Of a DNA stretch of 64,000 nt, positions 1-64,000 are shown piece after piece. The translations under genes and the position numbers were made by a program. Within the stretch, counting starts at the first letter, position 1, and each line of letters opens with the position of its first letter. The notes beneath the pieces are model-generated. The model was given only the letters and a program-made list of their open reading frames with translations. It did no database searches and was not told the origin of the DNA. The DNA is from Candidatus Aminicenantes bacterium (GTDB lineage: Bacteria; Acidobacteriota; Aminicenantia; UBA2199): assembly GCA_016934745.1 (NCBI GenBank), contig JAFGSF010000002.1, positions 15,972 through 79,971 on the forward strand, given 5' to 3'.

Positions 1-65
1 AGGTTTCTTCGACAGTGGTCTCTGATCTCAAATGGATCCATTCCCAGGCTTCCCCCTTGTCATGC

Positions 66-875
66 TTACCGGGGAAATGTCAGTACTGTGCCGACTCCCA
101 GAGGCAGGAAGCGCCCGGTGAACGCATTACGGAAAAATTCAATGGCCCGGTCACCCGTGCAGTGTGAAGCGCCGCAGCGCTCCACTCCGGCTGTTTTCAT
201 CGCGTCGATGATGGCGGCGATTTCCCTGTCATCTTTTCTCATTAGGTGAAAACCGCCTAGCACGACCCGTGGTTGACCGGAAACAACCTGATGGGCGCGG
301 CGCACTATTTCCAAGATGCCGGGATGTGCGCAACCGGTGATTACCAGTAGCCCATGTGATGTTTTTATTACTAGCGATTGTTCGCTGAAGGCAGGATCGA
401 AATCGGCAGGCATCTCTCCTGTGGAAAATACGTTGCGGCAGACCTGCCGTGCTTTACTGATCCGCAGCGGCAGACCGCCCCATTGACGGACCTTGGCCAA
501 ATAATCATCTTTGGCCATAGCCGGCAAATAGACCGGGATATCCCGTTTTTGGGACAGGATCCACTGAAGTCCTCCGATGTGGTCGCCGTGCAGGTGCGAG
601 ATGACGATCATGTTGATGCGGCTCAGGTCAACCTTCAGGCTCTCGATGTTCTTCTGCAGAATATCGGAACGGGTCCCGGTATCAAAAAGGATGGTTTTTT
701 CAGTTCCCTGCACCAGGCAGGAAAAACCCCAATCCGCCTGAACCCCCGTAACTGGTGTCACGTAATTGTCATAAAGAATGGTTATGCGTATTTCCACTTT
801 TCCATTGAGCGATTCCGACAGCAGGAAGACTATGGCCAAGATCGTGAAAATTAAACAAAGCTTGTTTTTGATCAT
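66..875 (-). CDS. Exported MBL-fold metallo-hydrolase
   Basis: LFDTG, SHLHGDHIGG, TGCAHPG, GGFH and SHCTG motifs; signal-peptide-like N-terminus; start moved to ATG 875 after GGAGG. Confidence 0.85.
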   Translation of the reverse strand: MIKNKLCLIFTILAIVFLLSESLNGKVEIRITILYDNYVTPVTGVQADWGFSCLVQGTEKTILFDTGTRSDILQKNIESLKVDLSRINMIVISHLHGDHIGGLQWILSQKRDIPVYLPAMAKDDYLAKVRQWGGLPLRISKARQVCRNVFSTGEMPADFDPAFSEQSLVIKTSHGLLVITGCAHPGILEIVRRAHQVVSGQPRVVLGGFHLMRKDDREIAAIIDAMKTAGVERCGASHCTGDRAIEFFRNAFTGRFLPLGVGTVLTFPR

Positions 876-1054
876 ATCTGCCTCCAGGAGAATTGTAACG
901 CCAAGTGTAGTGAAAATAAACAGCGGATGCTCGGGAATAAAAAAACGAAAAATCCGGATATTGTGACGATGACGGTACAAGCCAAAATAAAGATTTCCAA
1001 AGATGATGGAAATATGCAGGCGCATCAGCTATGATAAGTTATGGAGGGATTTCC

Positions 1055-1489
1055 ATGAACGAATTGGAAGAAAAAATATGGAAAATTCTTGGCAAAGCAC
1101 AGACCGCCGCCCTGGCTACGATCAGTGTGTCAGGCGCCCCCTGGGTGCGCTATGTGACCGTAAGGACGGAAAAAGATCTTTCCCTGAATTTCTGCACTGG
1201 CCTTTCCACGCGCAAGGCCGTCGAAATCGCCGCTAATCCGCTGGTACACCTCACCTGTGGCAATTTGCAGCCTCCCGATGACTCGGTTTTCCTGCAGATT
1301 GCCGGTCGCGCCGAAATACGCGCCGATGCGGCGACCAAGCACAAATACTGGCAGCAAGAATGGCGGCGTTATTTCACGGGGCCGGACGATCCAGACTATA
1401 TCATGGTTTTTATCAGACCCGTCCGCATGGAATACAACGGCCCCGGTTCATTTTTCCCGGAGGTTTGGGAAATACAAAAACAGCTTTGA
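1055..1489 (+). CDS. Pyridoxamine 5'-phosphate oxidase-like (general stress protein 26) FMN-binding protein
   Basis: LAT...PWVR, STRK..EI..NP.V and F.GPDDPDY pattern; GGAGG before ATG 1055. Confidence 0.8.
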   Translation: MNELEEKIWKILGKAQTAALATISVSGAPWVRYVTVRTEKDLSLNFCTGLSTRKAVEIAANPLVHLTCGNLQPPDDSVFLQIAGRAEIRADAATKHKYWQQEWRRYFTGPDDPDYIMVFIRPVRMEYNGPGSFFPEVWEIQKQL

Positions 1490-1560
1490 CCCTCTTCGAT
1501 CCGCAGTTCTCTGATCACAGCATTGTGAGTGAATTGAATGGGCGAAAAAAAACGGAATGC

Positions 1561-1728
1561 TTATTTTTTGGTACCGATTTCTTTTCCCTCGGGATTTTTC
1601 CGATTGTGCTTTTTTGGGTGAAAGGCACCGGCAAAGGGCACCAAGATAAAAAGGGCAGTCAGGACGCCATGCTTCAGTTTGGCAAGTATTCTGGACAGCA
1701 GTCCGGATTGCTTTTGGGGACCTTCCAT
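1561..1728 (-). CDS. Putative 55-aa small membrane protein (not in ORF track)
   Basis: MEGPQKQSGLLSRILAKLKHGVLTALFILVPFAGAFHPKKHNRKNPEGKEIGTKK; extended -10 TGGTAAAAT 6 nt upstream of ATG. Confidence 0.5.
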   Translation of the reverse strand: MEGPQKQSGLLSRILAKLKHGVLTALFILVPFAGAFHPKKHNRKNPEGKEIGTKK

Positions 1729-1811
1729 ATTGTAATTTTACCAGACCGCTGCCCTGTGAACAAACCGGGTTCTATGCCCTAGTCTGACTCCGTTTTTTGC
1801 GGCAGGTTTCT

Positions 1812-2348
1812 TTACACTTCAATGATTTTCCAGCCGTAGCAACCGATTATACGGGTTTGGCCGACAATCGTTTCCCTTTCCTCGTGCTGGTGACCGTGCA
1901 GGAGCAGGCGCGGCGCTGACCGTTCAATGTAAGCATTCAATGCGCTGAAGCCTGTATGGACCTCATCTTCGCGATCGTGGATTCGCCGTGGCGAGTTATG
2001 GGAAATGAAGATGTCCACGGCCGGAAAAGCCGCCATGAATGTTTCGATTTCCTCTTGATAGTAAAGAAATGGTCCCCGGGGCTTGTACTGCCAGCAGCCG
2101 TTTAATCCGCCGAAACGCAAAGATCCGATCTCCATAATGCGCAAATGCAGGTCGAAAATGGGTTTGGGGAAGGGAGCGTCCTCGTCATGGTTGCCTTTGA
2201 CCGCCAGCACGGACGGGCAGTGCCAGGATTCGGCGGCCTGCAAAATCACCGTATTGGCGATATCCCCCAGGGAAAGCAGTACATCGGCACGGCCTTGGCC
2301 TCCCGGCCAGACAAAATCGTCCATATCTGCCAGAACCAGCATCTTCAT
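1812..2348 (-). CDS. Calcineurin-like metallophosphoesterase
   Basis: LGD, KGNHD, SH and HGHQH motifs. Confidence 0.85.
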   Translation of the reverse strand: MKMLVLADMDDFVWPGGQGRADVLLSLGDIANTVILQAAESWHCPSVLAVKGNHDEDAPFPKPIFDLHLRIMEIGSLRFGGLNGCWQYKPRGPFLYYQEEIETFMAAFPAVDIFISHNSPRRIHDREDEVHTGFSALNAYIERSAPRLLLHGHQHEERETIVGQTRIIGCYGWKIIEV

Positions 2349-2429
2349 CGTCGGGTTTTTCCTATGCGTTGATCATAGCAGAAAAAAGCCGTGTTCCCTA
2401 GAAAAACGATATTTGTCATCCACAGGTGA

Positions 2430-3407
2430 CTATTTGGCCAAGCGCCTGCGCCCCAGGCGCACCAGGTTGACGACCAGGTCGTAGCCGATCACCAAAGCTA
2501 CCACCAGCAGTGTGACGACCAGGGAGCGGGTGCTCCATCCTTGCAGTTTTTCCGGCAGGTTCAGGAGGAAGAGATCGGTGTGCGGCCGTTCCAGTACCAG
2601 GCCGATCAGCACCAGGGCGGACGCATCCGCAAACGCGTTGACCCACCAGGCGGAGCGGCGCGGCAGGGCGAACAGCTTGATGAGCGAAACAAACGTTCCG
2701 GCGGCGAGCCCAATAATGACGGCCAGCGTCAGCAGCACCCCGGGCTCGGACTGCAGGAAGGGTTGGAGCGGGCCGGAGCTCCGCTTCGCGAGGAACAGCG
2801 TATGGTACTTGAGGAAAAGGTGGACGGCACCGGCCGTCAGGGCCAGCATGATCGCCGACCAGGCCGCCATCCCGATCCTGGCGGCCAGCGTCTTCAGGGC
2901 TGGCGCCTTCACCTCGTCGAGGTTGAATGCGAATTTCGGCCAGGGGAGACGGATCTCCCTGCCGCTGCGGGTGATGATGAACAGCACCAGGGCCACTAGG
3001 CCGAAGTCGGTCAGGAAAGCCATCGGCAGATACAGGATTGCTTCGACCAGGTTCATTCGCGGCACGAAGATGAATGGAAAGAAAACGGAGACGCTTCGTT
3101 TCAGTGCGACGGTCAAGGCGATGACCGCCAGATGGATGACGAATAAAAGGGAAGTATAGCGAAACAGGTGACGACGAAAGGCCGGGGCGATGATCGGCAT
3201 GCCATCAAGGTATTTTTCGGCTACCCACCGTGGTTTGCCGAAAGCGGCGATGACCTTTTCTAGGGACGCTTCGGTCACAGGGCCCGTTTCCTGTTCAGCT
3301 TTTTCCAGGATGTGACTGCGGATTTCAGAGAGTATTTCCTCCCGTTCGCTCCTGCCTGAAAGATAATGGCTGATCTCTTCAAGATAGTTCTCCAGGTTCT
3401 TATGCAT
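2430..3407 (-). CDS. HAAS-domain multi-pass membrane protein (paralog 2)
   Basis: N-terminal LENYLEEI...EILSEIRSHILE...FGKP..VA helical HAAS-like domain followed by several TM helices; GGAGG before ATG 3407. Confidence 0.75.
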   Translation of the reverse strand: MHKNLENYLEEISHYLSGRSEREEILSEIRSHILEKAEQETGPVTEASLEKVIAAFGKPRWVAEKYLDGMPIIAPAFRRHLFRYTSLLFVIHLAVIALTVALKRSVSVFFPFIFVPRMNLVEAILYLPMAFLTDFGLVALVLFIITRSGREIRLPWPKFAFNLDEVKAPALKTLAARIGMAAWSAIMLALTAGAVHLFLKYHTLFLAKRSSGPLQPFLQSEPGVLLTLAVIIGLAAGTFVSLIKLFALPRRSAWWVNAFADASALVLIGLVLERPHTDLFLLNLPEKLQGWSTRSLVVTLLVVALVIGYDLVVNLVRLGRRRLAK

Positions 3408-3411
3408 GCTT

Positions 3412-4413
3412 TTATCCTCCGAAAATCGATTTGCGATTCCCTGCTGCGTTCCGAGGCGAAACGGCATATTCCGGCTTGGCTTTGTCTCGGCCTTCCATGA
3501 ATATGGTGCGTAGCCTGCGCAGGATGTCGAAGGCCAGGAAGACCATGAGCATGACAATCACCCAGGCCGCCAGGTCGGCGACGACCATATGAGCGGATTC
3601 GATGAACAATTTCTCCTTAGGCAGGTTCAACGCCAGGCTGAAGCAGGCCATATATACTATGTCGCTCGCTAGATCGATCCAGAGTGAGCGGAAGCGCGCC
3701 CGCAGCAGCAATGAGATGATTTCCATGAGCAGCAATGCCAGAACGGCTAGCGACAGCCATTGGGAAAATGTAGGCTGCAAGAGCAGGCGCGGCTGGGTCT
3801 TGAGGTCGATGCGGCTGAAGAAAATCGTTCCCCAATGGCTGTAGGTTGCCAGCAAAAGCGCCAGCAGGATGGTCATGGACCAGAATTTCCATTTTTCACT
3901 ACTCCTGACCGTAACGGGCTTGAGGCCGCGTTTGAGGAATGCTGGCCAGGCGAGTCGTGGCTGCAGGGGATTTTGAGAGATGATATAGAGAAAAATGGCT
4001 ACAAGCCCAAAGTCGAAAATCCAGGTCAGGGGAAGTTCCCTGAGTAGTTCACTCAAACGGGTGATGCGAATGGTCAGGTCGAATGGCATGAGCGAGAATG
4101 AGGTGCCCAGCAATAACGAGATGATCTTCAAGCCATAATGAATGGAAAACAGAAGCCACGTGTAGGCAAAGAGAAAGCGGCGATAGGAAGGAATGATGAT
4201 GTGACTCCCCTCGAGGTATTTTTCTGCCACGGCATGCGGGGGGCCGAATCCGGCGATAGCCTCTGCCAGCGATTCTTCACTCAAGGGCAGGCCGTCGCCC
4301 CGGGCCTTCTCCAGGACATGGCTACGGATCTCGGCCAGGATGTCTTTTCCTTCCTTTGTTCTCCCTAGGTAATGACTGATCTCTTCTAGATAATTTTCCA
4401 GGTTTTTATACAT
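3412..4413 (-). CDS. HAAS-domain multi-pass membrane protein (paralog 1)
   Basis: Same N-terminal pattern (LENYLEEISHYL...EIRSH...FGPP..VAEKY) plus TM helices; start overlaps the PadR stop. Confidence 0.75.
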   Translation of the reverse strand: MYKNLENYLEEISHYLGRTKEGKDILAEIRSHVLEKARGDGLPLSEESLAEAIAGFGPPHAVAEKYLEGSHIIIPSYRRFLFAYTWLLFSIHYGLKIISLLLGTSFSLMPFDLTIRITRLSELLRELPLTWIFDFGLVAIFLYIISQNPLQPRLAWPAFLKRGLKPVTVRSSEKWKFWSMTILLALLLATYSHWGTIFFSRIDLKTQPRLLLQPTFSQWLSLAVLALLLMEIISLLLRARFRSLWIDLASDIVYMACFSLALNLPKEKLFIESAHMVVADLAAWVIVMLMVFLAFDILRRLRTIFMEGRDKAKPEYAVSPRNAAGNRKSIFGG

Positions 4414-4744
4414 TTTTATTCTCCATTGTAAGGTGCTTTATGATCTCGTCCTGTTTCTTCCATATGGTCAGTAGTCCGTCACGCATTTCTCGACCAGAAT
4501 CGGTGACTATATAAAATTTGCGCGGCCGTTCCTCGCCGATCTTCCATTTGCCCTGGATCAGGCCTTTGCTTTCCAGGCGGCGTAAAAGGGGATAGATAGT
4601 GTTCTCCTCGATTTCGTAGCCCAGGTCGCGGAAGGCGCGAACCATGGCGTAGCCGTAGGCGTCCTTTTCAAGGATGATTAGGACCAGGAGCTGCAGAAAG
4701 CCCCGCTTCATCTCGGTTTCGATGCTGCCGAGTTCATTGTCCAT
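4406..4744 (-). CDS. PadR family transcriptional regulator
   Basis: YGY, TIYPLLRRLE..GLI, RPRKFY..T..G; AAGGAGG before ATG 4744. Confidence 0.9.
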   Translation of the reverse strand: MDNELGSIETEMKRGFLQLLVLIILEKDAYGYAMVRAFRDLGYEIEENTIYPLLRRLESKGLIQGKWKIGEERPRKFYIVTDSGREMRDGLLTIWKKQDEIIKHLTMENKNV

Positions 4745-4881
4745 AATGGGGCCTCCTTGTTTTGCTGCGTACATACTGTTTGATGTTTGTAGGTAACATG
4801 ATATAATTATAACGTGCGATGCACAGTAATCCAACTATTTTTTATTTTTTATTAAATTTATTATCTTTTATAAATTACCCC

Positions 4882-7755
4882 TTAAGAAGGGCTCTTTCCG
4901 TGGATTTCAAAAGTTTTTATGGCAACGATTTGGCGACCGGCGCGCTTGACCTGGTATAGCAGGTCGTCGGATTGGGCCAGCACGGCGGCGGTGGTGGCGT
5001 TGCTTTGCGCCGGTACGGCTATGCCGCCACAAGAAGCGGTAACGATCACGATTGTGTCGCCCTCTTTCATCGCGCAGGAAACTTCGCTAATGCGGCCAAA
5101 TATCGCCCGCAGAGCCTCCAGATCGGCTCCGGGCAAAATTACAAGGAATTCGTCACCACCCAGGCGGCCGAGGGCGTCGCCCTCGCGCAGGCAACTCTGG
5201 ATCTTGACAGCCATCTCTTTGAGTGCCTGGTCGCCCGCGGCATGACCTAGGGTGTCATTGACCGCCTTGAAGCGGTTCAGGTCGATCATGATGCAACCCA
5301 GCTGCCGGTTGGAGCCGCGTTCGGGCTTCAGTTGCTTTTCCATGAAAGCGAGGATGGCCCGACGGTTGAACAGAGCGGTCAGCGGGTCATAAGTGGCCAG
5401 ATATTCGAGCTCGGCGGTGCGCTTGCCCACTTCGTTCTCCAGCTCGCGGTTGCGCCGGCGTAGCAGTAGGGTGCGCCAGTGGTAGATGCCGACGGCGGTG
5501 GCCAGGAGGAAAAGGAGCCCCCCCAGGCGGAACCAGGGCGTCATCCAGAAGGGGGGGGAGACGTGGATGGGCAGGGTGACCGTCTCGCCCCAGACGCCCG
5601 ATTCGTTTACCGGCTTCAGCTGTAGTCGCAGATCTCCGGGCGGAAGATTGGTATAACGCAACTCCTCAAGGCGGCTCAAGGAATTCCATTCGCTCTCCAT
5701 GCCGTCGAGTCGGTAGATGTAGCCAGTACGATTGCGATTGCGATAGGAGAGGACAGCGATGTTGAAAATGAGCGTCCGCTCATTCCAGGCCAGGTCCAAC
5801 TGCCCGGGAAATTCAATTGACCGGGAAGGCAGCCGGATTTTTTCAATCATCAAACGGGGCGGTTCTGTGTTGCGGTTGGAACTAGCCGGGTTGTACTGCG
5901 ACAGGCCGTTGACCGTGCCGATCCAGATCTCGCCCCTGGGATCGTTGTAGAAGCCGTTCCCATTGGTCTCCCAATCGGCCAGCCCGTCATCGGGGCTGAA
6001 GCCTTCCACCTCGTAATCGACGAGAAAGCGATAGACGCCACGTGCCGTATTGACCCAGATATTTCCCTTCCAGTCTTCGCCGATAAAAAAAACATGGTGG
6101 TTGCTGAAACCGGGGCGGTCGTTGAGCAGACGCCAGCGCCCGTCTGTTTCAAGGACCGCCAGGCCGTCGTCGCTGCCGGCCCAGAGGCGGCCGCTGCTGT
6201 CTTCGCAAATTGTGGAAATCGCATTGGACAATGGACAGGGCGAGACCACTGCAGTCAGGGTTTTGCCATCGCAGGCATACAAGCTGCTTTTGGCGGCGCT
6301 CTTGGAAGAATTCTTTGCCGCGACCCAGACACCACCGCTGTGGCGGCGTATTACGCGGGAAACATCGGTCAGGGATTCACCGGTCGGGGTTATGCCCCAT
6401 ATGTTCCAGCGTCCGCTGGCGTCGCGACGTGCCAACCCGCCCCCGCTCCAGATCCCGCAAACCCAGAAATTGTCCTGGCTGTCAACCGTCATGTCCCAGG
6501 GCACGGTGCGTGGAATGGGAAGATCTGGGGAAAGTTCGCGGATAGTTTTTTCTCCCTTCAAGCGATAACGGAGAGTTGTATCGGTCATGAACCAGATGGT
6601 CCCGTCTGAGGTGCGCTGCACTTTCCAAACCCAGTCGTTACCGAGGCCGTCTTTTGCCTGAACGATTTCCAGAACTTTGGGCAGAGGCCGTACCTGGTAG
6701 TGGACGGCGCCATGCAGGGTTCCCAGCCAGAGAGAATCGGCCGTAGCGCCGGGTGAGATGCCGAAGACGCAGGCGCTGGGTAGTCCCTGCTTCTCGGTGT
6801 GACTGATCCAGGCCATGCTGCCGAGACGGGCCAAGCCGCCGATATAAGTGGCGACCCACAGGTTGCCCTCACGATCTTCCAGCACGGTGTTGATGACATT
6901 AGAAGGCAGGCCGTTGTCCGTCCCCCAGTATTCCAGGGCAGACTGGCCCGGCCGCTTAATAATTAAGCCGTTGCCGTTGGTCGAAATGTACAGAGTTCCG
7001 GAAGGCTGCACCGACATCTGGTAAACGGTCCAGGCCGCTGCGCTTCCGCCTGGAAATGCTTCCCAGCCCGAGTCGTTGCGACGCCAGACGCCGTGGCCGT
7101 ATGTGCCCAGCCACAACCCTTCGGCGGTCAAGGCTAGGGCCCGGTATTTGTCTGTGGCGATAGCGGGCGGACCTGGAACGGCCGACGGCGATCCATCCAA
7201 GGGGAAGCGCCACATGCCGTTGTCGGCGGCCGCCAGGATGCCTTCACGGTCGGCCAGGAGGTCGTAAACCCGGGGCCCGCTACTGCTGCCGCCGGGATGA
7301 AAAACCGAGAATTTTCCATCGGCGAAAACGACCAAGCCGTTTTCGCTGCCGATCCACACCTGATTGCGGGCATCCTCAGCCAGAGCCAGGCATGGGATTG
7401 TGCTGAGAATCGGATCATCCACTATTTCCAGACTATGATTATTCCAGCGTGAAAGACCGCCAGCGGTTGCCACCCATACTGCGCCATCGCTGGATGCCAG
7501 CAATTCATTGATGCGAGCGCTGCGCAGTCCGTCTTCAATGAAAAAGCTCTTAAAGCGACTGCCATTGAAGCGGGCCAGTCCACCCCAGGTGCCAACCCAC
7601 AGATAGCCCTCAGTGTCCTGCGCCAGAGCCGTGACCTGCGACTGCGGGATACCTTCCTTCAAACCCAGTATTTCAAACGGCAGGACTTGGGACCGCAAAG
7701 GAATGGCCAGGGCCAGGAGCAAGATGGCCAGAATCGGGGAAGGTGGATTTTTCAT
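4882..7755 (-). CDS. Membrane-anchored diguanylate cyclase with periplasmic beta-propeller/Y_Y_Y sensor
   Basis: Signal peptide, repeated D..G.LWVGT..GL propeller repeats, YTNLPPG (Y_Y_Y), PPFW plus TM helix, DPLT, intact GGDEF and RxxD. Confidence 0.9.
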   Translation of the reverse strand: MKNPPSPILAILLLALAIPLRSQVLPFEILGLKEGIPQSQVTALAQDTEGYLWVGTWGGLARFNGSRFKSFFIEDGLRSARINELLASSDGAVWVATAGGLSRWNNHSLEIVDDPILSTIPCLALAEDARNQVWIGSENGLVVFADGKFSVFHPGGSSSGPRVYDLLADREGILAAADNGMWRFPLDGSPSAVPGPPAIATDKYRALALTAEGLWLGTYGHGVWRRNDSGWEAFPGGSAAAWTVYQMSVQPSGTLYISTNGNGLIIKRPGQSALEYWGTDNGLPSNVINTVLEDREGNLWVATYIGGLARLGSMAWISHTEKQGLPSACVFGISPGATADSLWLGTLHGAVHYQVRPLPKVLEIVQAKDGLGNDWVWKVQRTSDGTIWFMTDTTLRYRLKGEKTIRELSPDLPIPRTVPWDMTVDSQDNFWVCGIWSGGGLARRDASGRWNIWGITPTGESLTDVSRVIRRHSGGVWVAAKNSSKSAAKSSLYACDGKTLTAVVSPCPLSNAISTICEDSSGRLWAGSDDGLAVLETDGRWRLLNDRPGFSNHHVFFIGEDWKGNIWVNTARGVYRFLVDYEVEGFSPDDGLADWETNGNGFYNDPRGEIWIGTVNGLSQYNPASSNRNTEPPRLMIEKIRLPSRSIEFPGQLDLAWNERTLIFNIAVLSYRNRNRTGYIYRLDGMESEWNSLSRLEELRYTNLPPGDLRLQLKPVNESGVWGETVTLPIHVSPPFWMTPWFRLGGLLFLLATAVGIYHWRTLLLRRRNRELENEVGKRTAELEYLATYDPLTALFNRRAILAFMEKQLKPERGSNRQLGCIMIDLNRFKAVNDTLGHAAGDQALKEMAVKIQSCLREGDALGRLGGDEFLVILPGADLEALRAIFGRISEVSCAMKEGDTIVIVTASCGGIAVPAQSNATTAAVLAQSDDLLYQVKRAGRQIVAIKTFEIHGKSPS

Positions 7756-7761
7756 AATGAG

Positions 7762-7790
7762 AATATAGGGTTTTTAATCTCGGTTGTCAA
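7762..7790 (-). promoter_or_regulatory. Sigma70-type promoter, probably leaderless, for the DGC gene
   Basis: TTGACA-17-TATATT; -10 ends 6 nt before ATG 7755. Confidence 0.6.
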
Positions 7791-7906
7791 AAAAATGATT
7801 TAACTGATGCATTCCATCGTGCGAAAAAAAAAGAAGTAGTCTGCATTCTGGAAGGCGTCTGTAATTAATACTGACTTACTGGGTGCAACTGAATGATTGG
7901 CTCGCT

Positions 7907-10576
7907 TTATTCGCTGCGCAGCGAATCGATCGGATTGTCGCGGGCAGCACGGAAGCTCTGCAGCAGTACTGCGCCCATAGCAATCAGGAAGGCTGAAAGG
8001 AAAGCGAAGGCAAAGACGGGAAGTCCGGGCCGTATGCGGTAGGCGAAATCCTGAAGCCATCTCTCGCTTGCCAACCAGGCCAGTGGCACAGCGCCGACGC
8101 CGGCAATTAACACCAGCGATACAAATTGTCGGGTCATTAGCATGGCGACGGAAGCAGTTGAAGCGCCGACAACCCGGCGGATGGCGATCTCTTTTCGGCG
8201 CTGGCGGGCATAGAACGCGACCATGCCGTAAAGCCCGAGAAAGGCGATGGCGATGCCCATGGCCGAAATCATCCCCAGCAACTTTCCCATTTGTTCTTCG
8301 TATTGATAGACCTTGCCGAACATCTCATCCAGGAACGCATATTCGAAAGGCACACCGGGAAAATGGGCGCGCCATGTCTTTTCCGCGGCGGCAAGGGCCT
8401 GGGCGATGCGCTCCGTGTCCAGTGTCAGGCTGATGGTGCGCAGCAGGGAATGTTCAATATCCAGGATCATGGGTTCGGCGCCGTCCTTCAGGCCCAGGAA
8501 ATGAAAATCCGCGGTCACGCCGACCACGCTCTTGGTCTTGCGATGGTAGTGGGCCGTCCAGACCGTGCCCAGGACGCTCTGCGGCGTAAAACCCAGTTCC
8601 CGGGCACCGGCTTCGTTGACGATATAAGCGGCCGCTTCGTCATTCCCCGTCGCTTTCCGGAAAGGCCTCCCCGCTGTCATGACAATACCATAGGCACGGA
8701 TGAAATCATGGTCCACGGTCAGTACTTTCAGCCGTTTCGCGTTCCCGGTGCTGAATGAGTTTCCCTTTTGCAGGTAATAGCCTCCGGAAGAGGCTTCGCC
8801 CGGAACCAGTGATGATACGGTGGCGTCGTTGATGCCCGGATCCTTTAGAAAATCATTCTTTATGGCTTCGTAATTATGGCGGAAATAGGACTGATTGCTT
8901 TTGACCTCTAGGATCAGTTTTTGCTGCCGGGAAAAACCAAGCGCCTTGCCTTTCATGAAGGTCAGCTGGCGGAATACCACCAGTGTGCACACCACCAGGA
9001 ATATGCAGATGACAAATTGACACACAACCAGCAGGCACTGCAGGCCATTGCCCTGTTTGCCCGGTATCATCTGATCTTTTATTATGGAAACCGGCTTGAA
9101 ACGGGAAAGGATCAAAGCCGGATAAATGCCGGCGCTGAAGCTTACGATCAGGAACAATGCCAGCAGGGAAGCCAAGACCAGGGGCTGCCCCACGGCCTGG
9201 AAAGAGATGGCTGTTCCGGCCATGCGATTGAAATAGCCCAGCAATGCGGAGAGAAAAGCGAATGCCGCAATGAAAGCGAAGAAGGTAATAACCAGAGATT
9301 CTCCGATGTATTGAAATGTCAGGTCCGAGCGGCTGCCGCCAAGGGTTTTGCGGATGCCCACTTCGCGGCTGCGGGCTGTGGACAGGGTCGCCGACAGGTT
9401 GATAAAGTTAATGCAGCCGATAAATAGGATCAGCAAAGCCGCGAAAGAATAGATGTAAATATAGTACATATTACCGGGCGGCTCGATCTCGCCGGGATAA
9501 TGAGATGCCATATGCAATGTCGACAGTGGTTGAAGAAAAAATTCGTGCCGTTTCATCGGGAACCCCGCCCGTTTGGCAAAGGCGGCGCACAATTGCTCTG
9601 AAAAGGTCTGCAATTGCCGCTTAAAAGCCAAGGGATCAACATGGCGACCAAGCTTTACATAAGTATATTTATAATGAAATTCGGCCCAATTTTGGTTCAG
9701 GTTAGGGACATAGGCCAGCAGGGTGGACATGGAGAGCAGCAGATCATATTTGAGATGGGTGTTGGCCGGGGCGTCTCGGATGATTCCGGTGACTTCGAAG
9801 TCCTCGACAACGGCCGGGCCGATGTCATAATCGATTTCGATGCTCAGACTGCGGCCCAACGGCGGCAGGGAGCCAAAATATTTCCTTGCCATGCTTTCAC
9901 AAATGACGACGGTCCGCGGCTGCGAGAGGGCCGTTCTGGCGCTCCCTTCGAGGAAAGGAATGCGCAGGATCCTGAAAATTTCGGGGTCGGCGAACCAGAC
10001 CCGCTTTTCGAAAAAACGGGACTCACCGCGGGCCACCAGGACATGTTTGGCGTTTTCGAAGGGCGGAATCATCCGGGCCACGCTCTCGGCCTGGCTGAGC
10101 TGCTCTCTGATGCCAATTGCCAGGGGGCCTGGCGTCGAGACCCCGGTAGATTCGCCGATCGGAGTAGTTTGGCTGTAGGCAACGCGGTAAATGCGCTCAT
10201 AATCCGGATGATAGGTATCATAGGTTAGTTCATTGGTTACGTAGAGGATGACCACCATGCTGCTGGCGACTCCCGCCGCCAGTCCGAAGACCTTGATCAG
10301 GAAATAAAACTTGTTTTTCACCATGCTGCGCATGGTGACGGTCAGGGCATTTTTCAACATCAACAGTTTCCAATAGATCCGGTGGCGGAGAAAACCGGGC
10401 AGCGATTTCAGCGCCTGCCACAGGATCCAGCGCTTGGCATAGCCGGCACCTTTTTCGTCCGCGGTCCGGGCGTACAATTCCTCAAAGCAGCCGTCCACGT
10501 CATCGATCTCATCGATGGTCAACAGACTCCGTAAAAATTTGAAAGGGGGCCTTTTTTCGTTGTCTTTTTTTTTCAT
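7907..10576 (-). CDS. Duplicated MacB/FtsX-type ABC permease (ADOP-like)
   Basis: Two MacB-PCD/FtsX repeats (NFINL...REVGIRKTLG; R.KEIAIRRVVGAS); ends NPIDSLRSE; start overlaps PadR stop. Confidence 0.9.
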   Translation of the reverse strand: MKKKDNEKRPPFKFLRSLLTIDEIDDVDGCFEELYARTADEKGAGYAKRWILWQALKSLPGFLRHRIYWKLLMLKNALTVTMRSMVKNKFYFLIKVFGLAAGVASSMVVILYVTNELTYDTYHPDYERIYRVAYSQTTPIGESTGVSTPGPLAIGIREQLSQAESVARMIPPFENAKHVLVARGESRFFEKRVWFADPEIFRILRIPFLEGSARTALSQPRTVVICESMARKYFGSLPPLGRSLSIEIDYDIGPAVVEDFEVTGIIRDAPANTHLKYDLLLSMSTLLAYVPNLNQNWAEFHYKYTYVKLGRHVDPLAFKRQLQTFSEQLCAAFAKRAGFPMKRHEFFLQPLSTLHMASHYPGEIEPPGNMYYIYIYSFAALLILFIGCINFINLSATLSTARSREVGIRKTLGGSRSDLTFQYIGESLVITFFAFIAAFAFLSALLGYFNRMAGTAISFQAVGQPLVLASLLALFLIVSFSAGIYPALILSRFKPVSIIKDQMIPGKQGNGLQCLLVVCQFVICIFLVVCTLVVFRQLTFMKGKALGFSRQQKLILEVKSNQSYFRHNYEAIKNDFLKDPGINDATVSSLVPGEASSGGYYLQKGNSFSTGNAKRLKVLTVDHDFIRAYGIVMTAGRPFRKATGNDEAAAYIVNEAGARELGFTPQSVLGTVWTAHYHRKTKSVVGVTADFHFLGLKDGAEPMILDIEHSLLRTISLTLDTERIAQALAAAEKTWRAHFPGVPFEYAFLDEMFGKVYQYEEQMGKLLGMISAMGIAIAFLGLYGMVAFYARQRRKEIAIRRVVGASTASVAMLMTRQFVSLVLIAGVGAVPLAWLASERWLQDFAYRIRPGLPVFAFAFLSAFLIAMGAVLLQSFRAARDNPIDSLRSE

Positions 10577-10899
10577 GTTTTCTCCTTCAGCGGTGCGACA
10601 AAATCGGTCCACAAGCGGGTATAGGCTTGCTGCAGCTCCATCAGGGCGGCATGGCCCTTCTTGGTAAGGCGGTAGAAGCGGATCGGCTTCTTGCTTGCAA
10701 AATCCGGATTACGATTAGAGTAGGATTCAATATAGCCGTTAATGTCCAAGCGGTTCAGGGGAGCGTATATCGTTCCCACCGCGTAATGGGTTCCAGTATA
10801 GCGGAATATCTGCTCGCGGATGGTGATCAGATAAGCCTCATTCTGCAGGTGATGGATGGCCAACAGGACCTGCTCTTCTTTTCTGGTCAGTTCTTTCAT
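10573..10899 (-). CDS. PadR family transcriptional regulator
   Basis: EEQVLLAI, GTIYAPLNRL...GYI, FYRLT..G. Confidence 0.85.
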   Translation of the reverse strand: MKELTRKEEQVLLAIHHLQNEAYLITIREQIFRYTGTHYAVGTIYAPLNRLDINGYIESYSNRNPDFASKKPIRFYRLTKKGHAALMELQQAYTRLWTDFVAPLKEKT

Positions 10900-10912
10900 G
10901 GTGCCTCTTTTC

Positions 10913-10969
10913 ACTTCGAAATATTCAAAGTAATCATTATACGATGGAACACTTCGAAATGTTCGAATT
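10913..10969. promoter_or_regulatory. Two palindromic putative PadR operators (ACTTCGAA-N3-TTCGAAGT)
   Basis: ACTTCGAA-ATA-TTCAAAGT at 10913-10931 and ACTTCGAA-ATG-TTCGAATT at 10951-10969, each one mismatch from perfect symmetry, just upstream of padR. Confidence 0.65.
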
Positions 10970-11067
10970 AATTAAATTTTTCTGGAATTCATTTATTATG
11001 TACCGGCAGGTAACCATGTCGTAAGCAGTTCCCGGAAATTATTCTAATTTATTTGTTGTTTTGGGAT

Positions 11068-11634
11068 TCACTTTTTTATCCTAATGACAGTGGTTCCGGC
11101 TAGCTTGTCGTGCATGGCCAGGCCATCGTGGTCCCACAACACCTGCAAAAATCCAATAAAAGCCAGCAGGGTCGAGGCCGCATAGCCATGGGCACGCTCC
11201 AGCGATTGGTACCAGCCAAGCCGTGACCGCCCTTTCAGATCGATTACGCGCAGGCCCAGTAGGCGTTTGCCTGGAGTTCGGCCGCTAAAGCGAAAAAATA
11301 TAATGTAATATACGTATCCGATAAAAAATTCGAAAACAAGGTTGAATCTTTTACCGCCGACAAAATATGTTTTTTTGTCCTGCTTGACTGAATTTTCCTC
11401 ATTTTCGGCTGAATGGGCTTTGGGTATTCTTATTATGATTGTTTGGCCGCTTTTCAAGGCACCCAGAACTTTGGAAAATTCTCCTTTTTCGCCTCGGCAT
11501 GTCGCCATAATCTCCGAAAAGGACAAGAAAACAATGATTGAAATGAAAAGAATGATTATATTATCGATTAGGAAGCCCAGGAAACGCCTGAAAAAACCTG
11601 CCTGGTCAGGATGCGCCTTATGTTTTTGGATCAT
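11068..11634 (-). CDS. RDD family membrane protein
   Basis: AGFFRRFLGFLID, G.TPGKRLLGLRV, HDKLAGT.V. Confidence 0.85.
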   Translation of the reverse strand: MIQKHKAHPDQAGFFRRFLGFLIDNIIILFISIIVFLSFSEIMATCRGEKGEFSKVLGALKSGQTIIIRIPKAHSAENEENSVKQDKKTYFVGGKRFNLVFEFFIGYVYYIIFFRFSGRTPGKRLLGLRVIDLKGRSRLGWYQSLERAHGYAASTLLAFIGFLQVLWDHDGLAMHDKLAGTTVIRIKK

Positions 11635-11798
11635 GCGGACTCCTTTGTGGTCTATTATGTGGGAATCATCGGCAAATGTAAAGAATTTTTTATCGCCCCT
11701 GTTTTCCCGAGGTGGGATTGGCAATTTTTGACTTAAGTGACGAGGATGTATTAGAATAAAAATTGATTCAATAATACACTAATGTGCTGGAGGAAGTC

Positions 11799-12344
11799 AT
11801 GTCGCGAGTGTTCGGATCAACCGTTAAGAATGTCATGCTTGAAAAAATTTCCCATGCCCTGGTTGGTTTGACCCTGGTCTTAAAGGGGATTGATAAGGCC
11901 GAACATTTTAATGACCACTCGCTCACGGTTGTTTTTTTGTTTGTTGCCGGGGCATTCATAATCCTGGGTGGCGCTTTCCACCACCATCTTGAAAAAAAAA
12001 TACCTAATTTCACTGCCCTCTTCCATGTGGCAGAGGGGATCGCACTCATCCTGATCGGCTTTGCCCTGCTCAAAAAAAGTTCTCGCATGCCTTATTTCCT
12101 TTTTTTCATCGGTGTCGTCTATTTGGGTTTGGGTGCCTTCGGGTTTTTCATTGATGCCGATAAAAAAAAGAAATTGCGTCCCCTGCTCCTTACCGTCATG
12201 GGGATTGTATTTTTACTTGCTGCCTTGGTAGCATTTACTTTGAACTACCTCGGATCGGGAAACAGCTGGGCTTATTTCACGGCCGGACTGATTTTTGTCA
12301 TGGGGCTTTTCATCTTGTTTGTCCGCAAACGTAAGATGGGCTAA
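11799..12344 (+). CDS. Hypothetical multi-pass membrane protein
   Basis: About six hydrophobic segments; GGAGG before ATG 11799. Confidence 0.7.
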   Translation: MSRVFGSTVKNVMLEKISHALVGLTLVLKGIDKAEHFNDHSLTVVFLFVAGAFIILGGAFHHHLEKKIPNFTALFHVAEGIALILIGFALLKKSSRMPYFLFFIGVVYLGLGAFGFFIDADKKKKLRPLLLTVMGIVFLLAALVAFTLNYLGSGNSWAYFTAGLIFVMGLFILFVRKRKMG

Positions 12345-12514
12345 TTGCTCATAATTGTATCATTTTAGAAGTTTCGTCGACTTGAATCCTTTTAATTTGC
12401 TTGAGGCATGACTGGGTTGCCTGTTCATGTTGCCCATACACGAAAAATTTTCTGCGGCAGTATGCAAGATTAATATAACCAATTTGTTCTCATATTGATC
12501 CCAAGGAGGTAACC

Positions 12515-13054
12515 ATGAAAAAAAATACTTTGCCCATGTTTTTGTTATTGGTTTCCGGCGTTTTCTTCATGACGGCTTCTTCGCAGCTTCAGGCGCAAAA
12601 TGTCCAGACGGCCGTTGACCTGGAAACATCTGTCCGCAATGCCGTTCTCAAGACCCCCCAATATGGAGTTTTTGACAGTATTTCTTTCAGGTTGGATGGC
12701 AACAACGTGATCCTGCAGGGCCAGGTGCTGCTGCCAATTACCAAGGCGGAAATTTTCCGCCGCGTTTCCCAGATAAGCGGCATCGGCAATGTCATCGATG
12801 ACATCGGCGTCCTGCCCTTATCACGTCGGGATGACGCACTGCGCTTGCAGGTTTACCGGCGCATTTTCAACACGGCCGATCTTTACCGTTACGCATTCAG
12901 TCCCAATCCCTCGATTCATATCATTGTCAGGGACGGACGCGTTATGCTGGATGGCCTCGTGTCCAACGAGGGCGACAGCCAATTCGCCGCCATGGCCGCC
13001 CGCAAGGTCAGCGGGGTTTTTTCCGTTACCAACAATCTTGAAATCCAGAAATGA
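12515..13054 (+). CDS. Exported dual BON-domain protein
   Basis: Signal peptide; two V.L.G.V...V.N.L repeats; AAGGAGGT RBS. Confidence 0.85.
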   Translation: MKKNTLPMFLLLVSGVFFMTASSQLQAQNVQTAVDLETSVRNAVLKTPQYGVFDSISFRLDGNNVILQGQVLLPITKAEIFRRVSQISGIGNVIDDIGVLPLSRRDDALRLQVYRRIFNTADLYRYAFSPNPSIHIIVRDGRVMLDGLVSNEGDSQFAAMAARKVSGVFSVTNNLEIQK

Positions 13055-13070
13055 AGCGCTGTTTTCTTTG

Positions 13071-13117
13071 CGGCGGCACGAGCCGGCATCGGGCCGGCAC
13101 GTGCCGTTGTATATTTT
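13071..13117. terminator. GC-rich hairpin between convergent genes
   Basis: CGGCACG-A-GCCGGC / ATCGG loop / GCCGGC-A-CGTGCCG followed by a T-rich run. Confidence 0.55.
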
Positions 13118-13196
13118 GTGACCGGGCAGCAAATTCAAAATAACATCCAGTTCCGACCCATAATAATCCAGGATATAATTTGAAAAACCGGGCGGG

Positions 13197-14162
13197 TCAA
13201 TCTCCATTCTGCTTGAATAGCGTAAGTTGTTTGGGATAATTCTTTTTGATATTGCGATCGATGGCGGCCAGAATCGATTCAATACCGGAAGCGGGATCCC
13301 AAGCCCGGCACCCCCGGGCAATCAACGCTTCGTTGCCCGCAGGCGGATCGTTGAAAAAAGACGGGGCCGCGACAAAAACCGGAATTCCCATTTTTTGTGC
13401 GGAAATGGCGGCGTTGAACGTACCGCTGTGTCTGCCGCTATCATTGTGCTCGGGTCCGGAGATGATTACCATCAACGCTTGCGAGAGGGCACCGACCAGT
13501 CTGTTGCGGGTCATGGCCATGTAAGGAGCCCATTTGGCATCGGGTTCGAATTGCGATATCACCAAGGTGTTTTTTTTCGTCAGGAACTCGGATAATGATG
13601 GTTTTACTTTAAAATGTCGAATCCCTTCGGCCAGAATAATGCTGGTCGTACCGCCGGCGCGTAGGGCGGCCAAATGAGCCGCCGTATCGATGCCGGAAGC
13701 GTAACCGGAGGTAAGATTAATCTCCTTGGCAGCCAGTTCGGCGGCCAAGGTATTGGTCACTGCCAGCGCCATCGCGCCCGTGTTCCTTTTTCCGACTACG
13801 GCAATTGCGGGCTTTTTCAGAATTTCCATATTTCCACGCACATACAAGAGCGCCGGCACAGACATCTTGTTCTTTAAACCCCTGATCCGTTCAGGAAAGT
13901 CGGGATGGAAAGGATGAAGGACGGTTATTGGTTGTTTTCCGGTTGGCCCGGCGGCCAAGTTTTTCAGTTTATTACCATGGCTAGCCGCCAGGCTGAAAGG
14001 ACCGGCATGAAAGATTTCTTTGAATTTTTCCGGATTTTCAAACAACCAGGATGCCGTTTTTCTTTGTTGCGTTAGATAGTCGGCGATCATCCACAAAGCG
14101 CTGGAGCCGATTCCCTCGAACCCGGCCAGGGTGCGCCAGGCATTTCCTTCCAATGTATTCAT
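13197..14162 (-). CDS. DprA/Smf-family Rossmann-fold protein (ShosA-like)
   Basis: P.LLYVRGN, AVVG.R, SGYASGID..AH..AL, RNRLVGALS, SGT. Confidence 0.85.
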   Translation of the reverse strand: MNTLEGNAWRTLAGFEGIGSSALWMIADYLTQQRKTASWLFENPEKFKEIFHAGPFSLAASHGNKLKNLAAGPTGKQPITVLHPFHPDFPERIRGLKNKMSVPALLYVRGNMEILKKPAIAVVGKRNTGAMALAVTNTLAAELAAKEINLTSGYASGIDTAAHLAALRAGGTTSIILAEGIRHFKVKPSLSEFLTKKNTLVISQFEPDAKWAPYMAMTRNRLVGALSQALMVIISGPEHNDSGRHSGTFNAAISAQKMGIPVFVAAPSFFNDPPAGNEALIARGCRAWDPASGIESILAAIDRNIKKNYPKQLTLFKQNGD

Positions 14163-14755
14163 CGATGTGACCGGGTGCTGGTCGCCGCAACCACGGAAAC
14201 TTTCGCCGCATTGCCTTGAAAAAGCAGAGCGGCCGTGGCCGCTTTCAGGGTTTCACCGGAACGGAACAGATCATCGAAAAGCAGGACATGCATTGATTCG
14301 AAACGCTGGTCAATTACATCAAACACTCCTTCAAGTTCCAAGCGGCGAGAGCGCTTGCCGGCTATACTTTTAAGCGGAACGGTCGCTTTGGCCTTGAACA
14401 GGAAATCATCGGGAGCAGGCAGTCCGAGCAGAGAGCCGATGCGGTCAGCAAGCGCCTGAAGCGGTTGGAACGAGCGCCGTGTATCCGACGGCGGTACGGC
14501 CAGAACGGCCTTGATATCCGCGAGTTCGGACCTGCTGCGAATGAATTCAGCAACCGTATGGGCGATGGGTTCGACCTGCGTGCGGTCGTTGCGGTATTTC
14601 AATTTAAACACTGCCTCGCCCAGTTCGGTTCGCTCCGTATTGAATTCGGGATGCACCGCGCCACCGCTGCCATCGGTCGAGCTGTGGAGTGTATGCTGGT
14701 CCAAAGCCCAGCCGTCCGCCCAGTTGCCGATGATCATTTTCGGGTCTATATTCAT
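14159..14755 (-). CDS. ComF-like type I phosphoribosyltransferase without zinc ribbon (ShosT-like)
   Basis: LKY, VPPS and the PRPP loop VLLFDDLFRSGETL; 4-nt overlap with the DprA-like gene. Confidence 0.85.
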   Translation of the reverse strand: MNIDPKMIIGNWADGWALDQHTLHSSTDGSGGAVHPEFNTERTELGEAVFKLKYRNDRTQVEPIAHTVAEFIRSRSELADIKAVLAVPPSDTRRSFQPLQALADRIGSLLGLPAPDDFLFKAKATVPLKSIAGKRSRRLELEGVFDVIDQRFESMHVLLFDDLFRSGETLKAATAALLFQGNAAKVSVVAATSTRSHR

Positions 14756-14773
14756 TTTTCGTTATCCGCGGAC

Positions 14774-14802
14774 ATTCTATTATTGAACTAGCTGGTTGTC
14801 AA
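14774..14802 (-). promoter_or_regulatory. Sigma70-type promoter of the PRTase-DprA pair
   Basis: TTGACA-17-TAGAAT. Confidence 0.6.
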
Positions 14803-15019
14803 AACCGCCGATCATGACGACCGGGTTTTCCCAACCCATTCGTTCAAATACATTGCCGAATTGCAGGACAAGTACAAGGGCAACAATCCAATTCTGCTGC
14901 AGGTTGATACCAAGGTCGGGCATGGAACCGGTTCGACAACATCCAAAAGCATTAACAGTTATAGCGACATGTATGCATTCATGTTTTTTAATATGGGAAT
15001 TGTGCCGGAGTTCAAATAG
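14792..15019 (+). pseudogene. 3' remnant of a prolyl oligopeptidase (S9A)
   Basis: Startless frame LVVKTADHDDRVFPTHSFKYIAELQ...NPILLQVDTKVGHGTG...DMYAF with the catalytic Asp and His motifs; in-frame TAG immediately upstream. Confidence 0.85.
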
Positions 15020-15171
15020 CAAACTGGCATCGGCCGCTTGCCTAGGCATGACATGATGCCGGAATAAAGCATCTACTGCAAACGGTGGCCTTGGGTAACG
15101 GTTTGCGCTATAATGAGCTTTCAACGGGTTCTCAAGGGAACGAGCGCTGTTTTTCCCAAGGAGGTGCGGTC

Positions 15172-15798
15172 ATGGCGGTGACTGGAAATTTTAACGGTTC
15201 AAACGAAACCTTGACAACCATCGAAGCCCGCCGCAGTGTCAGGAATTTCCTTTCAGAGAAAGAGGTGGCTGATGGTGATATTAACGCCATCCTCAAGGCT
15301 GCGAACCATGCGCCTTCGGCACACAACCAGCAGTCATGGCGATTCATTGTTTTGCATGGCGCCAAGAAAAATGATCTGGCGCACCTGGTCTCCAGCCGGG
15401 CAGCTGACTTCCCCCGACCATCGTGCACATTGCTGCGCATGGCCTGCCGCAGTATAACAGAAGCAGCCCTGGTCATTGCCGTAGTGAATACCGGTGAACT
15501 GATCAGGCGTGGACCAAAATTGTTCGCAGCCGATCAGGACGAGGTCCGTGATTTTTTTCGCATCATGGAGATACAGAGTTCTGCGGCGGCTGTGCAGAAC
15601 ATGCTGCTGGCAGCCACGTCACTGGGTATCGGCAGTGTATGGCTTGGGATACTGATTCTCATCAAAGATGTGGTATTGGATTTTCTCGGCGAGCCGCAAG
15701 GCGAATTCATGGCGGTTGTTCCGATTGGCTATCCGTTGCGCGACAGCAACAGTCCGAAAAAGCGGCCGCTTGGAACATTTGTAAAATACCTTTCCTGA
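15172..15798 (+). CDS. Nitroreductase family protein
   Basis: RRSVRNF, APSAHNQQSWRFIV, QNMLLAA..LGIGSVW, IGYP; AAGGAGGT RBS. Confidence 0.9.
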   Translation: MAVTGNFNGSNETLTTIEARRSVRNFLSEKEVADGDINAILKAANHAPSAHNQQSWRFIVLHGAKKNDLAHLVSSRAADFPRPSCTLLRMACRSITEAALVIAVVNTGELIRRGPKLFAADQDEVRDFFRIMEIQSSAAAVQNMLLAATSLGIGSVWLGILILIKDVVLDFLGEPQGEFMAVVPIGYPLRDSNSPKKRPLGTFVKYLS

Positions 15799-15901
15799 AA
15801 AAAAGCAGGTTTTTATTTGTTAAATTTTACTGCTTTTTCATTGACCTTGTTAAATTTTTATGATATTAATTTTTAAGTGAATTCTTAGAGAGGAGGAATA
15901 T

Positions 15902-17047
15902 ATGAGTATTTCCGAACAAAAATCACAAAACAAGAAGTATAAAATCGCCTGGCTTCCGGGCGACGGCATCGGCCGGGAAGTGATGGAAGCGGCCCGGATC
16001 GTCCTGGACAAGCTTCATTTCAATGCCGAATACATTCACGGTGATATCGGCTGGGAGTTCTGGTGCCGGGAGGGCGAGTCCTTCCCGCTGCGTACCATCG
16101 ACCTGCTCAAGAATGTCGATGCGGCCATGTTCGGCGCTATCACCTCCAAGCCGGTTAAGGCGGCTGAGGCCGAGCTGGTCCCCCAGTTGAAGGGTCAGGG
16201 CCTGGTCTACCGTTCGCCGATCGTGCGCATGCGTCAACAGTTCGATCTCTGGACCTGCCTGCGTCCTTGCAAGGCGTATCCGGGCAATCCCATCAATTAC
16301 AAGGAGGGAATCGACCTGGTCATCTTCCGCGAAAACACCGAAGACCTCTATTCGGGCGTGGAATTCAACCCCGTTCCCCAAGAGGTCAAGGACGTGCTTC
16401 AGAAGAATGCCAAGGGCTTTGCCGCCTTTAAGGACGTGCCCCTGGACCAATATGCCATCACCTGCAAGATCAACACCCGCAAGGGTTCGGAGCGTATCAT
16501 TCGCGCCGCTTTCGAATACGCCAAGAAACACGGCTACCCCAAGGTTACGGTGATCCACAAGGCCAACGTCGTGCGCGCCACCGAAGGGCTTTTTCTCGAG
16601 ATCGGCAAGGAAGTGGCCAAAGACTACCCGGATATTCTGATGGACAATGCCAACATCGACGCCATCTGCATGTGGCTGCTGAAGAATCCCAAGAACTACT
16701 CGGTGCTGGTGGCTACCAACATGTTCGGCGATATCGTTTCCGACCTCTGTGCCCAGATGGTCGGCGGCCTGGGCTTCGGCTGCTCGGGAAACATCGGCGA
16801 CAAGCTGGCTGTTTTTGAGCCTACCCACGGCTCGGCGCCCAAGTACGCCGGGCAGTACAAGACCAACCCCATCGCCACCATCCTGGCGGCCAAGATGATG
16901 CTGGACTGGCTGGGCGAGAAAGAGATGGCCGCCCGGGTCGAAAAGGCCGTGGCCGAGGTGATCGCCGAGGGCAAAGTACGCACCTATGACATGGGCGGAA
17001 GCAACAAGACTCTGGAAATGGCCGAGGCCATCGCGAAAAAGTTGTAA
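15902..17047 (+). CDS. Isocitrate/homoisocitrate/isopropylmalate dehydrogenase family enzyme
   Basis: PGDGIG.EV, RENTEDLY, HKANV, NMFGDIVSD, EPTHGSAPKYAG. Confidence 0.92.
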   Translation: MSISEQKSQNKKYKIAWLPGDGIGREVMEAARIVLDKLHFNAEYIHGDIGWEFWCREGESFPLRTIDLLKNVDAAMFGAITSKPVKAAEAELVPQLKGQGLVYRSPIVRMRQQFDLWTCLRPCKAYPGNPINYKEGIDLVIFRENTEDLYSGVEFNPVPQEVKDVLQKNAKGFAAFKDVPLDQYAITCKINTRKGSERIIRAAFEYAKKHGYPKVTVIHKANVVRATEGLFLEIGKEVAKDYPDILMDNANIDAICMWLLKNPKNYSVLVATNMFGDIVSDLCAQMVGGLGFGCSGNIGDKLAVFEPTHGSAPKYAGQYKTNPIATILAAKMMLDWLGEKEMAARVEKAVAEVIAEGKVRTYDMGGSNKTLEMAEAIAKKL

Positions 17048-17096
17048 GGCAAATTGTTGCCTCTGGCGGCGTGACTGAAACCATGGAGAATAAGTT

Positions 17097-18017
17097 ATGA
17101 CCGATATAAAAATTCATGAAGTGGGTTTGCGCGACGGTTTGCAGATTGAGAAACAGGCCGTGCCGCTGGAGAAAAAAATCGCCTGGGTAGAGAGTCTTCT
17201 TGTCTCGGGCATGGAGATGATCCAACTGGGATCATTCGTCAACCCGGAAAAGGTCCCGCAAATGGCTGATACCGACACGCTGTTCAACCATTTCAGCCAG
17301 CCGGGCAAGAAACAGTCTGCTGCCATCCTGTCGGGGCTCGTATTGAATGAAAGAGGACTGGAACGTGGCATGGCCTGCGGCGTGGACATGTTCTGCATGG
17401 GAGTTTCCGCCAGCGACACCCACAGCCGCAAGAACACCGGCAAGGGCACCGATGAAGCTTTGGGTGGGATTCTTACCATGGCCCAATCGGCTATTAAAGC
17501 AGGTAAACGCATACAAGCATCCATCCAGTCGGCATTCGGCTGTGGTTTCGAGGGGCCAATCCCCCAGGAACGAGTCATGTCGATTGTCGACAAGTACCTG
17601 TCAGCCGGCATCCGCAACATCAGCCTGGCTGACACGGCGGGTCATGCCTTCCCGCCCCAAGTTGAATCTTTATATACGAATATATTGAAACGCGACAGCA
17701 AGGTTGAGTTGGCCTGCCATTTCCACAACACCTATGGTCTGGGGTTGGCCAACTGTTATGCGGCGTTCAAATCGGGTGTCCTGTATTTTGAAACAGCCCT
17801 GGGGGGACTGGGCGGCTGCCCCTTCACCAAGGTGGCGGCCGGAAATGTTTGCAGCGAAGATCTTGTCCATTCCTTTCAACGTCAGGGGCTGGCCATGGCG
17901 ATCGATTTGGAAAAACTCATTGAAATTTCCCGTGATTTAAGCCGCTTCTTTAACCGTGAGTTGCCTGGTTTCATCCTCAAGGCGGGCTCCATCGTCAAAT
18001 TTAATCCAGTGCAATAA
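17097..18017 (+). CDS. HMG-CoA lyase-family (DRE-TIM) acyl-CoA lyase
   Basis: EVGLRDGLQ, LADT.G, HFHNTYG, GGLGGCPF, GNV.SED. Confidence 0.9.
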   Translation: MTDIKIHEVGLRDGLQIEKQAVPLEKKIAWVESLLVSGMEMIQLGSFVNPEKVPQMADTDTLFNHFSQPGKKQSAAILSGLVLNERGLERGMACGVDMFCMGVSASDTHSRKNTGKGTDEALGGILTMAQSAIKAGKRIQASIQSAFGCGFEGPIPQERVMSIVDKYLSAGIRNISLADTAGHAFPPQVESLYTNILKRDSKVELACHFHNTYGLGLANCYAAFKSGVLYFETALGGLGGCPFTKVAAGNVCSEDLVHSFQRQGLAMAIDLEKLIEISRDLSRFFNRELPGFILKAGSIVKFNPVQ

Positions 18018-18029
18018 AGGAGAGAGACC

Positions 18030-19223
18030 ATGAAACTATTGGAGAAGGTCAGGGTGCTCGACCTGACCAATGTCCTTTCCGGTCCTTTTGCCACGATGCA
18101 CCTCGCCCTTCTGGGTGCCGAGGTGATCAAGATCGAAAATCCGAATGGCGGTGACCTGGCCCGGAAGTTGGGAAGCGTCAATCCACTCAACAAGCAGTTG
18201 ATGGGAACCAGTTTTTTGGCCCAGAATGCCAACAAGAAGTCTTTGACCCTTAATCTCAAGCTTGAGCAAGGCAAGGACATCTTTCGCAAATTGCTTGAAA
18301 CGGCCGATGTAGTGGTGGAAAATTTTCGCCCGGGAGTCATGGACAAGCTCGGTTTTTCATACGAAAAAATTTGCAAGATCAATGCCAAGATCATCTATTG
18401 CGCCATTTCCGGATTCGGCCAGACCGGGCCGGATGCTTTCAAGCCGGCCTATGACCAAATCATCCAGGGCCTTTCCGGCGTCATGGCCGTCAACGGTGAT
18501 GAACGGCTCAACCCGTTGCGCGCCGGCTTCCCGGTCTGCGACACGGTCGGCGGCCTGAACGCGGCGTTTGCCATCATGGCTGCCCTTTATTATCGTGAAC
18601 ACAGCGGCGATGGACAGTTTATCGACATCGCCATGCTCGACTCGATCATGCCCTTGATGGGCTGGGTGGCTGCCAACCTGCTTATTGGCAAGCAACAGCC
18701 CGTGCTGCTTGGCAACGATAATTTCACTGCAGCCCCTTCTGGCACATTTGTGACCCAGGATGGATACATCAATATCGCCGCCAACCAGCAGAAACAGTGG
18801 GAAGACCTGACGGATGCGCTTGGATTGCCTGAACTGAAAAGCGATCCTCGTTTTCAGGAACGTGATACGCGCAAAGCGAATCGCAAACTTCTAACTCCGC
18901 TGCTGGAAGCCAAGCTGAAGGAAAACAGCACGATTTATTGGGTCGAGCTGCTCAATGGCAAAGGCATACCTTCCGGCGATATCGTTAGCCTGGAGACGGC
19001 CCTGAACTCAGGCCAGGCTAATCATCGCGGCGTAATCGAAGAAATCAAGGAAGAAGGCATTGGCGCCATCAAGATTTTCAATCTGACCGCAAAGTTTTCC
19101 AAAACCCCGGCAAAAATAACAACTGCTCCCCCCAGATTGTCGGCACATACTGCGGAAATTTTAAAAAACCTGGATTATAATGAAGCAGACATTGCAGCTT
19201 TTAAAGAAAAGGGCGTGATTTAA
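18030..19223 (+). CDS. Class III (CaiB/BaiF) CoA-transferase
   Basis: VLDLT..LSGP, LGAEVIKIE, N.NKKSL, ENFRPG, SGFGQTGP; catalytic Asp in PVCDTVGG. Confidence 0.92.
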   Translation: MKLLEKVRVLDLTNVLSGPFATMHLALLGAEVIKIENPNGGDLARKLGSVNPLNKQLMGTSFLAQNANKKSLTLNLKLEQGKDIFRKLLETADVVVENFRPGVMDKLGFSYEKICKINAKIIYCAISGFGQTGPDAFKPAYDQIIQGLSGVMAVNGDERLNPLRAGFPVCDTVGGLNAAFAIMAALYYREHSGDGQFIDIAMLDSIMPLMGWVAANLLIGKQQPVLLGNDNFTAAPSGTFVTQDGYINIAANQQKQWEDLTDALGLPELKSDPRFQERDTRKANRKLLTPLLEAKLKENSTIYWVELLNGKGIPSGDIVSLETALNSGQANHRGVIEEIKEEGIGAIKIFNLTAKFSKTPAKITTAPPRLSAHTAEILKNLDYNEADIAAFKEKGVI

Positions 19224-19249
19224 GATTAAATATATAAGGAGGAATCACA

Positions 19250-20542
19250 ATGGGAATGACAATGGTTGAAAAGATACTGGCCAAGGCCACCAATCAGGTT
19301 TCTGTAAAGGCGGGAGATGTGCTGGAACCCCGCGTGGACCTGGCCATGTCGCATGAGAACGGAGCCCTGGTCATCAATCAGTTCAAGGACATTTTCCAGG
19401 GCACGGGTTTGGAAGCCAAGGTTTGGGATCCTGCCAAAATAGCCATTATTTTCGATCACCGTGTGCCGGCTGAAAGTTCGAAAACAGCCGGTAACCAGAA
19501 GAAAATCAGGGATTTTGTCGCCCAGCAGGGAATCACCAAGTTCCACGATATTCGCGGCGACAGTGGCGGCATCTGCCACCAGATCCTGCCCGAATTCGGG
19601 TATGTACGGCCGGGGAAGGTTGTAGTCGGAACAGACAGTCATACCACCAGTCATGGTGCCCTGGGCGCTTTTTCATTTGGGATCGGGGCCACAGAAATGG
19701 CTGCAGTCTGGGCTCTGGGGCGGGTGCTGAACGTTGAGGTTCCCGGCACGATCAGGGTGGTCTGTGACGGCAAATTCAAAAGCCATGTCGCGCCCAAAGA
19801 TTTGATATTGCACCTGGTCGGAAAATTGACGGCCGAAGGCGCCAATTTCAAGGTGATTGAATTTCATGGTCCGGCTATCGAACAGATGCCGACTTCGGGC
19901 CGCCTAGTAATCTGCAACATGACGGTCGAGGCCGGTGCCACGGCCGGGATCGTACCGCCTGACGGAGAAACCATTCGCTATCTGCAGAAAGAGGCCGGAG
20001 TCAAGGATAAACCGGATATTTTCGGTCCTGATTCGGATGCCGTCTATGACCAGATGATCCATATCGATGTTTCCCAGCTGGTACCACAAATCGCCTGTCC
20101 GCATACTGTCGACAACGTCAAGCCGATTCATGAAGTTTTGGGCACGAAAATCAACCAAATCGTCATCGGCTCCTGCACCAACGGCCGTCTCGATGACCTG
20201 GCCATTGCGGCCAGGATACTTAAAGGCAAGAAAGTGGCCCGGCAAACGCGAATGTTGATTTTTCCAGCATCAACGCGAATTTATCTGCAGGCACTAAAAA
20301 AAGGCTATGTGGCCGATTTCATGGAAGCGGGGGCCGTGGTCATGAATTCGGGTTGCGGTCCCTGCTTGGGGATTCACCAGGGTGCACTGGCCGACGGTGA
20401 CGTGGCCCTAGCGACTACCAATCGCAACTTCAAGGGCCGCATGGGCAATCCCAATGCCGAAGTCTATCTTTGTTCGCCCGCTGTAGCCGCGGCCAGCGCC
20501 ATAACCGGTGTGATCACCGATCCAAGCAAAGGAGGAGAATAA
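19250..20542 (+). CDS. Aconitase-family dehydratase large subunit (LeuC/HacA type)
   Basis: FDH, GICHQ, DSHT; [4Fe-4S] cysteines in GSCTNGR and GCGPCLG; NRNF.GRMG. Confidence 0.92.
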   Translation: MGMTMVEKILAKATNQVSVKAGDVLEPRVDLAMSHENGALVINQFKDIFQGTGLEAKVWDPAKIAIIFDHRVPAESSKTAGNQKKIRDFVAQQGITKFHDIRGDSGGICHQILPEFGYVRPGKVVVGTDSHTTSHGALGAFSFGIGATEMAAVWALGRVLNVEVPGTIRVVCDGKFKSHVAPKDLILHLVGKLTAEGANFKVIEFHGPAIEQMPTSGRLVICNMTVEAGATAGIVPPDGETIRYLQKEAGVKDKPDIFGPDSDAVYDQMIHIDVSQLVPQIACPHTVDNVKPIHEVLGTKINQIVIGSCTNGRLDDLAIAARILKGKKVARQTRMLIFPASTRIYLQALKKGYVADFMEAGAVVMNSGCGPCLGIHQGALADGDVALATTNRNFKGRMGNPNAEVYLCSPAVAAASAITGVITDPSKGGE

Positions 20543-20543
20543 G

Positions 20544-21044
20544 ATGGCAAAAGTTGTCTTTAAAGTGGGAGACGATGTCTCCACCGATATCATTTATCCG
20601 GGAAGATTCATGGCCACGGTCCTACCGACCGAAACTCCGCAATATGCCTTTATGGACTATCACGAATTCAACGCCAAAATAAAGAAAAAAGAATTCCCGC
20701 CCCAGAGCATTATCGTGGCCGGTAAAAATTTCGGCTGCGGTTCTTCGCGTGAACAGGCCGCTTCCTGCCTGAAAGGTCCGGATTTTGTCGTCGTGGCGCC
20801 AAACTTTTCGCGTATTTTCCTGCAGAATGCGATTAATCTCGGACTGAAGATGGTAATTTGTCCAACGATTGAAGCCAACGAGGGAGATGAGCTGGAATTT
20901 TCAGCCGACCAGGTCATTAATAAAAGCTCCGGAAAAAGCTTTCCGATTGTGGCTCTGCCCAAAGCGCGGCAAGTCATCATCGATGCCGGTGGATTGATCC
21001 CCTTCACGCGTAAACTACTGCTTGAGAGCAAAGGGAAAAACTGA
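20544..21044 (+). CDS. Aconitase-family dehydratase small subunit (LeuD/HacB type)
   Basis: STDIIYP, NFGCGSSREQA, F.RIF..NAIN.G, GGL. Confidence 0.92.
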   Translation: MAKVVFKVGDDVSTDIIYPGRFMATVLPTETPQYAFMDYHEFNAKIKKKEFPPQSIIVAGKNFGCGSSREQAASCLKGPDFVVVAPNFSRIFLQNAINLGLKMVICPTIEANEGDELEFSADQVINKSSGKSFPIVALPKARQVIIDAGGLIPFTRKLLLESKGKN

Positions 21045-21110
21045 TATTTTCCATTCGCCTGATCCGCACTGCCCAGATGTGAAAAGCAATTGGAAATCAA
21101 AGGCACAACC

Positions 21111-21998
21111 ATGGCGGTCAATGTCAAGGAAGCGCTGGCCCTGCTAAACCGGGCATTACCATTGGTGCTTCTACGCGCCGGTATCATTGCCAGCGCCGGC
21201 TTCGTAATGATCGTTGTTTTTGGCATACTGCTTTTTGCTTTTCGCCCGGCCGGCGGTGTCAGCCGGTGCGTAGCCACGACCATTGTCATTTTGGTAGTTT
21301 TGGGCCTCTCGACCGGTGGCCGGATGGTACGACACTTTTTCCTTTTTCGCATCCGGGCTGCCATGCTGTTTCTTTTTTCCGGATGCGTTGTTCCGGCTCC
21401 CACGCTGACCGCGGCAATACGCGAAGCCGGACGTTATTTCCAGAATCACTCCCAATGGCAATCTTTAAATTATTGGCTGCGCCGGGTTGTGTTGGCACCG
21501 TTTTGTTTCAACGCTCAAGCTCGGGAGATATCGTCCTTGCCCCATTTTTGGAAAGGTGGCAAATTGGCTAAATTATTGAACTCGGGGGTGCTGGGCCAGG
21601 CCGTGCTGGTCCTGGCTTTCTCACGGAGGGGCAGCGATATTCGGCAATGCGCCTGCGAAGGGGCTGCTCTATATCTTGCCTTCGGTATGGAGAGCCGGCG
21701 CCTGGCCAAGCGCTGGCTGGGATTGTCGGTGTTTGGTTTTCTGATCCTGGTCCTTTTCCTGGGCATGCCCACCTGGTTTTTTTTCAGCAACACCGGTGCC
21801 CCGGTCTGGATCGGCATCGTTCTGGCTGCCGTCATCGCCTGGGTTCTGCACCAGGCCTTTATCCTTCCCTTTACCCTGGCCGGAGTCGGGGCCGCACTGC
21901 TGGCCGAAACAAAAGACAAAACACCAGACCGGGATATTTGCGATAAATTGAACTCGTTGATCCCGGCAAAAGCAATGACGGTCAAACAACAGCATTAA
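21111..21998 (+). CDS. Hypothetical membrane protein
   Basis: Long ORF with several hydrophobic segments; no family recognised. Confidence 0.6.
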   Translation: MAVNVKEALALLNRALPLVLLRAGIIASAGFVMIVVFGILLFAFRPAGGVSRCVATTIVILVVLGLSTGGRMVRHFFLFRIRAAMLFLFSGCVVPAPTLTAAIREAGRYFQNHSQWQSLNYWLRRVVLAPFCFNAQAREISSLPHFWKGGKLAKLLNSGVLGQAVLVLAFSRRGSDIRQCACEGAALYLAFGMESRRLAKRWLGLSVFGFLILVLFLGMPTWFFFSNTGAPVWIGIVLAAVIAWVLHQAFILPFTLAGVGAALLAETKDKTPDRDICDKLNSLIPAKAMTVKQQH

Positions 21999-22247
21999 GC
22001 AGTTCCGGGCTTCAAATCGTTGGCCATGACTATTGTGCCATCGCTACGGCCGGCGGCGCTGATAAGGCAACGCCACAAGCGCAATAAAATATTTTGTAAC
22101 CGCCCCGATGCATTAAAATATTAGATCGGTTTAGCGGTTTTTTGTTGCAAACAGATAAAGTAAATTAATTTTATGCCGCTTTCCACGTGTTGATAATGCT
22201 GGACAGAGTCAATTTTACAATCCCGGGCGGCGTTGATACGGAAGGGC

Positions 22248-22856
22248 TCAACTGATGTTCGCTTGTTTGTAAAAATTGGTAGCGATGACTTTTTCGTGGT
22301 AGTTGGTGTTGGTATACTTGTAGCCGTTGTTGTAAAGGATCAGGGCCTTGATGACATCGCCCCTGGTTTCGCGCAAGTATCCCTTTAAAATGGTGAGGCC
22401 GAGCTCGATGTTGTAATCCACTTGAAACAGCTTGCGGCGGTCAATGTTCAGTTCATCCTTCCAGACCGGGTAATTCACTTGCATGAGACCGCAGGCCCCG
22501 ACCTTGGACACGGCATGGCGGTCAAAGTGACTTTCCACGTAAATAATCGCCATGGTCAGATAAGGATTCAATCCATGTTTTCTGCTCAGGCTGAAAACCG
22601 AATTAGTAATTTTTGCAAATTCCGGCATTTGCAGGCGGTAAATTTTGTCCTGGAAACGATAAAAATCAGTTTTCTCAATGGCTTTCCGATGACTGCCAAG
22701 CTTATGGGCAAGCGAGTCGACGGTTTTCTGCAACGATAAGATGGTTTTTTTGTTTTCGGATTGTTTGGCTGACAAAACTATGGCGCATACCAGGAAAATT
22801 CCCGATAAACCGATAAAAAACAATAAAATTCCATGTTTTTTTGGGGGAGAGATCAT
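22248..22856 (-). CDS. Membrane-anchored lytic transglycosylase (SLT domain)
   Basis: AII.VES.F, GA.GLMQV, YN.G; N-terminal TM helix. Confidence 0.88.
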   Translation of the reverse strand: MISPPKKHGILLFFIGLSGIFLVCAIVLSAKQSENKKTILSLQKTVDSLAHKLGSHRKAIEKTDFYRFQDKIYRLQMPEFAKITNSVFSLSRKHGLNPYLTMAIIYVESHFDRHAVSKVGACGLMQVNYPVWKDELNIDRRKLFQVDYNIELGLTILKGYLRETRGDVIKALILYNNGYKYTNTNYHEKVIATNFYKQANIS

Positions 22857-22966
22857 TTTTTCCTCAACGTCTATTTAAGTAAATTTATGATAACATTTTT
22901 AATCAATCTTGTCAAGGGTATGGCCAACCTGTATGCGACAGATGCAGACATGCAGCAAAAAATGTG

Positions 22967-23182
22967 TCAGTCTGAATTATGGCTTGTGATCTTAATGTCA
23001 CGCAGGCTGGAAAATTGCAGCGAAAGTGGACAGCTGCCGGTAAAGGCACTAAACAGGGTGACAAAACCCAGCAGCCCGATCCAGTTTTTATAAATGATGC
23101 CGGCGGCGATAATGCCCAGTGAAACAACGACGCGGATCCACTTGGCCATCTTGTTGGTATTGCATTTATTGGCTTGGGTCAT
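22967..23182 (-). CDS. DUF2892/YgaP-like small membrane protein
   Basis: IR...G, W.GL.G...L.....G.CP pattern; TTGAAA-17-TATAAT promoter 6 nt before ATG. Confidence 0.75.
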   Translation of the reverse strand: MTQANKCNTNKMAKWIRVVVSLGIIAAGIIYKNWIGLLGFVTLFSAFTGSCPLSLQFSSLRDIKITSHNSD

Positions 23183-23228
23183 TGCCGCATTATAGCGTAA
23201 AACGACTTGCTTTTCAATCGAGCGCCAA

Positions 23229-23987
23229 TCAGGGTTCTGCAGTTCGTTTACCTGCGATGGCTTTGAAGTATTTCATGGCCGTTCCCCAGGATGAAACCAC
23301 GGCGATGACCAGACCGGCAAAACCGTCGAGAAATCCCAGCCGCCAGATGTAATGTCTGAGAAAAGTTACCGGCGGCAGGATCAAGAGGCGCAGGAAAAGA
23401 CATTTTTTTCTTTGGCGGATAATTTCTTCACTTTGAAAATTGGAATAATGGTTCAGGCGACGAATATGATCATTGATGTCACGGTAGGTGTAATGCAAAA
23501 TGACGCCGGGCAGGGGGGCAACCAGGCCGGTCACATGAAGCCGTTCGTGTATGCGACCCTGCCAGGACGATTTGCTTTTTCGGAAAAGCCTGATCTTTCT
23601 GTCCGGATACCAGCCTGAATGGCGAATCCAACGTCCCAGGTAAAAGGCTTTTCTTGTGATGGAAAAAGCAGCTATGTTTTCGGGCGGTTTTTGTGCTTTC
23701 AATTCCATCATCGCTTTTTTCAATTCCGGGGACACTCTTTCATCGGCATCAAGATTAAGTATCCATTCGTGTTCGGCTTTGTGCATGGCGAAATTTTTTT
23801 GCTGGCCGTAATCATCGAAGCGGTTTTGATAGAATGTAACTCCGGCCTGTCTGGAGATTTCAGGAGTACGGTCGGTCGAATAAGAATCAACCACGACAAT
23901 CTCATCGACGATTCCCCGCAGACTCGCCAATGCATCGGGCAGGCGTTCTTCTTCGTTAAGGGTGATAATGACTGCTGAAATTTTCAT
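23229..23987 (-). CDS. Glycosyltransferase family 2 (LPS beta-1,4-glucosyltransferase-like)
   Basis: ISAVIIT.NEE, VVDS.STD.T, LDADER, WYPD..IRLF, HE. Confidence 0.9.
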   Translation of the reverse strand: MKISAVIITLNEEERLPDALASLRGIVDEIVVVDSYSTDRTPEISRQAGVTFYQNRFDDYGQQKNFAMHKAEHEWILNLDADERVSPELKKAMMELKAQKPPENIAAFSITRKAFYLGRWIRHSGWYPDRKIRLFRKSKSSWQGRIHERLHVTGLVAPLPGVILHYTYRDINDHIRRLNHYSNFQSEEIIRQRKKCLFLRLLILPPVTFLRHYIWRLGFLDGFAGLVIAVVSSWGTAMKYFKAIAGKRTAEP

Positions 23988-24039
23988 TTTATCAGTGCCT
24001 GCTTCCATGGCTGGAAAATACAGGACCCCGGTATCTTTG

Positions 24040-25560
24040 TCAATGACGAAAATGGCGGATGCCGGTGAAAAGGAGCTTGATGCCGAACTTTTCAGCGGCT
24101 GCAATCACCTCGGAGTCCCTGACCGAGCCGCCCGTTTCGACCACCACGGAGATCTTGTGCCTGGCTGCTAGCTTGACCGAGTCCGGGAAGGGGAAAAATG
24201 CGTCGGACAGGAGCACAGCACCAGTGACTGGCATTTGGCTTTTGCAAATGGCCAACTCCACGGCATCGATGCGGCTGGATTGGCCCGCACCGACCGCCAT
24301 GAGCCGAAGGTTCTTGACGATGATGATGCCGTTCGACTTCACGTATTTGATAAGTTTCCAGCCGAATTCCACATCGGCTTTTTCCCTCTTGCCCAGAGAT
24401 TTTCCGGCTTTGCGTTCAAAAGCCCCGATGGTAAAAGCACGATCATCCCGACTTTGATATACGAAACCGCCAGGAATGGTCTTGAAGTCGGCCTTTTCCC
24501 TGTAGCCAGCAGCTAGTTTGATCAGGCGCAGGTTTTTTTTCTTGCGCAGGATCGCGAGCGCAGCATCAGAAAAATCTGGGGCCACGATAACTTCAAAAAA
24601 AATGTCGCTGACCATGGCCGCCGCTTTGGCTTCAAGCCGGCTGTTGAAACCGACAATGCCGCCATACGCTGAGCGCGGGTCTCCGCTGAAGGCATTTTTA
24701 AAGGCCAGAGGCTGCCTAGCGGCCATAGCGGCGCCGCAGGGATTCTGGTGCTTGACGATGACGGTGAAATGTTCTTTATCCTGAAAGTCGTTGAGTGTTT
24801 CATAAACCATGGCGGCATCGAGGATATTATTGAAGGATAACTCTTTGCCATGCAGCTGTTCGATGGCATGGAACGGAGAACGACGATCCCGGATAGCCAG
24901 AAATGCCGATTGATGGGGATTCTCGCCATAGCGAAGCGTTTGCTCACGGCGGCCGGCGATGGTCAGGAAATCAGGAGGAGTTTCCTGGGCGGCAGCGAGA
25001 AAGGCTGCGATCAATGAGTCGTAAAAGCAAGTATAGGCAAAGGCTTTTTGGGCCAAGCGTTTTCTCAATTCCATGGGAATGTCGTTGTTGCGTTCGATAG
25101 CGTCAATGACCGGCTCGAAATCCTTTTCGTCAATCAGGACAATGGTATCCTTGAAATTTTTGGCCGCGGCCCGGACCAGCGACGGGCCGCCGATATCGAT
25201 ATTCTCGAGCATGGCATCCAGGTCGGAGGTTTTTTTTTCCAGAGCGGCCTCGAAGGGATAAAAATTGACGATGACCAGGTCGATTTTGCCGACCGCGAAT
25301 TCCTGCAATTGCTTTATGTGATCGTCGTTATTCTTGGCCAGGATCGGTCCGAAAATCAGCGGGTGAAGGGTTTTTACCCGGCCATTGAGAATTTCCGGAA
25401 ACTTGGTTAGCGCCGACACTTCGCTGACTGGAATATTTTTCCCCTTCAGAAACGCAGCCGTACCGCCAGTAGAAATGATTTCCCAGCCGGCCCGGTGCAG
25501 CGCGATGGTGATTGTTTCGATTCCTTGCTTCTCATAAACGCTGATTAATGCCCGTTTCAT
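24040..25560 (-). CDS. purH: Bifunctional AICAR transformylase/IMP cyclohydrolase
   Basis: STGGT, GRVKTLHP, IDIGGP, LRYGENPHQ, KHQNPCG, SDAFFPF. Confidence 0.97.
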   Translation of the reverse strand: MKRALISVYEKQGIETITIALHRAGWEIISTGGTAAFLKGKNIPVSEVSALTKFPEILNGRVKTLHPLIFGPILAKNNDDHIKQLQEFAVGKIDLVIVNFYPFEAALEKKTSDLDAMLENIDIGGPSLVRAAAKNFKDTIVLIDEKDFEPVIDAIERNNDIPMELRKRLAQKAFAYTCFYDSLIAAFLAAAQETPPDFLTIAGRREQTLRYGENPHQSAFLAIRDRRSPFHAIEQLHGKELSFNNILDAAMVYETLNDFQDKEHFTVIVKHQNPCGAAMAARQPLAFKNAFSGDPRSAYGGIVGFNSRLEAKAAAMVSDIFFEVIVAPDFSDAALAILRKKKNLRLIKLAAGYREKADFKTIPGGFVYQSRDDRAFTIGAFERKAGKSLGKREKADVEFGWKLIKYVKSNGIIIVKNLRLMAVGAGQSSRIDAVELAICKSQMPVTGAVLLSDAFFPFPDSVKLAARHKISVVVETGGSVRDSEVIAAAEKFGIKLLFTGIRHFRH

Positions 25561-25582
25561 GGTATTCCTCCGCATGAAGCTT

Positions 25583-25611
25583 ATTATAACGTGTCGCGAG
25601 TTTCAACGCAA
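25583..25611 (-). promoter_or_regulatory. Sigma70-type promoter of purH
   Basis: TTGCGT-17-TATAAT upstream of the GGAGG RBS. Confidence 0.55.
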
Positions 25612-25712
25612 AGACCATTTATTTTCTCCCACTCCAGTGGGCCCAGAACGTTATGTGTAAAAGAAGTTTCACAAATCGTTTCTTTTATGGTAAAATACTT
25701 CCTTCACTGCCG

Positions 25713-25787
25713 CGGGGTGTAGCGCAGACTGGCTAGCGCGTTCCGTTCGGGTCGGAAAGGCCGGAGGTTCAAATCCTCTCACCCCGA
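25713..25787 (+). tRNA. tRNA-Pro(CGG)
   Basis: Cloverleaf: CGGGGTG/CACCCCG acceptor stem, TTCCG-TTCGGGT-CGGAA anticodon arm, GGTTCAAATCC; CCA not encoded. Confidence 0.95.
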
Positions 25788-25868
25788 TTTTCTTTCACTG
25801 CTTTTTTTGCTTGAATTAAGGATATTTTTAATATATAATTGATTTTTATTTTGAACTATGGGGAATAA

Positions 25869-27368
25869 ATGGAAAATTTAAACGCTTTTGTAGTAATGCT
25901 ATATTTTTTGGTTTTGTCGATCCTGGCGATTTTTGGCATGCATCGCTATTATCTGGTTTATTTGTTTTTAAAAAATAAAAAAGCAGTTCCGGAACCAAAA
26001 GGCAGATTTGCCGAGTTACCGAAAGTGACCATCCAATTGCCCATGTACAATGAAATGTATGTGGCTGAGAGATTGATTGATGCCGTGGTAAAAATGGAAT
26101 ATCCCCGCGAATTGCTGGAAATACAGGTTTTGGATGATTCAACCGACGAAACCGTGAAGATTGCTTCGCGGCGCGTCAGTTTTTATCAAAAACAGGGTCT
26201 GGATATCAGTTATCTTCACCGTGAAAATCGCGAAGGCTACAAAGCTGGAGCATTGGAACAAGGAATGAAGGTTGCCAAAGGCGAGTTCATTGCTGTTTTC
26301 GATGCCGATTTTATCCCCCACAAGCATTTTTTAACCAATACTATCCATTTTTTTACCGACCCGCAAATAGGTATGGTGCAAATGCGCTGGAGCCATTTAA
26401 ACCGCAATTTTTCTCTAATAACCAAGCTGCAGTCCATTTTTCTGGATGGCCATTTTGTGATCGAGCATACGGCCCGCAATCGATCCGGGCGTTTTTTCAA
26501 TTTCAACGGTACTGCCGGAATATGGCGGAAAATCGCCATCCATGACGGCGGTGGCTGGGAACATGACACGTTGACCGAGGATCTGGATCTGAGTTACCGG
26601 ACGCAGATGAAAGGATGGCAATTTATCTACCTACCTGAATATTCTGTGCCCGCCGAACTGCCGGTGGATATCGTGGCTTTCAAAGCCCAGCAGCATCGTT
26701 GGGCCAAGGGGTCTATCCAAACAGCCAAGAAGCTTTTGCCCAAAATATTCAAGGCGCGATTGCCCTTGCCCGTTAAAATGGAGTCATTTTTCCATTTGGC
26801 GGCCAATATAGCCTACCTGTTGATGGTGCCGCTGTCGGTCTCCATTTTGCCGGTAGTGATTTTTAGAAGGGATTTGAATTGGAACCAGATGGTAATCTAC
26901 GATGTGCCATTGTTTTTAATGGCCACGGCGTCGGTATCGGCGTTTTATATCGTTTCCCAGAAAGAATTGTATTCCGATTGGACCGCGACCTTCAAGTATC
27001 TGCCATTACTGATGGGGCTGGGTATCGGGCTTTCGGTAAACAATTCATTTGCCGTTCTAGAAGCCTTGCGCAACAAGGAATCTGAATTCGTGCGCACGCC
27101 AAAGTTTGGCATTGAAAAGAAACAGGACAGCTGGGGAACCAAGAAATACAAGGGTAACAAAAAGCTTTTGATTCCGCTGGTGGAATTTGTGCTGGGTCTA
27201 TATTTTACCATTGCCGTGATCATCTGCATCAGTGAAGGCATCTGGCTGACTTTGCCTTTCCTGATGCTCTTCCAGTATGGATATTTGTATATTTCATTCC
27301 TGTCATTTGCAACGATTTTCAAAAACAGGTTTGTTCTTAAAAAGGCCAGTGTCAGTGTTGCCCACTGA
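25869..27368 (+). CDS. Processive GT2 glycosyltransferase (cellulose-synthase-like)
   Basis: QLPMYNE, DDSTD, KAG, FDAD, TED and QxxRW (QQHRW) motifs with TM helices. Confidence 0.92.
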   Translation: MENLNAFVVMLYFLVLSILAIFGMHRYYLVYLFLKNKKAVPEPKGRFAELPKVTIQLPMYNEMYVAERLIDAVVKMEYPRELLEIQVLDDSTDETVKIASRRVSFYQKQGLDISYLHRENREGYKAGALEQGMKVAKGEFIAVFDADFIPHKHFLTNTIHFFTDPQIGMVQMRWSHLNRNFSLITKLQSIFLDGHFVIEHTARNRSGRFFNFNGTAGIWRKIAIHDGGGWEHDTLTEDLDLSYRTQMKGWQFIYLPEYSVPAELPVDIVAFKAQQHRWAKGSIQTAKKLLPKIFKARLPLPVKMESFFHLAANIAYLLMVPLSVSILPVVIFRRDLNWNQMVIYDVPLFLMATASVSAFYIVSQKELYSDWTATFKYLPLLMGLGIGLSVNNSFAVLEALRNKESEFVRTPKFGIEKKQDSWGTKKYKGNKKLLIPLVEFVLGLYFTIAVIICISEGIWLTLPFLMLFQYGYLYISFLSFATIFKNRFVLKKASVSVAH

Positions 27369-27434
27369 TTGCAGCAATTAAGGGAAGCTCGCTTGTGATG
27401 ACGGGAATATTTTCGCCCATTTTTTAAAAAAACC

Positions 27435-28478
27435 ATGAAATTCAATGCCTATTTTGCCAGATTTTTTCACCCGCAACAAAGTTTTTCCGGCAATATTCAG
27501 GTGGGTGGAGATAATGTCCAGGCAAATTTTAAAAAAATAGACGGCGATTTGTTTGTGGTTTATTTTAAAAATCAAATTGAACTCAGTTTTCTTCAAAAAA
27601 TTAATTTTAAAAATTCCAAACTCTCCATGAATGTCCTATTGCCCGTGTTGTCGCAGTACAACCAAAGAAAATTAAACAAGATTGCCGAGATACTGGCCTC
27701 GATCGACAAACAGACTTTCGGCCAGATCATTATGGCTTTACTTACCGTAGAAAAATTTTTGGAAATTGGGAATTTGCTTGGTTTTTTTATTGTTGAAAGA
27801 TGGGTGGCCATTGCCGTCCTTATCGAATTGGAGCTCGCCGCACAGGTGAAGACCATCAGTTTCAATGACTTATTCGTTACTTCCTGGAGCCACTATTCCC
27901 AAAACCTGGCGGCCTTGGAAAATGCTTTGCGGCAGGCTTATGAAAACCGGGAAAAGACATTAAAATTCAGCCAACTGGAAAAAATCATCAAAGTACCTCA
28001 CACGACACTCTATTTTAGGTACTTGCTGCGCAAGTGCAGCCAGATGTTTCCTTTTAAACTGCTTGCCAATGCCCTTATTTTTTCCCAGCTGCCCTTGGCT
28101 GCTGACGAAAAAGAGCGCATGACTGAAATCGAAAAAGTTCTGAAATCGAAAAAATTGTTGATATTTGCCATTGAAGACGTGCTGAAAAGTCTATCGCTCT
28201 CAACCAAGCAAATCAATGATGCCTTGTGGTACATGGTTCACGAAGAGAAATTCATGCAATTAAATGAGAGATATTTTATTTTCAATGAAGAATATGCAAA
28301 AATAGTCAATCGTTTAAAAAAATTCGTAAGGAATCAAGGGGATATCATTACCATTGATGATTTGCGAAATATTACTGCTTATTCACGAAAGTATATCATT
28401 ATTTTATTTGAGTATCTGGATAGTCAAAACATCACTCAGCGAATCGGGAATAAAAGAAAAATATTACTGGGTGCTTGA
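27435..28478 (+). CDS. SelB C-terminal winged-helix protein lacking the GTPase domain
   Basis: C-terminal SRKYIIILFEYLD...T.R.GNKR matches the last SelB winged helix; no P-loop or NKxD. Confidence 0.75.
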   Translation: MKFNAYFARFFHPQQSFSGNIQVGGDNVQANFKKIDGDLFVVYFKNQIELSFLQKINFKNSKLSMNVLLPVLSQYNQRKLNKIAEILASIDKQTFGQIIMALLTVEKFLEIGNLLGFFIVERWVAIAVLIELELAAQVKTISFNDLFVTSWSHYSQNLAALENALRQAYENREKTLKFSQLEKIIKVPHTTLYFRYLLRKCSQMFPFKLLANALIFSQLPLAADEKERMTEIEKVLKSKKLLIFAIEDVLKSLSLSTKQINDALWYMVHEEKFMQLNERYFIFNEEYAKIVNRLKKFVRNQGDIITIDDLRNITAYSRKYIIILFEYLDSQNITQRIGNKRKILLGA

Positions 28479-29483
28479 TCAGGAAGTTTCTATTCCCAAG
28501 CGGATTTTTGCGGCGTTTAGAATATCATTAAACGCCTTTTCCTGTTCGGCTTGTGGCTGACCCTTGGTTTTCTCAAACAAAACAAGATGCTGAAGTAACT
28601 TCAAAGCATCAGGGGAATACTTTTCATCATTAAGCAGGCTGGCTTCGGCCAGGTAATTCATCGCACTGTCAATATCAATTTTGTTGAGTAAAACTCCAAG
28701 GTCGTAAGCTACCTTGGCGTTGTTTTTCATTTGGTAGGAAGCCTTCAAGTTCTCAATGGCCTTTTCCTGATTTTTGAGTCGTGCGTACCACATTCCCAGC
28801 ATTTTGTAATAATCGGCATTGGGTTTATTTTGGTTAATGGCTTCGATACCGCGAATGGCGTCTTCCACCCTTTGGCTCTTGAGCATGCGCTCGCTGAAGA
28901 CCAAGACAAAATTGGCCGATTTGTCGGACTTGTCCAATTGATAGGCTTCGATAGATTTGTTTAAAGCGTTTACGGCGTTTTGCGGATCTTCGGGCTTGGC
29001 AGCCAGTAATTGCACTTGAATCCGCAGGGCCGGGGCAACATAGTTGATGTCGATAGCCGCGGAACTCTGGTTTTCAGTGCGTATTGATTTGCCTAGTTCA
29101 ATCAGCGCATCGGCATAACTGTAGGCTTTAGCAGCGTCTTTTTTTGTCAAATTAAAGGCATTGGCCAAATACAGAAGCAAACGCAATCTGTTTTGGGAAT
29201 CCAAATCCTTGTAAATTAATGCTTTTTCTCCATACTGGATAGTTTTTTCGAATTGTTGAAGTTGATAGGCCGTGTCTGCCAGACTTAAATACATATATAT
29301 GGCGTTTCTTTCATCTTTATCGCCATAGGTGTTGTAATATTCTTCAAGTTTTTCCAATCTGGCTTGGAGGTTTTTTTCATCCTGGATGGCAATCCAGGCA
29401 TCGGTTTGAGCCTTGCTCATGATAGGTAATAACAGCGCTCCGCTGACTATGATTAATAGGGTGAAAATCACAACTTTTTTCAT
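28479..29483 (-). CDS. Exported TPR-like helical repeat protein
   Basis: Signal peptide or anchor; repeated amphipathic helix pairs (Y..LG..Y...AI). Confidence 0.7.
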   Translation of the reverse strand: MKKVVIFTLLIIVSGALLLPIMSKAQTDAWIAIQDEKNLQARLEKLEEYYNTYGDKDERNAIYMYLSLADTAYQLQQFEKTIQYGEKALIYKDLDSQNRLRLLLYLANAFNLTKKDAAKAYSYADALIELGKSIRTENQSSAAIDINYVAPALRIQVQLLAAKPEDPQNAVNALNKSIEAYQLDKSDKSANFVLVFSERMLKSQRVEDAIRGIEAINQNKPNADYYKMLGMWYARLKNQEKAIENLKASYQMKNNAKVAYDLGVLLNKIDIDSAMNYLAEASLLNDEKYSPDALKLLQHLVLFEKTKGQPQAEQEKAFNDILNAAKIRLGIETS

Positions 29484-29612
29484 GGTGCATTCCTCCATTC
29501 TAATTTGGAATTGAGAAATAATTATAAATAATTTTCACTGACAATGTCAAGTATTTTATCAAAAAGCACCGATGTGGCATTTGACTTAATTTTTGTTAGT
29601 CGGTAAAATGTC

Positions 29613-30926
29613 ATGGTGATCAAGAAAGGTATTTATTGTTTTCTTTTTATATCGCTCTTTACCCCCGTTTTTTGTCAAACAATCAACATCACTTCTTTCG
29701 AATTGCCCAATGGCTTGAAAGTCATCCTGTCCCCCAGCGACGACATGCAGGCGGCTGCGGTCTGTATTTACAACATGAATGGGGCCAGGCATGATTTGGC
29801 TGACAATCGCGGCATATCTTATCTATTTCAATATTTAATGTTTAATGGCAACGAGAACCTGGAATCCTACGACCATGTTTTATTTATCAACAAGATGGGC
29901 GGAATCGTCAGCGGCCGGGTAAGCCATGACAATTCGGTTTTCTGTGATGTATTACCAGCGTCAGAAATTAACGTGGCTCTATGGCTGGAAAGCGAGCGCT
30001 TAAAAAGCCTGCGCCTTGACGACGCAAGTATCAATTACCAAAAAAACCAAATATTCAATCGCATCAACAGACTGGGGGAAGCAAGCCTCAATTTTAGAGC
30101 GCAAACTTGGATCAATTCCAGGGTTTTCGATGGTTTGCCTTATGCCCAGCCCCTATATGGCGATTTGAATAAAATTCGGAATCTCAATAATGACCAGATC
30201 AGGGAAAGCTATCAAAAATTTCAAAATTTGTCCAATATTTTGCTGATTATAGCCGGGAAATTTGATATCAATGAATTAAAGGCCGGAATCAATAAATATT
30301 TTCAAAACATTCCACCCGGAAAGAAATCCCAGGAGGTCATTGCGAATATTTCCACGCCTCATAGCTCTTTCTCGGTGAAGAACTGGGTCCTGCCAGGATT
30401 GAAAAATAATTTTTCTTTTTTTGCAATCAAGTCTCCGGGGAAAATTAATTATGATTTTTTGTATTTTGATTTTTTGCGCTATTACTTGACCGATCCGCGC
30501 CTTTCACATCTGGATTATATGATTAACAAGGTGAATAAATTGAATGTTGAAATAGAAGCGACATACACCGATTATTTCGAGGCCAATGTGTTGACCATCC
30601 AAATGTCCTGCCCTGAACGCATTAATCTTGAAAAGGCCAAATATATACTTCAGCAAGAATTCATGGCCTTGACCACGAAATTGATTAATAATGCGGATTT
30701 TAGGGCGGTCCGTTCCTTGATGGAAATCGACTTTAACAAAAACACGTACTCATTGGAGGACAGGTGCCTGCGCATCGGCGAATTTTATCACATGTTTGGT
30801 GAACTTAATTTCTTTGATGCGTATCTGAGACGTTTGCGTAGGGTTTCATTATACGATATTTTGGAAAGCGCCAAAAAATATCTGAAAAAAGAAAATCAGG
30901 TTATTTTAAATGTCTATGGCGAATAA
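29613..30926 (+). CDS. M16 peptidase-family protein, predicted inactive
   Basis: LPNGLKVIL, ALWLESER; HxxEH replaced by YLFQY; start may be GTG 29616. Confidence 0.85.
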   Translation: MVIKKGIYCFLFISLFTPVFCQTINITSFELPNGLKVILSPSDDMQAAAVCIYNMNGARHDLADNRGISYLFQYLMFNGNENLESYDHVLFINKMGGIVSGRVSHDNSVFCDVLPASEINVALWLESERLKSLRLDDASINYQKNQIFNRINRLGEASLNFRAQTWINSRVFDGLPYAQPLYGDLNKIRNLNNDQIRESYQKFQNLSNILLIIAGKFDINELKAGINKYFQNIPPGKKSQEVIANISTPHSSFSVKNWVLPGLKNNFSFFAIKSPGKINYDFLYFDFLRYYLTDPRLSHLDYMINKVNKLNVEIEATYTDYFEANVLTIQMSCPERINLEKAKYILQQEFMALTTKLINNADFRAVRSLMEIDFNKNTYSLEDRCLRIGEFYHMFGELNFFDAYLRRLRRVSLYDILESAKKYLKKENQVILNVYGE

Positions 30927-32325
30927 ATTTTTGTCTGTCGGAAAATCCTCGCAGTGGCTGATCGCAGGACTCTTTATTTTCTATGGTATTGCGCATCTGG
31001 GTGCAGATACGCGGCAGTTTTCATTGTCTACGGCCAAGGGATTTCCCATTCGAGTATTGCAGGACAATGAGATGCATTTTGTTCATGCTGAGCTATTTAT
31101 TTTCCTGGACAGCAGTACGCAAAATTACAATTCCCTGATAATCTCTCAGTTGACCATATTGAATATGTTTGCCCGGGAATTAAATTCGCCATCATCCAAC
31201 CTGCTGGACTCGCTTTTAAGGCTGGGCAATGATTATCAGGTTGAACAAACCCCTGAGTATATAAAATTGAGTATTAATTTTCTTCCCGACCGGCTTGCCA
31301 GTTTTACCAAAGTGCTTCGGGATATTTTCACCTACCAGTCCTTTCATTTAAATAAATTCAACCTAAGCAAGGCCAAATATTGGTCATTTTTTGTGAAAAA
31401 CAGGGATTGGAAAAAAGACATTGCTTTTTTGTTGGCTTACCAGCAGATCGTCGGCAATTTTTATTTCAGCCAGGGCTTGGTAATCCAGGAATTCATCAAT
31501 GGAATCAATTTGGCCCAATTGCGGTCATTTCATCTGAAAACTTTCAGAATTGACAACTCCCTACTCATCATCAAGGGTAATGTAAATCCTTATATCGTTT
31601 TGGGTCTGCTTGAGAAGGATTTGCCCGTTTTGGCCCGAACGCCGGCAAAAAGCAAAAAAGAGGCTATCAAAATCCACTCGGGCCGCAAGATATTTGTGCT
31701 GAACAATAACGTTTCCGATTACCCGATGATTTACTGGTTTGATGTGGCTCCACCATTGACTGATGTCAACTACCTGCCATTTTTTATCGGCAATTTCGCA
31801 TTGTTCGGTTTCCCCGGAGGGAGAATTTATCAGTCCGAAAGGAGTCAGGTTTTACTGGGTGGCTACAAAGTCAGTACGGATATCTATTCATTAAAGAATT
31901 TCACTGTTTTCTGCAACTACTTGCGATTGAACTATGCTGATTTGGAAAACTTCCTGTTACTGGTTGATCAAGAAAGAAAAAAGTTTTCCGTACGCTCTAT
32001 TGTCAGAAAAGAGTATCTGGATGCCTTGAATTATTACCTCGGCCGGGCTCAAGTGGAAACAGGCAATTATGCTTATGGAATGCAGCAAATGCTTGACCGT
32101 TACCAAACCCCACCGGCTTCCCCGCTTCCATCGGCACGAAATTCAGAATCAGCGCGCGAAGTGACGTTTGAACGGGTCGTGCAGGTGATGGATACCCTGA
32201 TGGGTTATAAACACAAAACAGGTATCCGTGAAAGGGGCATCATTGTTCTGATCGGAAATGCCAATTTGATTATTAATAATTTGAAAATATTGAAAACGGA
32301 TGTTGTTGAATTACGAATGGATTGA
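30910..32325 (+). CDS. Divergent M16-like second subunit, exported
   Basis: Overlaps the upstream M16 gene; signal peptide; I...QLRSFH..F...NSLLIIKGN pattern; no HxxEH. Confidence 0.6.
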   Translation: MSMANKFLSVGKSSQWLIAGLFIFYGIAHLGADTRQFSLSTAKGFPIRVLQDNEMHFVHAELFIFLDSSTQNYNSLIISQLTILNMFARELNSPSSNLLDSLLRLGNDYQVEQTPEYIKLSINFLPDRLASFTKVLRDIFTYQSFHLNKFNLSKAKYWSFFVKNRDWKKDIAFLLAYQQIVGNFYFSQGLVIQEFINGINLAQLRSFHLKTFRIDNSLLIIKGNVNPYIVLGLLEKDLPVLARTPAKSKKEAIKIHSGRKIFVLNNNVSDYPMIYWFDVAPPLTDVNYLPFFIGNFALFGFPGGRIYQSERSQVLLGGYKVSTDIYSLKNFTVFCNYLRLNYADLENFLLLVDQERKKFSVRSIVRKEYLDALNYYLGRAQVETGNYAYGMQQMLDRYQTPPASPLPSARNSESAREVTFERVVQVMDTLMGYKHKTGIRERGIIVLIGNANLIINNLKILKTDVVELRMD

Positions 32326-32329
32326 ATCA

Positions 32330-32401
32330 AGGCGGCGACCGGATTTGAACCGATGAATAACGCTTTTGCAGAGCGCTGCCTTACCACTTGGCTACGCCGC
32401 C
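32330..32401 (-). tRNA. tRNA-Cys(GCA)
   Basis: GGCGGCG/CGCCGCC acceptor stem, CT-GCA-AA loop, GGTTCAAATCC, U discriminator. Confidence 0.95.
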
Positions 32402-32403
32402 AA

Positions 32404-32478
32404 TGGAGCGGGAAACGGGATTTGAACCCGCAACATCAACCTTGGCAAGGTTGCGCTCTACCATTGAGCTATTCCCGC
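32404..32478 (-). tRNA. tRNA-Gly(GCC)
   Basis: GCGGGAA/TTCCCGC stem, TT-GCC-AA loop, encoded CCA; TTGACA-17-TATCCT promoter at 32489-32517. Confidence 0.96.
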
Positions 32479-32611
32479 TCTTGCCATAAGGATAATCGAA
32501 ATTGTAATTTTTGTCAAGAGGCGCCACCTGGCGCCACCTGGCCGCCATGAACGACCCCGGCACCAAACATCCGGTAGCTTCCACGTGTGGCAAGCAAAGA
32601 AATTCTGGATT

Positions 32612-33055
32612 CTATTTGCAGGTCGGCTGGAGAAGGATCGCCAATTCTGGCGGCAGGCAGGGGCGGCCCTTCTCATTTAATGCCGCGCCAGTCGTCCGGG
32701 CAGATAAAACCAGTCGCTGATCGGAGGAACGGAAAATATCCTGCAAGAAAACGAAACGAATGGGAGAAATGCGTTCCAGGTTCAACCCAATCCAAAATTC
32801 GTCTCTGCTCCGCAATGAAGTCTTGTAATCCAGTTCGGCCCGGACTACGACCAAAAAAATCCTTTCCTGCGTAAGCTTGTTAAAATCGATGCCCCTGGAA
32901 AGCAGGAATTCGTGGCGGCCGTGTTCTAGGTAATTCTGATAGATCGCGTTGTTGACAATACCCTGCATATCGCATTCATAATCGCGAACTTTTAAGTCTA
33001 TTGTGAAGATATAATCAGTTTTCCGCTTCAAGTCAATTCCGGGGCGGAGTTTCAT
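32612..33055 (-). CDS. Hotdog-fold acyl-CoA thioesterase (YbgC/FadM-like)
   Basis: VRDYECDMQGIVNNAIY.NYLE.GR. Confidence 0.9.
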   Translation of the reverse strand: MKLRPGIDLKRKTDYIFTIDLKVRDYECDMQGIVNNAIYQNYLEHGRHEFLLSRGIDFNKLTQERIFLVVVRAELDYKTSLRSRDEFWIGLNLERISPIRFVFLQDIFRSSDQRLVLSARTTGAALNEKGRPCLPPELAILLQPTCK

Positions 33056-33059
33056 GAGA

Positions 33060-33581
33060 CTAGGATGTTTTCCCGTGCGGATAGGAATGTTCGGCCGAGT
33101 GCAGCATCAGATCGGCAAACATCTGTGCATCTTCCAAGTCGGCCGTATCGGGATGACCGCTCGCACTTTGGGCTTCAATAGCCCAGGTCCGCTCTTGCGG
33201 TTTTTCCATCCATTCATCGAGCAAGTGGAATTCCACCTGGCCACGGCAGCCGAATGTCCCGAGAATAGTTTGTCCCTTGGCCAGACTCAATGCTTCGAAA
33301 AAAGCGGTAATTGCTTTTTCGCCGCCACGCAGAGAAGCATGGGTGGCAAATATGGCTATAATTTTTCCAAGCGGGATGCTTTTTATAAAACGGTTCATTG
33401 CCGGGGGAACACCATGGTGCAGGACCGGAAAGCCGCAGAAAATAAAGTCGAAATTACCCAGATTATCAACTTCATCTATGGGTAACAGTGTTTTCTGGTT
33501 ATGATGGATGCCGGAAAATATCGCTTCGGCTACTTTGCGGGTGTTGCCGGTTTGGGAATAATAGGTGACCAGAATGTTCAT
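33060..33581 (-). CDS. Flavodoxin family protein
   Basis: YYSQTGNTRKVAEAI, F.C.G, HPD..D; AAGGAGG before ATG 33581. Confidence 0.85.
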   Translation of the reverse strand: MNILVTYYSQTGNTRKVAEAIFSGIHHNQKTLLPIDEVDNLGNFDFIFCGFPVLHHGVPPAMNRFIKSIPLGKIIAIFATHASLRGGEKAITAFFEALSLAKGQTILGTFGCRGQVEFHLLDEWMEKPQERTWAIEAQSASGHPDTADLEDAQMFADLMLHSAEHSYPHGKTS

Positions 33582-33658
33582 GTTTCCTCCTTGCCGGGGG
33601 AATTGTAGCGGATTCCAGGCATAAAGTCCAGAACAGGCAGAATCACGCCTATAGACCA

Positions 33659-34579
33659 TCAGGATGAAATTCGCAGCTCGTTTGTTTCCATGGCAATAGG
33701 CTTGCGACGCAAGGCCAATACGATTCCGGCCAAAATCAGCAACGCAGCAAATGTTTTAATCCCAGAGGGCATTTCACCCAAAAAAACAAATGCCAGGACG
33801 GCGGCACCGATGGGTTCGCCCAGAGTCGCAATGGCTACGTAAGCGGCCGGCAAATGACCCAAAGCCCAATTAAAAGAAGAATGTCCCAACAGTTGAGGCA
33901 ATAGTGCCAGCAATAAAAACCATCCATAGGTAGCCGGCTTGAATCCGGTCAAGGGTTGTCCGAACAGAATTGCGGCGACCAGCAGGAATAAAGCTGCCGA
34001 TCCGTATACGAGTGTCACGTAAGGGATTAGAGAGAAGTCGCGGCGGAGACGACGGCCGACCAGCCAGTAGCCGCTTACGGCCAGAGCCCCGGCCAGGGCC
34101 AAGGCATTTCCCAGATAAGGGTGTGAAGAAATGGGAGCTTGGGATTCAGCCAGGCTAATAACAATGCTGCCGCACATTGCCAGCGCCAGGCCGATCAAAA
34201 TGGAAGGGGTCAGGGGTTCGCGCCAGAACATCCATGCAATCAGGGCGACCCAAAGCGGCGACGTGGAAACCAGTACCACGGAGCTCGCTACGGACGTGTA
34301 TTCCAAGGAGGAAATCCAGGTGGCGAAATGGATGGCCAGAAAAAAGCCGGAGACAAGGAACCAGGGCCATGGTCCTGTTATTATCCGGTGCAACTCCGCG
34401 CGGTACCGCAGCCAGGCCAGCGGCAGTAACAGCATGGTGGCGATGAAGAGACGGAAGGCGGCAATGACAATAGACGGGGCATCGGCCTGGGCAAAACGCG
34501 CAAAAATCGAGCCCGACGAAACCGCGGCAATGCCTACGATCAAGGCCATCCGCGGCGAAGGAGCAAGGTGTTTACTCAT
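33659..34579 (-). CDS. EamA/DMT family transporter
   Basis: About 10 TM helices, AAFRL, SL.YTSVAS, EPIGAA. Confidence 0.9.
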   Translation of the reverse strand: MSKHLAPSPRMALIVGIAAVSSGSIFARFAQADAPSIVIAAFRLFIATMLLLPLAWLRYRAELHRIITGPWPWFLVSGFFLAIHFATWISSLEYTSVASSVVLVSTSPLWVALIAWMFWREPLTPSILIGLALAMCGSIVISLAESQAPISSHPYLGNALALAGALAVSGYWLVGRRLRRDFSLIPYVTLVYGSAALFLLVAAILFGQPLTGFKPATYGWFLLLALLPQLLGHSSFNWALGHLPAAYVAIATLGEPIGAAVLAFVFLGEMPSGIKTFAALLILAGIVLALRRKPIAMETNELRISS

Positions 34580-34631
34580 CACTCGACTTCCACTACCCGA
34601 TTGATTAATTTTATTGCGGCGGCAGTCATAT

Positions 34632-35033
34632 TTAAAAATCCGGGAAAGGTTTATTGATCCATGAGGTGCAAATAGCCTGGTAGCTTTCTTGCAATTGAGG
34701 GTCGCTGACCGGCAGCTGGCGCGCTTGTTTTTCCAGTTTCTTTCCCAGATTGGCAGCGACCAGGATGCTGCCGTTAAGGGCAAGAATCAGCAGCAGCCCC
34801 GCCTGTCCACTAGCCAGGATATAAATGCCCAAGACCATTCCGGCTAAAAGAAAAACCAATTGCAGCAATGCCTGAATCATGTGCCGGCGGACCAAGGCAG
34901 CGAAATTCTGCAGGTCAATCGGGCTGTTTATGGAATGTGTCCCGGACAGGAATGTTTTCAAACTGACGGTCCCCATCAGCATGTTTATAAACGCCAGCGC
35001 AAAAACCATGGTTAGCAAAGATACTGGATTCAT
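34632..35033 (-). CDS. Hypothetical membrane protein
   Basis: Three hydrophobic segments; GGAG RBS; ends W..KPFPDF. Confidence 0.6.
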   Translation of the reverse strand: MNPVSLLTMVFALAFINMLMGTVSLKTFLSGTHSINSPIDLQNFAALVRRHMIQALLQLVFLLAGMVLGIYILASGQAGLLLILALNGSILVAANLGKKLEKQARQLPVSDPQLQESYQAICTSWINKPFPDF

Positions 35034-35112
35034 GCGGTTATCTCCGGTTTAAATTTTTTTATCCATCTTCATTTTTATCCAAGTGCGAAAAGATTGGCAC
35101 AGTTTCCCCGGT

Positions 35113-35952
35113 TCAGCCAACGCGCAAAGAGGTCATGGTCATGGCACCGGCCAGGAATTTGTTGTTGAAGTAAGTGACTTTTTCACCTTTCTCCCTGACG
35201 GCAAGAACATACAACAGCGGTAAAAAATGTTCTGCTGAGGGTATGGCCAATCGCACCGCATCGCCCAAGGAATGGTAATCAACCAGTTTTTCATGTTGTT
35301 CTGCATCGATGAGTTTCTTGAACAAATTACTGGCTTCAATTGCCCAGGGAAAGCCGAACGGCTGGTTATAATCTCGAAATCCGTTGCCTTGGACTTCAAC
35401 GAGGCCGATATTGTGAACCATGTTGCCGCTACCTAGAATAAGAATATCCTTGTCCCGCAAGTGAGCCAGATCGCGGCCGATAGCAAAGTGTTCTTTGGCC
35501 GCGCGGGTGTAATCCAGGCTGATCTGGACCACCGGCAGGTCAGCTGCGGGAAACATCCTTCGCAGCACGCTCCAGCATCCGTGATCGAGGCCCCAATCCA
35601 GGTCAAAGCTGATTTCGCTGGCGGTTATGGATTTACGGATTTCCCCGGCCAGCCAGGTGCTGCCAACGGCTGGATACTGCACCCGGTAGAGTTCCGGTGG
35701 AAAACCGCCGAAATCGTGGATGGTGCGCGGTTGTTCCATGGCCGTGACCAATGTGCCCCAGGTTTGCCAGTGAGCTGAAATGCAGAGAATGGCCTTGGGT
35801 TTGGGCAGCGACTTCACCAATTTCTGCCAGTGACGCGAAAACTCGTTATCCTCGACGGCGTTCATCGGGCTGCCGTGACCGATGAACAGCGCTGGCATGC
35901 GCTGGGTTTTGTCCTTGGGATCTTTTTTCGATTTATCGACTTTGTTTTTCAA
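35113..35952 (-). CDS. ygiD: 4,5-DOPA extradiol dioxygenase (LigB fold)
   Basis: FIGHGSPMN, ISAHW, DFGGFP, GLDHG.W, GSGN.VHN, EHFLPL. Confidence 0.9.
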   Translation of the reverse strand: MKNKVDKSKKDPKDKTQRMPALFIGHGSPMNAVEDNEFSRHWQKLVKSLPKPKAILCISAHWQTWGTLVTAMEQPRTIHDFGGFPPELYRVQYPAVGSTWLAGEIRKSITASEISFDLDWGLDHGCWSVLRRMFPAADLPVVQISLDYTRAAKEHFAIGRDLAHLRDKDILILGSGNMVHNIGLVEVQGNGFRDYNQPFGFPWAIEASNLFKKLIDAEQHEKLVDYHSLGDAVRLAIPSAEHFLPLLYVLAVREKGEKVTYFNNKFLAGAMTMTSLRVG

Positions 35953-36067
35953 TGTGACCCCCTGCGTCTCGGGTATATCGATTTATACTATAATTTAAAA
36001 ATTTAAAAAAATCCATATTCAGCCTTTCATTCTAATTAGAAGACCATTTCTTTTATTTGAGTATTCT

Positions 36068-36292
36068 TTAGAGAAGTTTTCCTTTGGCGACAATGATAGC
36101 CTTGCCGCCGACCGCGATGTCGATGCGCATTTCTGTCCGTTCGGCTTTCAACAGCAGCAGCGAGGGGCGACCGATCTCGAATCCCTGCTCGCTGCGGATG
36201 GCGATGCGCTCCTTGCCGAAATAGCGGTGTTTCACCAGGTAGCCGGCCAGGCAAGCATTGCCGCTACCTGTGGCCGGGTCTTCGGGAATGCA
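36068..36292 (-). pseudogene. 3' remnant of a PhzF-family isomerase
   Basis: Startless frame IPEDPATGSGNACLAGYL...EQGFEIGRPS...VGGKA..VAKG. Confidence 0.85.
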
Positions 36293-36307
36293 GGCGGAAA
36301 CAATTAA

Positions 36308-36586
36308 TTATTTTGCCAGGGAACGAATTCCCAGGGCGGCGAGAGCACAAAAAAGAGCGACATTAATCGGAATGACATACTGGTAATACAAAGGTCCTAT
36401 CTTGCCGTCTTCCTGAATGGAAGTTTTCCTGTAATCTCCCAGATTCCTGAAAATATAGAAACCCCAGAATGGTCCCGGGGTCTTGAGCCCGCGCCGGTCT
36501 AGGAACATGGTGATGCGGATCGCGGTTACAATTGACCAGATCACGCAAGCGATGGCTATAAAACTTAAAAAATTAAAAGCCCCCAT
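36308..36586 (-). CDS. Small hypothetical membrane protein
   Basis: GGGGAG RBS; 2-3 hydrophobic segments. Confidence 0.6.
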   Translation of the reverse strand: MGAFNFLSFIAIACVIWSIVTAIRITMFLDRRGLKTPGPFWGFYIFRNLGDYRKTSIQEDGKIGPLYYQYVIPINVALFCALAALGIRSLAK

Positions 36587-36652
36587 GGTTCATCTCCCCA
36601 GACACCGACATTGATGATGATAAAATATTCTTTATTGTTTGTCAAGCTCGGT

Positions 36653-37309
36653 TCAGGGATTTTTTATATCGAAAACCAGCCACAATTTTCCTTTGGCCAG
36701 GGATCTGTATTTTTTCAGTTTCAGTTCGATCCCTTCCTTGACCTCGTCAAGGAGGGGAAAGCGTTTGGTGCCGACGATGAGTGGATGCACGAGCAGACTG
36801 ATCTCATCTACCAATCCGTGGTTGAGCAGTATGCCGTTCAGGGTTTTTCCACAGTCGCTCAGGACGATTTTCGCCTTGTACTCTTTCGCCAAAAGCGCGA
36901 GGGCCTGGGAATAGTCGAGCGGCCGGTTGCCCATGTAGTGCCAATCGTAGTTTCTCTCGGTCAGGTAGCGCAGATAGCCCTTCGGGGTGGAGTTGGTCGT
37001 CAGAATAACGATGTCACGGCAACGACCTGATTGGCGCAACACGTGAAGTTTGCCTTTCAGTTTGCCGCCCGAATCGGGAATGACCCACAACGGGAGTTTC
37101 ATGTTTGTCTTGGGCTTGACCAGGTCTTTTTCCGTTTCCCGCGGCAGCTTCTTGTAGAACATCTTCAGCCCTTCGGCCGCCGTGTCCGAACCGACCAGGT
37201 GAATGTCGGCCCTGTAGCTTCCGGCGATGCGGTAATGAGCGCCCATGTCAACCTCGAATCCAAGCAGCGAGCCGTCCAGGCTGATGGAACTGTGCATGAT
37301 GACTTTCAT
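36653..37309 (-). CDS. RibD C-terminal reductase/DHFR-fold protein
   Basis: SLDG, V.PDS.G, GLVDEISLLVHP..VG. Confidence 0.85.
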   Translation of the reverse strand: MKVIMHSSISLDGSLLGFEVDMGAHYRIAGSYRADIHLVGSDTAAEGLKMFYKKLPRETEKDLVKPKTNMKLPLWVIPDSGGKLKGKLHVLRQSGRCRDIVILTTNSTPKGYLRYLTERNYDWHYMGNRPLDYSQALALLAKEYKAKIVLSDCGKTLNGILLNHGLVDEISLLVHPLIVGTKRFPLLDEVKEGIELKLKKYRSLAKGKLWLVFDIKNP

Positions 37310-37319
37310 CCGCACCCCC

Positions 37320-37559
37320 TTATTCGTAGGCTTGGCTAATACGCCGCTTTATGATAATGAAGCGAACATTACCGAAAACAAGAATAGTGATTCCGGCGCC
37401 AAAAAGAAACCAGCCAGCAGAATGAATAATGGGAGATTGAAAGAAATGGATCATCCCGGCCCCGGCGGCCAGAAAAGCGAGAGCGGTGCGCATGTAGGCC
37501 AGAAAGGTTCGTTCGTTGGCCAGGTTGGTGCGGATGATCGCCAATTCGTCCATGTTCAT
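37320..37559 (-). CDS. DUF202 (YidH-like) membrane protein
   Basis: RT.LANERTFLAYMRT. Confidence 0.9.
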   Translation of the reverse strand: MNMDELAIIRTNLANERTFLAYMRTALAFLAAGAGMIHFFQSPIIHSAGWFLFGAGITILVFGNVRFIIIKRRISQAYE

Positions 37560-37667
37560 TCAGCTCTCCAGCAATACTTTTATCAGAATTATTGCGCCTT
37601 TTCAAGTTGCTGTGAGCGATTTCCATTATGCAGCGGATATGGAAGTGATTTTATTAAACTCCAATCC

Positions 37668-39047
37668 TTATGCCGGGTGACGCTTCAGCCAGGCATTGTA
37701 GGCGAACATTGAAGCCGCGGACAGCAGGCCGAAGGCGGTCAGGATGACCCACCCGGTCGCCGCCGCCTTGGGGTCAAGCTTCAGTAGCCATTTCCCTTCC
37801 GGCAGCATGACCTTCACGGCGCCGCGGCACATGATTTCGTTGAACAGCCAGGCTCCGACCGGGCCGCCGACCAGCGAGCCGATGGCCATCGGCAGGTTGG
37901 CGTAGCCGAGGAATAACCCCTCCTGTCCCTTTGGAGCCAGCGAGCCGATGTACTCGTACAGGCGGCTGGATGCGAAAAGTTCGCCGAAGGCGATCATGGC
38001 TACGGTCAGCACGATGAACATGCTGCCCAGGGGAAGGAGGTCAAATACTTTCACCGTCACACCGCCATCGGCAAGGAGTGGATAAATATTGATAACCATC
38101 GACAGGCCGATGATCACGGTGCCGATGACGATCGACTTGATCGGCGGCAGCTTGCCGAACAGGCGGGTGATAAGCAACTGGCAACAGACGATGACGATGG
38201 GGTTGGCCATGGTGTAGATGTCCATGGCCGGAGTGAGCTCGACCGTCTTCTTTACATACAGAGGCAGGACGTTGTAGACCTGGTTGTAGATGAAAAAGAA
38301 ACCGCTGGAAACCAGTAGGAAGATGACGAAGCGACCCGAGCGCAACACGCGCACCATGCCCAGCAGGATGTCGGAGATGGTGCGCTTGGGCTTGGCCGTT
38401 TCGACCGACTGTTTGGGATTGCGGTAAAAAAAGAAAACCACCAGGAAGGCCATGATTGACGCTCCCATGGCCACGGCGAAGATCGCTTGCAGTTTCTTCA
38501 GCTCGGTGCGAACAAAGAAGGCGGTTAGACGGCCCAGGATGCTGCCGATGTTGATTACCATATAAAAAATGGCGAAAGCCAGCGTGGCGCGCCCCATGTG
38601 GAAGCGTTGGACCGATCCGGCGATGCATGGCTTGACAAATGAGCCGCCGATGCCGATCAGCACGATAGCCAGCATGATCGGCAACAGGACCCCGGCGCCG
38701 GCGGTGACTTTGGAACTCACCTCGGGGGCCAAGGTCTGGCTGCCGAACCAGACGGGGAAACCCATCAGGAAATAGCCGCTGACCAGGAACGTGGTGGCCA
38801 GCAGTAAACCCTTGCGGAAACCGATCTGGTCAGCCACGGTGCCGGACAGGACCGGCAGGAAGTAGACCAGAAACCAGAGAACACTGTTGAGTGTACTGGG
38901 CCAATAGTCGCCGAGGCCGAGCTGGCCGAGGTAGATGACCACAAAGCTGGCCATCGAGTAGTATGCCGCCCTTTCAAACAATTCGATGACATTGGCCGTC
39001 CAAAAAGTAGGGGGAAAGGGCGTGGGTTTGCTTGTAGGCGAATTCAT
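37668..39047 (-). CDS. MFS transporter, POT/PTR-like peptide transporter
   Basis: ELFERAAYY (ExxER), KP, FYM.IN.G, APKG.EG.F.G. Confidence 0.88.
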   Translation of the reverse strand: MNSPTSKPTPFPPTFWTANVIELFERAAYYSMASFVVIYLGQLGLGDYWPSTLNSVLWFLVYFLPVLSGTVADQIGFRKGLLLATTFLVSGYFLMGFPVWFGSQTLAPEVSSKVTAGAGVLLPIMLAIVLIGIGGSFVKPCIAGSVQRFHMGRATLAFAIFYMVINIGSILGRLTAFFVRTELKKLQAIFAVAMGASIMAFLVVFFFYRNPKQSVETAKPKRTISDILLGMVRVLRSGRFVIFLLVSSGFFFIYNQVYNVLPLYVKKTVELTPAMDIYTMANPIVIVCCQLLITRLFGKLPPIKSIVIGTVIIGLSMVINIYPLLADGGVTVKVFDLLPLGSMFIVLTVAMIAFGELFASSRLYEYIGSLAPKGQEGLFLGYANLPMAIGSLVGGPVGAWLFNEIMCRGAVKVMLPEGKWLLKLDPKAAATGWVILTAFGLLSAASMFAYNAWLKRHPA

Positions 39048-39060
39048 GAGGACCTCCGGA

Positions 39061-40809
39061 TTAATTTTTTATGGCGATGCCCAGCTCGTCCAGCTGGTGC
39101 TGGGAAACGGCTGAAGGGGAGCCGGTCAGCAAGCAGAGGGATGATGTGGTTTTGGGAAAAGCGATGATCTCGCGGATGGAGTCTTCGCCGCTGAGGAGCA
39201 TTAACAGGCGGTCGAAACCCAGTGCGATGCCCAGGTGCGGCGGCGCCCCGAATTTAAGGGCGTTGAGAAAGAAACCGAACTTTTCGTCAATCTCTTTTTC
39301 TTCGAGGTTGAGCATGTGGAATATCTTGTGCTGCAGGGTGATGTCGTGGATCCTTTGGCTGCCGCCACCAATTTCCACGCCGTTTAGCACTAGGTCGTAG
39401 GCGATGGCTTGAACTGCCAGCGGCTGGCTGTCGAGTAAGGGGATGTCTTCTGGACGTGGCATGGTGAACGGGTGGTGATTGGAATCAAAGCGCTTCTCCT
39501 CCTCGTTGTAAAAAAAGAGCGGGAAATCGGTTACCCATAGAAATTCCAGCCTGTCCTTGTCCTGGAAATTTTTTCCCAGGTGTTCACGCAGTTTTCCGGC
39601 CACGGACAGGGCTTGGGACTCCGCATCGGCAACCAGCAGGACCAAGGCCCGGTCGTCGATTTTTTGCTGCCGAAAAAAGGCAGCCATATGTTCTGGGCCA
39701 ATCTTCAGGGAGGCCTTGAAGCCGTCATCCCCCTTTTTCATCCAGATGACACCTTTGCCGCCCAGTTTTTTCCCAGTTTCGTTGATTTCATCAAGTTGCT
39801 TGCGGGAAAAGGCCCCGGCTTCGGGTATGACCAGGCCTTTGACCTTGGCACCCTGGGCCAAGGTGGCCGCGAGCAGGTCGCTATTCCAGGTGCTCGCCGG
39901 ATCGGTAAAATCCTGGATGGTATAGGGAATGCGCAAGTCGGGTTTGTCCGAGCCGTAGGCGGCCATGGCTTCCTGGTAGGACAAACGCCGGAAAGGCAAG
40001 GCAACGTCGTGGCCACGCAGCGCGAAGATTTCGCGCATCAGGCGTTCAATAATGGAGAACAATTCACCCTGTTCGCTGAAACTCATTTCGATATCGATCT
40101 GCGTGAATTCCGGCTGACGGTCGGCGCGCAGGTCTTCATCACGGAAACAACGCGTGATCTGAAAATAGCGTTCAAAGCCGGCCACCATCAGCAATTGTTT
40201 GAACTGCTGGGGCGACTGCGGCAGGGCGAACATCTTGCCCTTGTATATCCGTGAAGGAACCAGGTAATCCCGGGCTCCTTCGGGAGTGGCGTTGGTCAGC
40301 ATGGGAGTTTCGATATCCAGGAAACCTTCCTTATCCAGGAAATTGCGGGTCAGCAGGTTGGCCTTGGCACGCAGCTTGAAATTTTGTTGCATGGCTTGGC
40401 TGCGCAGATCGATGTAGCGGTATTTGAAGCGCAATTCTTCCGTAACGCTGGAGCGGTTTTCGGGGATAAAAGGCGGAACTTCCGATGCGGCCAGTATGGT
40501 GATACGGGAGGCAATGACTTCGAACTTGCCGCTGGGCAGGTCGGGATTAGGTTTGCTGCGCTTCACCACCATTCCGCTGATTGCCAGGACCGTCTCCTTG
40601 CCGATGTCCTTGAGGATGTCCGGCGTAGGGAATGTCTCGTTGACCACGATCTGCAACAGTCCCTCGCGGTCGCGCAGGTCGATGAAGCTCAGTCCGCCCA
40701 ACTCGCGCATGTTGTTCACCCAACCGTAAACGGTAATGGTTCGACCGCTGTGTGCCTCTCCGACCAAGCCGCAGTAGACGGTGCGTTTCAATAGTTCTTT
40801 TTCAGCCAT
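39061..40809 (-). CDS. aspS: Aspartate-tRNA ligase
   Basis: FIDLRD, LPQSPQ.FKQ, FRDEDLRADRQPEFTQ, GAPPH.G.A.G.DR. Confidence 0.97.
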   Translation of the reverse strand: MAEKELLKRTVYCGLVGEAHSGRTITVYGWVNNMRELGGLSFIDLRDREGLLQIVVNETFPTPDILKDIGKETVLAISGMVVKRSKPNPDLPSGKFEVIASRITILAASEVPPFIPENRSSVTEELRFKYRYIDLRSQAMQQNFKLRAKANLLTRNFLDKEGFLDIETPMLTNATPEGARDYLVPSRIYKGKMFALPQSPQQFKQLLMVAGFERYFQITRCFRDEDLRADRQPEFTQIDIEMSFSEQGELFSIIERLMREIFALRGHDVALPFRRLSYQEAMAAYGSDKPDLRIPYTIQDFTDPASTWNSDLLAATLAQGAKVKGLVIPEAGAFSRKQLDEINETGKKLGGKGVIWMKKGDDGFKASLKIGPEHMAAFFRQQKIDDRALVLLVADAESQALSVAGKLREHLGKNFQDKDRLEFLWVTDFPLFFYNEEEKRFDSNHHPFTMPRPEDIPLLDSQPLAVQAIAYDLVLNGVEIGGGSQRIHDITLQHKIFHMLNLEEKEIDEKFGFFLNALKFGAPPHLGIALGFDRLLMLLSGEDSIREIIAFPKTTSSLCLLTGSPSAVSQHQLDELGIAIKN

Positions 40810-42038
40810 GAGTTCAGGTCCTTGAGCGAAATTTTAATTTGATCCTGGCTGGCCATGTCCTTGATGGAGACCGCTTCGCTTTTAATCTCGTCTTCTGCCA
40901 GAACCATGGTGAAGGCAGCAGCAACCTTGTCGGCTTTTTTAAACTGTTTTTTCAGGTTCTTGCCCTGATAATCAAGGTAGACCGGGCAGCCATGCGCACG
41001 AAGCACTTGAGCGAGTTGGATGGCGTTGGGCAGCCATTTCGGGTCCTGGTAAGCCACGAACATGATTTTGGGCCGGGGAAGGGTCAGGTGTCGCAGGTGC
41101 AGGATGATGCGCTCCATGCCGGCGGCAAAACCGATAGCAGCCATGTCGGGTCCGCCCAGTTCCTTGATCAGGTTGTTGTAGCGGCCTCCGCCCAGCAGTG
41201 CGTTCTGGGCGCCGAGCTGTCCCGATGTCACTTCGAAAGCGGTCTTTGTATAGTAGTCCAGTCCACGCACCAGGCGCGGATTAAGCAGAAAAGGGACATT
41301 CATCCAGCTCAGGGCTTCGCGCACGATCTTGAAATGATCCCGACACTCCGAACACAAATGGTTGCCGAGCAAGGGGAAACGCTTGGCCGTTTCAGCACAT
41401 TCGGGCAGCTTGCAGTCGAAGATGCGCAACGGGTTGGCGCTAATTTTGCGCTGGCAGTCGGCGCAAAGGCCGCTTTGCTCTGCCCTGGCAGCCTTTCGCA
41501 ATATTTCCAGGTATCCGGGACGGCATTGCGGGCAGCCCACGGAATTGATTTCCAGCTTGATATCGGCGATCTTTAGATTTTTCAGGAAATCCACGGCAGA
41601 AAAAATGACCTCGGCGTCCACCTGGGGCGATTCGTCGGCAAAAACTTCGATACCGAACTGTTGAAATTGACGGTAGCGGCCTTTCTGTGGTTTGTCATAG
41701 CGGAACATGGGTCCCAGATAATAAAAACGCAGCGGAGTCACTGATTCAAAAAGATTGTTTTCAATAACCGCCCGCACAACGGATGCCGTGTTCTCCGGAC
41801 GCAAGGTTAGGCTGCGGCCGGCCTTGTCGCTGAAGGTGTACATTTCCTTTTGCACGACATCGGTCTCACTGCCGATACCGCGGCTGAACAATTCGCTATG
41901 TTCGAAAATCGGGGTGCGGATTTCCCGGTACAGGAATTTCTGGTAATAGGCATGGATGGAATTTTCAAGAAACTGCCATTTTTGGATTTCTGGGGAAAAA
42001 ATGTCCCGGGTGCCTTTCGGCGCTTTGATTTCGTTCAT
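40788..42038 (-). CDS. hisS: Histidine-tRNA ligase
   Basis: KGTRD, LRPE.TA, GRYRQF, RGLDYY, GGGRY. Confidence 0.97.
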   Translation of the reverse strand: MNEIKAPKGTRDIFSPEIQKWQFLENSIHAYYQKFLYREIRTPIFEHSELFSRGIGSETDVVQKEMYTFSDKAGRSLTLRPENTASVVRAVIENNLFESVTPLRFYYLGPMFRYDKPQKGRYRQFQQFGIEVFADESPQVDAEVIFSAVDFLKNLKIADIKLEINSVGCPQCRPGYLEILRKAARAEQSGLCADCQRKISANPLRIFDCKLPECAETAKRFPLLGNHLCSECRDHFKIVREALSWMNVPFLLNPRLVRGLDYYTKTAFEVTSGQLGAQNALLGGGRYNNLIKELGGPDMAAIGFAAGMERIILHLRHLTLPRPKIMFVAYQDPKWLPNAIQLAQVLRAHGCPVYLDYQGKNLKKQFKKADKVAAAFTMVLAEDEIKSEAVSIKDMASQDQIKISLKDLNSWLKKNY

Positions 42039-42181
42039 AAGTACTCCGTTGATTTTAAAGCCCCATGGCAAGTTCGAAAAATTCTTGGCTTTTTAGAATA
42101 AATTTTAAATTTGCCGGCCATAGCTCGTATCCGCTTTTGATGGGTTGAAGTTTTCATGATTTTTTTTGTTGCCTTGATATC

Positions 42182-42661
42182 TCACTTTTTAAAAGCGTTA
42201 TAGATGACCTGGAAAATTTTATCGAGGTCAAAAGAAAGGACCCGAGTTTGGCCGGTTGTGGCCATGAAATTGGCATCTCCCTGCCAGCGGGGAACGATGT
42301 GCTGATGAAAGTGATCCGTGATCCCGGCTCCGGCTGCCTGGCCGATGTTCATGCCGATATTGAAACCTTCGGGGTGGAAGTTTGTTTTCAGGATGGAGAG
42401 GCTGCGGTTGGTTAATTCCCACATTTCCTTCAAGTCGTTGGCTGCCAAGTGTTCCGGCGACGACAGGTGAGCGTACGGGGCAATCAGCAAGTGGCCGCTG
42501 CTATAGGGATATTTGTTCATGATGACGAAGAATTTTTCACCGCGGCGGCAGATCAGTGCTTGCTCATCTGTTTGTCGCTGCGCCCGGCAAAAAATGCAGC
42601 CATCTTCTTTTTTGGATCCGCTTATAAAATCCCAGCGCCAGGGAGCAAAAATGAATTTCAT
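42182..42661 (-). CDS. HIT family nucleotide hydrolase/phosphorylase
   Basis: APWR, C.FC, N.YPY..GH, HFHQHIVPRW. Confidence 0.9.
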   Translation of the reverse strand: MKFIFAPWRWDFISGSKKEDGCIFCRAQRQTDEQALICRRGEKFFVIMNKYPYSSGHLLIAPYAHLSSPEHLAANDLKEMWELTNRSLSILKTNFHPEGFNIGMNIGQAAGAGITDHFHQHIVPRWQGDANFMATTGQTRVLSFDLDKIFQVIYNAFKK

Positions 42662-42689
42662 TTTTCAGGCTCCCTTGGCTGGCAGGCGG

Positions 42690-44399
42690 TCATTTTTTTT
42701 TATCGAGCTCGTTTTGCAGCAAGTCGCCGATGGTTGTGACCGTGTCGTCTTCCGCTTTCATGAATTTCTTGATTTCTTCCCTTTCACGTACCTTGTTCAA
42801 GGCGCGCAGGCTGAGATAAACTTTTTTTCGTTCCGCCTCGATGCGGGCGATCATGGCTTGGATCCGGTCACCCGGCTTGAACCTCTGCTCGAGGTCGGCC
42901 ATGGGGACCTGTTCCTCATCGATGTCGCCGCTGCGGATGAAACCTTCAATATTCTTGCTGATTTCAACAATGATGCCGCCCTCGATGATTTTCTTGACGC
43001 CGACCTCGATGACATTACCGGGTTTATTCTTCGCGAAAAACGTTCTCCATTCATTTTCCGATAAATGTTTGATTCCCAGCTGAACTTTCGAATTCCGGTC
43101 CAGTTCGTTGCTGATGATCATGGCATCGATTTCTTCGCCTTCGGTTAAAAATTCATCCGGAGATTCGATGTGATGGAAGCTGATATCGGATATCTTGATT
43201 ACCCCTTCCACTCCGGCTTCCAAACCCAGAAAAACCCGTGACTTGAGGATTTTCTTGACTTTGGCCCTGACGATTTCGCCGCGGGCGTGCTTCTCCAGGT
43301 ATTTTTCTTCGGGGCGTATTTCCAATTGCTTCAGACCCAGCTTGATTTTACGTTCTTCCTTGTTGACCTCGATGACCTGTACCCACAGTTTATCGCCCAC
43401 GGCGACATACTCCTCAACGGTGGTCGGCCGCCCTTCCCAGGTCAGATCGGAAATGTGCAGCAGCCCCTCGACGCCCTCTTCCAATTCGATGAAGGCTCCA
43501 AAACTGACAATCTTAACCACCTTGGCAATCAATCTTTTGCCAATGGGATATTTCGTTTCCATGTCGGTCCAGGGATCGGTAAATTTTTGTTTGATGCCCA
43601 AGGAAATTTTTCCTTTTTCCCGGTCTATTTCCAGAACCTTCACTTCGATTTCGTCACCCTTGCGCAGTTTTTCCCTGGGGTGGTTGACGCGGCCGTAAGA
43701 AATATTGTCTTTATGAACCAGGCCCTCCAGGCCACCCAGGTCAACGAAAGCACCGTAATCCATGATCGAGGTCACCACGCCCTTGACGATCTGGCCGACT
43801 TCCAGCGATCCCAGCAGGTGCTTCAGTTTTTCCTGCTTTTCCTCTTCCAGAATAATGCGCCGGGAAACGGTGCCGTTCTTGTCTTTTTTGTTCAGCTTGA
43901 CAACCTTGAACATGAATTCCTTGCCCAGCACTTTTTTCGGGGACTTGACTTTCTGGATATCCACCTGGCTCATGGGCAGGAACATCTCTACGCCCATGTC
44001 GACCATAAAGCCTTTTTCATCGGGAGTCATTTTGGTGATGGTTCCCGCCAGTGCCGTATTGGTTTTGTAGGCGTAAAACACCTTTTCCCAGCCCTGTTGC
44101 TCATCCAGTTGCTTTTTGGAAACCGTGATGTAACCTTCCTTGAAGTTGACATTTTTGGGAAGCACAGAAATTGGATCGCCGATTTTATATTTCATGTTGC
44201 CGTTCCAATCCAATAGTTCCTGGCGATCTAAAATTCCTTCGGTTTTTTGTCCGATATCGATAACGACACGGTTTTCGATGATATCCACGATGCGACCTTC
44301 GATCGGGGCATTGGAAGCGAGATTTTTCAGGTCATATTCCTTGACCAGTTCGGAAAAATCGTCCTGGTTGTTGGCGCTGGCATCTTTTGTGTCTGACAT
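42690..44399 (-). CDS. rpsA: 30S ribosomal protein S1
   Basis: Six S1 repeats (YGAFVDLGG..GL.H; FGAFIE...GVEGLLH); downstream of ispH. Confidence 0.93.
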   Translation of the reverse strand: MSDTKDASANNQDDFSELVKEYDLKNLASNAPIEGRIVDIIENRVVIDIGQKTEGILDRQELLDWNGNMKYKIGDPISVLPKNVNFKEGYITVSKKQLDEQQGWEKVFYAYKTNTALAGTITKMTPDEKGFMVDMGVEMFLPMSQVDIQKVKSPKKVLGKEFMFKVVKLNKKDKNGTVSRRIILEEEKQEKLKHLLGSLEVGQIVKGVVTSIMDYGAFVDLGGLEGLVHKDNISYGRVNHPREKLRKGDEIEVKVLEIDREKGKISLGIKQKFTDPWTDMETKYPIGKRLIAKVVKIVSFGAFIELEEGVEGLLHISDLTWEGRPTTVEEYVAVGDKLWVQVIEVNKEERKIKLGLKQLEIRPEEKYLEKHARGEIVRAKVKKILKSRVFLGLEAGVEGVIKISDISFHHIESPDEFLTEGEEIDAMIISNELDRNSKVQLGIKHLSENEWRTFFAKNKPGNVIEVGVKKIIEGGIIVEISKNIEGFIRSGDIDEEQVPMADLEQRFKPGDRIQAMIARIEAERKKVYLSLRALNKVREREEIKKFMKAEDDTVTTIGDLLQNELDKKK

Positions 44400-44417
44400 G
44401 TCATGTCTCCTTAACGT

Positions 44418-45260
44418 TTATAGATTCTGCAAGAAATTTTTTACGCGTTCTAGTTCTTCCGGGGCCGTCGATGCTCCGGCGGTGACGCCGATGGAGGAAT
44501 ATTTTGCAATTTTGGCCATTATCGCCGGTTTTTGCAAATCGGCGCAGGTTTCAATGTGCAGCGAATTCTTGTTTTTTTCCTTGGCGATATGAAAAAGCTT
44601 TTTGGTGTTGGAAGATATTTTGCTGCCGATGACAATGATGGCATCGACTTGCGGGGCCAGTTTTTTAACGGCTTGCTGGCGGTCCTGGGTCGCCTGACAG
44701 ATGGTGTTGAAAATTTCGATCTTTTCCGCTTTGTCCAGCAGGATGGCGACCACCTGCTTGAAAAATTCGCTGTTCAGGGTGGTTTGGGCCACGACGCTCA
44801 TCTGCGCGCAGGCCGGCAGGGCCTCGGCCTCGGCCAAGGAATTGACGATCGTCACCTTTCTGGCGTAGCTGCGGGCGGCGATGATCTCCGGGTGGTCCTT
44901 GTCGCCGACGATCACGATCCGGCCCTTGTTTTTATCGAGTTTTTCGATAATTTTTTGCTCTTTCTTCACCAGCGGGCAAGTGGCGTCCAGGGTGGAGATG
45001 CCTTTTTTTTGAATGTATTTTTCAACGTGGCGTGGAATGCCGTGGGTCCTGATGCAGAGCGTCTTGTTTTTTTTGATATTCCTGACCGAATCGACCGAAT
45101 GGACACCCTGGGCGGCCAAATTATTCAAAACCGGGATATTGTGGATCAGCGGGCCGAAAGTTTGAATTGTATTTCCGTTTTTGAGATACTCATTGATCAA
45201 TTTCAAGGCTCTTTTTACTCCAAAACAAAATCCCGCCTCTTCGGCGACTAATATTTTCAT
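44418..45260 (-). CDS. ispH: 4-hydroxy-3-methylbut-2-enyl diphosphate reductase
   Basis: GFCFGVKRA, DATCP.V, TIC.AT..RQ, SSNT, TAGASTA. Confidence 0.96.
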   Translation of the reverse strand: MKILVAEEAGFCFGVKRALKLINEYLKNGNTIQTFGPLIHNIPVLNNLAAQGVHSVDSVRNIKKNKTLCIRTHGIPRHVEKYIQKKGISTLDATCPLVKKEQKIIEKLDKNKGRIVIVGDKDHPEIIAARSYARKVTIVNSLAEAEALPACAQMSVVAQTTLNSEFFKQVVAILLDKAEKIEIFNTICQATQDRQQAVKKLAPQVDAIIVIGSKISSNTKKLFHIAKEKNKNSLHIETCADLQKPAIMAKIAKYSSIGVTAGASTAPEELERVKNFLQNL

Positions 45261-45272
45261 AAATAAGTACTG

Positions 45273-45362
45273 ATAATATATTATTAAGGCCTGTTTGTCA
45301 AGAAACAATCGCAATATCTGTTGTGTCTCATATTTGACATAAATGCACTGATGGCTTATATT
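45273..45362. promoter_or_regulatory. Divergent sigma70-type promoters for ispH-rpsA and hutU
   Basis: Minus strand TTGACA(45296-45301)-17-TATTAT; plus strand TTGACA(45334-45339)-17-TATATT. Confidence 0.6.
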
Positions 45363-45382
45363 TCCGCGGGAGGAAATCGTCC

Positions 45383-47410
45383 ATGACCAAGACCATAAAA
45401 AGTTCTTTGAATTTGTCCCTGCCCGCCGAATTGCCTGGTAAAAAAGAATTTATCGCCGGCATTCGCCGCGCCCCGGATCGGGGCTTTTCCCTGACCCCTG
45501 CCCAGACTCAGATAGCCCTGAAAAACGCCCTGCGCTACATTCCCGAGACTTTGCATGAAGAGATCGCCCCCGAGTTTCTCGATGAATTGCTGACGCGCGG
45601 ACGCATCTACGGCTACCGTTACCGCCCCGAAGGCTCGCTGAAAGCCAAGGCCATCGACGACTATCCAGGCAGGATCGTCGAGGCCAGGGCTTTCCAGGTG
45701 ATGATCGACAACAACTTGGATTTCGATGTGGCCCTGTATCCCTACGAACTGGTGACCTACGGTGAGAGCGGACAGGTTTTCCAGAACTGGATGCAGTATC
45801 GGTTGGTCAAGCTCTACCTGCAGGAAATGACCGATCGCCAAACCCTGGTCGTTTATTCGGGCCATCCGCTTGGGTTGTTCGAGTCCCGCCCGGATGCGCC
45901 GAGGGTCATCTCGACCAACGGCATGCTGGTTGGCATGTACGACAACCTGGCCGGCTTTAGCCAGGCAGCGGCCATGGGGGTTTCCAACTACGGCCAGATG
46001 ACGGCCGGCGGCTGGATGTACATCGGTCCCCAGGGCATCGTCCACGGTACCTACCTCACCTTGCTCAATGCCGGGCGACTGTACCTGGGTATTCCCGCCC
46101 GGGAAAACCTGGCCGGCAAGGTCTACCTGAGTTCGGGGCTGGGTGGCATGAGCGGTGCCCAGGGCAAGGCTGTGGAAATCGCCGGCGGCATCGGCGTGCT
46201 GGCCGAGGTCGACGAATCGCGCATCCAGACCCGCTACAAGCAGGGTTGGGTCGGCAAGGTCTCCGCCGACCTCGATGAGATCGCCCGCTGGATCACAGAA
46301 TTCCGTAAATCTAAAAAGCCCATATCCATAGCCTATCACGGCAATGTCGTGGATCTCTGGCAATATATGCTGGATCACGGCATCCCCATTGAGCTGGCTT
46401 CGGACCAGACCTCCTGCCACGACGCCTATGGCGGCGGCTACACACCGGCCGGGATTTCATTCGCGGAAGGGCGGCGCCTGCTTCGTGAAAATCCCGAGCT
46501 TTTTCGCAAAAAAGTCGACGAATCATTGGTTTGTCAATTCCGCCTGATCCAAAAAATGGTGGCTCAAGGCACCCATTTCTGGGATTACGGTAATTCTTTT
46601 TTAAAGGCAGTTTTTGATGCCGGCGCTATCGATATCGCGGCCAACGGCATCGATCCCAGCGGTGGTTTCGTTTTTCCCAGTTATGTTGAACACATTATGG
46701 GTCCCCTGGGCTTCGATTTTGGCTACGGACCGTTTCGCTGGGTTTGCCTGAGCGGTCAGGTGCAAGATCTTGCCAGGACTGACCATGCGGCCATGTCCTG
46801 CCTTGATTCGGGACGGCGGGCCATGGACCGTGACAACTACGAATGGATCAAAAATGCCGCTAAAAACAGGCTGGTGGTCGGAACGCAGGCGCGTATCCTC
46901 TACGCCGATGCCGAGGGCCGGGTGGCGATCGCCCTGAAATTCAACGAATTGGTGCGCCGCGGCGAGATCGGTCCGGTCATGCTCGGCCGTGACCATCACG
47001 ATGTTTCCGGGACCGATTCGCCCTTTCGGGAAACGGCCAATATCCTTGATGGCAGCAATGTCACCGCCGATATGGCCGTGCACAACTTTGCCGGTGATGC
47101 CGCCCGCGGCATGTCCATGGTAGTACTGTCCAATGGCGGCGGCGTGGGCATCGGCAAGTCGTTCAACGGCGGTTTCGGGCTGGTACTGGACGGCAGCGAG
47201 GCCAAGGATCGCATTATTCGTTCAGCCATGGAGTGGGACGTGATGAACGGCATCGCCCGCCGCGCCTGGGCGCGCAACGAGAACGCCATGGAAACAGCCG
47301 CTACCTGGAACGAGCAACACCACGGCCGCGGCCATGTCACCCTGCCGCATCTGGCCGACGACACGCTGGTCAGCGACTTGGTCGAGAAGAAATTCCCTGA
47401 GGAAAAATAG
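45383..47410 (+). CDS. hutU: Urocanate hydratase (long form)
   Basis: YGQMTAGGWMYIGPQGIVHGT, GLGGMSGAQ, SDQTSCH, GPFRWV, GRDHHD. Confidence 0.95.
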   Translation: MTKTIKSSLNLSLPAELPGKKEFIAGIRRAPDRGFSLTPAQTQIALKNALRYIPETLHEEIAPEFLDELLTRGRIYGYRYRPEGSLKAKAIDDYPGRIVEARAFQVMIDNNLDFDVALYPYELVTYGESGQVFQNWMQYRLVKLYLQEMTDRQTLVVYSGHPLGLFESRPDAPRVISTNGMLVGMYDNLAGFSQAAAMGVSNYGQMTAGGWMYIGPQGIVHGTYLTLLNAGRLYLGIPARENLAGKVYLSSGLGGMSGAQGKAVEIAGGIGVLAEVDESRIQTRYKQGWVGKVSADLDEIARWITEFRKSKKPISIAYHGNVVDLWQYMLDHGIPIELASDQTSCHDAYGGGYTPAGISFAEGRRLLRENPELFRKKVDESLVCQFRLIQKMVAQGTHFWDYGNSFLKAVFDAGAIDIAANGIDPSGGFVFPSYVEHIMGPLGFDFGYGPFRWVCLSGQVQDLARTDHAAMSCLDSGRRAMDRDNYEWIKNAAKNRLVVGTQARILYADAEGRVAIALKFNELVRRGEIGPVMLGRDHHDVSGTDSPFRETANILDGSNVTADMAVHNFAGDAARGMSMVVLSNGGGVGIGKSFNGGFGLVLDGSEAKDRIIRSAMEWDVMNGIARRAWARNENAMETAATWNEQHHGRGHVTLPHLADDTLVSDLVEKKFPEEK

Positions 47411-47492
47411 TCCTGACAAAAACGATTGAATCATGGGCGGTTTTGCCGTATAATTGAGCTTGCTAGCTGACCGGAACAAGGAGAAAATGCCC

Positions 47493-49256
47493 ATGGGATT
47501 AGTTAAAAAAGGTAAGAATCTCTGGTTCTTTGAAGATCTCTATACTGATGCCACCTATGGTTTTCAAGTGTCGCAGGTGATCGTGCCCGAAACCGACACC
47601 GGCTTCCAGAAGCTGATGATCCTGGAGACCGACCGTTTCGGTCGGGTGCTGGTGCTGGACGGCATCGTGCAGTTGACCGAAGAAGACGAGGGCATCTATC
47701 ACGAATGGATCGCCCATTGGCCCATCTTTGCCCTGAACCGGCCGGCTAGGCACGTGCTGATCATCGGCGGCGGTGACTGCGGCGTGGCCCGGGAAGTGCT
47801 GCGCCACAAATCGGTTGAAAAAGTGACCATGGTCGAGATCGACCGCATGGTCTGCGACCTGTGTCGTGAGCATATGCCCGCCGTGTGCGAAGGTGTCTAC
47901 GAAGACCCCCGGTTTAAATTGATCATCGGCGACGGTGCCGAAGTGATCCGCCAGATGAAGGGCAAGTGCGACGTGATTGTTATCGATTCCACCGATCCGA
48001 TCGGTCCGGCCAAGAGTTTGTTCAACACCGATTTTTACCAGAGCGTCTATGACGCCTTGGTCGAAGGCGGCATCACCATCCACCAGACCGGGGCACTGAT
48101 CCTGCAGCCTTTCGAAGCGCCGGGAAGCTGGCGCCAGATCGAGCGTTCCTTTGACGACGTGCGCGTGGTGCAGTTTTCCAACGTCAGTTATATGGGCGGC
48201 CCTTTCAGTTTGACGGCCGGCTCCAAGGGCAAGGGCGTTTTCAAGAAAGCCGAGCGCAATGCCCAGAAAGCGTTCAAGAAAGCGGGGATCAGGACCAGTT
48301 GGTACTCGCCGCAGATATCGGCCGTTCCCTATCCCGAGTTCCAGAAGCGGCTGGAGACCGACAAGTACGGCGAAGAGATCGTCATGGACATCGAGCTCCC
48401 GGCCAACAGCCGGCCCAATGCCAGGCAGGTGTCCAAGTGGGCCCTGCAGACGTGCGATGCCATCAATATGTTGGCATTCGGCGAACCGATCTTTGCTGGC
48501 GACAAGCTGGTCGATGGCGAAACGCTGGTGCAATATGTCGAGACCAGCGCCATCAGCTACCGGCGCTACGGGCGGGCCGGAGTGCTCAACTGTTTCACCT
48601 GCGCCGCCCTGCCTGTGGAAGATGCCATCCGTTTTTCGCTTGAATACTTCAAGACTGGAAAAGCATTATGCTGGCACTTGCCGCGCGGGTCCTTTGCCGA
48701 CATAAAAAAAATTAGGCAAGGCACGCGGATTTTTGAATACGACTTGGCCCATGCCGGAATCTCCCGGGTATTCCAGCCGCGGTTAATCGAAAGCGCCGAG
48801 GCATTCAGCCGCGATTTTGGCTTTTTCAAGGAAAAGGGGCCTGAGCAATTTGAACTGATCCTGGACCTTTATAATTGCGACTATAGCAAAATATCCAGTT
48901 CGGCCGCCGTGGCCCGCTGGGCGGGAAGTGATTTTCCGAAAATCACCGGCCTTAAAGCGGTTGGGCAGGCTGACGCCCCCGATTTCGGTCATGCCAAAAA
49001 GAAGACGGCCGGTCCCTCGGTGGTGCAACTGCTTGAAGGCGGATCGAATATCAGCCATTATTCGGTCAATTGGCTTATGATTGTGGTCAATATCGTTTCC
49101 AAAAAGAGGTTTTCCCTGGAAAAAACCATCCGCCAGACCATGAAGTATTTCAAGGGGACGTATGCGGTTTGCTGGCTACTGCCCCGGGGGAACTCCGGGC
49201 AGCCCTTGAAGCAGGTGGCCGAAAACACTTTTATTTTTGCCGTAGAAGCCAAGTGA
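47493..49256 (+). CDS. speE: Spermidine synthase fused to two C-terminal AdoMet-decarboxylase-like domains
   Basis: LDG..Q, YHE, IGGGD.G..RE, VEID, DSTDP; then two ~110-aa repeats each ending LPRG; TTGAAT-17-TATAAT promoter (47426-47454) excludes the TTG start. Confidence 0.9.
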   Translation: MGLVKKGKNLWFFEDLYTDATYGFQVSQVIVPETDTGFQKLMILETDRFGRVLVLDGIVQLTEEDEGIYHEWIAHWPIFALNRPARHVLIIGGGDCGVAREVLRHKSVEKVTMVEIDRMVCDLCREHMPAVCEGVYEDPRFKLIIGDGAEVIRQMKGKCDVIVIDSTDPIGPAKSLFNTDFYQSVYDALVEGGITIHQTGALILQPFEAPGSWRQIERSFDDVRVVQFSNVSYMGGPFSLTAGSKGKGVFKKAERNAQKAFKKAGIRTSWYSPQISAVPYPEFQKRLETDKYGEEIVMDIELPANSRPNARQVSKWALQTCDAINMLAFGEPIFAGDKLVDGETLVQYVETSAISYRRYGRAGVLNCFTCAALPVEDAIRFSLEYFKTGKALCWHLPRGSFADIKKIRQGTRIFEYDLAHAGISRVFQPRLIESAEAFSRDFGFFKEKGPEQFELILDLYNCDYSKISSSAAVARWAGSDFPKITGLKAVGQADAPDFGHAKKKTAGPSVVQLLEGGSNISHYSVNWLMIVVNIVSKKRFSLEKTIRQTMKYFKGTYAVCWLLPRGNSGQPLKQVAENTFIFAVEAK

Positions 49257-49370
49257 ATTTTTCCCAATTTTAATGTCAATTCCTTGGAGATTACTGAAGA
49301 ATAATTAATTAACCTAATAAATCTGACAATAATGCACTAAATTAATTGTAACAATTCTATTATTAATTTG

Positions 49371-49399
49371 TTGACAAACATGTTATTTTAATTTATATT
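49371..49399 (+). promoter_or_regulatory. Sigma70-type promoter of dnaK
   Basis: TTGACA-17-TATATT in an AT-rich region. Confidence 0.6.
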
Positions 49400-49427
49400 A
49401 TTAATATTCAAATTTAAGGAGTGACAT

Positions 49428-51347
49428 ATGGGTAGAATAATAGGAATTGATTTGGGTACAACCAATTCGGCCGTGGCGATAATGGAAAAAGGTGATGTGA
49501 AGATCATTACCAATTCAGAAGGAGGGCGGACCACCCCGTCGGTTGTCGGTTTTACCAAGGACGGCGGGCGCCTGGTCGGCCAAGTGGCCAAAAGACAATC
49601 GATCACCAATCCGGAAAATACCGTCTATTCCATCAAGAGATTCATGGGCCGACGCATTTCCGAAGTCAAGGACGAGATTAAAATGGTCCCTTACAAAGTG
49701 GTCGGTGGTCCTAATGACGACGCCCGGGTCAGTATCGAGGGCAAGCAGTATTCGCCGCCCGAAATTTCGGCCTTGATCCTGCGGAAGCTCAAAGAAGCCG
49801 CTGAAGATTACCTGGGTGAAAAAGTCACGGAAGCGGTGATCACGGTCCCGGCTTATTTCAATGATGCCCAGCGCCAGGCTACCAAGGATGCAGGCAAGAT
49901 CGCCGGTTTGGAGGTCAAGCGCATTATCAACGAACCGACGGCGGCGGCCCTGGCTTACGGCATGGACAAGAAGAAAGACGAACTGATCGCTGTTTATGAT
50001 TTCGGCGGCGGAACTTTTGACATCTCGATTCTGGAGATCGGTGAAAATATCGTGGAAGTCAAATCCACCAATGGCGACACCCATCTGGGTGGCGACAACA
50101 TCGATCAGAGACTGATTGACTGGATTGCCGAAGAATTCAAAAAAGACCAGGGGATAGACTTGGCCAAGGATAAGATGGCCCTACAGCGCCTGAAGGAAGC
50201 TGCGGAGAAAGCAAAGATCGAGCTTTCGACAACCCAGGAAACTGAGATCAATCTGCCGTTCGTGACTGCCGATGCCTCGGGGCCCAAGCATCTGGTACTG
50301 AAGTTAAGCCGCTCCAAACTGGAACAGCTGGTAGGTGAAATAATCGAGCGTTCGATTGCCCCGTGCAAGCTGGCTATCAAGGATGCCGGGATTAGCGTGG
50401 CCGATATCAAGGAAGTCATTCTGGTCGGCGGCATGACCCGCATGCCATATATCCAGGAACTGGTCAAGAAGTTTTTTGGCCGCGAAGGTAACAAGAGCGT
50501 CAATCCCGATGAAGTCGTCGCCGCGGGTGCGGCAGTGCAGGGAGGCGTTCTGGGCGGTGAAGCCAAGGATATTTTGCTGCTCGACGTAACGCCGTTGTCC
50601 CTGGGCATCGAAACCTTGGGCGGCATCTCGCACAAACTGATTGAACGCAATACCACCATCCCGACAAAGAAAACCGATATTTTTACGACGGCTGAGGACA
50701 ATCAATCCACCGTTGAAATCCACGTGCTGCAGGGTGAAAGGGAAATGGCCCGCGACAACCGCACGTTGGGCAAGTTTCATCTAACCGGGTTGCCGCCGGC
50801 GCCACGCGGCGTCCCGCAAGTGGAAGTGACCTTTGACATCGATGCCAATGGCATCTTGAACGTTTCGGCCAAAGACCTGGCTACCAACAAGCAGCAAGCC
50901 ATTACCATCACCTCGTCAAGCGGCCTGAATGAAAAAGAAATAGACAAAATGGTTAAAGACGCTGAAAAATTCCGTGCCGAGGATCAACAGAAAAAAGATG
51001 CGATTGAAAACCGCAACAAGCTCGACCAGTTGTGTTACTCTTTGGAAAAACTGGTCAAGGAAAACAAGGATAAAATTCCCGAATCCATGGCCAGCGAAGT
51101 GGAGGCGGCTGTCACGCATGCCAAGGAAGTGGTGGAAAAGGGAGAGAATCAGCAGATCCTGGATGAAATTGAAAGCATGAACAAAGTGACCAGCAAGTTA
51201 TCCACTGAAATGTACAAGAGCGCCGGAGCGCAAAAAGAACCCCAACCCGGTCCCGATGCCGACCAAGGCCAAGAAGGCGATTCACCGGCCAATGAAGGTG
51301 AAGTCATTGACGCCGAGTTTGAAGATATCGGCAAAAACAAAAAATAA
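49428..51347 (+). CDS. dnaK: Chaperone DnaK
   Basis: [41 protein letters not shown]. Confidence 0.98.
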
Positions 51348-51364
51348 ATTTTATTTTCTCAAAA

Positions 51365-51399
51365 AAAGGGCAGTGGCCGTACTGCCCTTTGCTTTTTTT
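51365..51399 (+). terminator. Rho-independent terminator of dnaK
   Basis: AAAGGGCAGT-GGCCGT-ACTGCCCTTT followed by a T run. Confidence 0.85.
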
Positions 51400-51441
51400 G
51401 CCTGAATATGATAAATTTTATATACCACTTCAGGAGGTTCC

Positions 51442-52329
51442 ATGAAAAGAGTACTTTTTTCAGCAATTTTGCTGATAACACTGTTTTTTGCTTTTTGCAG
51501 TAAAAAAGTCGATCACCAAGGCGTAGACCTGCAAGTCAAACTGACTCCTGCATCGGTTACCGATTCTCTGTACCTCAAAATGGATTATATATTTAAAACT
51601 GAAAAGGAATTTAAAAAATTCAACACCGATTACAATGTATTTGTCCATTTCTGGCGGGTAAACAGCAAGGAAATGCTGATCCAGGACGACCATGTGCCTG
51701 TAAAACAAACCAGTAGCTGGGACCAGAACGAGCAAATAGAGTATTCCCGGGTTTTATTTATCCCTCAGTTTTTAAATGAATTTGATGTTGATTTTGAAGG
51801 GTATGAAGAAGTCAATCTGTCCATCGGCTTGTACAACCTGAAATCAGCCGGCAAGGAAAAACCGATTATCTTGTTTGAGAAAAAAATCAACATTCAACCG
51901 GCCTCATTCAATGCTCCGGAAATTGTGTATGATGAAGGCTGGAACGGACTTGAAATCGATGTCAATGCCAGTGATACATTTCACCGCAGTTGGCGCTGGA
52001 CCATGTCCAAAGCGGTTTGCATCATCGAGAATCCAAAAAAAGAGTGCACCTTGATTATCAAAGGCGGCGTGAGCAAAACGGTTTTTCCAGATCAGAAAGT
52101 CACTTTTAAAATCAATGATTCTTTACTTGAAGAATTTGTTCCCACTGACGCTTTGTTTTCACGGGAATATAGTATCAGCCCGGAGCAGATGGGCAACGGA
52201 GATGAATTTTTCCTGAAGATTGAAACCGATAAGGTTTTTATTCCGGCCAGGGTTTTTCCCGGAAGCAATGACAGCCGCGAACTCGGTTTGCAGATCTTTT
52301 TTGTTTATTTTCGCGAAAAGCTTGACTGA
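51442..52329 (+). CDS. Hypothetical exported protein or lipoprotein
   Basis: AGGAGG RBS; signal peptide with Cys (FAFC); VFVHF...DDH beta-rich domain. Confidence 0.7.
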   Translation: MKRVLFSAILLITLFFAFCSKKVDHQGVDLQVKLTPASVTDSLYLKMDYIFKTEKEFKKFNTDYNVFVHFWRVNSKEMLIQDDHVPVKQTSSWDQNEQIEYSRVLFIPQFLNEFDVDFEGYEEVNLSIGLYNLKSAGKEKPIILFEKKINIQPASFNAPEIVYDEGWNGLEIDVNASDTFHRSWRWTMSKAVCIIENPKKECTLIIKGGVSKTVFPDQKVTFKINDSLLEEFVPTDALFSREYSISPEQMGNGDEFFLKIETDKVFIPARVFPGSNDSRELGLQIFFVYFREKLD

Positions 52330-52362
52330 GGCTGCCGGGCATTTCAGGCATTGCCACAAAAA

Positions 52363-52578
52363 ATGAAGGACAGCGATCTCAAGGAACTCACGGCGGTTGA
52401 AGGCAGCATGGAAGCCGAAATCATCAAATCCAAGCTGGAAAGCTTTCAAATTCCTGTGTTGTTGAGGTTTGAGTCGGCTGGCCACATCTTCGGAATCACC
52501 ATGAACGGTCTGGGCAAAGTGAGCATCATGGTTCCGGAATCATTTTTGGAGGAAGCCAAAAAAATTTTGGCGGAATAA
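52363..52578 (+). CDS. DUF2007 family protein
   Basis: EAEIIKSKLES..IP...V.IMV.E...EEA..IL. Confidence 0.8.
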   Translation: MKDSDLKELTAVEGSMEAEIIKSKLESFQIPVLLRFESAGHIFGITMNGLGKVSIMVPESFLEEAKKILAE

Positions 52579-52597
52579 TTATTGCCCAGCCGGAAAA

Positions 52598-53359
52598 TTA
52601 CAATTTAAAGCGCTCGAACGCAGACGACAGATTAGCCGATTCCGCTTTGGCATTCAAATCGTATTTGATAATACTCAAGGAGATCATTTTATTTTGCACG
52701 GCCCAGATATCACTGCCCTCCAAGCCGTCATAATTTGGAGTGCCGGTTCCGGTCCAATAGTATTTGCGGCCGCGCGGGTCAAGCCTTTCAATGATATCGG
52801 GAGTATAGCGTTTGCTGCCCAGGGTGGTTACGGCAATTTGCCCATTGTTCGGGAAAGGGATATTCAGGTTATACACGACATTTTCGTGATTGTATGCGAG
52901 CAATTTATCAAGAATTTTGGCCGTGATTTCCGCTCCCGCTTTAAATTCAAATGGCTGTTGCTGGTGCTGGCCCAACCCGGCGATCAACGAAACGGCCAGA
53001 GATGGGATGCCATAAAGATACCCGCAAAAAGCTCCGCCCACTGTCCCGGAAAAAAATATATCTTCAGAAAGGTTTTCACCCAAGTTCATTCCAGAAACGA
53101 TGAAATCCGGTTTTGCGGGCAGAATTTTCTGCAGGGCGATATTGACGCAATCGGCCGTCGTGCCGTTGACGGCATATGAATCCGTTTCAATCTGGTTGAT
53201 ACGCAAGGGATGGTTTAAAGTCAGCGCCATGCTGATGGCGCTTTTTTCACGATCCGGAGCCACGATCCAAACCTGATATTTTTTTTCAAGGGCATCCTTT
53301 AAAGAAACAATTCCTTTCGAGTAAAAGCCATCGTCATTGGTTAATAATATGGTTTTCAT
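52598..53359 (-). CDS. surE: 5'/3'-nucleotidase SurE
   Basis: ILLTNDDG, VAP, GT.ADCV, SG.N.G.N, SGTV. Confidence 0.95.
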   Translation of the reverse strand: MKTILLTNDDGFYSKGIVSLKDALEKKYQVWIVAPDREKSAISMALTLNHPLRINQIETDSYAVNGTTADCVNIALQKILPAKPDFIVSGMNLGENLSEDIFFSGTVGGAFCGYLYGIPSLAVSLIAGLGQHQQQPFEFKAGAEITAKILDKLLAYNHENVVYNLNIPFPNNGQIAVTTLGSKRYTPDIIERLDPRGRKYYWTGTGTPNYDGLEGSDIWAVQNKMISLSIIKYDLNAKAESANLSSAFERFKL

Positions 53360-53379
53360 TTAAATGGTGGAAAATCAAG

Positions 53380-53454
53380 TCGGGGCGAGTGGATTCGAAC
53401 CACCGACCACACGCACCCCAAGCGTGTACGCTAACCAGACTGCGCTACGCCCCG
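53380..53454 (-). tRNA. tRNA-Pro(GGG)
   Basis: CGGGGCG/CGCCCCG stem, TT-GGG-GT loop, GGTTCGAATCC. Confidence 0.95.
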
Positions 53455-53460
53455 GCTCAT

Positions 53461-53832
53461 TCAGCTTTTATCATCTTTGGCGAGTAAAGTCAATATTTCG
53501 TCAAGGCCGCGGCGGATTCTCTTCACCTTTTCCTGACTGACAGACCCGGATTCCGATTCTTTGCGGCCAGTATCTATTTGGCCAAAATCTTGCAACAGCA
53601 TTTCCTTGATTTTGTTTTTATCATATTGCTCATGGCCAATCCACTCTTTTATTTTCAGGATGATTTCGACGTCATGGCGGCTGTAAAATATTTCACCGCT
53701 CTGGTTGGTGATGGGAGTGAAGGCTTTGAACTCCTTTTCCCAATAATCCAAAACTCGTCCGTCCAGTTTCGCCAGCTGCATCACTTCTTTGCGCCGAAAA
53801 GTGAGTTTTTCGGGGATGATAGTTTGGCTCAT
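53461..53832 (-). CDS. MerR family HTH protein
   Basis: EV......VLDYWEKEF...Y...D; position before tRNA-Pro(GGG) and surE is a familiar arrangement. Confidence 0.8.
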   Translation of the reverse strand: MSQTIIPEKLTFRRKEVMQLAKLDGRVLDYWEKEFKAFTPITNQSGEIFYSRHDVEIILKIKEWIGHEQYDKNKIKEMLLQDFGQIDTGRKESESGSVSQEKVKRIRRGLDEILTLLAKDDKS

Positions 53833-53837
53833 TTTTT

Positions 53838-57883
<4,046 letters not shown>

Positions 57884-57991
57884 GGTCATCGTATTATAGC
57901 AGATATAACGATTTTTATTCAAATCGGCCCCTGATAGAAACAGAGGAGCAGAGCGGTTGACTTTTTGGCGTCGAGGCGGTACTGTTTTTTC

Positions 57992-58840
57992 ATGAGCGGA
58001 AACGACAAGGAGTTCAAGCGTTATGTTTTTGCCGTCTCTGATGCCACCGGGAAAACATGCGAAACAGTGGTTCAGGCTGCTTTATCTCAATTCATTACCA
58101 CTCAAATAATCCTGGAAACATTTTCCAATGTCCGCACCTTGAAAAAAGTTTATTACATTTTGCAGCGGGCATCCAAGGTCAACGGCGTAATTATTTATAC
58201 AATGGCTTCTGCCAAACTGCGCCAGAAAATAACCGAGTTAGGCCGATTGAACGGAGTGCCCACCGTGGACATTCTGGGGCCCGTACTGACCCGTCTTTCT
58301 GATCTGCTGGAAATTTCACCCATGGCCAAGCCAGGGCTTTTCAGGCAGCTGGACAGCGATTATTTTAAACGCATCGAAGCGGTTGATTTTACCATCAAGC
58401 ATGATGACGGTTTAAGGATGGCCAGTATTGCCGCAGCAGAAATCGTCCTGCTCGGGGTTTCGCGTACATCGAAAACGCCGGTCAGTATTTATCTGTCGTA
58501 TCGAGGCTGGAAGGTGGCGAATGTTCCCATTCTTATTAATGAGGAACTGCCCAAAGAAATTTTTGAAATAGATCGAAAAAAAATCGTCGCCTTGACCATC
58601 AATCCCAGGCGTCTGGAAATGATTCGCTGCCAGAGACAACTGAAGATGAAAGCCGACTATTATTCCAATTATACCGACATCGAACATATTCGCCGGGAAG
58701 TTCTTTTTGCCATGCGCCATTTTGAAAGTCACCAGTGGCCGGTTTTAGACGTGACTTACAAATCCATCGAAGAAACCGCTACGGAAGTCATGCGCCTGGT
58801 TTATGCGCAGTCAGGTTTGAAAAAAGGAAATATTTTTTAA
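57992..58840 (+). CDS. PEP synthase/pyruvate phosphate dikinase regulatory kinase-pyrophosphorylase (DUF299)
   Basis: SDATG.T, YFKRIEA.DF..KHDDG, GVSRTSKTP, SIEETA. Confidence 0.92.
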   Translation: MSGNDKEFKRYVFAVSDATGKTCETVVQAALSQFITTQIILETFSNVRTLKKVYYILQRASKVNGVIIYTMASAKLRQKITELGRLNGVPTVDILGPVLTRLSDLLEISPMAKPGLFRQLDSDYFKRIEAVDFTIKHDDGLRMASIAAAEIVLLGVSRTSKTPVSIYLSYRGWKVANVPILINEELPKEIFEIDRKKIVALTINPRRLEMIRCQRQLKMKADYYSNYTDIEHIRREVLFAMRHFESHQWPVLDVTYKSIEETATEVMRLVYAQSGLKKGNIF

Positions 58841-58846
58841 TCCGGG

Positions 58847-60079
58847 TTAATTTTCAGTTTTTTTTATGGCCGAATCCAGTTGTGCTGCCATGGTCATGCC
58901 ACCGTTTTTCAATTCCTTTTCCTGTTTTTCCTTGAGTCGCGAAAGTTCGGCGCTGTAATCTATTTCCGCTTCTTCCATGGTCAGCGAAATTGTTTTCTTT
59001 TCCAGATCGAGGGAAAGAATACGTACATGGACTTCCTGGCCGACTGACAGGATTTCCTTGGGATGGCTGACCCGGCGTTCGACCCCCAATTGGGAAATAT
59101 GCAGCAAACCGACCAGGCCGGGGAGCAATTCGATGAAGGCGCCAAAGGGTTTTAAGCGTAACACGACGCCGTCATATTCTTTGCCAACCTGAATTTTTTC
59201 AACTGCTTCGACCCAGGGATCCATTTGCAGGGCTTTGAGGCTCAATGAAACCTTGTTTGCTTCCCGGTCCAGCTTGATAATGGCTACGTTCAGTTTTTGC
59301 CCGGGGCGCAGCGTTTCCTGAACACTCAGCGTTTTTTTGAAGGATATTTCCGACACGTGCAGCAATCCCTCGATGCCACCGATATCGACAAATGCGCCAT
59401 AGTCATGCACGGAAGTGACGGTGCCTGCGCAAACCTGGCCAACATGAATTTCCTGCCAAAGTTGCCTGGATTTTTCTTCTTCTTCTGCCAGCAGCAGTTC
59501 TTTACGCCCCACCACAACATTGCGGCCGTCTTCTTCATACTGATTAACCAGAAACGGGTAAATTTTATCTAGGTGGCTTTCGGGATTCTGGCAATAATTT
59601 TTTTCAATTTGCGAAATTGGACAGAACGCTTTCTGGCCCAAAATGTAAACTTCAAAACCCCCTTTGTTCAAGGACTTCACCCTGCCCTCCACCGGCAGGC
59701 GATTGGAGAAAGCTTCCCGCAACGTTTGCAGGGCAGGTGAATCCTTGGATTGGCGTGGACCGCTGCGGCAAGCATCGTGCAAGCGGCTGGTGCAATGAAA
59801 AATACCGTCGCGGAAACCTCGGACCATGACTTGCACGGTTTCGCCTTCCTGGATGGTCAAATGCCCTTTGTGGATGAATTCTTCCCTGTCGATCATGCCT
59901 TCAGCGCGAGTGCCCAGGTCCATAAAAATGTTGTCTTTGCCGATGGATATGACCTTACCCTCGGCCACTGCGCCGATCTTGATTCGGACACTGGTTTGAA
60001 CAGACGCATTGAGCATATCGGCAAAACTGGCTTCGGCATTATTTTCAGATGTGATGCTTTCGGTTTTTTTCTCAGTCAT
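58847..60079 (-). CDS. Second S1-like protein (four S1 domains)
   Basis: AFCPISQI, YGAFVDIGG.EGLLHVSE, FGAFIEL.PG..GLLHISQ. Confidence 0.85.
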   Translation of the reverse strand: MTEKKTESITSENNAEASFADMLNASVQTSVRIKIGAVAEGKVISIGKDNIFMDLGTRAEGMIDREEFIHKGHLTIQEGETVQVMVRGFRDGIFHCTSRLHDACRSGPRQSKDSPALQTLREAFSNRLPVEGRVKSLNKGGFEVYILGQKAFCPISQIEKNYCQNPESHLDKIYPFLVNQYEEDGRNVVVGRKELLLAEEEEKSRQLWQEIHVGQVCAGTVTSVHDYGAFVDIGGIEGLLHVSEISFKKTLSVQETLRPGQKLNVAIIKLDREANKVSLSLKALQMDPWVEAVEKIQVGKEYDGVVLRLKPFGAFIELLPGLVGLLHISQLGVERRVSHPKEILSVGQEVHVRILSLDLEKKTISLTMEEAEIDYSAELSRLKEKQEKELKNGGMTMAAQLDSAIKKTEN

Positions 60080-60200
60080 GTTTACCCTTGAGGAAAAAAA
60101 GTTTTTCTGATCAACTTGTCTCTTTACCCAGTGTAATCTGCTGCCATGTAAAAGTCAATAGCGGCATGATGGAGCCGACCTGTGCTACAATATACTCATC

Positions 60201-60848
60201 ATGTTCAAGCGCATGCTTGCTTTGTTGCTGATAATGGTGCTGACGGCTCCTGTCCAAGCTGAAAAAAAGAAAATTCATCTGCTGCAGGATGTCGCTGTCG
60301 TCGCCGCCGTTACTTGTGCCTATGTTCTGGTCCTGGATGATACCCGCCAGCGTATTTTCCGTGAAGCATCGATCCGCAAAGTATGGGAAAATTTCAAGGA
60401 TCCGATCCACAGTGCCATTGAAGGCGGAAAAATGGATCACAACAGCTTTTGGATCAATTATGTCGGGCACCCGGTCAGTTTTGCCTGCCTCGGCCTGTAT
60501 TTGAAAGAGCGCGGCTATAGCAATGGCGGCGCCCTCCTTTTCAGCCAGATGCTGAACATCGTTTGGGAATACGCGATTGAGGGCAGCTTGTGGAAACCGT
60601 CAGGCAAGGACCTGATCACCGACCTGTGCGGTTCGCTGGCTGCGATCTATGTCCTGGCGCCGCTGTCTGACCGCGGCGAAAAAAGGATCGCTGCCGGCGA
60701 CCGGCGTTGGGGGAATTACGTGCTTTATTTTTTGAACCCCTTCAAAAAAATAAACCGCCTGTTGTTCGGCCGGCACCAGCGTTCGGTCGGGTGGTACATC
60801 CAGCCGATCCGGGGCGGGTTCATTTCCGGACTTTACTGGCAAGGATGA
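60201..60848 (+). CDS. DUF3943-like exported or membrane protein
   Basis: Signal peptide; D....INY.GHP, WEY..E....PS..DL. Confidence 0.7.
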   Translation: MFKRMLALLLIMVLTAPVQAEKKKIHLLQDVAVVAAVTCAYVLVLDDTRQRIFREASIRKVWENFKDPIHSAIEGGKMDHNSFWINYVGHPVSFACLGLYLKERGYSNGGALLFSQMLNIVWEYAIEGSLWKPSGKDLITDLCGSLAAIYVLAPLSDRGEKRIAAGDRRWGNYVLYFLNPFKKINRLLFGRHQRSVGWYIQPIRGGFISGLYWQG

Positions 60849-60862
60849 AACTCCCGATTGGT

Positions 60863-61279
60863 TTAATCCTGCTCGGTCAGCAGTTCCTTTCTTTTTTCAA
60901 CGAAATACTCGGGGTTTAGCGGCTTGCCTTTTTTTGTTTTGACTTTACCGTCCAGGAAAGCACCTTCGGCTATGACGATCTGCTGGCAAATAACGTTGCC
61001 CAGGACATGTCCGCTACTCCTGATTTCGATTTTAATGTTGGCTTTGATCTGTCCTTCGACCCGGCCTTCGATGACCATATTCTCGGCTGCCGCTTCGCCG
61101 TTGAAATTCCCCTTTTTCCCGACAAACAACAAACCGTTAATGTCTATATTGCCGGTCAATTGGCCATCCAGGCTCAAATCGCCCTGGCCCTTGATTTCGC
61201 CGGTAATCACTGTCGAGGCGCTTAAAATGTTTTTTAGTTCGGACTCGGCCATAATGTCGCTGATGCGTTGGTTTTGCAT
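60863..61279 (-). CDS. Bactofilin (polymer-forming cytoskeletal protein)
   Basis: I.G.I...G.L.LDG...GNI beta-helix repeats, I.EGA...G; AAGGAG RBS. Confidence 0.88.
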   Translation of the reverse strand: MQNQRISDIMAESELKNILSASTVITGEIKGQGDLSLDGQLTGNIDINGLLFVGKKGNFNGEAAAENMVIEGRVEGQIKANIKIEIRSSGHVLGNVICQQIVIAEGAFLDGKVKTKKGKPLNPEYFVEKRKELLTEQD

Positions 61280-61962
61280 ATTGCTCCTTCAAGGGAAATT
61301 CCTTGTTCTTCATTGGTTTCCAGCAGAAACGAGAAGGTCTTGCCCAGGATGAAAAAACTCTCGAAGCAAGACAATGATTCAGATAAAATGGTCTCTTTCA
61401 AGCCGTCCTGGGCATGAAAAAAAAGCACCTGGATGATATGGGTACTTTTTTCATGCACTCGGGTTCGCAAGGAATCGGCCGATGGATTGCCGAAGGCTCC
61501 ACTGGAGTCGCGCAACACGATTTTACCGATAAAATTCAACCTGTCCTTGCCGATGCCCAGATAATGGTCATTTTCATTGCCCAAGGTGATACGCACGGGG
61601 CCCTGAATGCAATCCAGGTCATAGAGACCAAAAGAAATCTGATATTTCAGCGATAGGAGGTTGGTCAAGTCAACCAGCGGGTTGACACGAGGAAACTCGT
61701 TTTTGTCCCGCAAACGGCGCCACAAAGCCTCCGCCGATGGGCGATGGCGGGTCGGATCAATGCCCAGGGATTTAAAAAGTTGCCGGGAAGCGGCGAATCC
61801 GGGCGGTAGGGACCGCGCATGAGCTTTACCTAGCATATCCAGCTGCCTCTCGATAAAAGCCTCAAGTCGCTCTGTCTGGCATTCCGTGATGCCGAAAAAA
61901 ACATTGACGCCGGGATTTAATTTTCCGGGCAGACTGTTCTGAATTGAAAATGGCTTGCTCAT
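61234..61962 (-). CDS. Stand-alone B3/B4 (PheRS beta-like) domain protein
   Basis: GIDPTR.RPSAEAL.RR, N.LVD..N..SL, GLYD, G.FG.P..DS.RT. Confidence 0.85.
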   Translation of the reverse strand: MSKPFSIQNSLPGKLNPGVNVFFGITECQTERLEAFIERQLDMLGKAHARSLPPGFAASRQLFKSLGIDPTRHRPSAEALWRRLRDKNEFPRVNPLVDLTNLLSLKYQISFGLYDLDCIQGPVRITLGNENDHYLGIGKDRLNFIGKIVLRDSSGAFGNPSADSLRTRVHEKSTHIIQVLFFHAQDGLKETILSESLSCFESFFILGKTFSFLLETNEEQGISLEGAICKTNASATLWPSPN

Positions 61963-62067
61963 TTTGCGATTGTAAATTCTAGCACAGTATGGTAAAAAAA
62001 TCTCTACACGGTTTTAGGGTGAGAGTTGTTTTTGTTTTTTTTGCGACCCGACGCCAAGGAGAAACGA

Positions 62068-62268
62068 ATGGGCAAATTCTTTTTGTGGTTGATCTTGCTG
62101 GTCATTTGCTGGCCGCTGGCCCTGCTGGCCCTGCTGCTCTACCCGCTCATTTGGCTCCTGGCCCTGCCTTTCCGCATCCTGGGCATTGCCGTCAACGGGG
62201 TTTTCGAGCTGCTGAATGCCGTGCTCACCCTGCCGGCCAGGATCCTGCGCGGACCCAGAACTTACTGA
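62068..62268 (+). CDS. Small hydrophobic membrane protein
   Basis: AAGGAG RBS; CWPLALLAL.LYP..WL..LPFR..GI.V. Confidence 0.75.
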   Translation: MGKFFLWLILLVICWPLALLALLLYPLIWLLALPFRILGIAVNGVFELLNAVLTLPARILRGPRTY

Positions 62269-62273
62269 TTCAA

Positions 62274-63107
62274 TCAGGTTGCAATTTTTAATAGGGGGTC
62301 GCCGACGCGGATTGGTTTGCCTTTTTCGGCAATGACCGCCTCAACTAGGGCGGCCGGCAAGACCATGACGATAGTCGAACCCATGTTGAAGCGTCCCATT
62401 TCGACCAACTGGGTGGCGGGGATGCTGAGCTCGTTCCACTCGTTTTTTGCCGGCAGGCCATCGGGCAGATAGGTCATGGCGATGCTGCCCACGAAGGTGG
62501 CGCCAACAGCTGCCACAAAGATTGACGTCCCGTTCAATTCCATTCGGGTGATGAGACGTTCATTCTTGATGTAGAGATTCCGAACGTGGGCGCATGAGAA
62601 AGGATTGACCGGGAACAAGCGGGTGCCGCCATAAAAACAACCGCTGATGCGACCCGAAACCGGGAAATGGAAGCGGTGGTAGTCGCAGGGCGACAGGTAT
62701 ATGGTGGCGATGTACCAACCCTGCGCAAAGTCAACATCCGTGGCCAGAAAACGGCTGAGCGGGTAGGTTTTGCCCTTGACCTGGGTGATTGAATTGCAAT
62801 TGACTCGTTCCAATTCGCTTAATTTGCCATCGGCTGGAGAAAGGATGAAGTCTGTGCTTGGGGATAAAGGCCGCTTGAGCGGATCCAAAGGACGAACGAA
62901 AAAATCGGCCAGTGAAGGATAGTCCTGCGCTGATCCTGCAAATTCACTCATATCGATCCGGTAATGATTTTTAAAACTTTTGATCATCCTCCTGGACAGA
63001 AAACGGGGGCGACGCAGGCCCGTCAGTTTTCCCCACAAGCGGCTGAGCAATGGCAAAGATATGCAGGCCAAAAGAAATCGGGACAATAGAGCGTGTACTT
63101 TTTTCAT
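62274..63107 (-). CDS. psd: Phosphatidylserine decarboxylase proenzyme
   Basis: FFVR.L, SPADG, YLSP.DYHRFH.P, NER, VGA..VGSI, FNMGST cleavage motif. Confidence 0.93.
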   Translation of the reverse strand: MKKVHALLSRFLLACISLPLLSRLWGKLTGLRRPRFLSRRMIKSFKNHYRIDMSEFAGSAQDYPSLADFFVRPLDPLKRPLSPSTDFILSPADGKLSELERVNCNSITQVKGKTYPLSRFLATDVDFAQGWYIATIYLSPCDYHRFHFPVSGRISGCFYGGTRLFPVNPFSCAHVRNLYIKNERLITRMELNGTSIFVAAVGATFVGSIAMTYLPDGLPAKNEWNELSIPATQLVEMGRFNMGSTIVMVLPAALVEAVIAEKGKPIRVGDPLLKIAT

Positions 63108-63222
63108 GGATATTAAAATTGTAATCCAGGCATATCGTGAAGTCAATTGTTGTTTGTTTGCTGCCGGAGTAGGCGAGGTTTCAATCTTGCCGGTCAGTAA
63201 AAGTCATGTTATCCTTAGGCCG

Positions 63223-64000
63223 ATGAATCCTGATAAATCTGAACTGACCTGGAAAAAAATTGCTGTTTTCTGGCTGCCCTTGTATTCTACCTGGCTGATG
63301 ATGAGCCTGGAGGGGCCGTTCATCGCGGCGATCATCGCCCGCCTGACAGATGCCAAGTTCAATCTGGCCGCGTACGGAGTCGCGTTTTCTCTGGGCATGA
63401 TTTTTGAATCGCCGATTATCATGATGCTCAGCGCCGCGAATGTTTTGGTTAAGGATCGGCGAAGCTTTCTCAAGCTTCGCCGCTTCAATAATATTTTGAA
63501 TATTGCGATTACCGTGGCCCTGTTGCTGGTAATTGTCCCGCCGGTATTTTACTGGCTGACCCGTGGCTTGATCGGCTTGCCCTGGCATGTGGCCAGGCTG
63601 ACCCACCTTGCTACAATCCTTCTTCTCCCTTGGCCGGCGGCCATCGGCTACCGCCGTTTTTATCAAGGCATACTCATCGGCAACAACCTGCCGCACCGGG
63701 TCGCTTACGGTACATTGGTACGCTTAAGCTCCATGACGGCCACAGCCTTGCTGCTGTATTTTTTTGCAAAACTACCCGGGGCATGCGTCGGGGCGGCCGC
63801 GCTGTCCGCCGGCGTCGTTATGGAGGCTGCAGCTAGCCGCTTCATGGCCAGAAAAGTGATAACGAAATTGCTGGACGAGGTCGTGGAGAGCGGCGCCGAG
63901 AAGCCCGCTCTCCGTTACCGGGCCATTGCCGGTTTCTATTTTCCCCTGGCCATGACCTCCGTGCTGGCCCTGGCCATTTATCCGCTGATAACTTTTTTCA
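63223..64000 (+). CDS. MOP/MATE-superfamily (ANKH-like) membrane protein, runs off the window
   Basis: Open frame MNPDKSELTWKKIAVFWLPLYSTWLMMSLEGPFIAAIIARL...LAAYGVAF...ESP...RRFYQG; TTGCCG-17-TATCCT promoter 7 nt upstream. Confidence 0.75.
   Translation, partial: MNPDKSELTWKKIAVFWLPLYSTWLMMSLEGPFIAAIIARLTDAKFNLAAYGVAFSLGMIFESPIIMMLSAANVLVKDRRSFLKLRRFNNILNIAITVALLLVIVPPVFYWLTRGLIGLPWHVARLTHLATILLLPWPAAIGYRRFYQGILIGNNLPHRVAYGTLVRLSSMTATALLLYFFAKLPGACVGAAALSAGVVMEAAASRFMARKVITKLLDEVVESGAEKPALRYRAIAGFYFPLAMTSVLALAIYPLITFF

Follow-up and report, generated by a model that had tools for sequence, protein, structure and literature searches.

The window, that is, the whole stretch of 64,000 nucleotides of the Candidatus Aminicenantes genome analysed here, contains five genes in the same orientation, which are separated by gaps of 49, 12, 26 and 1 nt (Table 1), as the original prediction had described. 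No LeuA-type or other synthase gene was found within or next to this cluster; contig C44 of the same genome does carry a single LeuA/homocitrate-synthase-like gene (396 aa), and its four best matches among solved structures are homocitrate synthases. Between positions 14700 and 22400, 12 promoter-like sites were detected compared with 6.1 ± 2.3 in shuffled sequences, and the terminator-like sites showed no excess over shuffles (12 against 10.9). The membrane protein encoded after SM matched no Pfam or NCBIfam family and gave only unnamed clusters in Atlas. Its homologues (35–71% identity) are located after SM in nine of 80 loci, and it may be a sixth operon gene, restricted to Aminicenantes-type loci.

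Table 1. Operon genes and neighbouring features, in positions of the window
Feature	Product or type	Position	Strand	Length	Match or remark
Promoter	sigma-70-like match TTTTCA-18-TATGAT	15835..15864	+		weak; 38 nt 5′ of DH
DH	beta-decarboxylating dehydrogenase	15902-17047	+	381 aa	Pfam Iso_dh 1.5e-89, 301 bits
LY	HMG-CoA-lyase-family acyl-CoA lyase	17097-18017	+	306 aa	Pfam HMGL-like 3e-36
CT	class III CoA-transferase	18030-19223	+	397 aa	Pfam CoA_transf_3 6.7e-117, 391 bits
LG	archaeal-type LeuC/HacA [4Fe-4S] dehydratase, large subunit	19250-20542	+	430 aa	Pfam Aconitase 9.4e-100
SM	dehydratase small subunit, LeuD/HacB type	20544-21044	+	166 aa	Pfam Aconitase_C 2.8e-12
Membrane protein	no assigned family	21090..21998	+		45 nt 3′ of SM

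The gene order is conserved well beyond chance. LY and CT were found side by side in all 75 loci with room, and the two are fused in five of the 80 loci. The four genes LY, CT, LG and SM follow one another in this order in 58 of 63 loci with room, with amino-acid identities of 62–97%, and DH was located immediately 5′ of this module in 46 of 69. The order is fixed over at least eight phylum labels in loci of uncultured anaerobic bacteria, and no synthase gene was seen flanking any of the 80 loci. The original prediction had suggested looking at the conservation of the five-gene cluster, which proved to extend across many phyla.

All five proteins retain the catalytic motifs in alignments to solved structures, as had been predicted, and none of them reaches an NCBIfam equivalog cut-off for LeuB, LeuC or LeuD. 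LY scored above the cut-off of the NCBIfam HMG-CoA lyase subfamily (NF004283, 263.6 against 246 bits) and matched the solved HMG-CoA lyases with 213–135 bits, the human enzyme with 152.6 bits. Its RD, HxH and GGCP motifs were constant in 16 sequences, and the best 120 relatives listed in the database were all at least 69% identical. The top PDB match of CT was the human succinate-hydroxymethylglutarate CoA-transferase (SUGCT, 262.6 bits), and CT keeps an Asp aligned with the Asp of this enzyme. SUGCT acts on C5–C6 dicarboxylates, which was counted in favour of 2-oxoadipate metabolism. We propose that LY may be a homocitryl-CoA lyase yielding acetyl-CoA and 2-oxoglutarate, and CT a succinyl-CoA (or acetyl-CoA):homocitrate CoA-transferase.

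The best NCBIfam match of DH was the AksF2 homoisocitrate dehydrogenase (349 bits, under all equivalog cut-offs), and its top PDB match was the Thermus HICDH (245 bits). The structure alignment indicated that the Arg/Tyr/Lys/Asp catalytic set is constant in IDH, LeuB and the cluster DH. The loop YRSPIVRMR, which showed no variation in 49 sequences, is long and polar like that of IDH, with the Ser and two extra Arg residues, whereas the LeuB loop is short and hydrophobic. The Ser of the IDH loop is retained at the aligned position, and the isocitrate-binding Asn of that loop is replaced by Ile in 49 of 49 sequences. DH shares 39% identity with an NADP-IDH, and its APKYAG motif agrees with NADP-IDH, which suits a reductive role. 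DH is an IDH/HICDH-like enzyme of the NADP type, and we propose that it may be a homoisocitrate dehydrogenase acting as a 2-oxoadipate reductive carboxylase.

LG scored above the archaeal-type IPMI/HacA subfamily models (NF001614, 553 bits; TIGR02086, 517.5 bits), and it matched the M. jannaschii isopropylmalate/citramalate isomerase with 392.8 bits and homoaconitase with 383.3 bits. Its cluster cysteines (CTNG and CxxC) are kept. SM exceeded the TIGR02087 cut-off (110.7 against 108.95 bits), retains the GSSRE motif and matched 3vba, a subunit of the M. jannaschii isomerase (106 bits), and 2pkp (92 bits). Its substrate-recognition loop reads R-F-M-A-T-V, and R[FY]MATV was constant in 61 sequences. 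In the alignment, the P. horikoshii small subunit likewise lacks the homoaconitase Arg. The proposed role of LG/SM would be that of a homocitrate/homoisocitrate isomerase, and the specificity residues of the cluster enzymes are ambiguous as a whole.

The neighbouring genes suggest a link with lysine and 2-aminoadipate. Genes of the lysine-dehydrogenase-like, pipecolate-type and aldehyde:ferredoxin oxidoreductase (AOR) kinds recur near the operon. At locus L167, an L-piperideine-6-carboxylate (aminoadipate-semialdehyde) dehydrogenase gene is located between CT and LG (NF050084, 766.4 bits over a cut-off of 730), and at L052 a DAO gene and the same type of dehydrogenase (768.7 bits) lie immediately 5′ on the same strand. 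L050 carries DadA-like, OCD/piperideine-2-carboxylate-reductase-family, DAO and L-piperideine-6-carboxylate dehydrogenase genes on its 3′ side, and L057/L098 harbors, on one strand, an amino-acid ABC transporter, an OFOR, a DapB-like gene, a DAO and a long AOR, followed by DH-LY-CT-LG-SM. A saccharopine-dehydrogenase-family gene, with PH1688 as its top solved relative, adjoins the cluster in five of 80 genome loci and five of 29 metagenome loci. The NAD-type aldehyde dehydrogenase runs towards the acid, so the direction would be catabolic.

Related genes exist outside the operon. Contig C19 of the same genome encodes an adjacent AASS-like saccharopine gene pair (LKR and SDH; two genes of 466 and 441 aa). 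Among solved structures, the pair is nearest to the LKR domain of human AASS (250 bits), a saccharopine reductase (351.8 bits) and the SDH domain of AASS (317.8 bits). The long AOR on contig C2 aligns along its entire length with the AOR encoded in the L057 operon, at 60% identity. Of 251 sampled genomes of the phylum, 31 have the long AOR, and 26 of these carry LY, compared with 21 of the 220 others. At the family level, LY occurs in 15 of 80 families, which include all six with the long AOR. A KOR-like OFOR and a succinyl-CoA synthetase are also encoded, which we counted as a succinyl-CoA supply for CT.

Taken together, the data suggest that the operon encodes a 2-oxoacid chain-length module that needs no synthase and conserves the thioester, and that it most likely shortens 2-oxoadipate to acetyl-CoA and 2-oxoglutarate; we give this reading a probability of about one half. 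DH would carboxylate 2-oxoadipate reductively with NADPH and CO2 to homoisocitrate, LG/SM would convert this via cis-homoaconitate to homocitrate, CT would transfer CoA from succinyl-CoA (or acetyl-CoA) to homocitrate, and LY would cleave the resulting homocitryl-CoA into acetyl-CoA and 2-oxoglutarate. Gene identities, synteny, co-occurrence and neighbourhoods are observed; the direction, the donor of CoA and these substrates are inferred, the substrate from gene context. The module may form the final part of anaerobic lysine/2-aminoadipate breakdown. In this genome, lysine could be converted via saccharopine to aminoadipate semialdehyde by the AASS-like LKR and SDH, the semialdehyde to 2-aminoadipate by the long AOR, and 2-aminoadipate to 2-oxoadipate by a putative aminotransferase. 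The interpretation given in the original prediction is partly supported: a lyase and CoA-transferase in place of a LeuA-type synthase, with the thioester conserved, were consistent with every test run, and the reverse run on 2-oxoadipate was the only listed option with gene-context backing.

Several observations count against 2-oxoadipate shortening. The operon is flanked in the window by housekeeping genes. Lysine-type neighbours were observed in 8 of 80 genome loci and 6 of 29 metagenome loci, all of the Chloroflexota type, and a strict piperideine-6-carboxylate dehydrogenase occurs in just four of 31 carriers. In three complete Zixibacteria chromosomes with the module, neither a long AOR nor recognisable genes for the steps from lysine to the semialdehyde were found. 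The saccharopine-type SDH of this genome was unlinked to LY in its distribution (10 of 37 genomes; 3 of 18 families against about 3.4 expected). Moreover, one dehydratase is needed for both half-reactions, Arg85 of the Thermus HICDH is replaced by Val in DH, and the SM loop has Ala where the methanogen homoaconitase has Arg (YLRT).

The last two residues would also agree with a module working on alkylmalates, which we consider unlikely. It would interconvert 2-oxobutyrate with pyruvate and acetyl-CoA through citramalyl-CoA, or 2-oxoisocaproate with 2-oxoisovalerate and acetyl-CoA through isopropylmalyl-CoA, in threonine/methionine or leucine catabolism or in salvage synthesis. The M. jannaschii isomerase subunits are the top solved relatives of both LG and SM. 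A VorB-type OFOR (535.7 bits over 399) adjoins four Ignavibacteria/Bacteroidota loci (L047, L059, L074 and L087), and LIV-type binding proteins or transporters are encoded next to four genome-set loci (plus L098) and six of 29 metagenome loci; both would also suit branched-chain substrates. A review (PMC8307300) covers the lyase and transferase pair of Chloroflexus as an indirect citramalate route. However, the DH loop is unlike that of LeuB, the piperideine-6-carboxylate dehydrogenase in or next to the operon would be left unexplained, and the Arg-less P. horikoshii small subunit is described as replacing the Thermus homoaconitase subunit (PMC7308503). IlvD is present in 3 of 30 carrier genomes and absent from 27, and neither IlvC nor IlvD was found in this genome. 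Because of these absences, the operon is not for de novo leucine or isoleucine synthesis, and a biosynthetic reading on citramalate or isopropylmalate is not borne out as a general role.

It is rather doubtful that the substrate is citrate, where a citryl-CoA lyase, a citrate CoA-transferase, an aconitase-like and an IDH-like enzyme would give 2-oxoglutarate without citrate synthase, or would cleave, without ATP, citrate from reductive carboxylation of 2-oxoglutarate. In this genome and in 11 of the 30 carriers, no further aconitase-family gene and no further Iso_dh gene above the cut-off was detected outside the cluster, and citrate synthase was not found; the identity to NADP-IDH, the retained Ser, the NADP motif, the KOR and the succinyl-CoA synthetase are in line with such a role. 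On the other hand, the Asn of the IDH loop is lost, the SM loop has no Arg, and the neighbouring genes are lysine-type rather than TCA-type. Since the other 19 carriers also have citrate synthase, together with additional matches to the aconitase and Iso_dh families, AcnA-sized aconitases among them, and, in several, CCL-like genes, the operon is not a general citrate-synthase bypass, in disagreement with the predicted supply of 2-oxoglutarate.

A forward homocitrate route, from 2-oxoglutarate and acetyl-CoA to 2-oxoadipate for saccharopine-type alpha-aminoadipate lysine synthesis in DAP-less bacteria, appears improbable. DapA was absent from five of five Aminicenantes-type genomes and from the three complete Zixibacteria chromosomes, and LysA exceeded the cut-off in just four of 31 carriers. 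Neither DapA nor LysA was found in this genome. The homocitrate-synthase-like, saccharopine-reductase-like and LKR-like genes would fit, and AOR could in principle reduce aminoadipate. However, the in-operon NAD-type aldehyde dehydrogenases run towards aminoadipate, the LKR-like gene is far nearer to catabolic AASS (250 bits) than to fungal Lys1 (36.8 bits), and the downstream enzymes are missing in Zixibacteria. The carriers are also BCAA auxotrophs, which makes lysine auxotrophy plausible, and a synthase alongside CT and LY would form a futile cycle.

That ordinary LeuB/LeuCD merely stand beside an HMG-CoA lyase and an HMG/glutarate CoA-transferase acting only on HMG, the case named as refuting in the original prediction, fits the LY subfamily score and the top solved relative of CT, but is very hard to reconcile with the fixed gene order, the LY-CT fusions, the scores below the LeuB, LeuC and LeuD cut-offs, the missing LeuA, the lack of IlvD in 27 of 30 carriers, and the absence of liu-type genes from the inspected cluster flanks.

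We found no description in print of a synthase-free route shortening 2-oxoadipate. The front half of the alpha-aminoadipate pathway of Thermus, archaea and fungi (homocitrate synthase, HacAB/LysTU, homoisocitrate dehydrogenase) uses the same three enzyme families at the hydroxy-acid steps and the same intermediates as proposed here; homoisocitrate dehydrogenases are the nearest characterised relatives of DH, and LG/SM are of the HacAB/archaeal LeuCD type. The operon differs in having an HMGL-family lyase and a class III CoA-transferase in place of the synthase, by which the thioester would be kept and the step made reversible, and in its proposed catabolic, opposite direction. In contrast to the Thermus and methanogen enzymes, DH is NADP-type and without Arg85, and SM lacks the YLRT Arg. 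If the proposal is true, a chain-lengthening pathway is run in reverse with the energy-rich CoA bond retained.

In Chloroflexus aurantiacus, (R)-citramalyl-CoA lyase (EC 4.1.3.46) and succinyl-CoA:(R)-citramalate CoA-transferase (EC 2.8.3.20), enzymes of the HMGL and class III families, likewise pair an acyl-CoA lyase with a CoA-transferase, and both pairs would act on a 2-hydroxy-2-substituted succinyl-type CoA ester. The substrate there is citramalate, and no LeuCD/LeuB-type isomerase and dehydrogenase are known to be joined to the pair. Citrate/citramalate lyase complexes, and citryl-CoA synthetase with citryl-CoA lyase (CCS/CCL) in the reductive TCA cycle, also activate a 2-hydroxy acid as a thioester and split it into an acetyl thioester and a 2-oxoacid. 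This chemical logic is shared with the module; the families are unrelated (CitF/CitE on acyl carrier protein; succinyl-CoA-synthetase-like and citrate-synthase-like enzymes), and CCS spends ATP, whereas the module would work on free CoA esters without consuming ATP.

Mammalian SUGCT, which also acts in lysine breakdown, is the nearest solved relative of CT, and HMG-CoA lyase is among those of LY; their genes are not known to cluster with aconitase- or IDH-family genes, and the two enzymes act on glutarate and HMG. HglS/YdcJ of Pseudomonas putida and plant lysine catabolism, described as an O2-dependent enzyme forming 2-hydroxyglutarate from 2-oxoadipate (10.1101/2020.01.30.927905), addresses the same problem, the passage from 2-oxoadipate onward to 2-oxoglutarate. 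It is an oxygenase, useless to anaerobes, which loses one carbon as CO2 and gives no acetyl-CoA, whereas the operon would release acetyl-CoA together with 2-oxoglutarate.

The five genes follow one another in the window with intergenic gaps of 49, 12, 26 and 1 nt, in the order dehydrogenase (DH), lyase (LY), CoA-transferase (CT) and large (LG) and small (SM) dehydratase subunits. The five plus-strand open reading frames of the original prediction were confirmed with identical coordinates, and a sequence scan indicated a promoter-like site 38 nt 5' of the operon. A terminator scan around the operon gave no excess of terminator-like sites over shuffles. By Pfam and NCBIfam, the flanks in the window encode a nitroreductase, ComF- and DprA-like proteins, a membrane protein, a lytic transglycosylase, glycosyltransferases and PurH. 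The multi-pass membrane protein 3' of the operon gave no family match and no fold lead; homologues occupy the same place in nine of the 80 loci of our survey, all of Aminicenantes type. No RNA dataset with the operon was found, and two metatranscriptome runs from the study of the best DNA match contained next to none of the sampled words of the stretch. The G+C content is low (0.40-0.44) at window 26000-32000, starting beside glycosyltransferase genes, and about 0.50-0.57 elsewhere; this stretch may be an acquired polysaccharide island.

Coordinates of the operon, of the gene that follows it and of supporting genes elsewhere in the same genome (G000); C, contig; L, extracted locus
Feature	Location	Strand	Basis or remark
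DH, Iso_dh-family dehydrogenase	window 15902-17047	+	Pfam/NCBIfam
LY, HMGL-like lyase	window 17097-18017	+	Pfam/NCBIfam
CT, class III CoA-transferase	window 18030-19223	+	Pfam/NCBIfam
LG, large subunit, archaeal-type LeuCD/HacAB dehydratase	window 19250-20542	+	Pfam/NCBIfam
SM, small subunit, archaeal-type LeuCD/HacAB dehydratase	window 20544-21044	+	Pfam/NCBIfam
Multi-pass membrane protein, 302 aa	window 21090-21998	+	45 nt 3' of SM
LKR + SDH gene pair like aminoadipate-semialdehyde synthase (AASS)	C19:50115-51515 and 51591-52916 (L088:5115-7916)		adjacent; best solved relatives
Long aldehyde:ferredoxin oxidoreductase (AOR), 724 aa	C2:42755-44929 (L095:7755-9929)	-	60% identity, over the full length, with the AOR encoded in the L057 operon
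LeuA-family synthase, 396 aa	C44:8170-9360 (L007)	-	four best solved relatives all homocitrate synthases

The original prediction called for conservation of the cluster, and this was borne out across many phyla. A survey of one genome for each species gave 597 pattern-matched stretches; 548 of them encode an LY relative, and the 80 best loci were retained. Judged by record titles, these loci come from Aminicenantes, other Acidobacteriota, Chloroflexota/Anaerolineae, Zixibacteria, Ignavibacteria/Bacteroidota, Omnitrophota, Gemmatimonadota, Armatimonadota and others; the named records closest to the window are labelled Candidatus Aminicenantes. Synteny was counted by tblastn, since ORF calling chose antisense frames in some GC-rich loci. 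LY and CT are adjacent in all 75 loci with room for both, the colinear block LY-CT-LG-SM is found in 58 of 63, and DH lies directly upstream in 46 of 69, with identities to the window proteins of 62-97%. The best 120 LY relatives among the matches listed are all at least 69% identical. Moreover, LY and CT are fused as a single frame of about 700 aa in 5/80 loci (e.g., L030, L061 and L071; genomes G010, G011, G019 and G022). In a sample of 251 genomes of the phylum, each at least 85% complete, LY was present in 47. Two non-carrier relatives of the same class (L198 in G189:C23 and L197 in G218:C140) hold LG, SM and DH without LY and CT. Their DH proteins are 52-66% identical to that of the window, and L198, at 66%, has the loop 'YFSPIVRLR', close to the window's. 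Hence the trio can exist without the lyase/transferase pair, and it may represent the ancestral, synthase-dependent form of the module. In two Chloroflexota loci, a DNA methylase and an NgoMIV-type restriction enzyme are inserted directly 3' of the operon (L026:6618-8897 and L049:13237-15524).

LY scored over the curated cut-offs of PF00682 (125.6 against 29 bits) and of the HMG-CoA lyase subfamily NF004283 (263.6 against 246 bits). The Arg-Asp pair, the HxH motif and the GGCP-loop Cys align with the solved lyases 6nds and 1ydo, and R12, D13, H208, H210 and C241 were invariant in 16 sequences; we take their roles (catalytic Arg-Asp, metal-binding HxH, GGCP Cys) from human HMG-CoA lyase. No liu-type genes, which would mark a leucine or ketone-body context, occurred among the recurrent flank clusters of the loci, and the neighbours of LY were always CT and LeuCD/IDH-type genes. 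CT is a full-length CoA_transf_3 domain (PF02515, 391.1 bits, positions 1-366), in which the Asp within 'PVCDTVGG' lines up with that of human SUGCT and corresponds to the catalytic Asp of class III (CaiB/BaiF/Frc) CoA-transferases.

The specificity residues of SM and DH are ambiguous. In LG, 'GSCTNGR' and 'CGPCLG', with the three cluster-binding Cys, align with the M. jannaschii enzyme, and SM keeps GSSRE within 'GCGSSREQA'. Both passed their general family models (LG, TIGR02086, 517.5 against 410 bits; SM, TIGR02087, 110.7 against 108.95 bits), and every HacA, HacB, LEU2 and leuD equivalog cut-off of NCBIfam was missed. The recognition loop of SM, R-F-M-A-T-V, was invariant in 61 sequences. 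Its counterparts in the alignment are 'RYLVY' in the M. jannaschii isopropylmalate/citramalate isomerase and 'PYLRT' in the homoaconitase of that species, and Ala takes the place of the Arg. We take YLRT to mark homoaconitase and YLVY isopropylmalate isomerase, and the SM loop matches neither the HacB nor the LeuD form. The P. horikoshii small subunit ('RYNLT') likewise lacks the homoaconitase Arg in the alignment, and according to a passage in a published study (PMC7308503) it can substitute for the small subunit of Thermus homoaconitase; thus the missing Arg of SM excludes nothing.

The DH loop YRSPIVRMR was invariant in 49 sequences. Compared with the NADP-IDH and LeuB of carrier genomes (those with LY), it has the length of the IDH loop, keeps its Ser, replaces its Asn by Ile and bears two extra Arg; the Ser and Asn presumably correspond to S113 and N115 of E. 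coli IDH. The LeuB loop is short and hydrophobic (GLL-type), whereas that of DH is six residues longer and polar, and the leuB equivalog TIGR00169 was missed (208.6 against 353.2 bits), as were all IDH equivalog cut-offs. DH has the NADP-IDH motif 'APKYAG', while LeuB and the Thermus homoisocitrate dehydrogenase (HICDH) have 'APDIAG'. A Val of DH aligns with Arg85 of Thermus HICDH (3asj), which we take to contact the distal carboxylate, and invariant Arg residues stand at -2 and -7 of the loop. The best family matches are still of HICDH type, below cut-offs (AksF2, 349 bits; 3asj, 245 bits). Loop and motif suggest a side-chain pocket that is polar, probably carboxylated and not that of isocitrate, and use of NADP(H).

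These enzymes would together shorten 2-oxoadipate to acetyl-CoA and 2-oxoglutarate, at the end of lysine/2-aminoadipate breakdown. DH would carboxylate 2-oxoadipate with CO2 and NADPH to homoisocitrate, and LG/SM would convert this through cis-homoaconitate to homocitrate. CT would then charge homocitrate from succinyl-CoA or acetyl-CoA, and LY would cleave homocitryl-CoA to acetyl-CoA and 2-oxoglutarate. We infer all four steps from the enzyme families and the gene context. The route would need no acyl-CoA dehydrogenase, oxygen or ATP, and 2-oxoglutarate for the upstream transaminating steps would be regenerated. The thermodynamics of the citrate synthase, aconitase and IDH steps are established; by analogy with them, as the thioester is kept, the sequence is expected to run near equilibrium, and high CO2 and reduced NADP could push it backwards. 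The original prediction had proposed a synthase-free, thioester-conserving 2-oxoacid elongation, possibly running backwards. Its mechanism class is supported, and of the options it named, 2-oxoadipate has the strongest backing; 2-oxoglutarate supply and the citramalate and isopropylmalate substrates are not supported.

We infer the substrate from the neighbours of a minority of the loci, each of Chloroflexota type; most flanks vary among loci, but those that are informative agree. In the metagenome locus L167, CT and LG are separated by the gene for an L-piperideine-6-carboxylate (aminoadipate semialdehyde) dehydrogenase, which scores 766.4 bits (equivalog cut-off, 730), and housekeeping genes surround the operon. 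L052 has this type of dehydrogenase (768.7 against 730 bits) and a DAO-family oxidoreductase immediately 5' of the operon, in the same orientation. In L050, DadA-like, ornithine-cyclodeaminase/piperideine-2-carboxylate-reductase-family, DAO and L-piperideine-6-carboxylate dehydrogenase genes follow 3' of the operon. L057/L098 carries on one strand an amino-acid-type ABC transporter, a three-subunit 2-oxoacid:ferredoxin oxidoreductase (OFOR), a glyoxalase-like gene, a DapB-like reductase, a DAO, a 731-aa AOR and then the five genes. In addition, a saccharopine-dehydrogenase-family gene adjoins the cluster in 5/80 genome loci and in 5/29 metagenome loci of at least 8 kb; in these ten loci it is lysine-dehydrogenase-like, its best solved relative being PH1688, which we take to be L-lysine dehydrogenase. 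These neighbours are predicted to make 2-aminoadipate from lysine. Since an NAD-type aldehyde dehydrogenase runs towards the acid, the five genes would consume its product, that is, start from 2-oxoadipate. A VorB-type OFOR adjoins the cluster in four Ignavibacteria/Bacteroidota loci and LIV-type transporters recur; these neighbours would suit branched-chain substrates too.

PF16653 was found in 30 of 31 carriers and is too unspecific as evidence for lysine, since the family also includes carboxynorspermidine dehydrogenases, and the SDH type of the window's genome has no association with LY. The complementarity of the long AOR and an 'AASA-dehydrogenase-like' aldehyde dehydrogenase across carriers was rejected, as the Zixibacteria/Ignavibacteria enzyme of about 390 bits is a generic GucD-like one inside a TCA gene cluster. 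The saccharopine-dehydrogenase-like gene of Zixibacteria gave no family assignment. The strict piperideine-6-carboxylate dehydrogenase was present in 4/31 carriers.

Whether the carriers lack citrate synthase, aconitase and IDH bears on a role of the operon as a citrate-synthase bypass, and the answer was mixed among the 30 genomes reached through the loci (31 in some counts). Citrate synthase was found in 19, alongside further aconitase- and Iso_dh-family matches that include AcnA-sized aconitases, and the other 11, like the genome of the window, have no citrate synthase and only the cluster's own aconitase- and Iso_dh-family enzymes. Thus a general bypass is not supported, and the Asn to Ile change in the DH loop relative to IDH also speaks against it; such a role may apply in the TCA-less group. 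Frames of about 270 aa whose match to citrate synthase covers its C-terminal half alone were seen in G006, G008, G012, G014, G018, G020, G021 and G027; they may be citryl-CoA-lyase-type genes and would then point to cleavage of citrate, or to a reductive TCA cycle, in Ignavibacteria and Zixibacteria.

The window's own assembly (2.2 Mb, 66 contigs, 84.77% complete) fits the reading as 2-oxoadipate shortening. Citrate synthase was not found in a whole-genome search, and searches for aconitase-family, Iso_dh-family and CoA_transf_3 genes found none outside the cluster. The adjacent C19 pair matches the LKR domain of human AASS (250 bits), saccharopine reductase (351.8 bits) and the AASS SDH domain (317.8 bits). 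In two relatives, such a pair lies within one open frame of 892-981 aa, a bacterial AASS-like fusion that may deserve attention of its own. The genome further encodes a KOR-like OFOR and succinyl-CoA synthetase, so succinyl-CoA is on hand as CoA donor and 2-oxoglutarate can go on to succinate.

The long AOR subfamily is 57-97% identical across phyla, and one Chloroflexia genome encodes its member in a single operon with the lyase. Orthologues of at least 58% identity occur in 14/31 carriers, including the window's genome and all 11 TCA-less carriers. In the 251-genome sample, the long AOR was found in 31 genomes and together with LY in 26, and all six families with it fall within the 15 LY-bearing families of the 80 sampled; related genomes are not independent, and no probability is given for this co-occurrence. 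In 14 further genomes, the AOR neighbours showed no conserved partners save a small ORF (four loci) and one adjacent piperideine-6-carboxylate dehydrogenase. The saccharopine-type SDH showed no link with LY in the same sample (37 genomes, 10 shared; 18 families, 3 shared).

The one further HMGL-like gene found in this genome is the C44 synthase, which is lone and unlinked to any isomerase or dehydrogenase. Re-citrate synthases share their lineage with homocitrate synthases, and this gene could encode either. In an alternative reading, the module would be bidirectional and, in Aminicenantes without the DAP and TCA pathways such as that of the window, might also serve a complete saccharopine-type (fungal-style) alpha-aminoadipate synthesis of lysine. 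The homocitrate-synthase-like enzyme would then share the isomerase and dehydrogenase of the operon, the AASS-like pair would run in reverse, and the long tungsten-type AOR would replace the ATP- and NADPH-dependent Lys2, with ferredoxin driving the reduction of aminoadipate. We consider this improbable. LysA was over the cut-off in 4/31 carriers, with no match at E ≤ 1e-20 in six Aminicenantes-type genomes, the window's included; DapA was not found in five of five Aminicenantes-type genomes (the window's and four close relatives) or in three complete Zixibacteria chromosomes; and Thermus-type LysX was over the cut-off in 0/5 genomes. These bacteria thus appear to be auxotrophs for lysine and for branched-chain amino acids alike. 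The three Zixibacteria chromosomes also have no IlvD and no LysA over cut-off. The genome of the window, 84.77% complete, has no match to PF00920 (IlvD) or PF01450 (IlvC/KARI), and the lack of DapA, LysA, IlvC and IlvD points to multiple amino-acid auxotrophy.

Leucine or isoleucine synthesis with LeuA or CimA replaced is rejected, as IlvD is present in only 3/30 carriers and LY is the sole HMGL-like match in 13/30, and the gene set of a canonical LeuABCD plus IlvBCD pathway (LeuA/CimA with IlvC/IlvD) was not found.

If the reading as 2-oxoadipate shortening is true, the module is an unrecognised oxygen-independent finish to lysine breakdown that spends no ATP, keeps the energy of the CoA thioester and gives back acetyl-CoA together with 2-oxoglutarate, the acceptor of amino groups. 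The carriers are peptide-scavenging anaerobes of sediment and soil, and present carbon-flow models omit the module. It would also mean that the condensing synthase of 2-oxoacid elongation can be replaced by a lyase and a CoA-transferase, whereby the whole sequence becomes reversible. This principle bears on how the family of TCA, leucine and lysine pathways evolved and could be of use for designing CO2-incorporating or chain-length-editing pathways. Metabolic reconstructions of these phyla are misled by the current pipeline names, which are HMG-CoA lyase, CaiB/formyl-CoA transferase, LeuC, LeuD and isocitrate/isopropylmalate dehydrogenase.

In the full-text literature outside subscription journals, no paper was found with 'homocitryl-CoA', with 'isopropylmalyl-CoA' or with Aminicenantes together with HMG-CoA lyase, and, judged from the listings of combined searches of the same scope, no paper describes this gene set. 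The module appears to be an undescribed form of 2-oxoacid elongation that is widespread and has escaped annotation. In the front half of the alpha-aminoadipate pathway, the synthase is encoded with the isomerase and dehydrogenase, whereas no LeuA/HCS-type gene is found in this operon or was seen in the flanks of the 80 loci, and the homocitrate-synthase-like gene on C44 is unlinked; a tie to lysine and 2-aminoadipate genes is seen in a minority of loci. The likeness to the Ccl/Sct pair of Chloroflexus is the adjacency of the two gene families only. A passage in a review (PMC8307300) lists an indirect citramalate route in which citramalyl-CoA lyase acts first and a CoA-transferase second, and this appears to be the nearest printed precedent found for the logic of the module.

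Follow-up and report, generated by a model that had tools for sequence, protein, structure and literature searches.

The window analysed is a 64,000-nucleotide stretch of a Candidatus Aminicenantes genome, in which a single gene joins an aminopropyltransferase (SpeE) to two consecutive SpeD-fold repeats (Table 1). Its open reading frame spans 47454-49256 (+), and translation from the ATG at 47493 yields the modal length of the homologues. In sibling genera, the place of the fusion between urocanase and dnaK is taken by a speD1-speD2-speE locus (speD1 being canonical and speD2 of the SpeDC type), with the urocanase upstream flank and the dnaK-side downstream flank common to both loci.

Table 1. 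Features of the fusion gene and its neighbours (positions are those of the window)
Feature	Position	Strand	Basis or description
Whole gene	47493..49256	+	587 aa plus stop: SpeE, SpeD-fold repeat 1, SpeD-fold repeat 2
SpeE (aminopropyltransferase) module, residues 8-276	47514..48320	+	Pfam PF17284 and PF01564; NCBIfam PRK00811
Repeat 1, putative catalytic half, residues 285-408	48345..48716	+	Custom HMM, 58 bits; alignment; conservation
Thr351-Ser352 codons, predicted serinolysis site	48543..48548	+	Alignment; fold-search aligned ranges
Cys370 codon, catalytic Cys equivalent	48600..48602	+	Kept in 110/110; alignment
Repeat 2, putative non-cleaving half, residues 437-575	48801..49217	+	Custom HMM, 68 bits; 1tmi_A match; alignment
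His522 codon, predicted sole catalytic His for the composite site	49056..49058	+	Kept in 110/110; alignment
Urocanate hydratase, upstream neighbour	45383..47410	+	Pfam Urocanase N, Rossmann-like and C domains
DnaK-like 639-aa ORF, downstream neighbour	49428..51347	+	Name read off the translation
295-aa ORF, after the DnaK-like ORF	51442-52329		Position only

Judging from profile matches, the N-terminal 280 residues form a normal aminopropyltransferase of the spermidine synthase type. The tetramerisation domain Spermine_synt_N (PF17284) was located by Pfam at residues 11-63 (40.2 bits) and the catalytic domain Spermine_synth (PF01564) at residues 67-239 (E value 9e-48; 162.7 bits), while NCBIfam PRK00811 scored 286.5 bits against a cut-off of 260 and TIGR00417 (speE), at 240, fell slightly below its cut-off of 249.55. 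An earlier note on this DNA had read this part as an intact aminopropyltransferase, and the Pfam domains and PRK00811, all over their curated cut-offs, bear this out.

The two repeats that follow are homologous to each other and to SpeD. The translations of 48315-48740 and 48741-49253 share 31% identity over 129 residues (E value 9e-10; BLASTP), and, as had been noticed earlier, both repeats begin with E-(I/L)-(V/I)-x-D and finish with L-P-R-G. Against a custom HMM built from 111 standalone SpeD homologues, without any tandem sequence, both repeats scored 50-70 bits in 43 of the 43 members of the fusion family. The Pfam model AdoMet_dc (PF02675) stayed below its 25-bit cut-off for the whole protein (20.7 bits) and the C-terminal part (23.4 bits); on single repeats, it gave an E value of 0.19 for repeat 2 and no match for repeat 1. 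The proposed kinship with AdoMetDC is accordingly supported by the custom HMM and the fold, but not by Pfam.

Residues were mapped to solved structures via the custom HMM alignment and the aligned ranges of the fold search. Repeat 1 keeps Gln347, Thr351, Ser352 (the predicted pyruvoyl site) and Cys370, which corresponds to T. maritima's catalytic Cys that is named C83 (PMC10407285), and has Arg357 in place of the catalytic His. Repeat 2 features an invariant loop from Phe498 to Ser509 followed by His522 and Tyr523, and Gly517 takes the place of the Ser and Lys537 that of the Cys. Among 110 full-length homologues, which reach down to ~50% identity, E350, T351, S352, R357, C370, S509, G517 and H522 were each found in all 110, and Arg358, adjoining the invariant Arg357, in 100; Lys537 varies. 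The complementary pattern is also present in a 43-sequence alignment (A1). The residue and codon calls of the earlier note agree with the alignment, both for repeat 1 (S352 at codon 48546, R357 at the His position and C370 at codon 48600) and for repeat 2 (H522 at codon 49056, S509 13 residues earlier, and G517 and K537 at the Ser and Cys positions), and the expected conservation of the repeat-2 His holds throughout the homologues. Its assignment of the S55 equivalent needs a small correction: repeat 2 does keep Ser509, but repeat 1 also has a hydroxyl residue there, T344 (Thr in 104 and Ser in 6 of the 110). A conserved Ser518 lies one residue past the pyruvoyl position of repeat 2; as a second cleavage site it was rejected, since the HMM alignment places Gly517 at the pyruvoyl position, and it is also disfavoured because the residues serving it would be Arg357 and Lys537, not His and Cys.

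The fold of residues 285-587 was predicted with AF2 (pLDDT 88.7, pTM 0.90). The human proenzyme (1jl0_A) was matched with a Z of 17.6, with 243 residues aligned over model residues 2-303 (VIA-align), and T. maritima AdoMetDC (1tmi_A) matched repeat 2 (model residues 165-287) with a Z of 10.6 and an rmsd of 2.3 over 116 residues; Foldseek agreed with the AdoMetDC fold, with a TMt of 0.86 for 1tmi_A. The human alpha chains in processed form begin at residue 69 and are aligned to the model from its own residue 69 onward, the one after S352. The model thus has the AdoMetDC/SpeD fold proposed for the repeats, and its halves are predicted to pack as in eukaryotic class 2 AdoMetDC.

Eukaryotic class 2 AdoMetDC carries Ser and Cys in its first half and His in its second. 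Structures of this class (human 1jl0 and 1msv; T. brucei AdoMetDC/prozyme 5tvm) gave the best matches over the full 300 residues (Z from 16 to 17.6), and, as predicted for the fusion, two class 1b-like halves make up a pseudo-dimer whose single pyruvoyl site lies on the N-terminal side. At the level of sequence, PF01536 (class 2 AdoMetDC) gave no match to the fusion at E values up to 10, and a PDB sequence search with the C-terminal part and a PDB profile search with a 43-sequence profile gave no matches. The fusion differs from class 2 AdoMetDC in its independent origin, by duplication of a bacterial SpeDC domain, and probably in its substrate.

The complementary split, kept across the family, and the monomer model with its halves packed both favour the single composite active site, in a pseudo-dimer tethered to SpeE, that had been suggested earlier; as read from the residues, the reciprocal losses would allow only one composite working site. 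A tandem without catalytic activity, acting as a structural or oligomerisation module, is very unlikely. Human spermine synthase has an inactive AdoMetDC-like N-terminal domain that is needed for dimerisation (PMC12803844), and its structure 3c6k_D is among the fold matches (Z 5.5), while the sub-threshold AdoMet_dc score would also suit such a module; yet the invariance of the Thr-Ser, Cys and His set in 110 of 110 homologues is not expected of a scaffold, and the genomes would then be without any putrescine source found.

To place the repeats by descent, trees were built with FastTree and, on 67 domains, with IQ-TREE (-fast, SH-aLRT). In the IQ-TREE tree, repeat 1, repeat 2 and P0128, a SpeE-SpeD fusion with a single SpeD domain, form one clade (SH-aLRT 100), nested inside a 50-tip clade (SH-aLRT 89) together with two SpeD2 proteins, one of 140 aa from an Anaerolinea thermophila MAG and one of 127 aa from Atribacterota; the 50-tip clade is apart from canonical SpeD1, and FastTree agrees. 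The P0128 domain is 39% identical to each repeat (E values 1e-30 and 2e-28), and the similarity takes in the flanking linker and tail. The A. thermophila SpeD2 matched the repeats with E values of 3e-15 and 2e-12, as against 0.007 for canonical SpeD1 (BLASTP). SpeDC proteins are pyruvoyl-dependent L-ornithine decarboxylases (ODC) that descend from class 1b AdoMetDC (Li, Liang, Phillips and Michael 2023; PMC10407285), and ODC activity is reported for a 140-aa A. thermophila and a 127-aa Atribacteria SpeD2 (PMC10407285); the link from the clade to these assayed proteins goes by clade and length and not by accession, the MAG protein being tied to the assayed BAJ63311 only by its length and gene order.

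The trees and BLASTP place the decarboxylase, by descent, in the SpeDC group, and they indicate that the repeats arose by in-situ duplication within a SpeE-SpeDC fusion. With both repeats of bacterial SpeDC descent, the claim that this duplication is independent of the eukaryotic one is upheld. Furthermore, P0170 and P0178, two unrelated tandems, show the same split, one domain having kept Ser and Cys and its partner His; the halves of P0170 are sisters in the tree, and likewise those of P0178.

The residues around the predicted active site were compared with those of both enzyme types. The canonical AdoMetDC signature, as found in SpeD1 of the sibling genera, comprises a Glu-Ser cleavage site, a His five residues on in H-T-W-P-E, and F-T-C-G, and the Pro of H-T-W-P-E has been called fully conserved (PMC10407285). 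In repeat 1, the predicted cleavage site reads Thr-Ser, Arg stands in for the His and the Pro is missing; in repeat 2, Gly stands in for the Ser, and both the Pro and the Cys are missing. The residues reported as diagnostic of SpeDC are Gln, Thr, Phe and Tyr (PMC10407285); by our own mapping onto the sequence, Gln347, Gln512 and Thr351 are present, Tyr523 occupies the Phe position, and Val364 and Val531 occupy the Tyr position. Descent within the SpeDC clade makes ornithine to putrescine the most likely reaction. The diagnostic Tyr lost from both repeats and the Phe changed to Tyr count against this, and specificity may have drifted, since the branches of the two repeats are long, at 2.5 and 1.6 substitutions per site, compared with 0.67 for single fusions (FastTree). 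Moreover, the SpeD of Sinorhizobium phage phiN3 is reported to be a bona fide AdoMetDC within the ODC clade (PMC9992855), so membership of the clade is no guarantee of the substrate. Among phages, the nearest relative of SpeDC-type proteins is indeed a Sinorhizobium phage SpeD: tblastn with Aminicenantes SpeD2 matched no phages other than those of Sinorhizobium and one of Microcystis, and a second phage tblastn query gave no matches.

Several known architectures resemble parts of the fusion. SpeDC proteins (PMC10407285) are alike in fold, clade, Gln plus Thr-Ser signature and partnership with speE and a separate speD, and occur in the same kind of genome, without the usual ADC and ODC; at ~120-200 aa, they presumably form homodimers as T. 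maritima AdoMetDC does and retain both sites, whereas the fusion has two copies per chain behind SpeE, with reciprocal loss of Ser and Cys versus His, loss of the diagnostic Tyr and replacement of Phe by Tyr. SpeD1-SpeD2 fusions, reported from Desulfotignum phosphitoxidans and Ca. Omnitrophica, and in Victivallis vadensis with a degraded SpeD2, also have two SpeD-fold domains per chain, with only one cleavage site in the V. vadensis protein, whose second domain does not cleave (PMC10407285). However, their two domains differ in origin, one being a bona fide AdoMetDC and the other of ODC type, and speE follows downstream as a separate gene (PMC10407285). In the fusion, by contrast, a single SpeDC domain has been duplicated to give both repeats, the losses are reciprocal in that His is missing from the catalytic half too, and the pair sits on the C terminus of SpeE. 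Thus the statement in the earlier note that known SpeD-SpeE fusions carry one SpeD domain fits, but tandem SpeD1-SpeD2 proteins had already been characterised (PMC10407285). AdoMetDC-aminopropyltransferase fusions, described from Ca. Pelagibacter, a delta-proteobacterium, Ca. Krumholzibacteria and animal spermine synthase (PMC11107197, PMC12803844), likewise unite a SpeD-fold and an aminopropyltransferase in one polypeptide, but with one N-terminal canonical AdoMetDC domain, whereas in the fusion the order is reversed and the domain is doubled and of SpeDC type. Closest to both repeats are metagenome single-domain SpeE-SpeDC fusions of 418-469 aa (P0128, P0130, P0131, P0134, P0141 and others, one named Ca. 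Paceibacterota), on which no literature was found; they have the same N-to-C order and the loop before the Ser509 equivalent in common with the fusion, but their one SpeD domain holds Ser, His and Cys together, and they presumably dimerise between chains. The figures of the SpeDC literature (PMC10407285, PMC9992855) may hold the exact diagnostic positions, and some of the architectures counted here as undescribed.

A spermidine synthase also needs dcAdoMet. In the class sample, 48 genomes bear the fusion, and every one of them has a single AdoMetDC candidate besides it: 31 have a 407-aa protein and no PF02675 match, 17 have a canonical PF02675 protein and no 407-aa protein, and none has both or neither, a phyletic pattern that represents few independent events among related genomes. 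The 407-aa protein is found in 27 of 27 genomes of the window's own genus; canonical class 1b SpeD was found in none of these 27 and not in the window's own genome (85% complete), where the 407-aa gene sits on another contig. The 407-aa protein is modelled with a class-2-like AdoMetDC fold (pLDDT 63.5), its Pfam and TIGRFAM matches are sub-threshold, and its family profile gave no matches against the PDB; no polyamine or methionine-salvage context was seen in its gene neighbourhood, the adjoining gene encoding an APH-family kinase without an NCBIfam name. An AdoMetDC role is suggested for it by nothing beyond this model, the sub-threshold matches and the phyletic pattern; on these grounds, it is the most likely dcAdoMet source in the window's own genome, and canonical class 1b SpeD is proposed as the source in most of the sister family.

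The earlier note had taken the tandem for a single-site AdoMetDC that passes dcAdoMet to the fused SpeE. The lack of canonical SpeD in this genome and genus, the fold matches to AdoMetDC structures and the phiN3 precedent agree with this, as does the joining of the producer of an unstable, dedicated co-substrate to its consumer, which is known in reverse order (PMC11107197, PMC12803844). Nevertheless, the AdoMet reading is unlikely: the motifs are of SpeDC type, with Thr-Ser instead of Glu-Ser and without the Pro of H-T-W-P-E, similarity to canonical SpeD1 is not significant, in the genus that lacks canonical SpeD the 407-aa AdoMetDC-fold protein was present in every genome, and AdoMetDC would be duplicated in the 17 fusion genomes with canonical SpeD, of which G467 at least would be without a putrescine source found. 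The SpeDC affinity, the speD1-speD2-speE locus of the sibling genera and the separate AdoMetDC candidate in each genome thus speak against AdoMet as the substrate and equally against dcAdoMet channelling, and the fallback offered at the time, ornithine or arginine decarboxylase specificity, is the better reading.

Routes to putrescine were probed by profile searches in five genomes that are 92-97% complete. The agmatinase family (PF00491) had no match over the cut-off in any of the five, and agmatine deiminase (PF04371) and pyruvoyl arginine decarboxylase (PF01862) had none. PF02784 matched in one genome only, and the AAT-fold decarboxylase family PF01276 had matches below an E value of 0.001 in two of the five, one of them barely over the cut-off. 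In G467 and G551, both carriers of canonical SpeD, no PF01862, PF01276, agmatinase or agmatine deiminase was found, but G551 does have PF02784 matches. As far as these profiles tell, the five genomes appear to have no convincing ornithine or arginine decarboxylase or agmatine-to-putrescine enzymes. This also weighs on the alternative that the tandem decarboxylates L-arginine (or another basic amino acid), with SpeE aminopropylating agmatine or another amine. ADC has arisen several times from SpeD, and the ADC of Pelagiphage HTVC201P groups with SpeDC proteins (PMC10407285); N1-aminopropylagmatine synthases exist among bacterial aminopropyltransferases (PMC11107197), and the tandem has lost the fourth ODC diagnostic residue, with both repeats fast-evolving. 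However, neither agmatine nor aminopropylagmatine could be converted onward, because neither agmatinase nor agmatine deiminase was found in the five genomes, and the nearest assayed relatives are ornithine-specific (PMC10407285), which leaves an arginine decarboxylase quite improbable.

Our preferred reading, a single-chain ornithine decarboxylase and spermidine synthase with a pseudo-dimeric single site, is reasonably probable. The class 1b SpeD-fold copies of the C-terminal 300 residues would pack together as an intramolecular pseudo-dimer, in which reciprocal losses after duplication would have left one complete and one dead site, repeat 1 giving the Thr351-Ser352 self-cleavage/pyruvoyl site and Cys370, and repeat 2 giving His522 (and Ser509) in trans. 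We infer that cleavage before Ser352 would release a 39.4 kDa SpeE-beta chain and a 26.4 kDa pyruvoyl-alpha chain including repeat 2, both of which would remain associated. The tandem would convert ornithine to putrescine, which the fused SpeE would aminopropylate with dcAdoMet delivered by a separate enzyme; any channelling between the modules is likewise conjectural. A bolder and rather doubtful extension is an ornithine-to-spermidine module in which SpeDC, duplicated in situ, became an obligate single-chain pseudo-heterodimer, independently replaying the proposed origin of class 2 AdoMetDC on three or more occasions within the SpeDC lineage (the fusion family, P0170 and P0178), and in which the dead site (Arg357, Arg358 and Lys537) has been turned to a new use, in regulation or in handing putrescine over, that couples the decarboxylase to SpeE.

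For ~150 proteins, the database name 'polyamine aminopropyltransferase' is hereby corrected, as they probably also supply the putrescine-forming step. The 407-aa protein, a candidate for a divergent class-2-like AdoMetDC in bacteria, is relevant to the view that class 2 enzymes were a eukaryotic invention. Finally, the fusion family displays, with living intermediates (SpeDC on its own, SpeDC singly fused to SpeE, and the tandem with its reciprocal losses), the passage from a homodimeric pyruvoyl enzyme with two shared sites to a fused pseudo-dimer with one. This is the same route as proposed for the origin of eukaryotic AdoMetDC, here taken repeatedly in a different enzyme lineage, and its reciprocal pattern is a natural complementation that sorts the catalytic residues into those working in cis (Ser and Cys) and the one working in trans (His).

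The fused gene proved real and well conserved, with two SpeD-like repeats behind a spermidine synthase (SpeE) as the earlier note had read it. Its product length of 587 aa is the modal one among homologues (51 of 121 proteins, the window's own counted in). The N-terminal module, besides its Pfam matches, scores 286.5 bits against NCBIfam PRK00811 (cut-off 260), and the remaining 300 residues are filled by two homologous repeats that are 31% identical over 129 residues (BLAST E 9e-10). The Pfam AdoMet_dc score is below its cut-off of 25 bits (20.7 for the whole protein and 23.4 for the C-terminal part alone); a custom HMM, for which 111 standalone SpeD homologues were used and the tandem sequences left out, gave 50-70 bits for each repeat in 43 of 43 family members. 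In the source databases, roughly 150 family members are named only 'spermidine synthase' or 'polyamine aminopropyltransferase'.

Location of the fusion, its aminopropyltransferase module and the 407-aa protein
Feature	Location	Strand	Remarks
Fusion ORF	47454-49256	+	ATG at 47493, giving 587 aa
Aminopropyltransferase (standard)	residues 8-276 of the fusion		Pfam Spermine_synt_N and Spermine_synth, E 9e-48
P0271, 407-aa protein	own genome, contig C49:11135-12355 (outside the window); locus L067:1375-2598	- (both)	predicted class-2-like AdoMetDC fold

The active-site residues are divided between the repeats. In an HMM-guided alignment, repeat 1 carries Gln347, Glu350-Thr351-Ser352, Arg357 (at the His position) and Phe-Thr-Cys370, and repeat 2 carries Ser509, Gln512, Gly516-Gly517 (at the Thr-Ser position), His522-Tyr523 and Lys537 (at the Cys position). 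E350, T351, S352, R357, C370, S509, G517 and H522 are each present in 110 of 110 full-length homologues, where the Phe498-Ser509 loop of repeat 2 is almost invariant; the same residue pattern extends through the 43-sequence alignment A1, down to 50% identity, and a non-catalytic tandem is considered very improbable. In the class 1b enzyme, Ser55 and His68 are contributed by the partner protomer. For T. maritima, the accessible text of PMC10407285 names S63, H68 and C83 as essential for processing and catalysis. The fusion joins SpeE to a pseudo-dimer able to have one complete pyruvoyl site only.

An AlphaFold2 model of residues 285-587, built on alignment A1, reached a pLDDT of 88.7 and a pTM of 0.90. 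Its best Foldseek matches over the full tandem length were T. brucei AdoMetDC/prozyme chains and the human AdoMetDC proenzyme, while one repeat fits T. maritima class 1b AdoMetDC (TMt 0.86, rmsd 1.8). VIA-align placed model residues 2-303 on residues 5-328 of human 1jl0_A (Z 17.6, 243 residues) and model residues 165-287, which are repeat 2, on 1tmi_A (Z 10.6); the alignment of processed human alpha chains, whose first residue is 69, starts at model residue 69, directly after Ser352. From these matches, the repeats are predicted to pack against each other in the manner of a class 2 enzyme's halves, and Ser352 to occupy the pyruvoyl position.

A comparable split was found in two proteins of the representative library, P0170 (258 aa) and P0178 (269 aa), where one domain has Thr-Ser and Cys and the other has His, in a chain order opposite to that of the window's tandem; in place of the catalytic domain's His, P0170 has Arg and P0178 has Trp. 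The halves are sisters within each protein (67-domain tree; SH-aLRT 81 and 99.5), and thus derive from separate duplications. Both are unrelated to the window's tandem and lend independent support to action of Ser55 and His68 from the partner protomer. Two other tandem proteins of the library, P0193 and P0208, which like P0170 and P0178 resemble SpeDC (pyruvoyl L-ornithine decarboxylases derived from class 1b AdoMetDC, SpeD), have a degenerate first and an intact second domain; all four proteins are without a SpeE part.

Of 1.84 billion representatives searched with a profile, 214 matched at E up to 0.001, and nine of the 27 scanned with Pfam have Spermine_synth followed by a single above-cut-off AdoMet_dc (eight of 418-469 aa, plus a 308-aa partial protein). 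In these single SpeE-SpeD fusions, the loop, Thr-Ser, His and Cys all lie in one domain. The single domain of one of them, P0128, is 39% identical to each window repeat (E 1e-30 and 2e-28), in a match that reaches the preceding linker and the following tail. Both repeats and P0128 form a clade in the 67-domain tree (SH-aLRT 100; 92.8 with four further single fusions added), and the same grouping appears in a 168-domain FastTree (support 0.93), where the repeats have long branches (2.46 and 1.63 substitutions per site versus 0.67 for single fusions). The similarity to P0128, the tree placement and the long branches indicate that the SpeD domain was duplicated inside an existing SpeE-SpeD fusion, with fast reciprocal degeneration afterwards. 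Two Candidatus Diapherotrites records (L106:2489-3775 and L130:1123-2439; 428 and 438 aa) carry a SpeDC-type domain at the SpeE N-terminus, the reverse of the domain order in the window's protein. In some assemblies the fusion gene is in pieces or frame-shifted (G502:C6:44618-45499; proteins P0127, P0129 and P0140), which could reflect sequencing errors or real decay.

The single fusions and the tandem fall within a 50-tip clade of the 67-domain tree (SH-aLRT 89), separate from canonical SpeD1, together with the SpeD2 halves of SpeD1-SpeD2 fusions, SpeD2 encoded as a standalone protein in sibling Aminicenantia genera, a 140-aa protein of an Anaerolinea thermophila genome and a 127-aa Atribacterota protein. 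According to the accessible part of PMC10407285, the A. thermophila 140-aa and Atribacteria 127-aa SpeD2 are ornithine-specific (SpeDC), and each of their genes shares a cluster with speE and another speD homologue; for both intact SpeD1-SpeD2 fusions that were assayed, the second domain is credited with the ornithine decarboxylase (ODC) activity, which mutagenesis confirmed for the D. phosphitoxidans fusion; and four residues (Gln, Thr, Phe and Tyr) are diagnostic of SpeDC. Across 16 aligned standalone proteins, Gln, His-Phe and Phe-Ser-Cys are invariant, Glu-Thr is near-invariant and Tyr mostly stands six residues before Cys, a pattern that fits this description, with residue positions assigned in the present analysis. 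In the A. thermophila locus used here, three ORFs follow one another (150, 140 and 291 aa), and Aminicenantia SpeD2 is 55% identical to its 140-aa protein (E 1e-50). Organisms among 80 loci (of 512 relatives) include Omnitrophota, Patescibacteria, DPANN archaea, Leptospira, Nitrospirota, Atribacterota and Anaerolineae, which matches the SpeDC distribution in that part of PMC10407285. The window repeats, both fast-evolving and lacking the Tyr diagnostic, match the 140-aa protein at E 3e-15 and 2e-12 but canonical SpeD1 only at E 0.007.

In sibling genera, speD1 (canonical, 138 aa), speD2 (SpeDC type, 131 aa) and speE (276 aa) lie between urocanase and dnaK. Comparison of window 45383-52329 with three loci (L059, L060 and L062) places the fusion at the same position, with the sibling operon on the opposite strand; the speD1-speD2-speE operon was replaced in place by the fusion. 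In an even class sample of 301 genomes (300 plus the window's own, which per-group counts leave out), 25 of the 27 members of the window's genus carry the full tandem, as do 22 of 26 in one other family. Canonical SpeD (PF02675) is present in 212 of the 301, yet in none of the 27, and was not found in the window's own genome (85% complete). The 407-aa protein occurs in all 27 and in five genomes of the other family, exactly its fusion-bearing members without canonical SpeD. Among the 48 fusion-bearing genomes (the window's own counted), 31 have the 407-aa protein only and 17 canonical SpeD only, with none having both or neither: the former replaces the latter exactly in the SpeD-less genomes. 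Because these genomes are related, few independent events lie behind the split.

Putrescine enzymes were searched for in five genomes of 92-97% completeness, in which no agmatinase-family match exceeded the cut-off (one sub-threshold match, 19.5 bits) and neither agmatine deiminase nor pyruvoyl ArgDC was found; a tandem acting on arginine or another amino acid is considered quite improbable. PF02784 was present in one of the five and PF01276 (E up to 0.001) in two, one match having 27.2 bits against a cut-off of 27. G058, G464, G446 and G467 gave no match to PF02784, a family that includes diaminopimelate decarboxylase as well; the usual final step of lysine synthesis may therefore be missing from them, or be present in a form that escaped the search. 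The window's genome has further Spermine_synth-like domains at C33:58596-59033 (+) and C19:43695-44183 (-), in open frames of 1,230 and 808 aa that may be of the membrane-protein/SpdSyn-like fusion kind.

The tandem could itself be an AdoMetDC, as the SpeD of a Sinorhizobium phage, the closest phage relative of SpeDC-type proteins (30% identity), is reported in the accessible text of PMC9992855 to be a true AdoMetDC inside the ODC clade; the substrate thus cannot be read off from the clade alone. However, the 17 genomes with canonical SpeD would then hold two AdoMetDCs; among them, a detailed search found no putrescine source in G467, and G551 gave PF02784 matches only. An AdoMetDC is thus considered unlikely, and AdoMet, the substrate first proposed for the tandem, is probably wrong given the SpeDC-clade placement, the E of 0.007 to SpeD1 and the separate AdoMetDC candidate in fusion-bearing genomes. 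On balance, the tandem is probably an ornithine decarboxylase, which would close the pathway from ornithine to spermidine.

As an ornithine decarboxylase, the tandem would undergo serinolysis before Ser352, yielding two chains: one of 39.4 kDa, in which SpeE stays joined to a short beta segment, and a pyruvoyl chain of 26.4 kDa that holds the remainder of repeat 1 and the whole of repeat 2. His522 of repeat 2 would assist processing and catalysis, Cys370 would be the proton donor, and L-ornithine would be decarboxylated to putrescine, which the fused SpeE would convert to spermidine using dcAdoMet made elsewhere. The fusion may allow channelling, or its benefit may be no more than a fixed stoichiometry.

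Published systems (accessible parts of PMC10407285, PMC11107197 and PMC12803844) include tandem SpeD1-SpeD2 proteins, one of which has a degraded second domain, as well as AdoMetDC-APT fusions and the class 2 pseudo-dimer, and the window fusion extends them as a variant. SpeE followed by SpeDC, a SpeDC tandem and reciprocal loss in such a tandem were not found in the full-text literature, subscription papers and supplements aside, nor by term search within the accessible text of PMC10407285, supplements aside.

The 407-aa protein has a Glu-Glu-Ser-His site as in canonical SpeD1, Thr-Cys-Gly and a later His-Val-Thr-Pro, with sub-threshold family matches (PF01536, 18.8 bits; TIGR00535, E 0.005). 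Its model is only fair (pLDDT 63.5), and the first structural match is the human AdoMetDC proenzyme (E 1.5e-11, TMt 0.59-0.63). It may represent a deeply divergent bacterial class 2 AdoMetDC and, if so, would bear on the view of class 2 as a eukaryotic invention.
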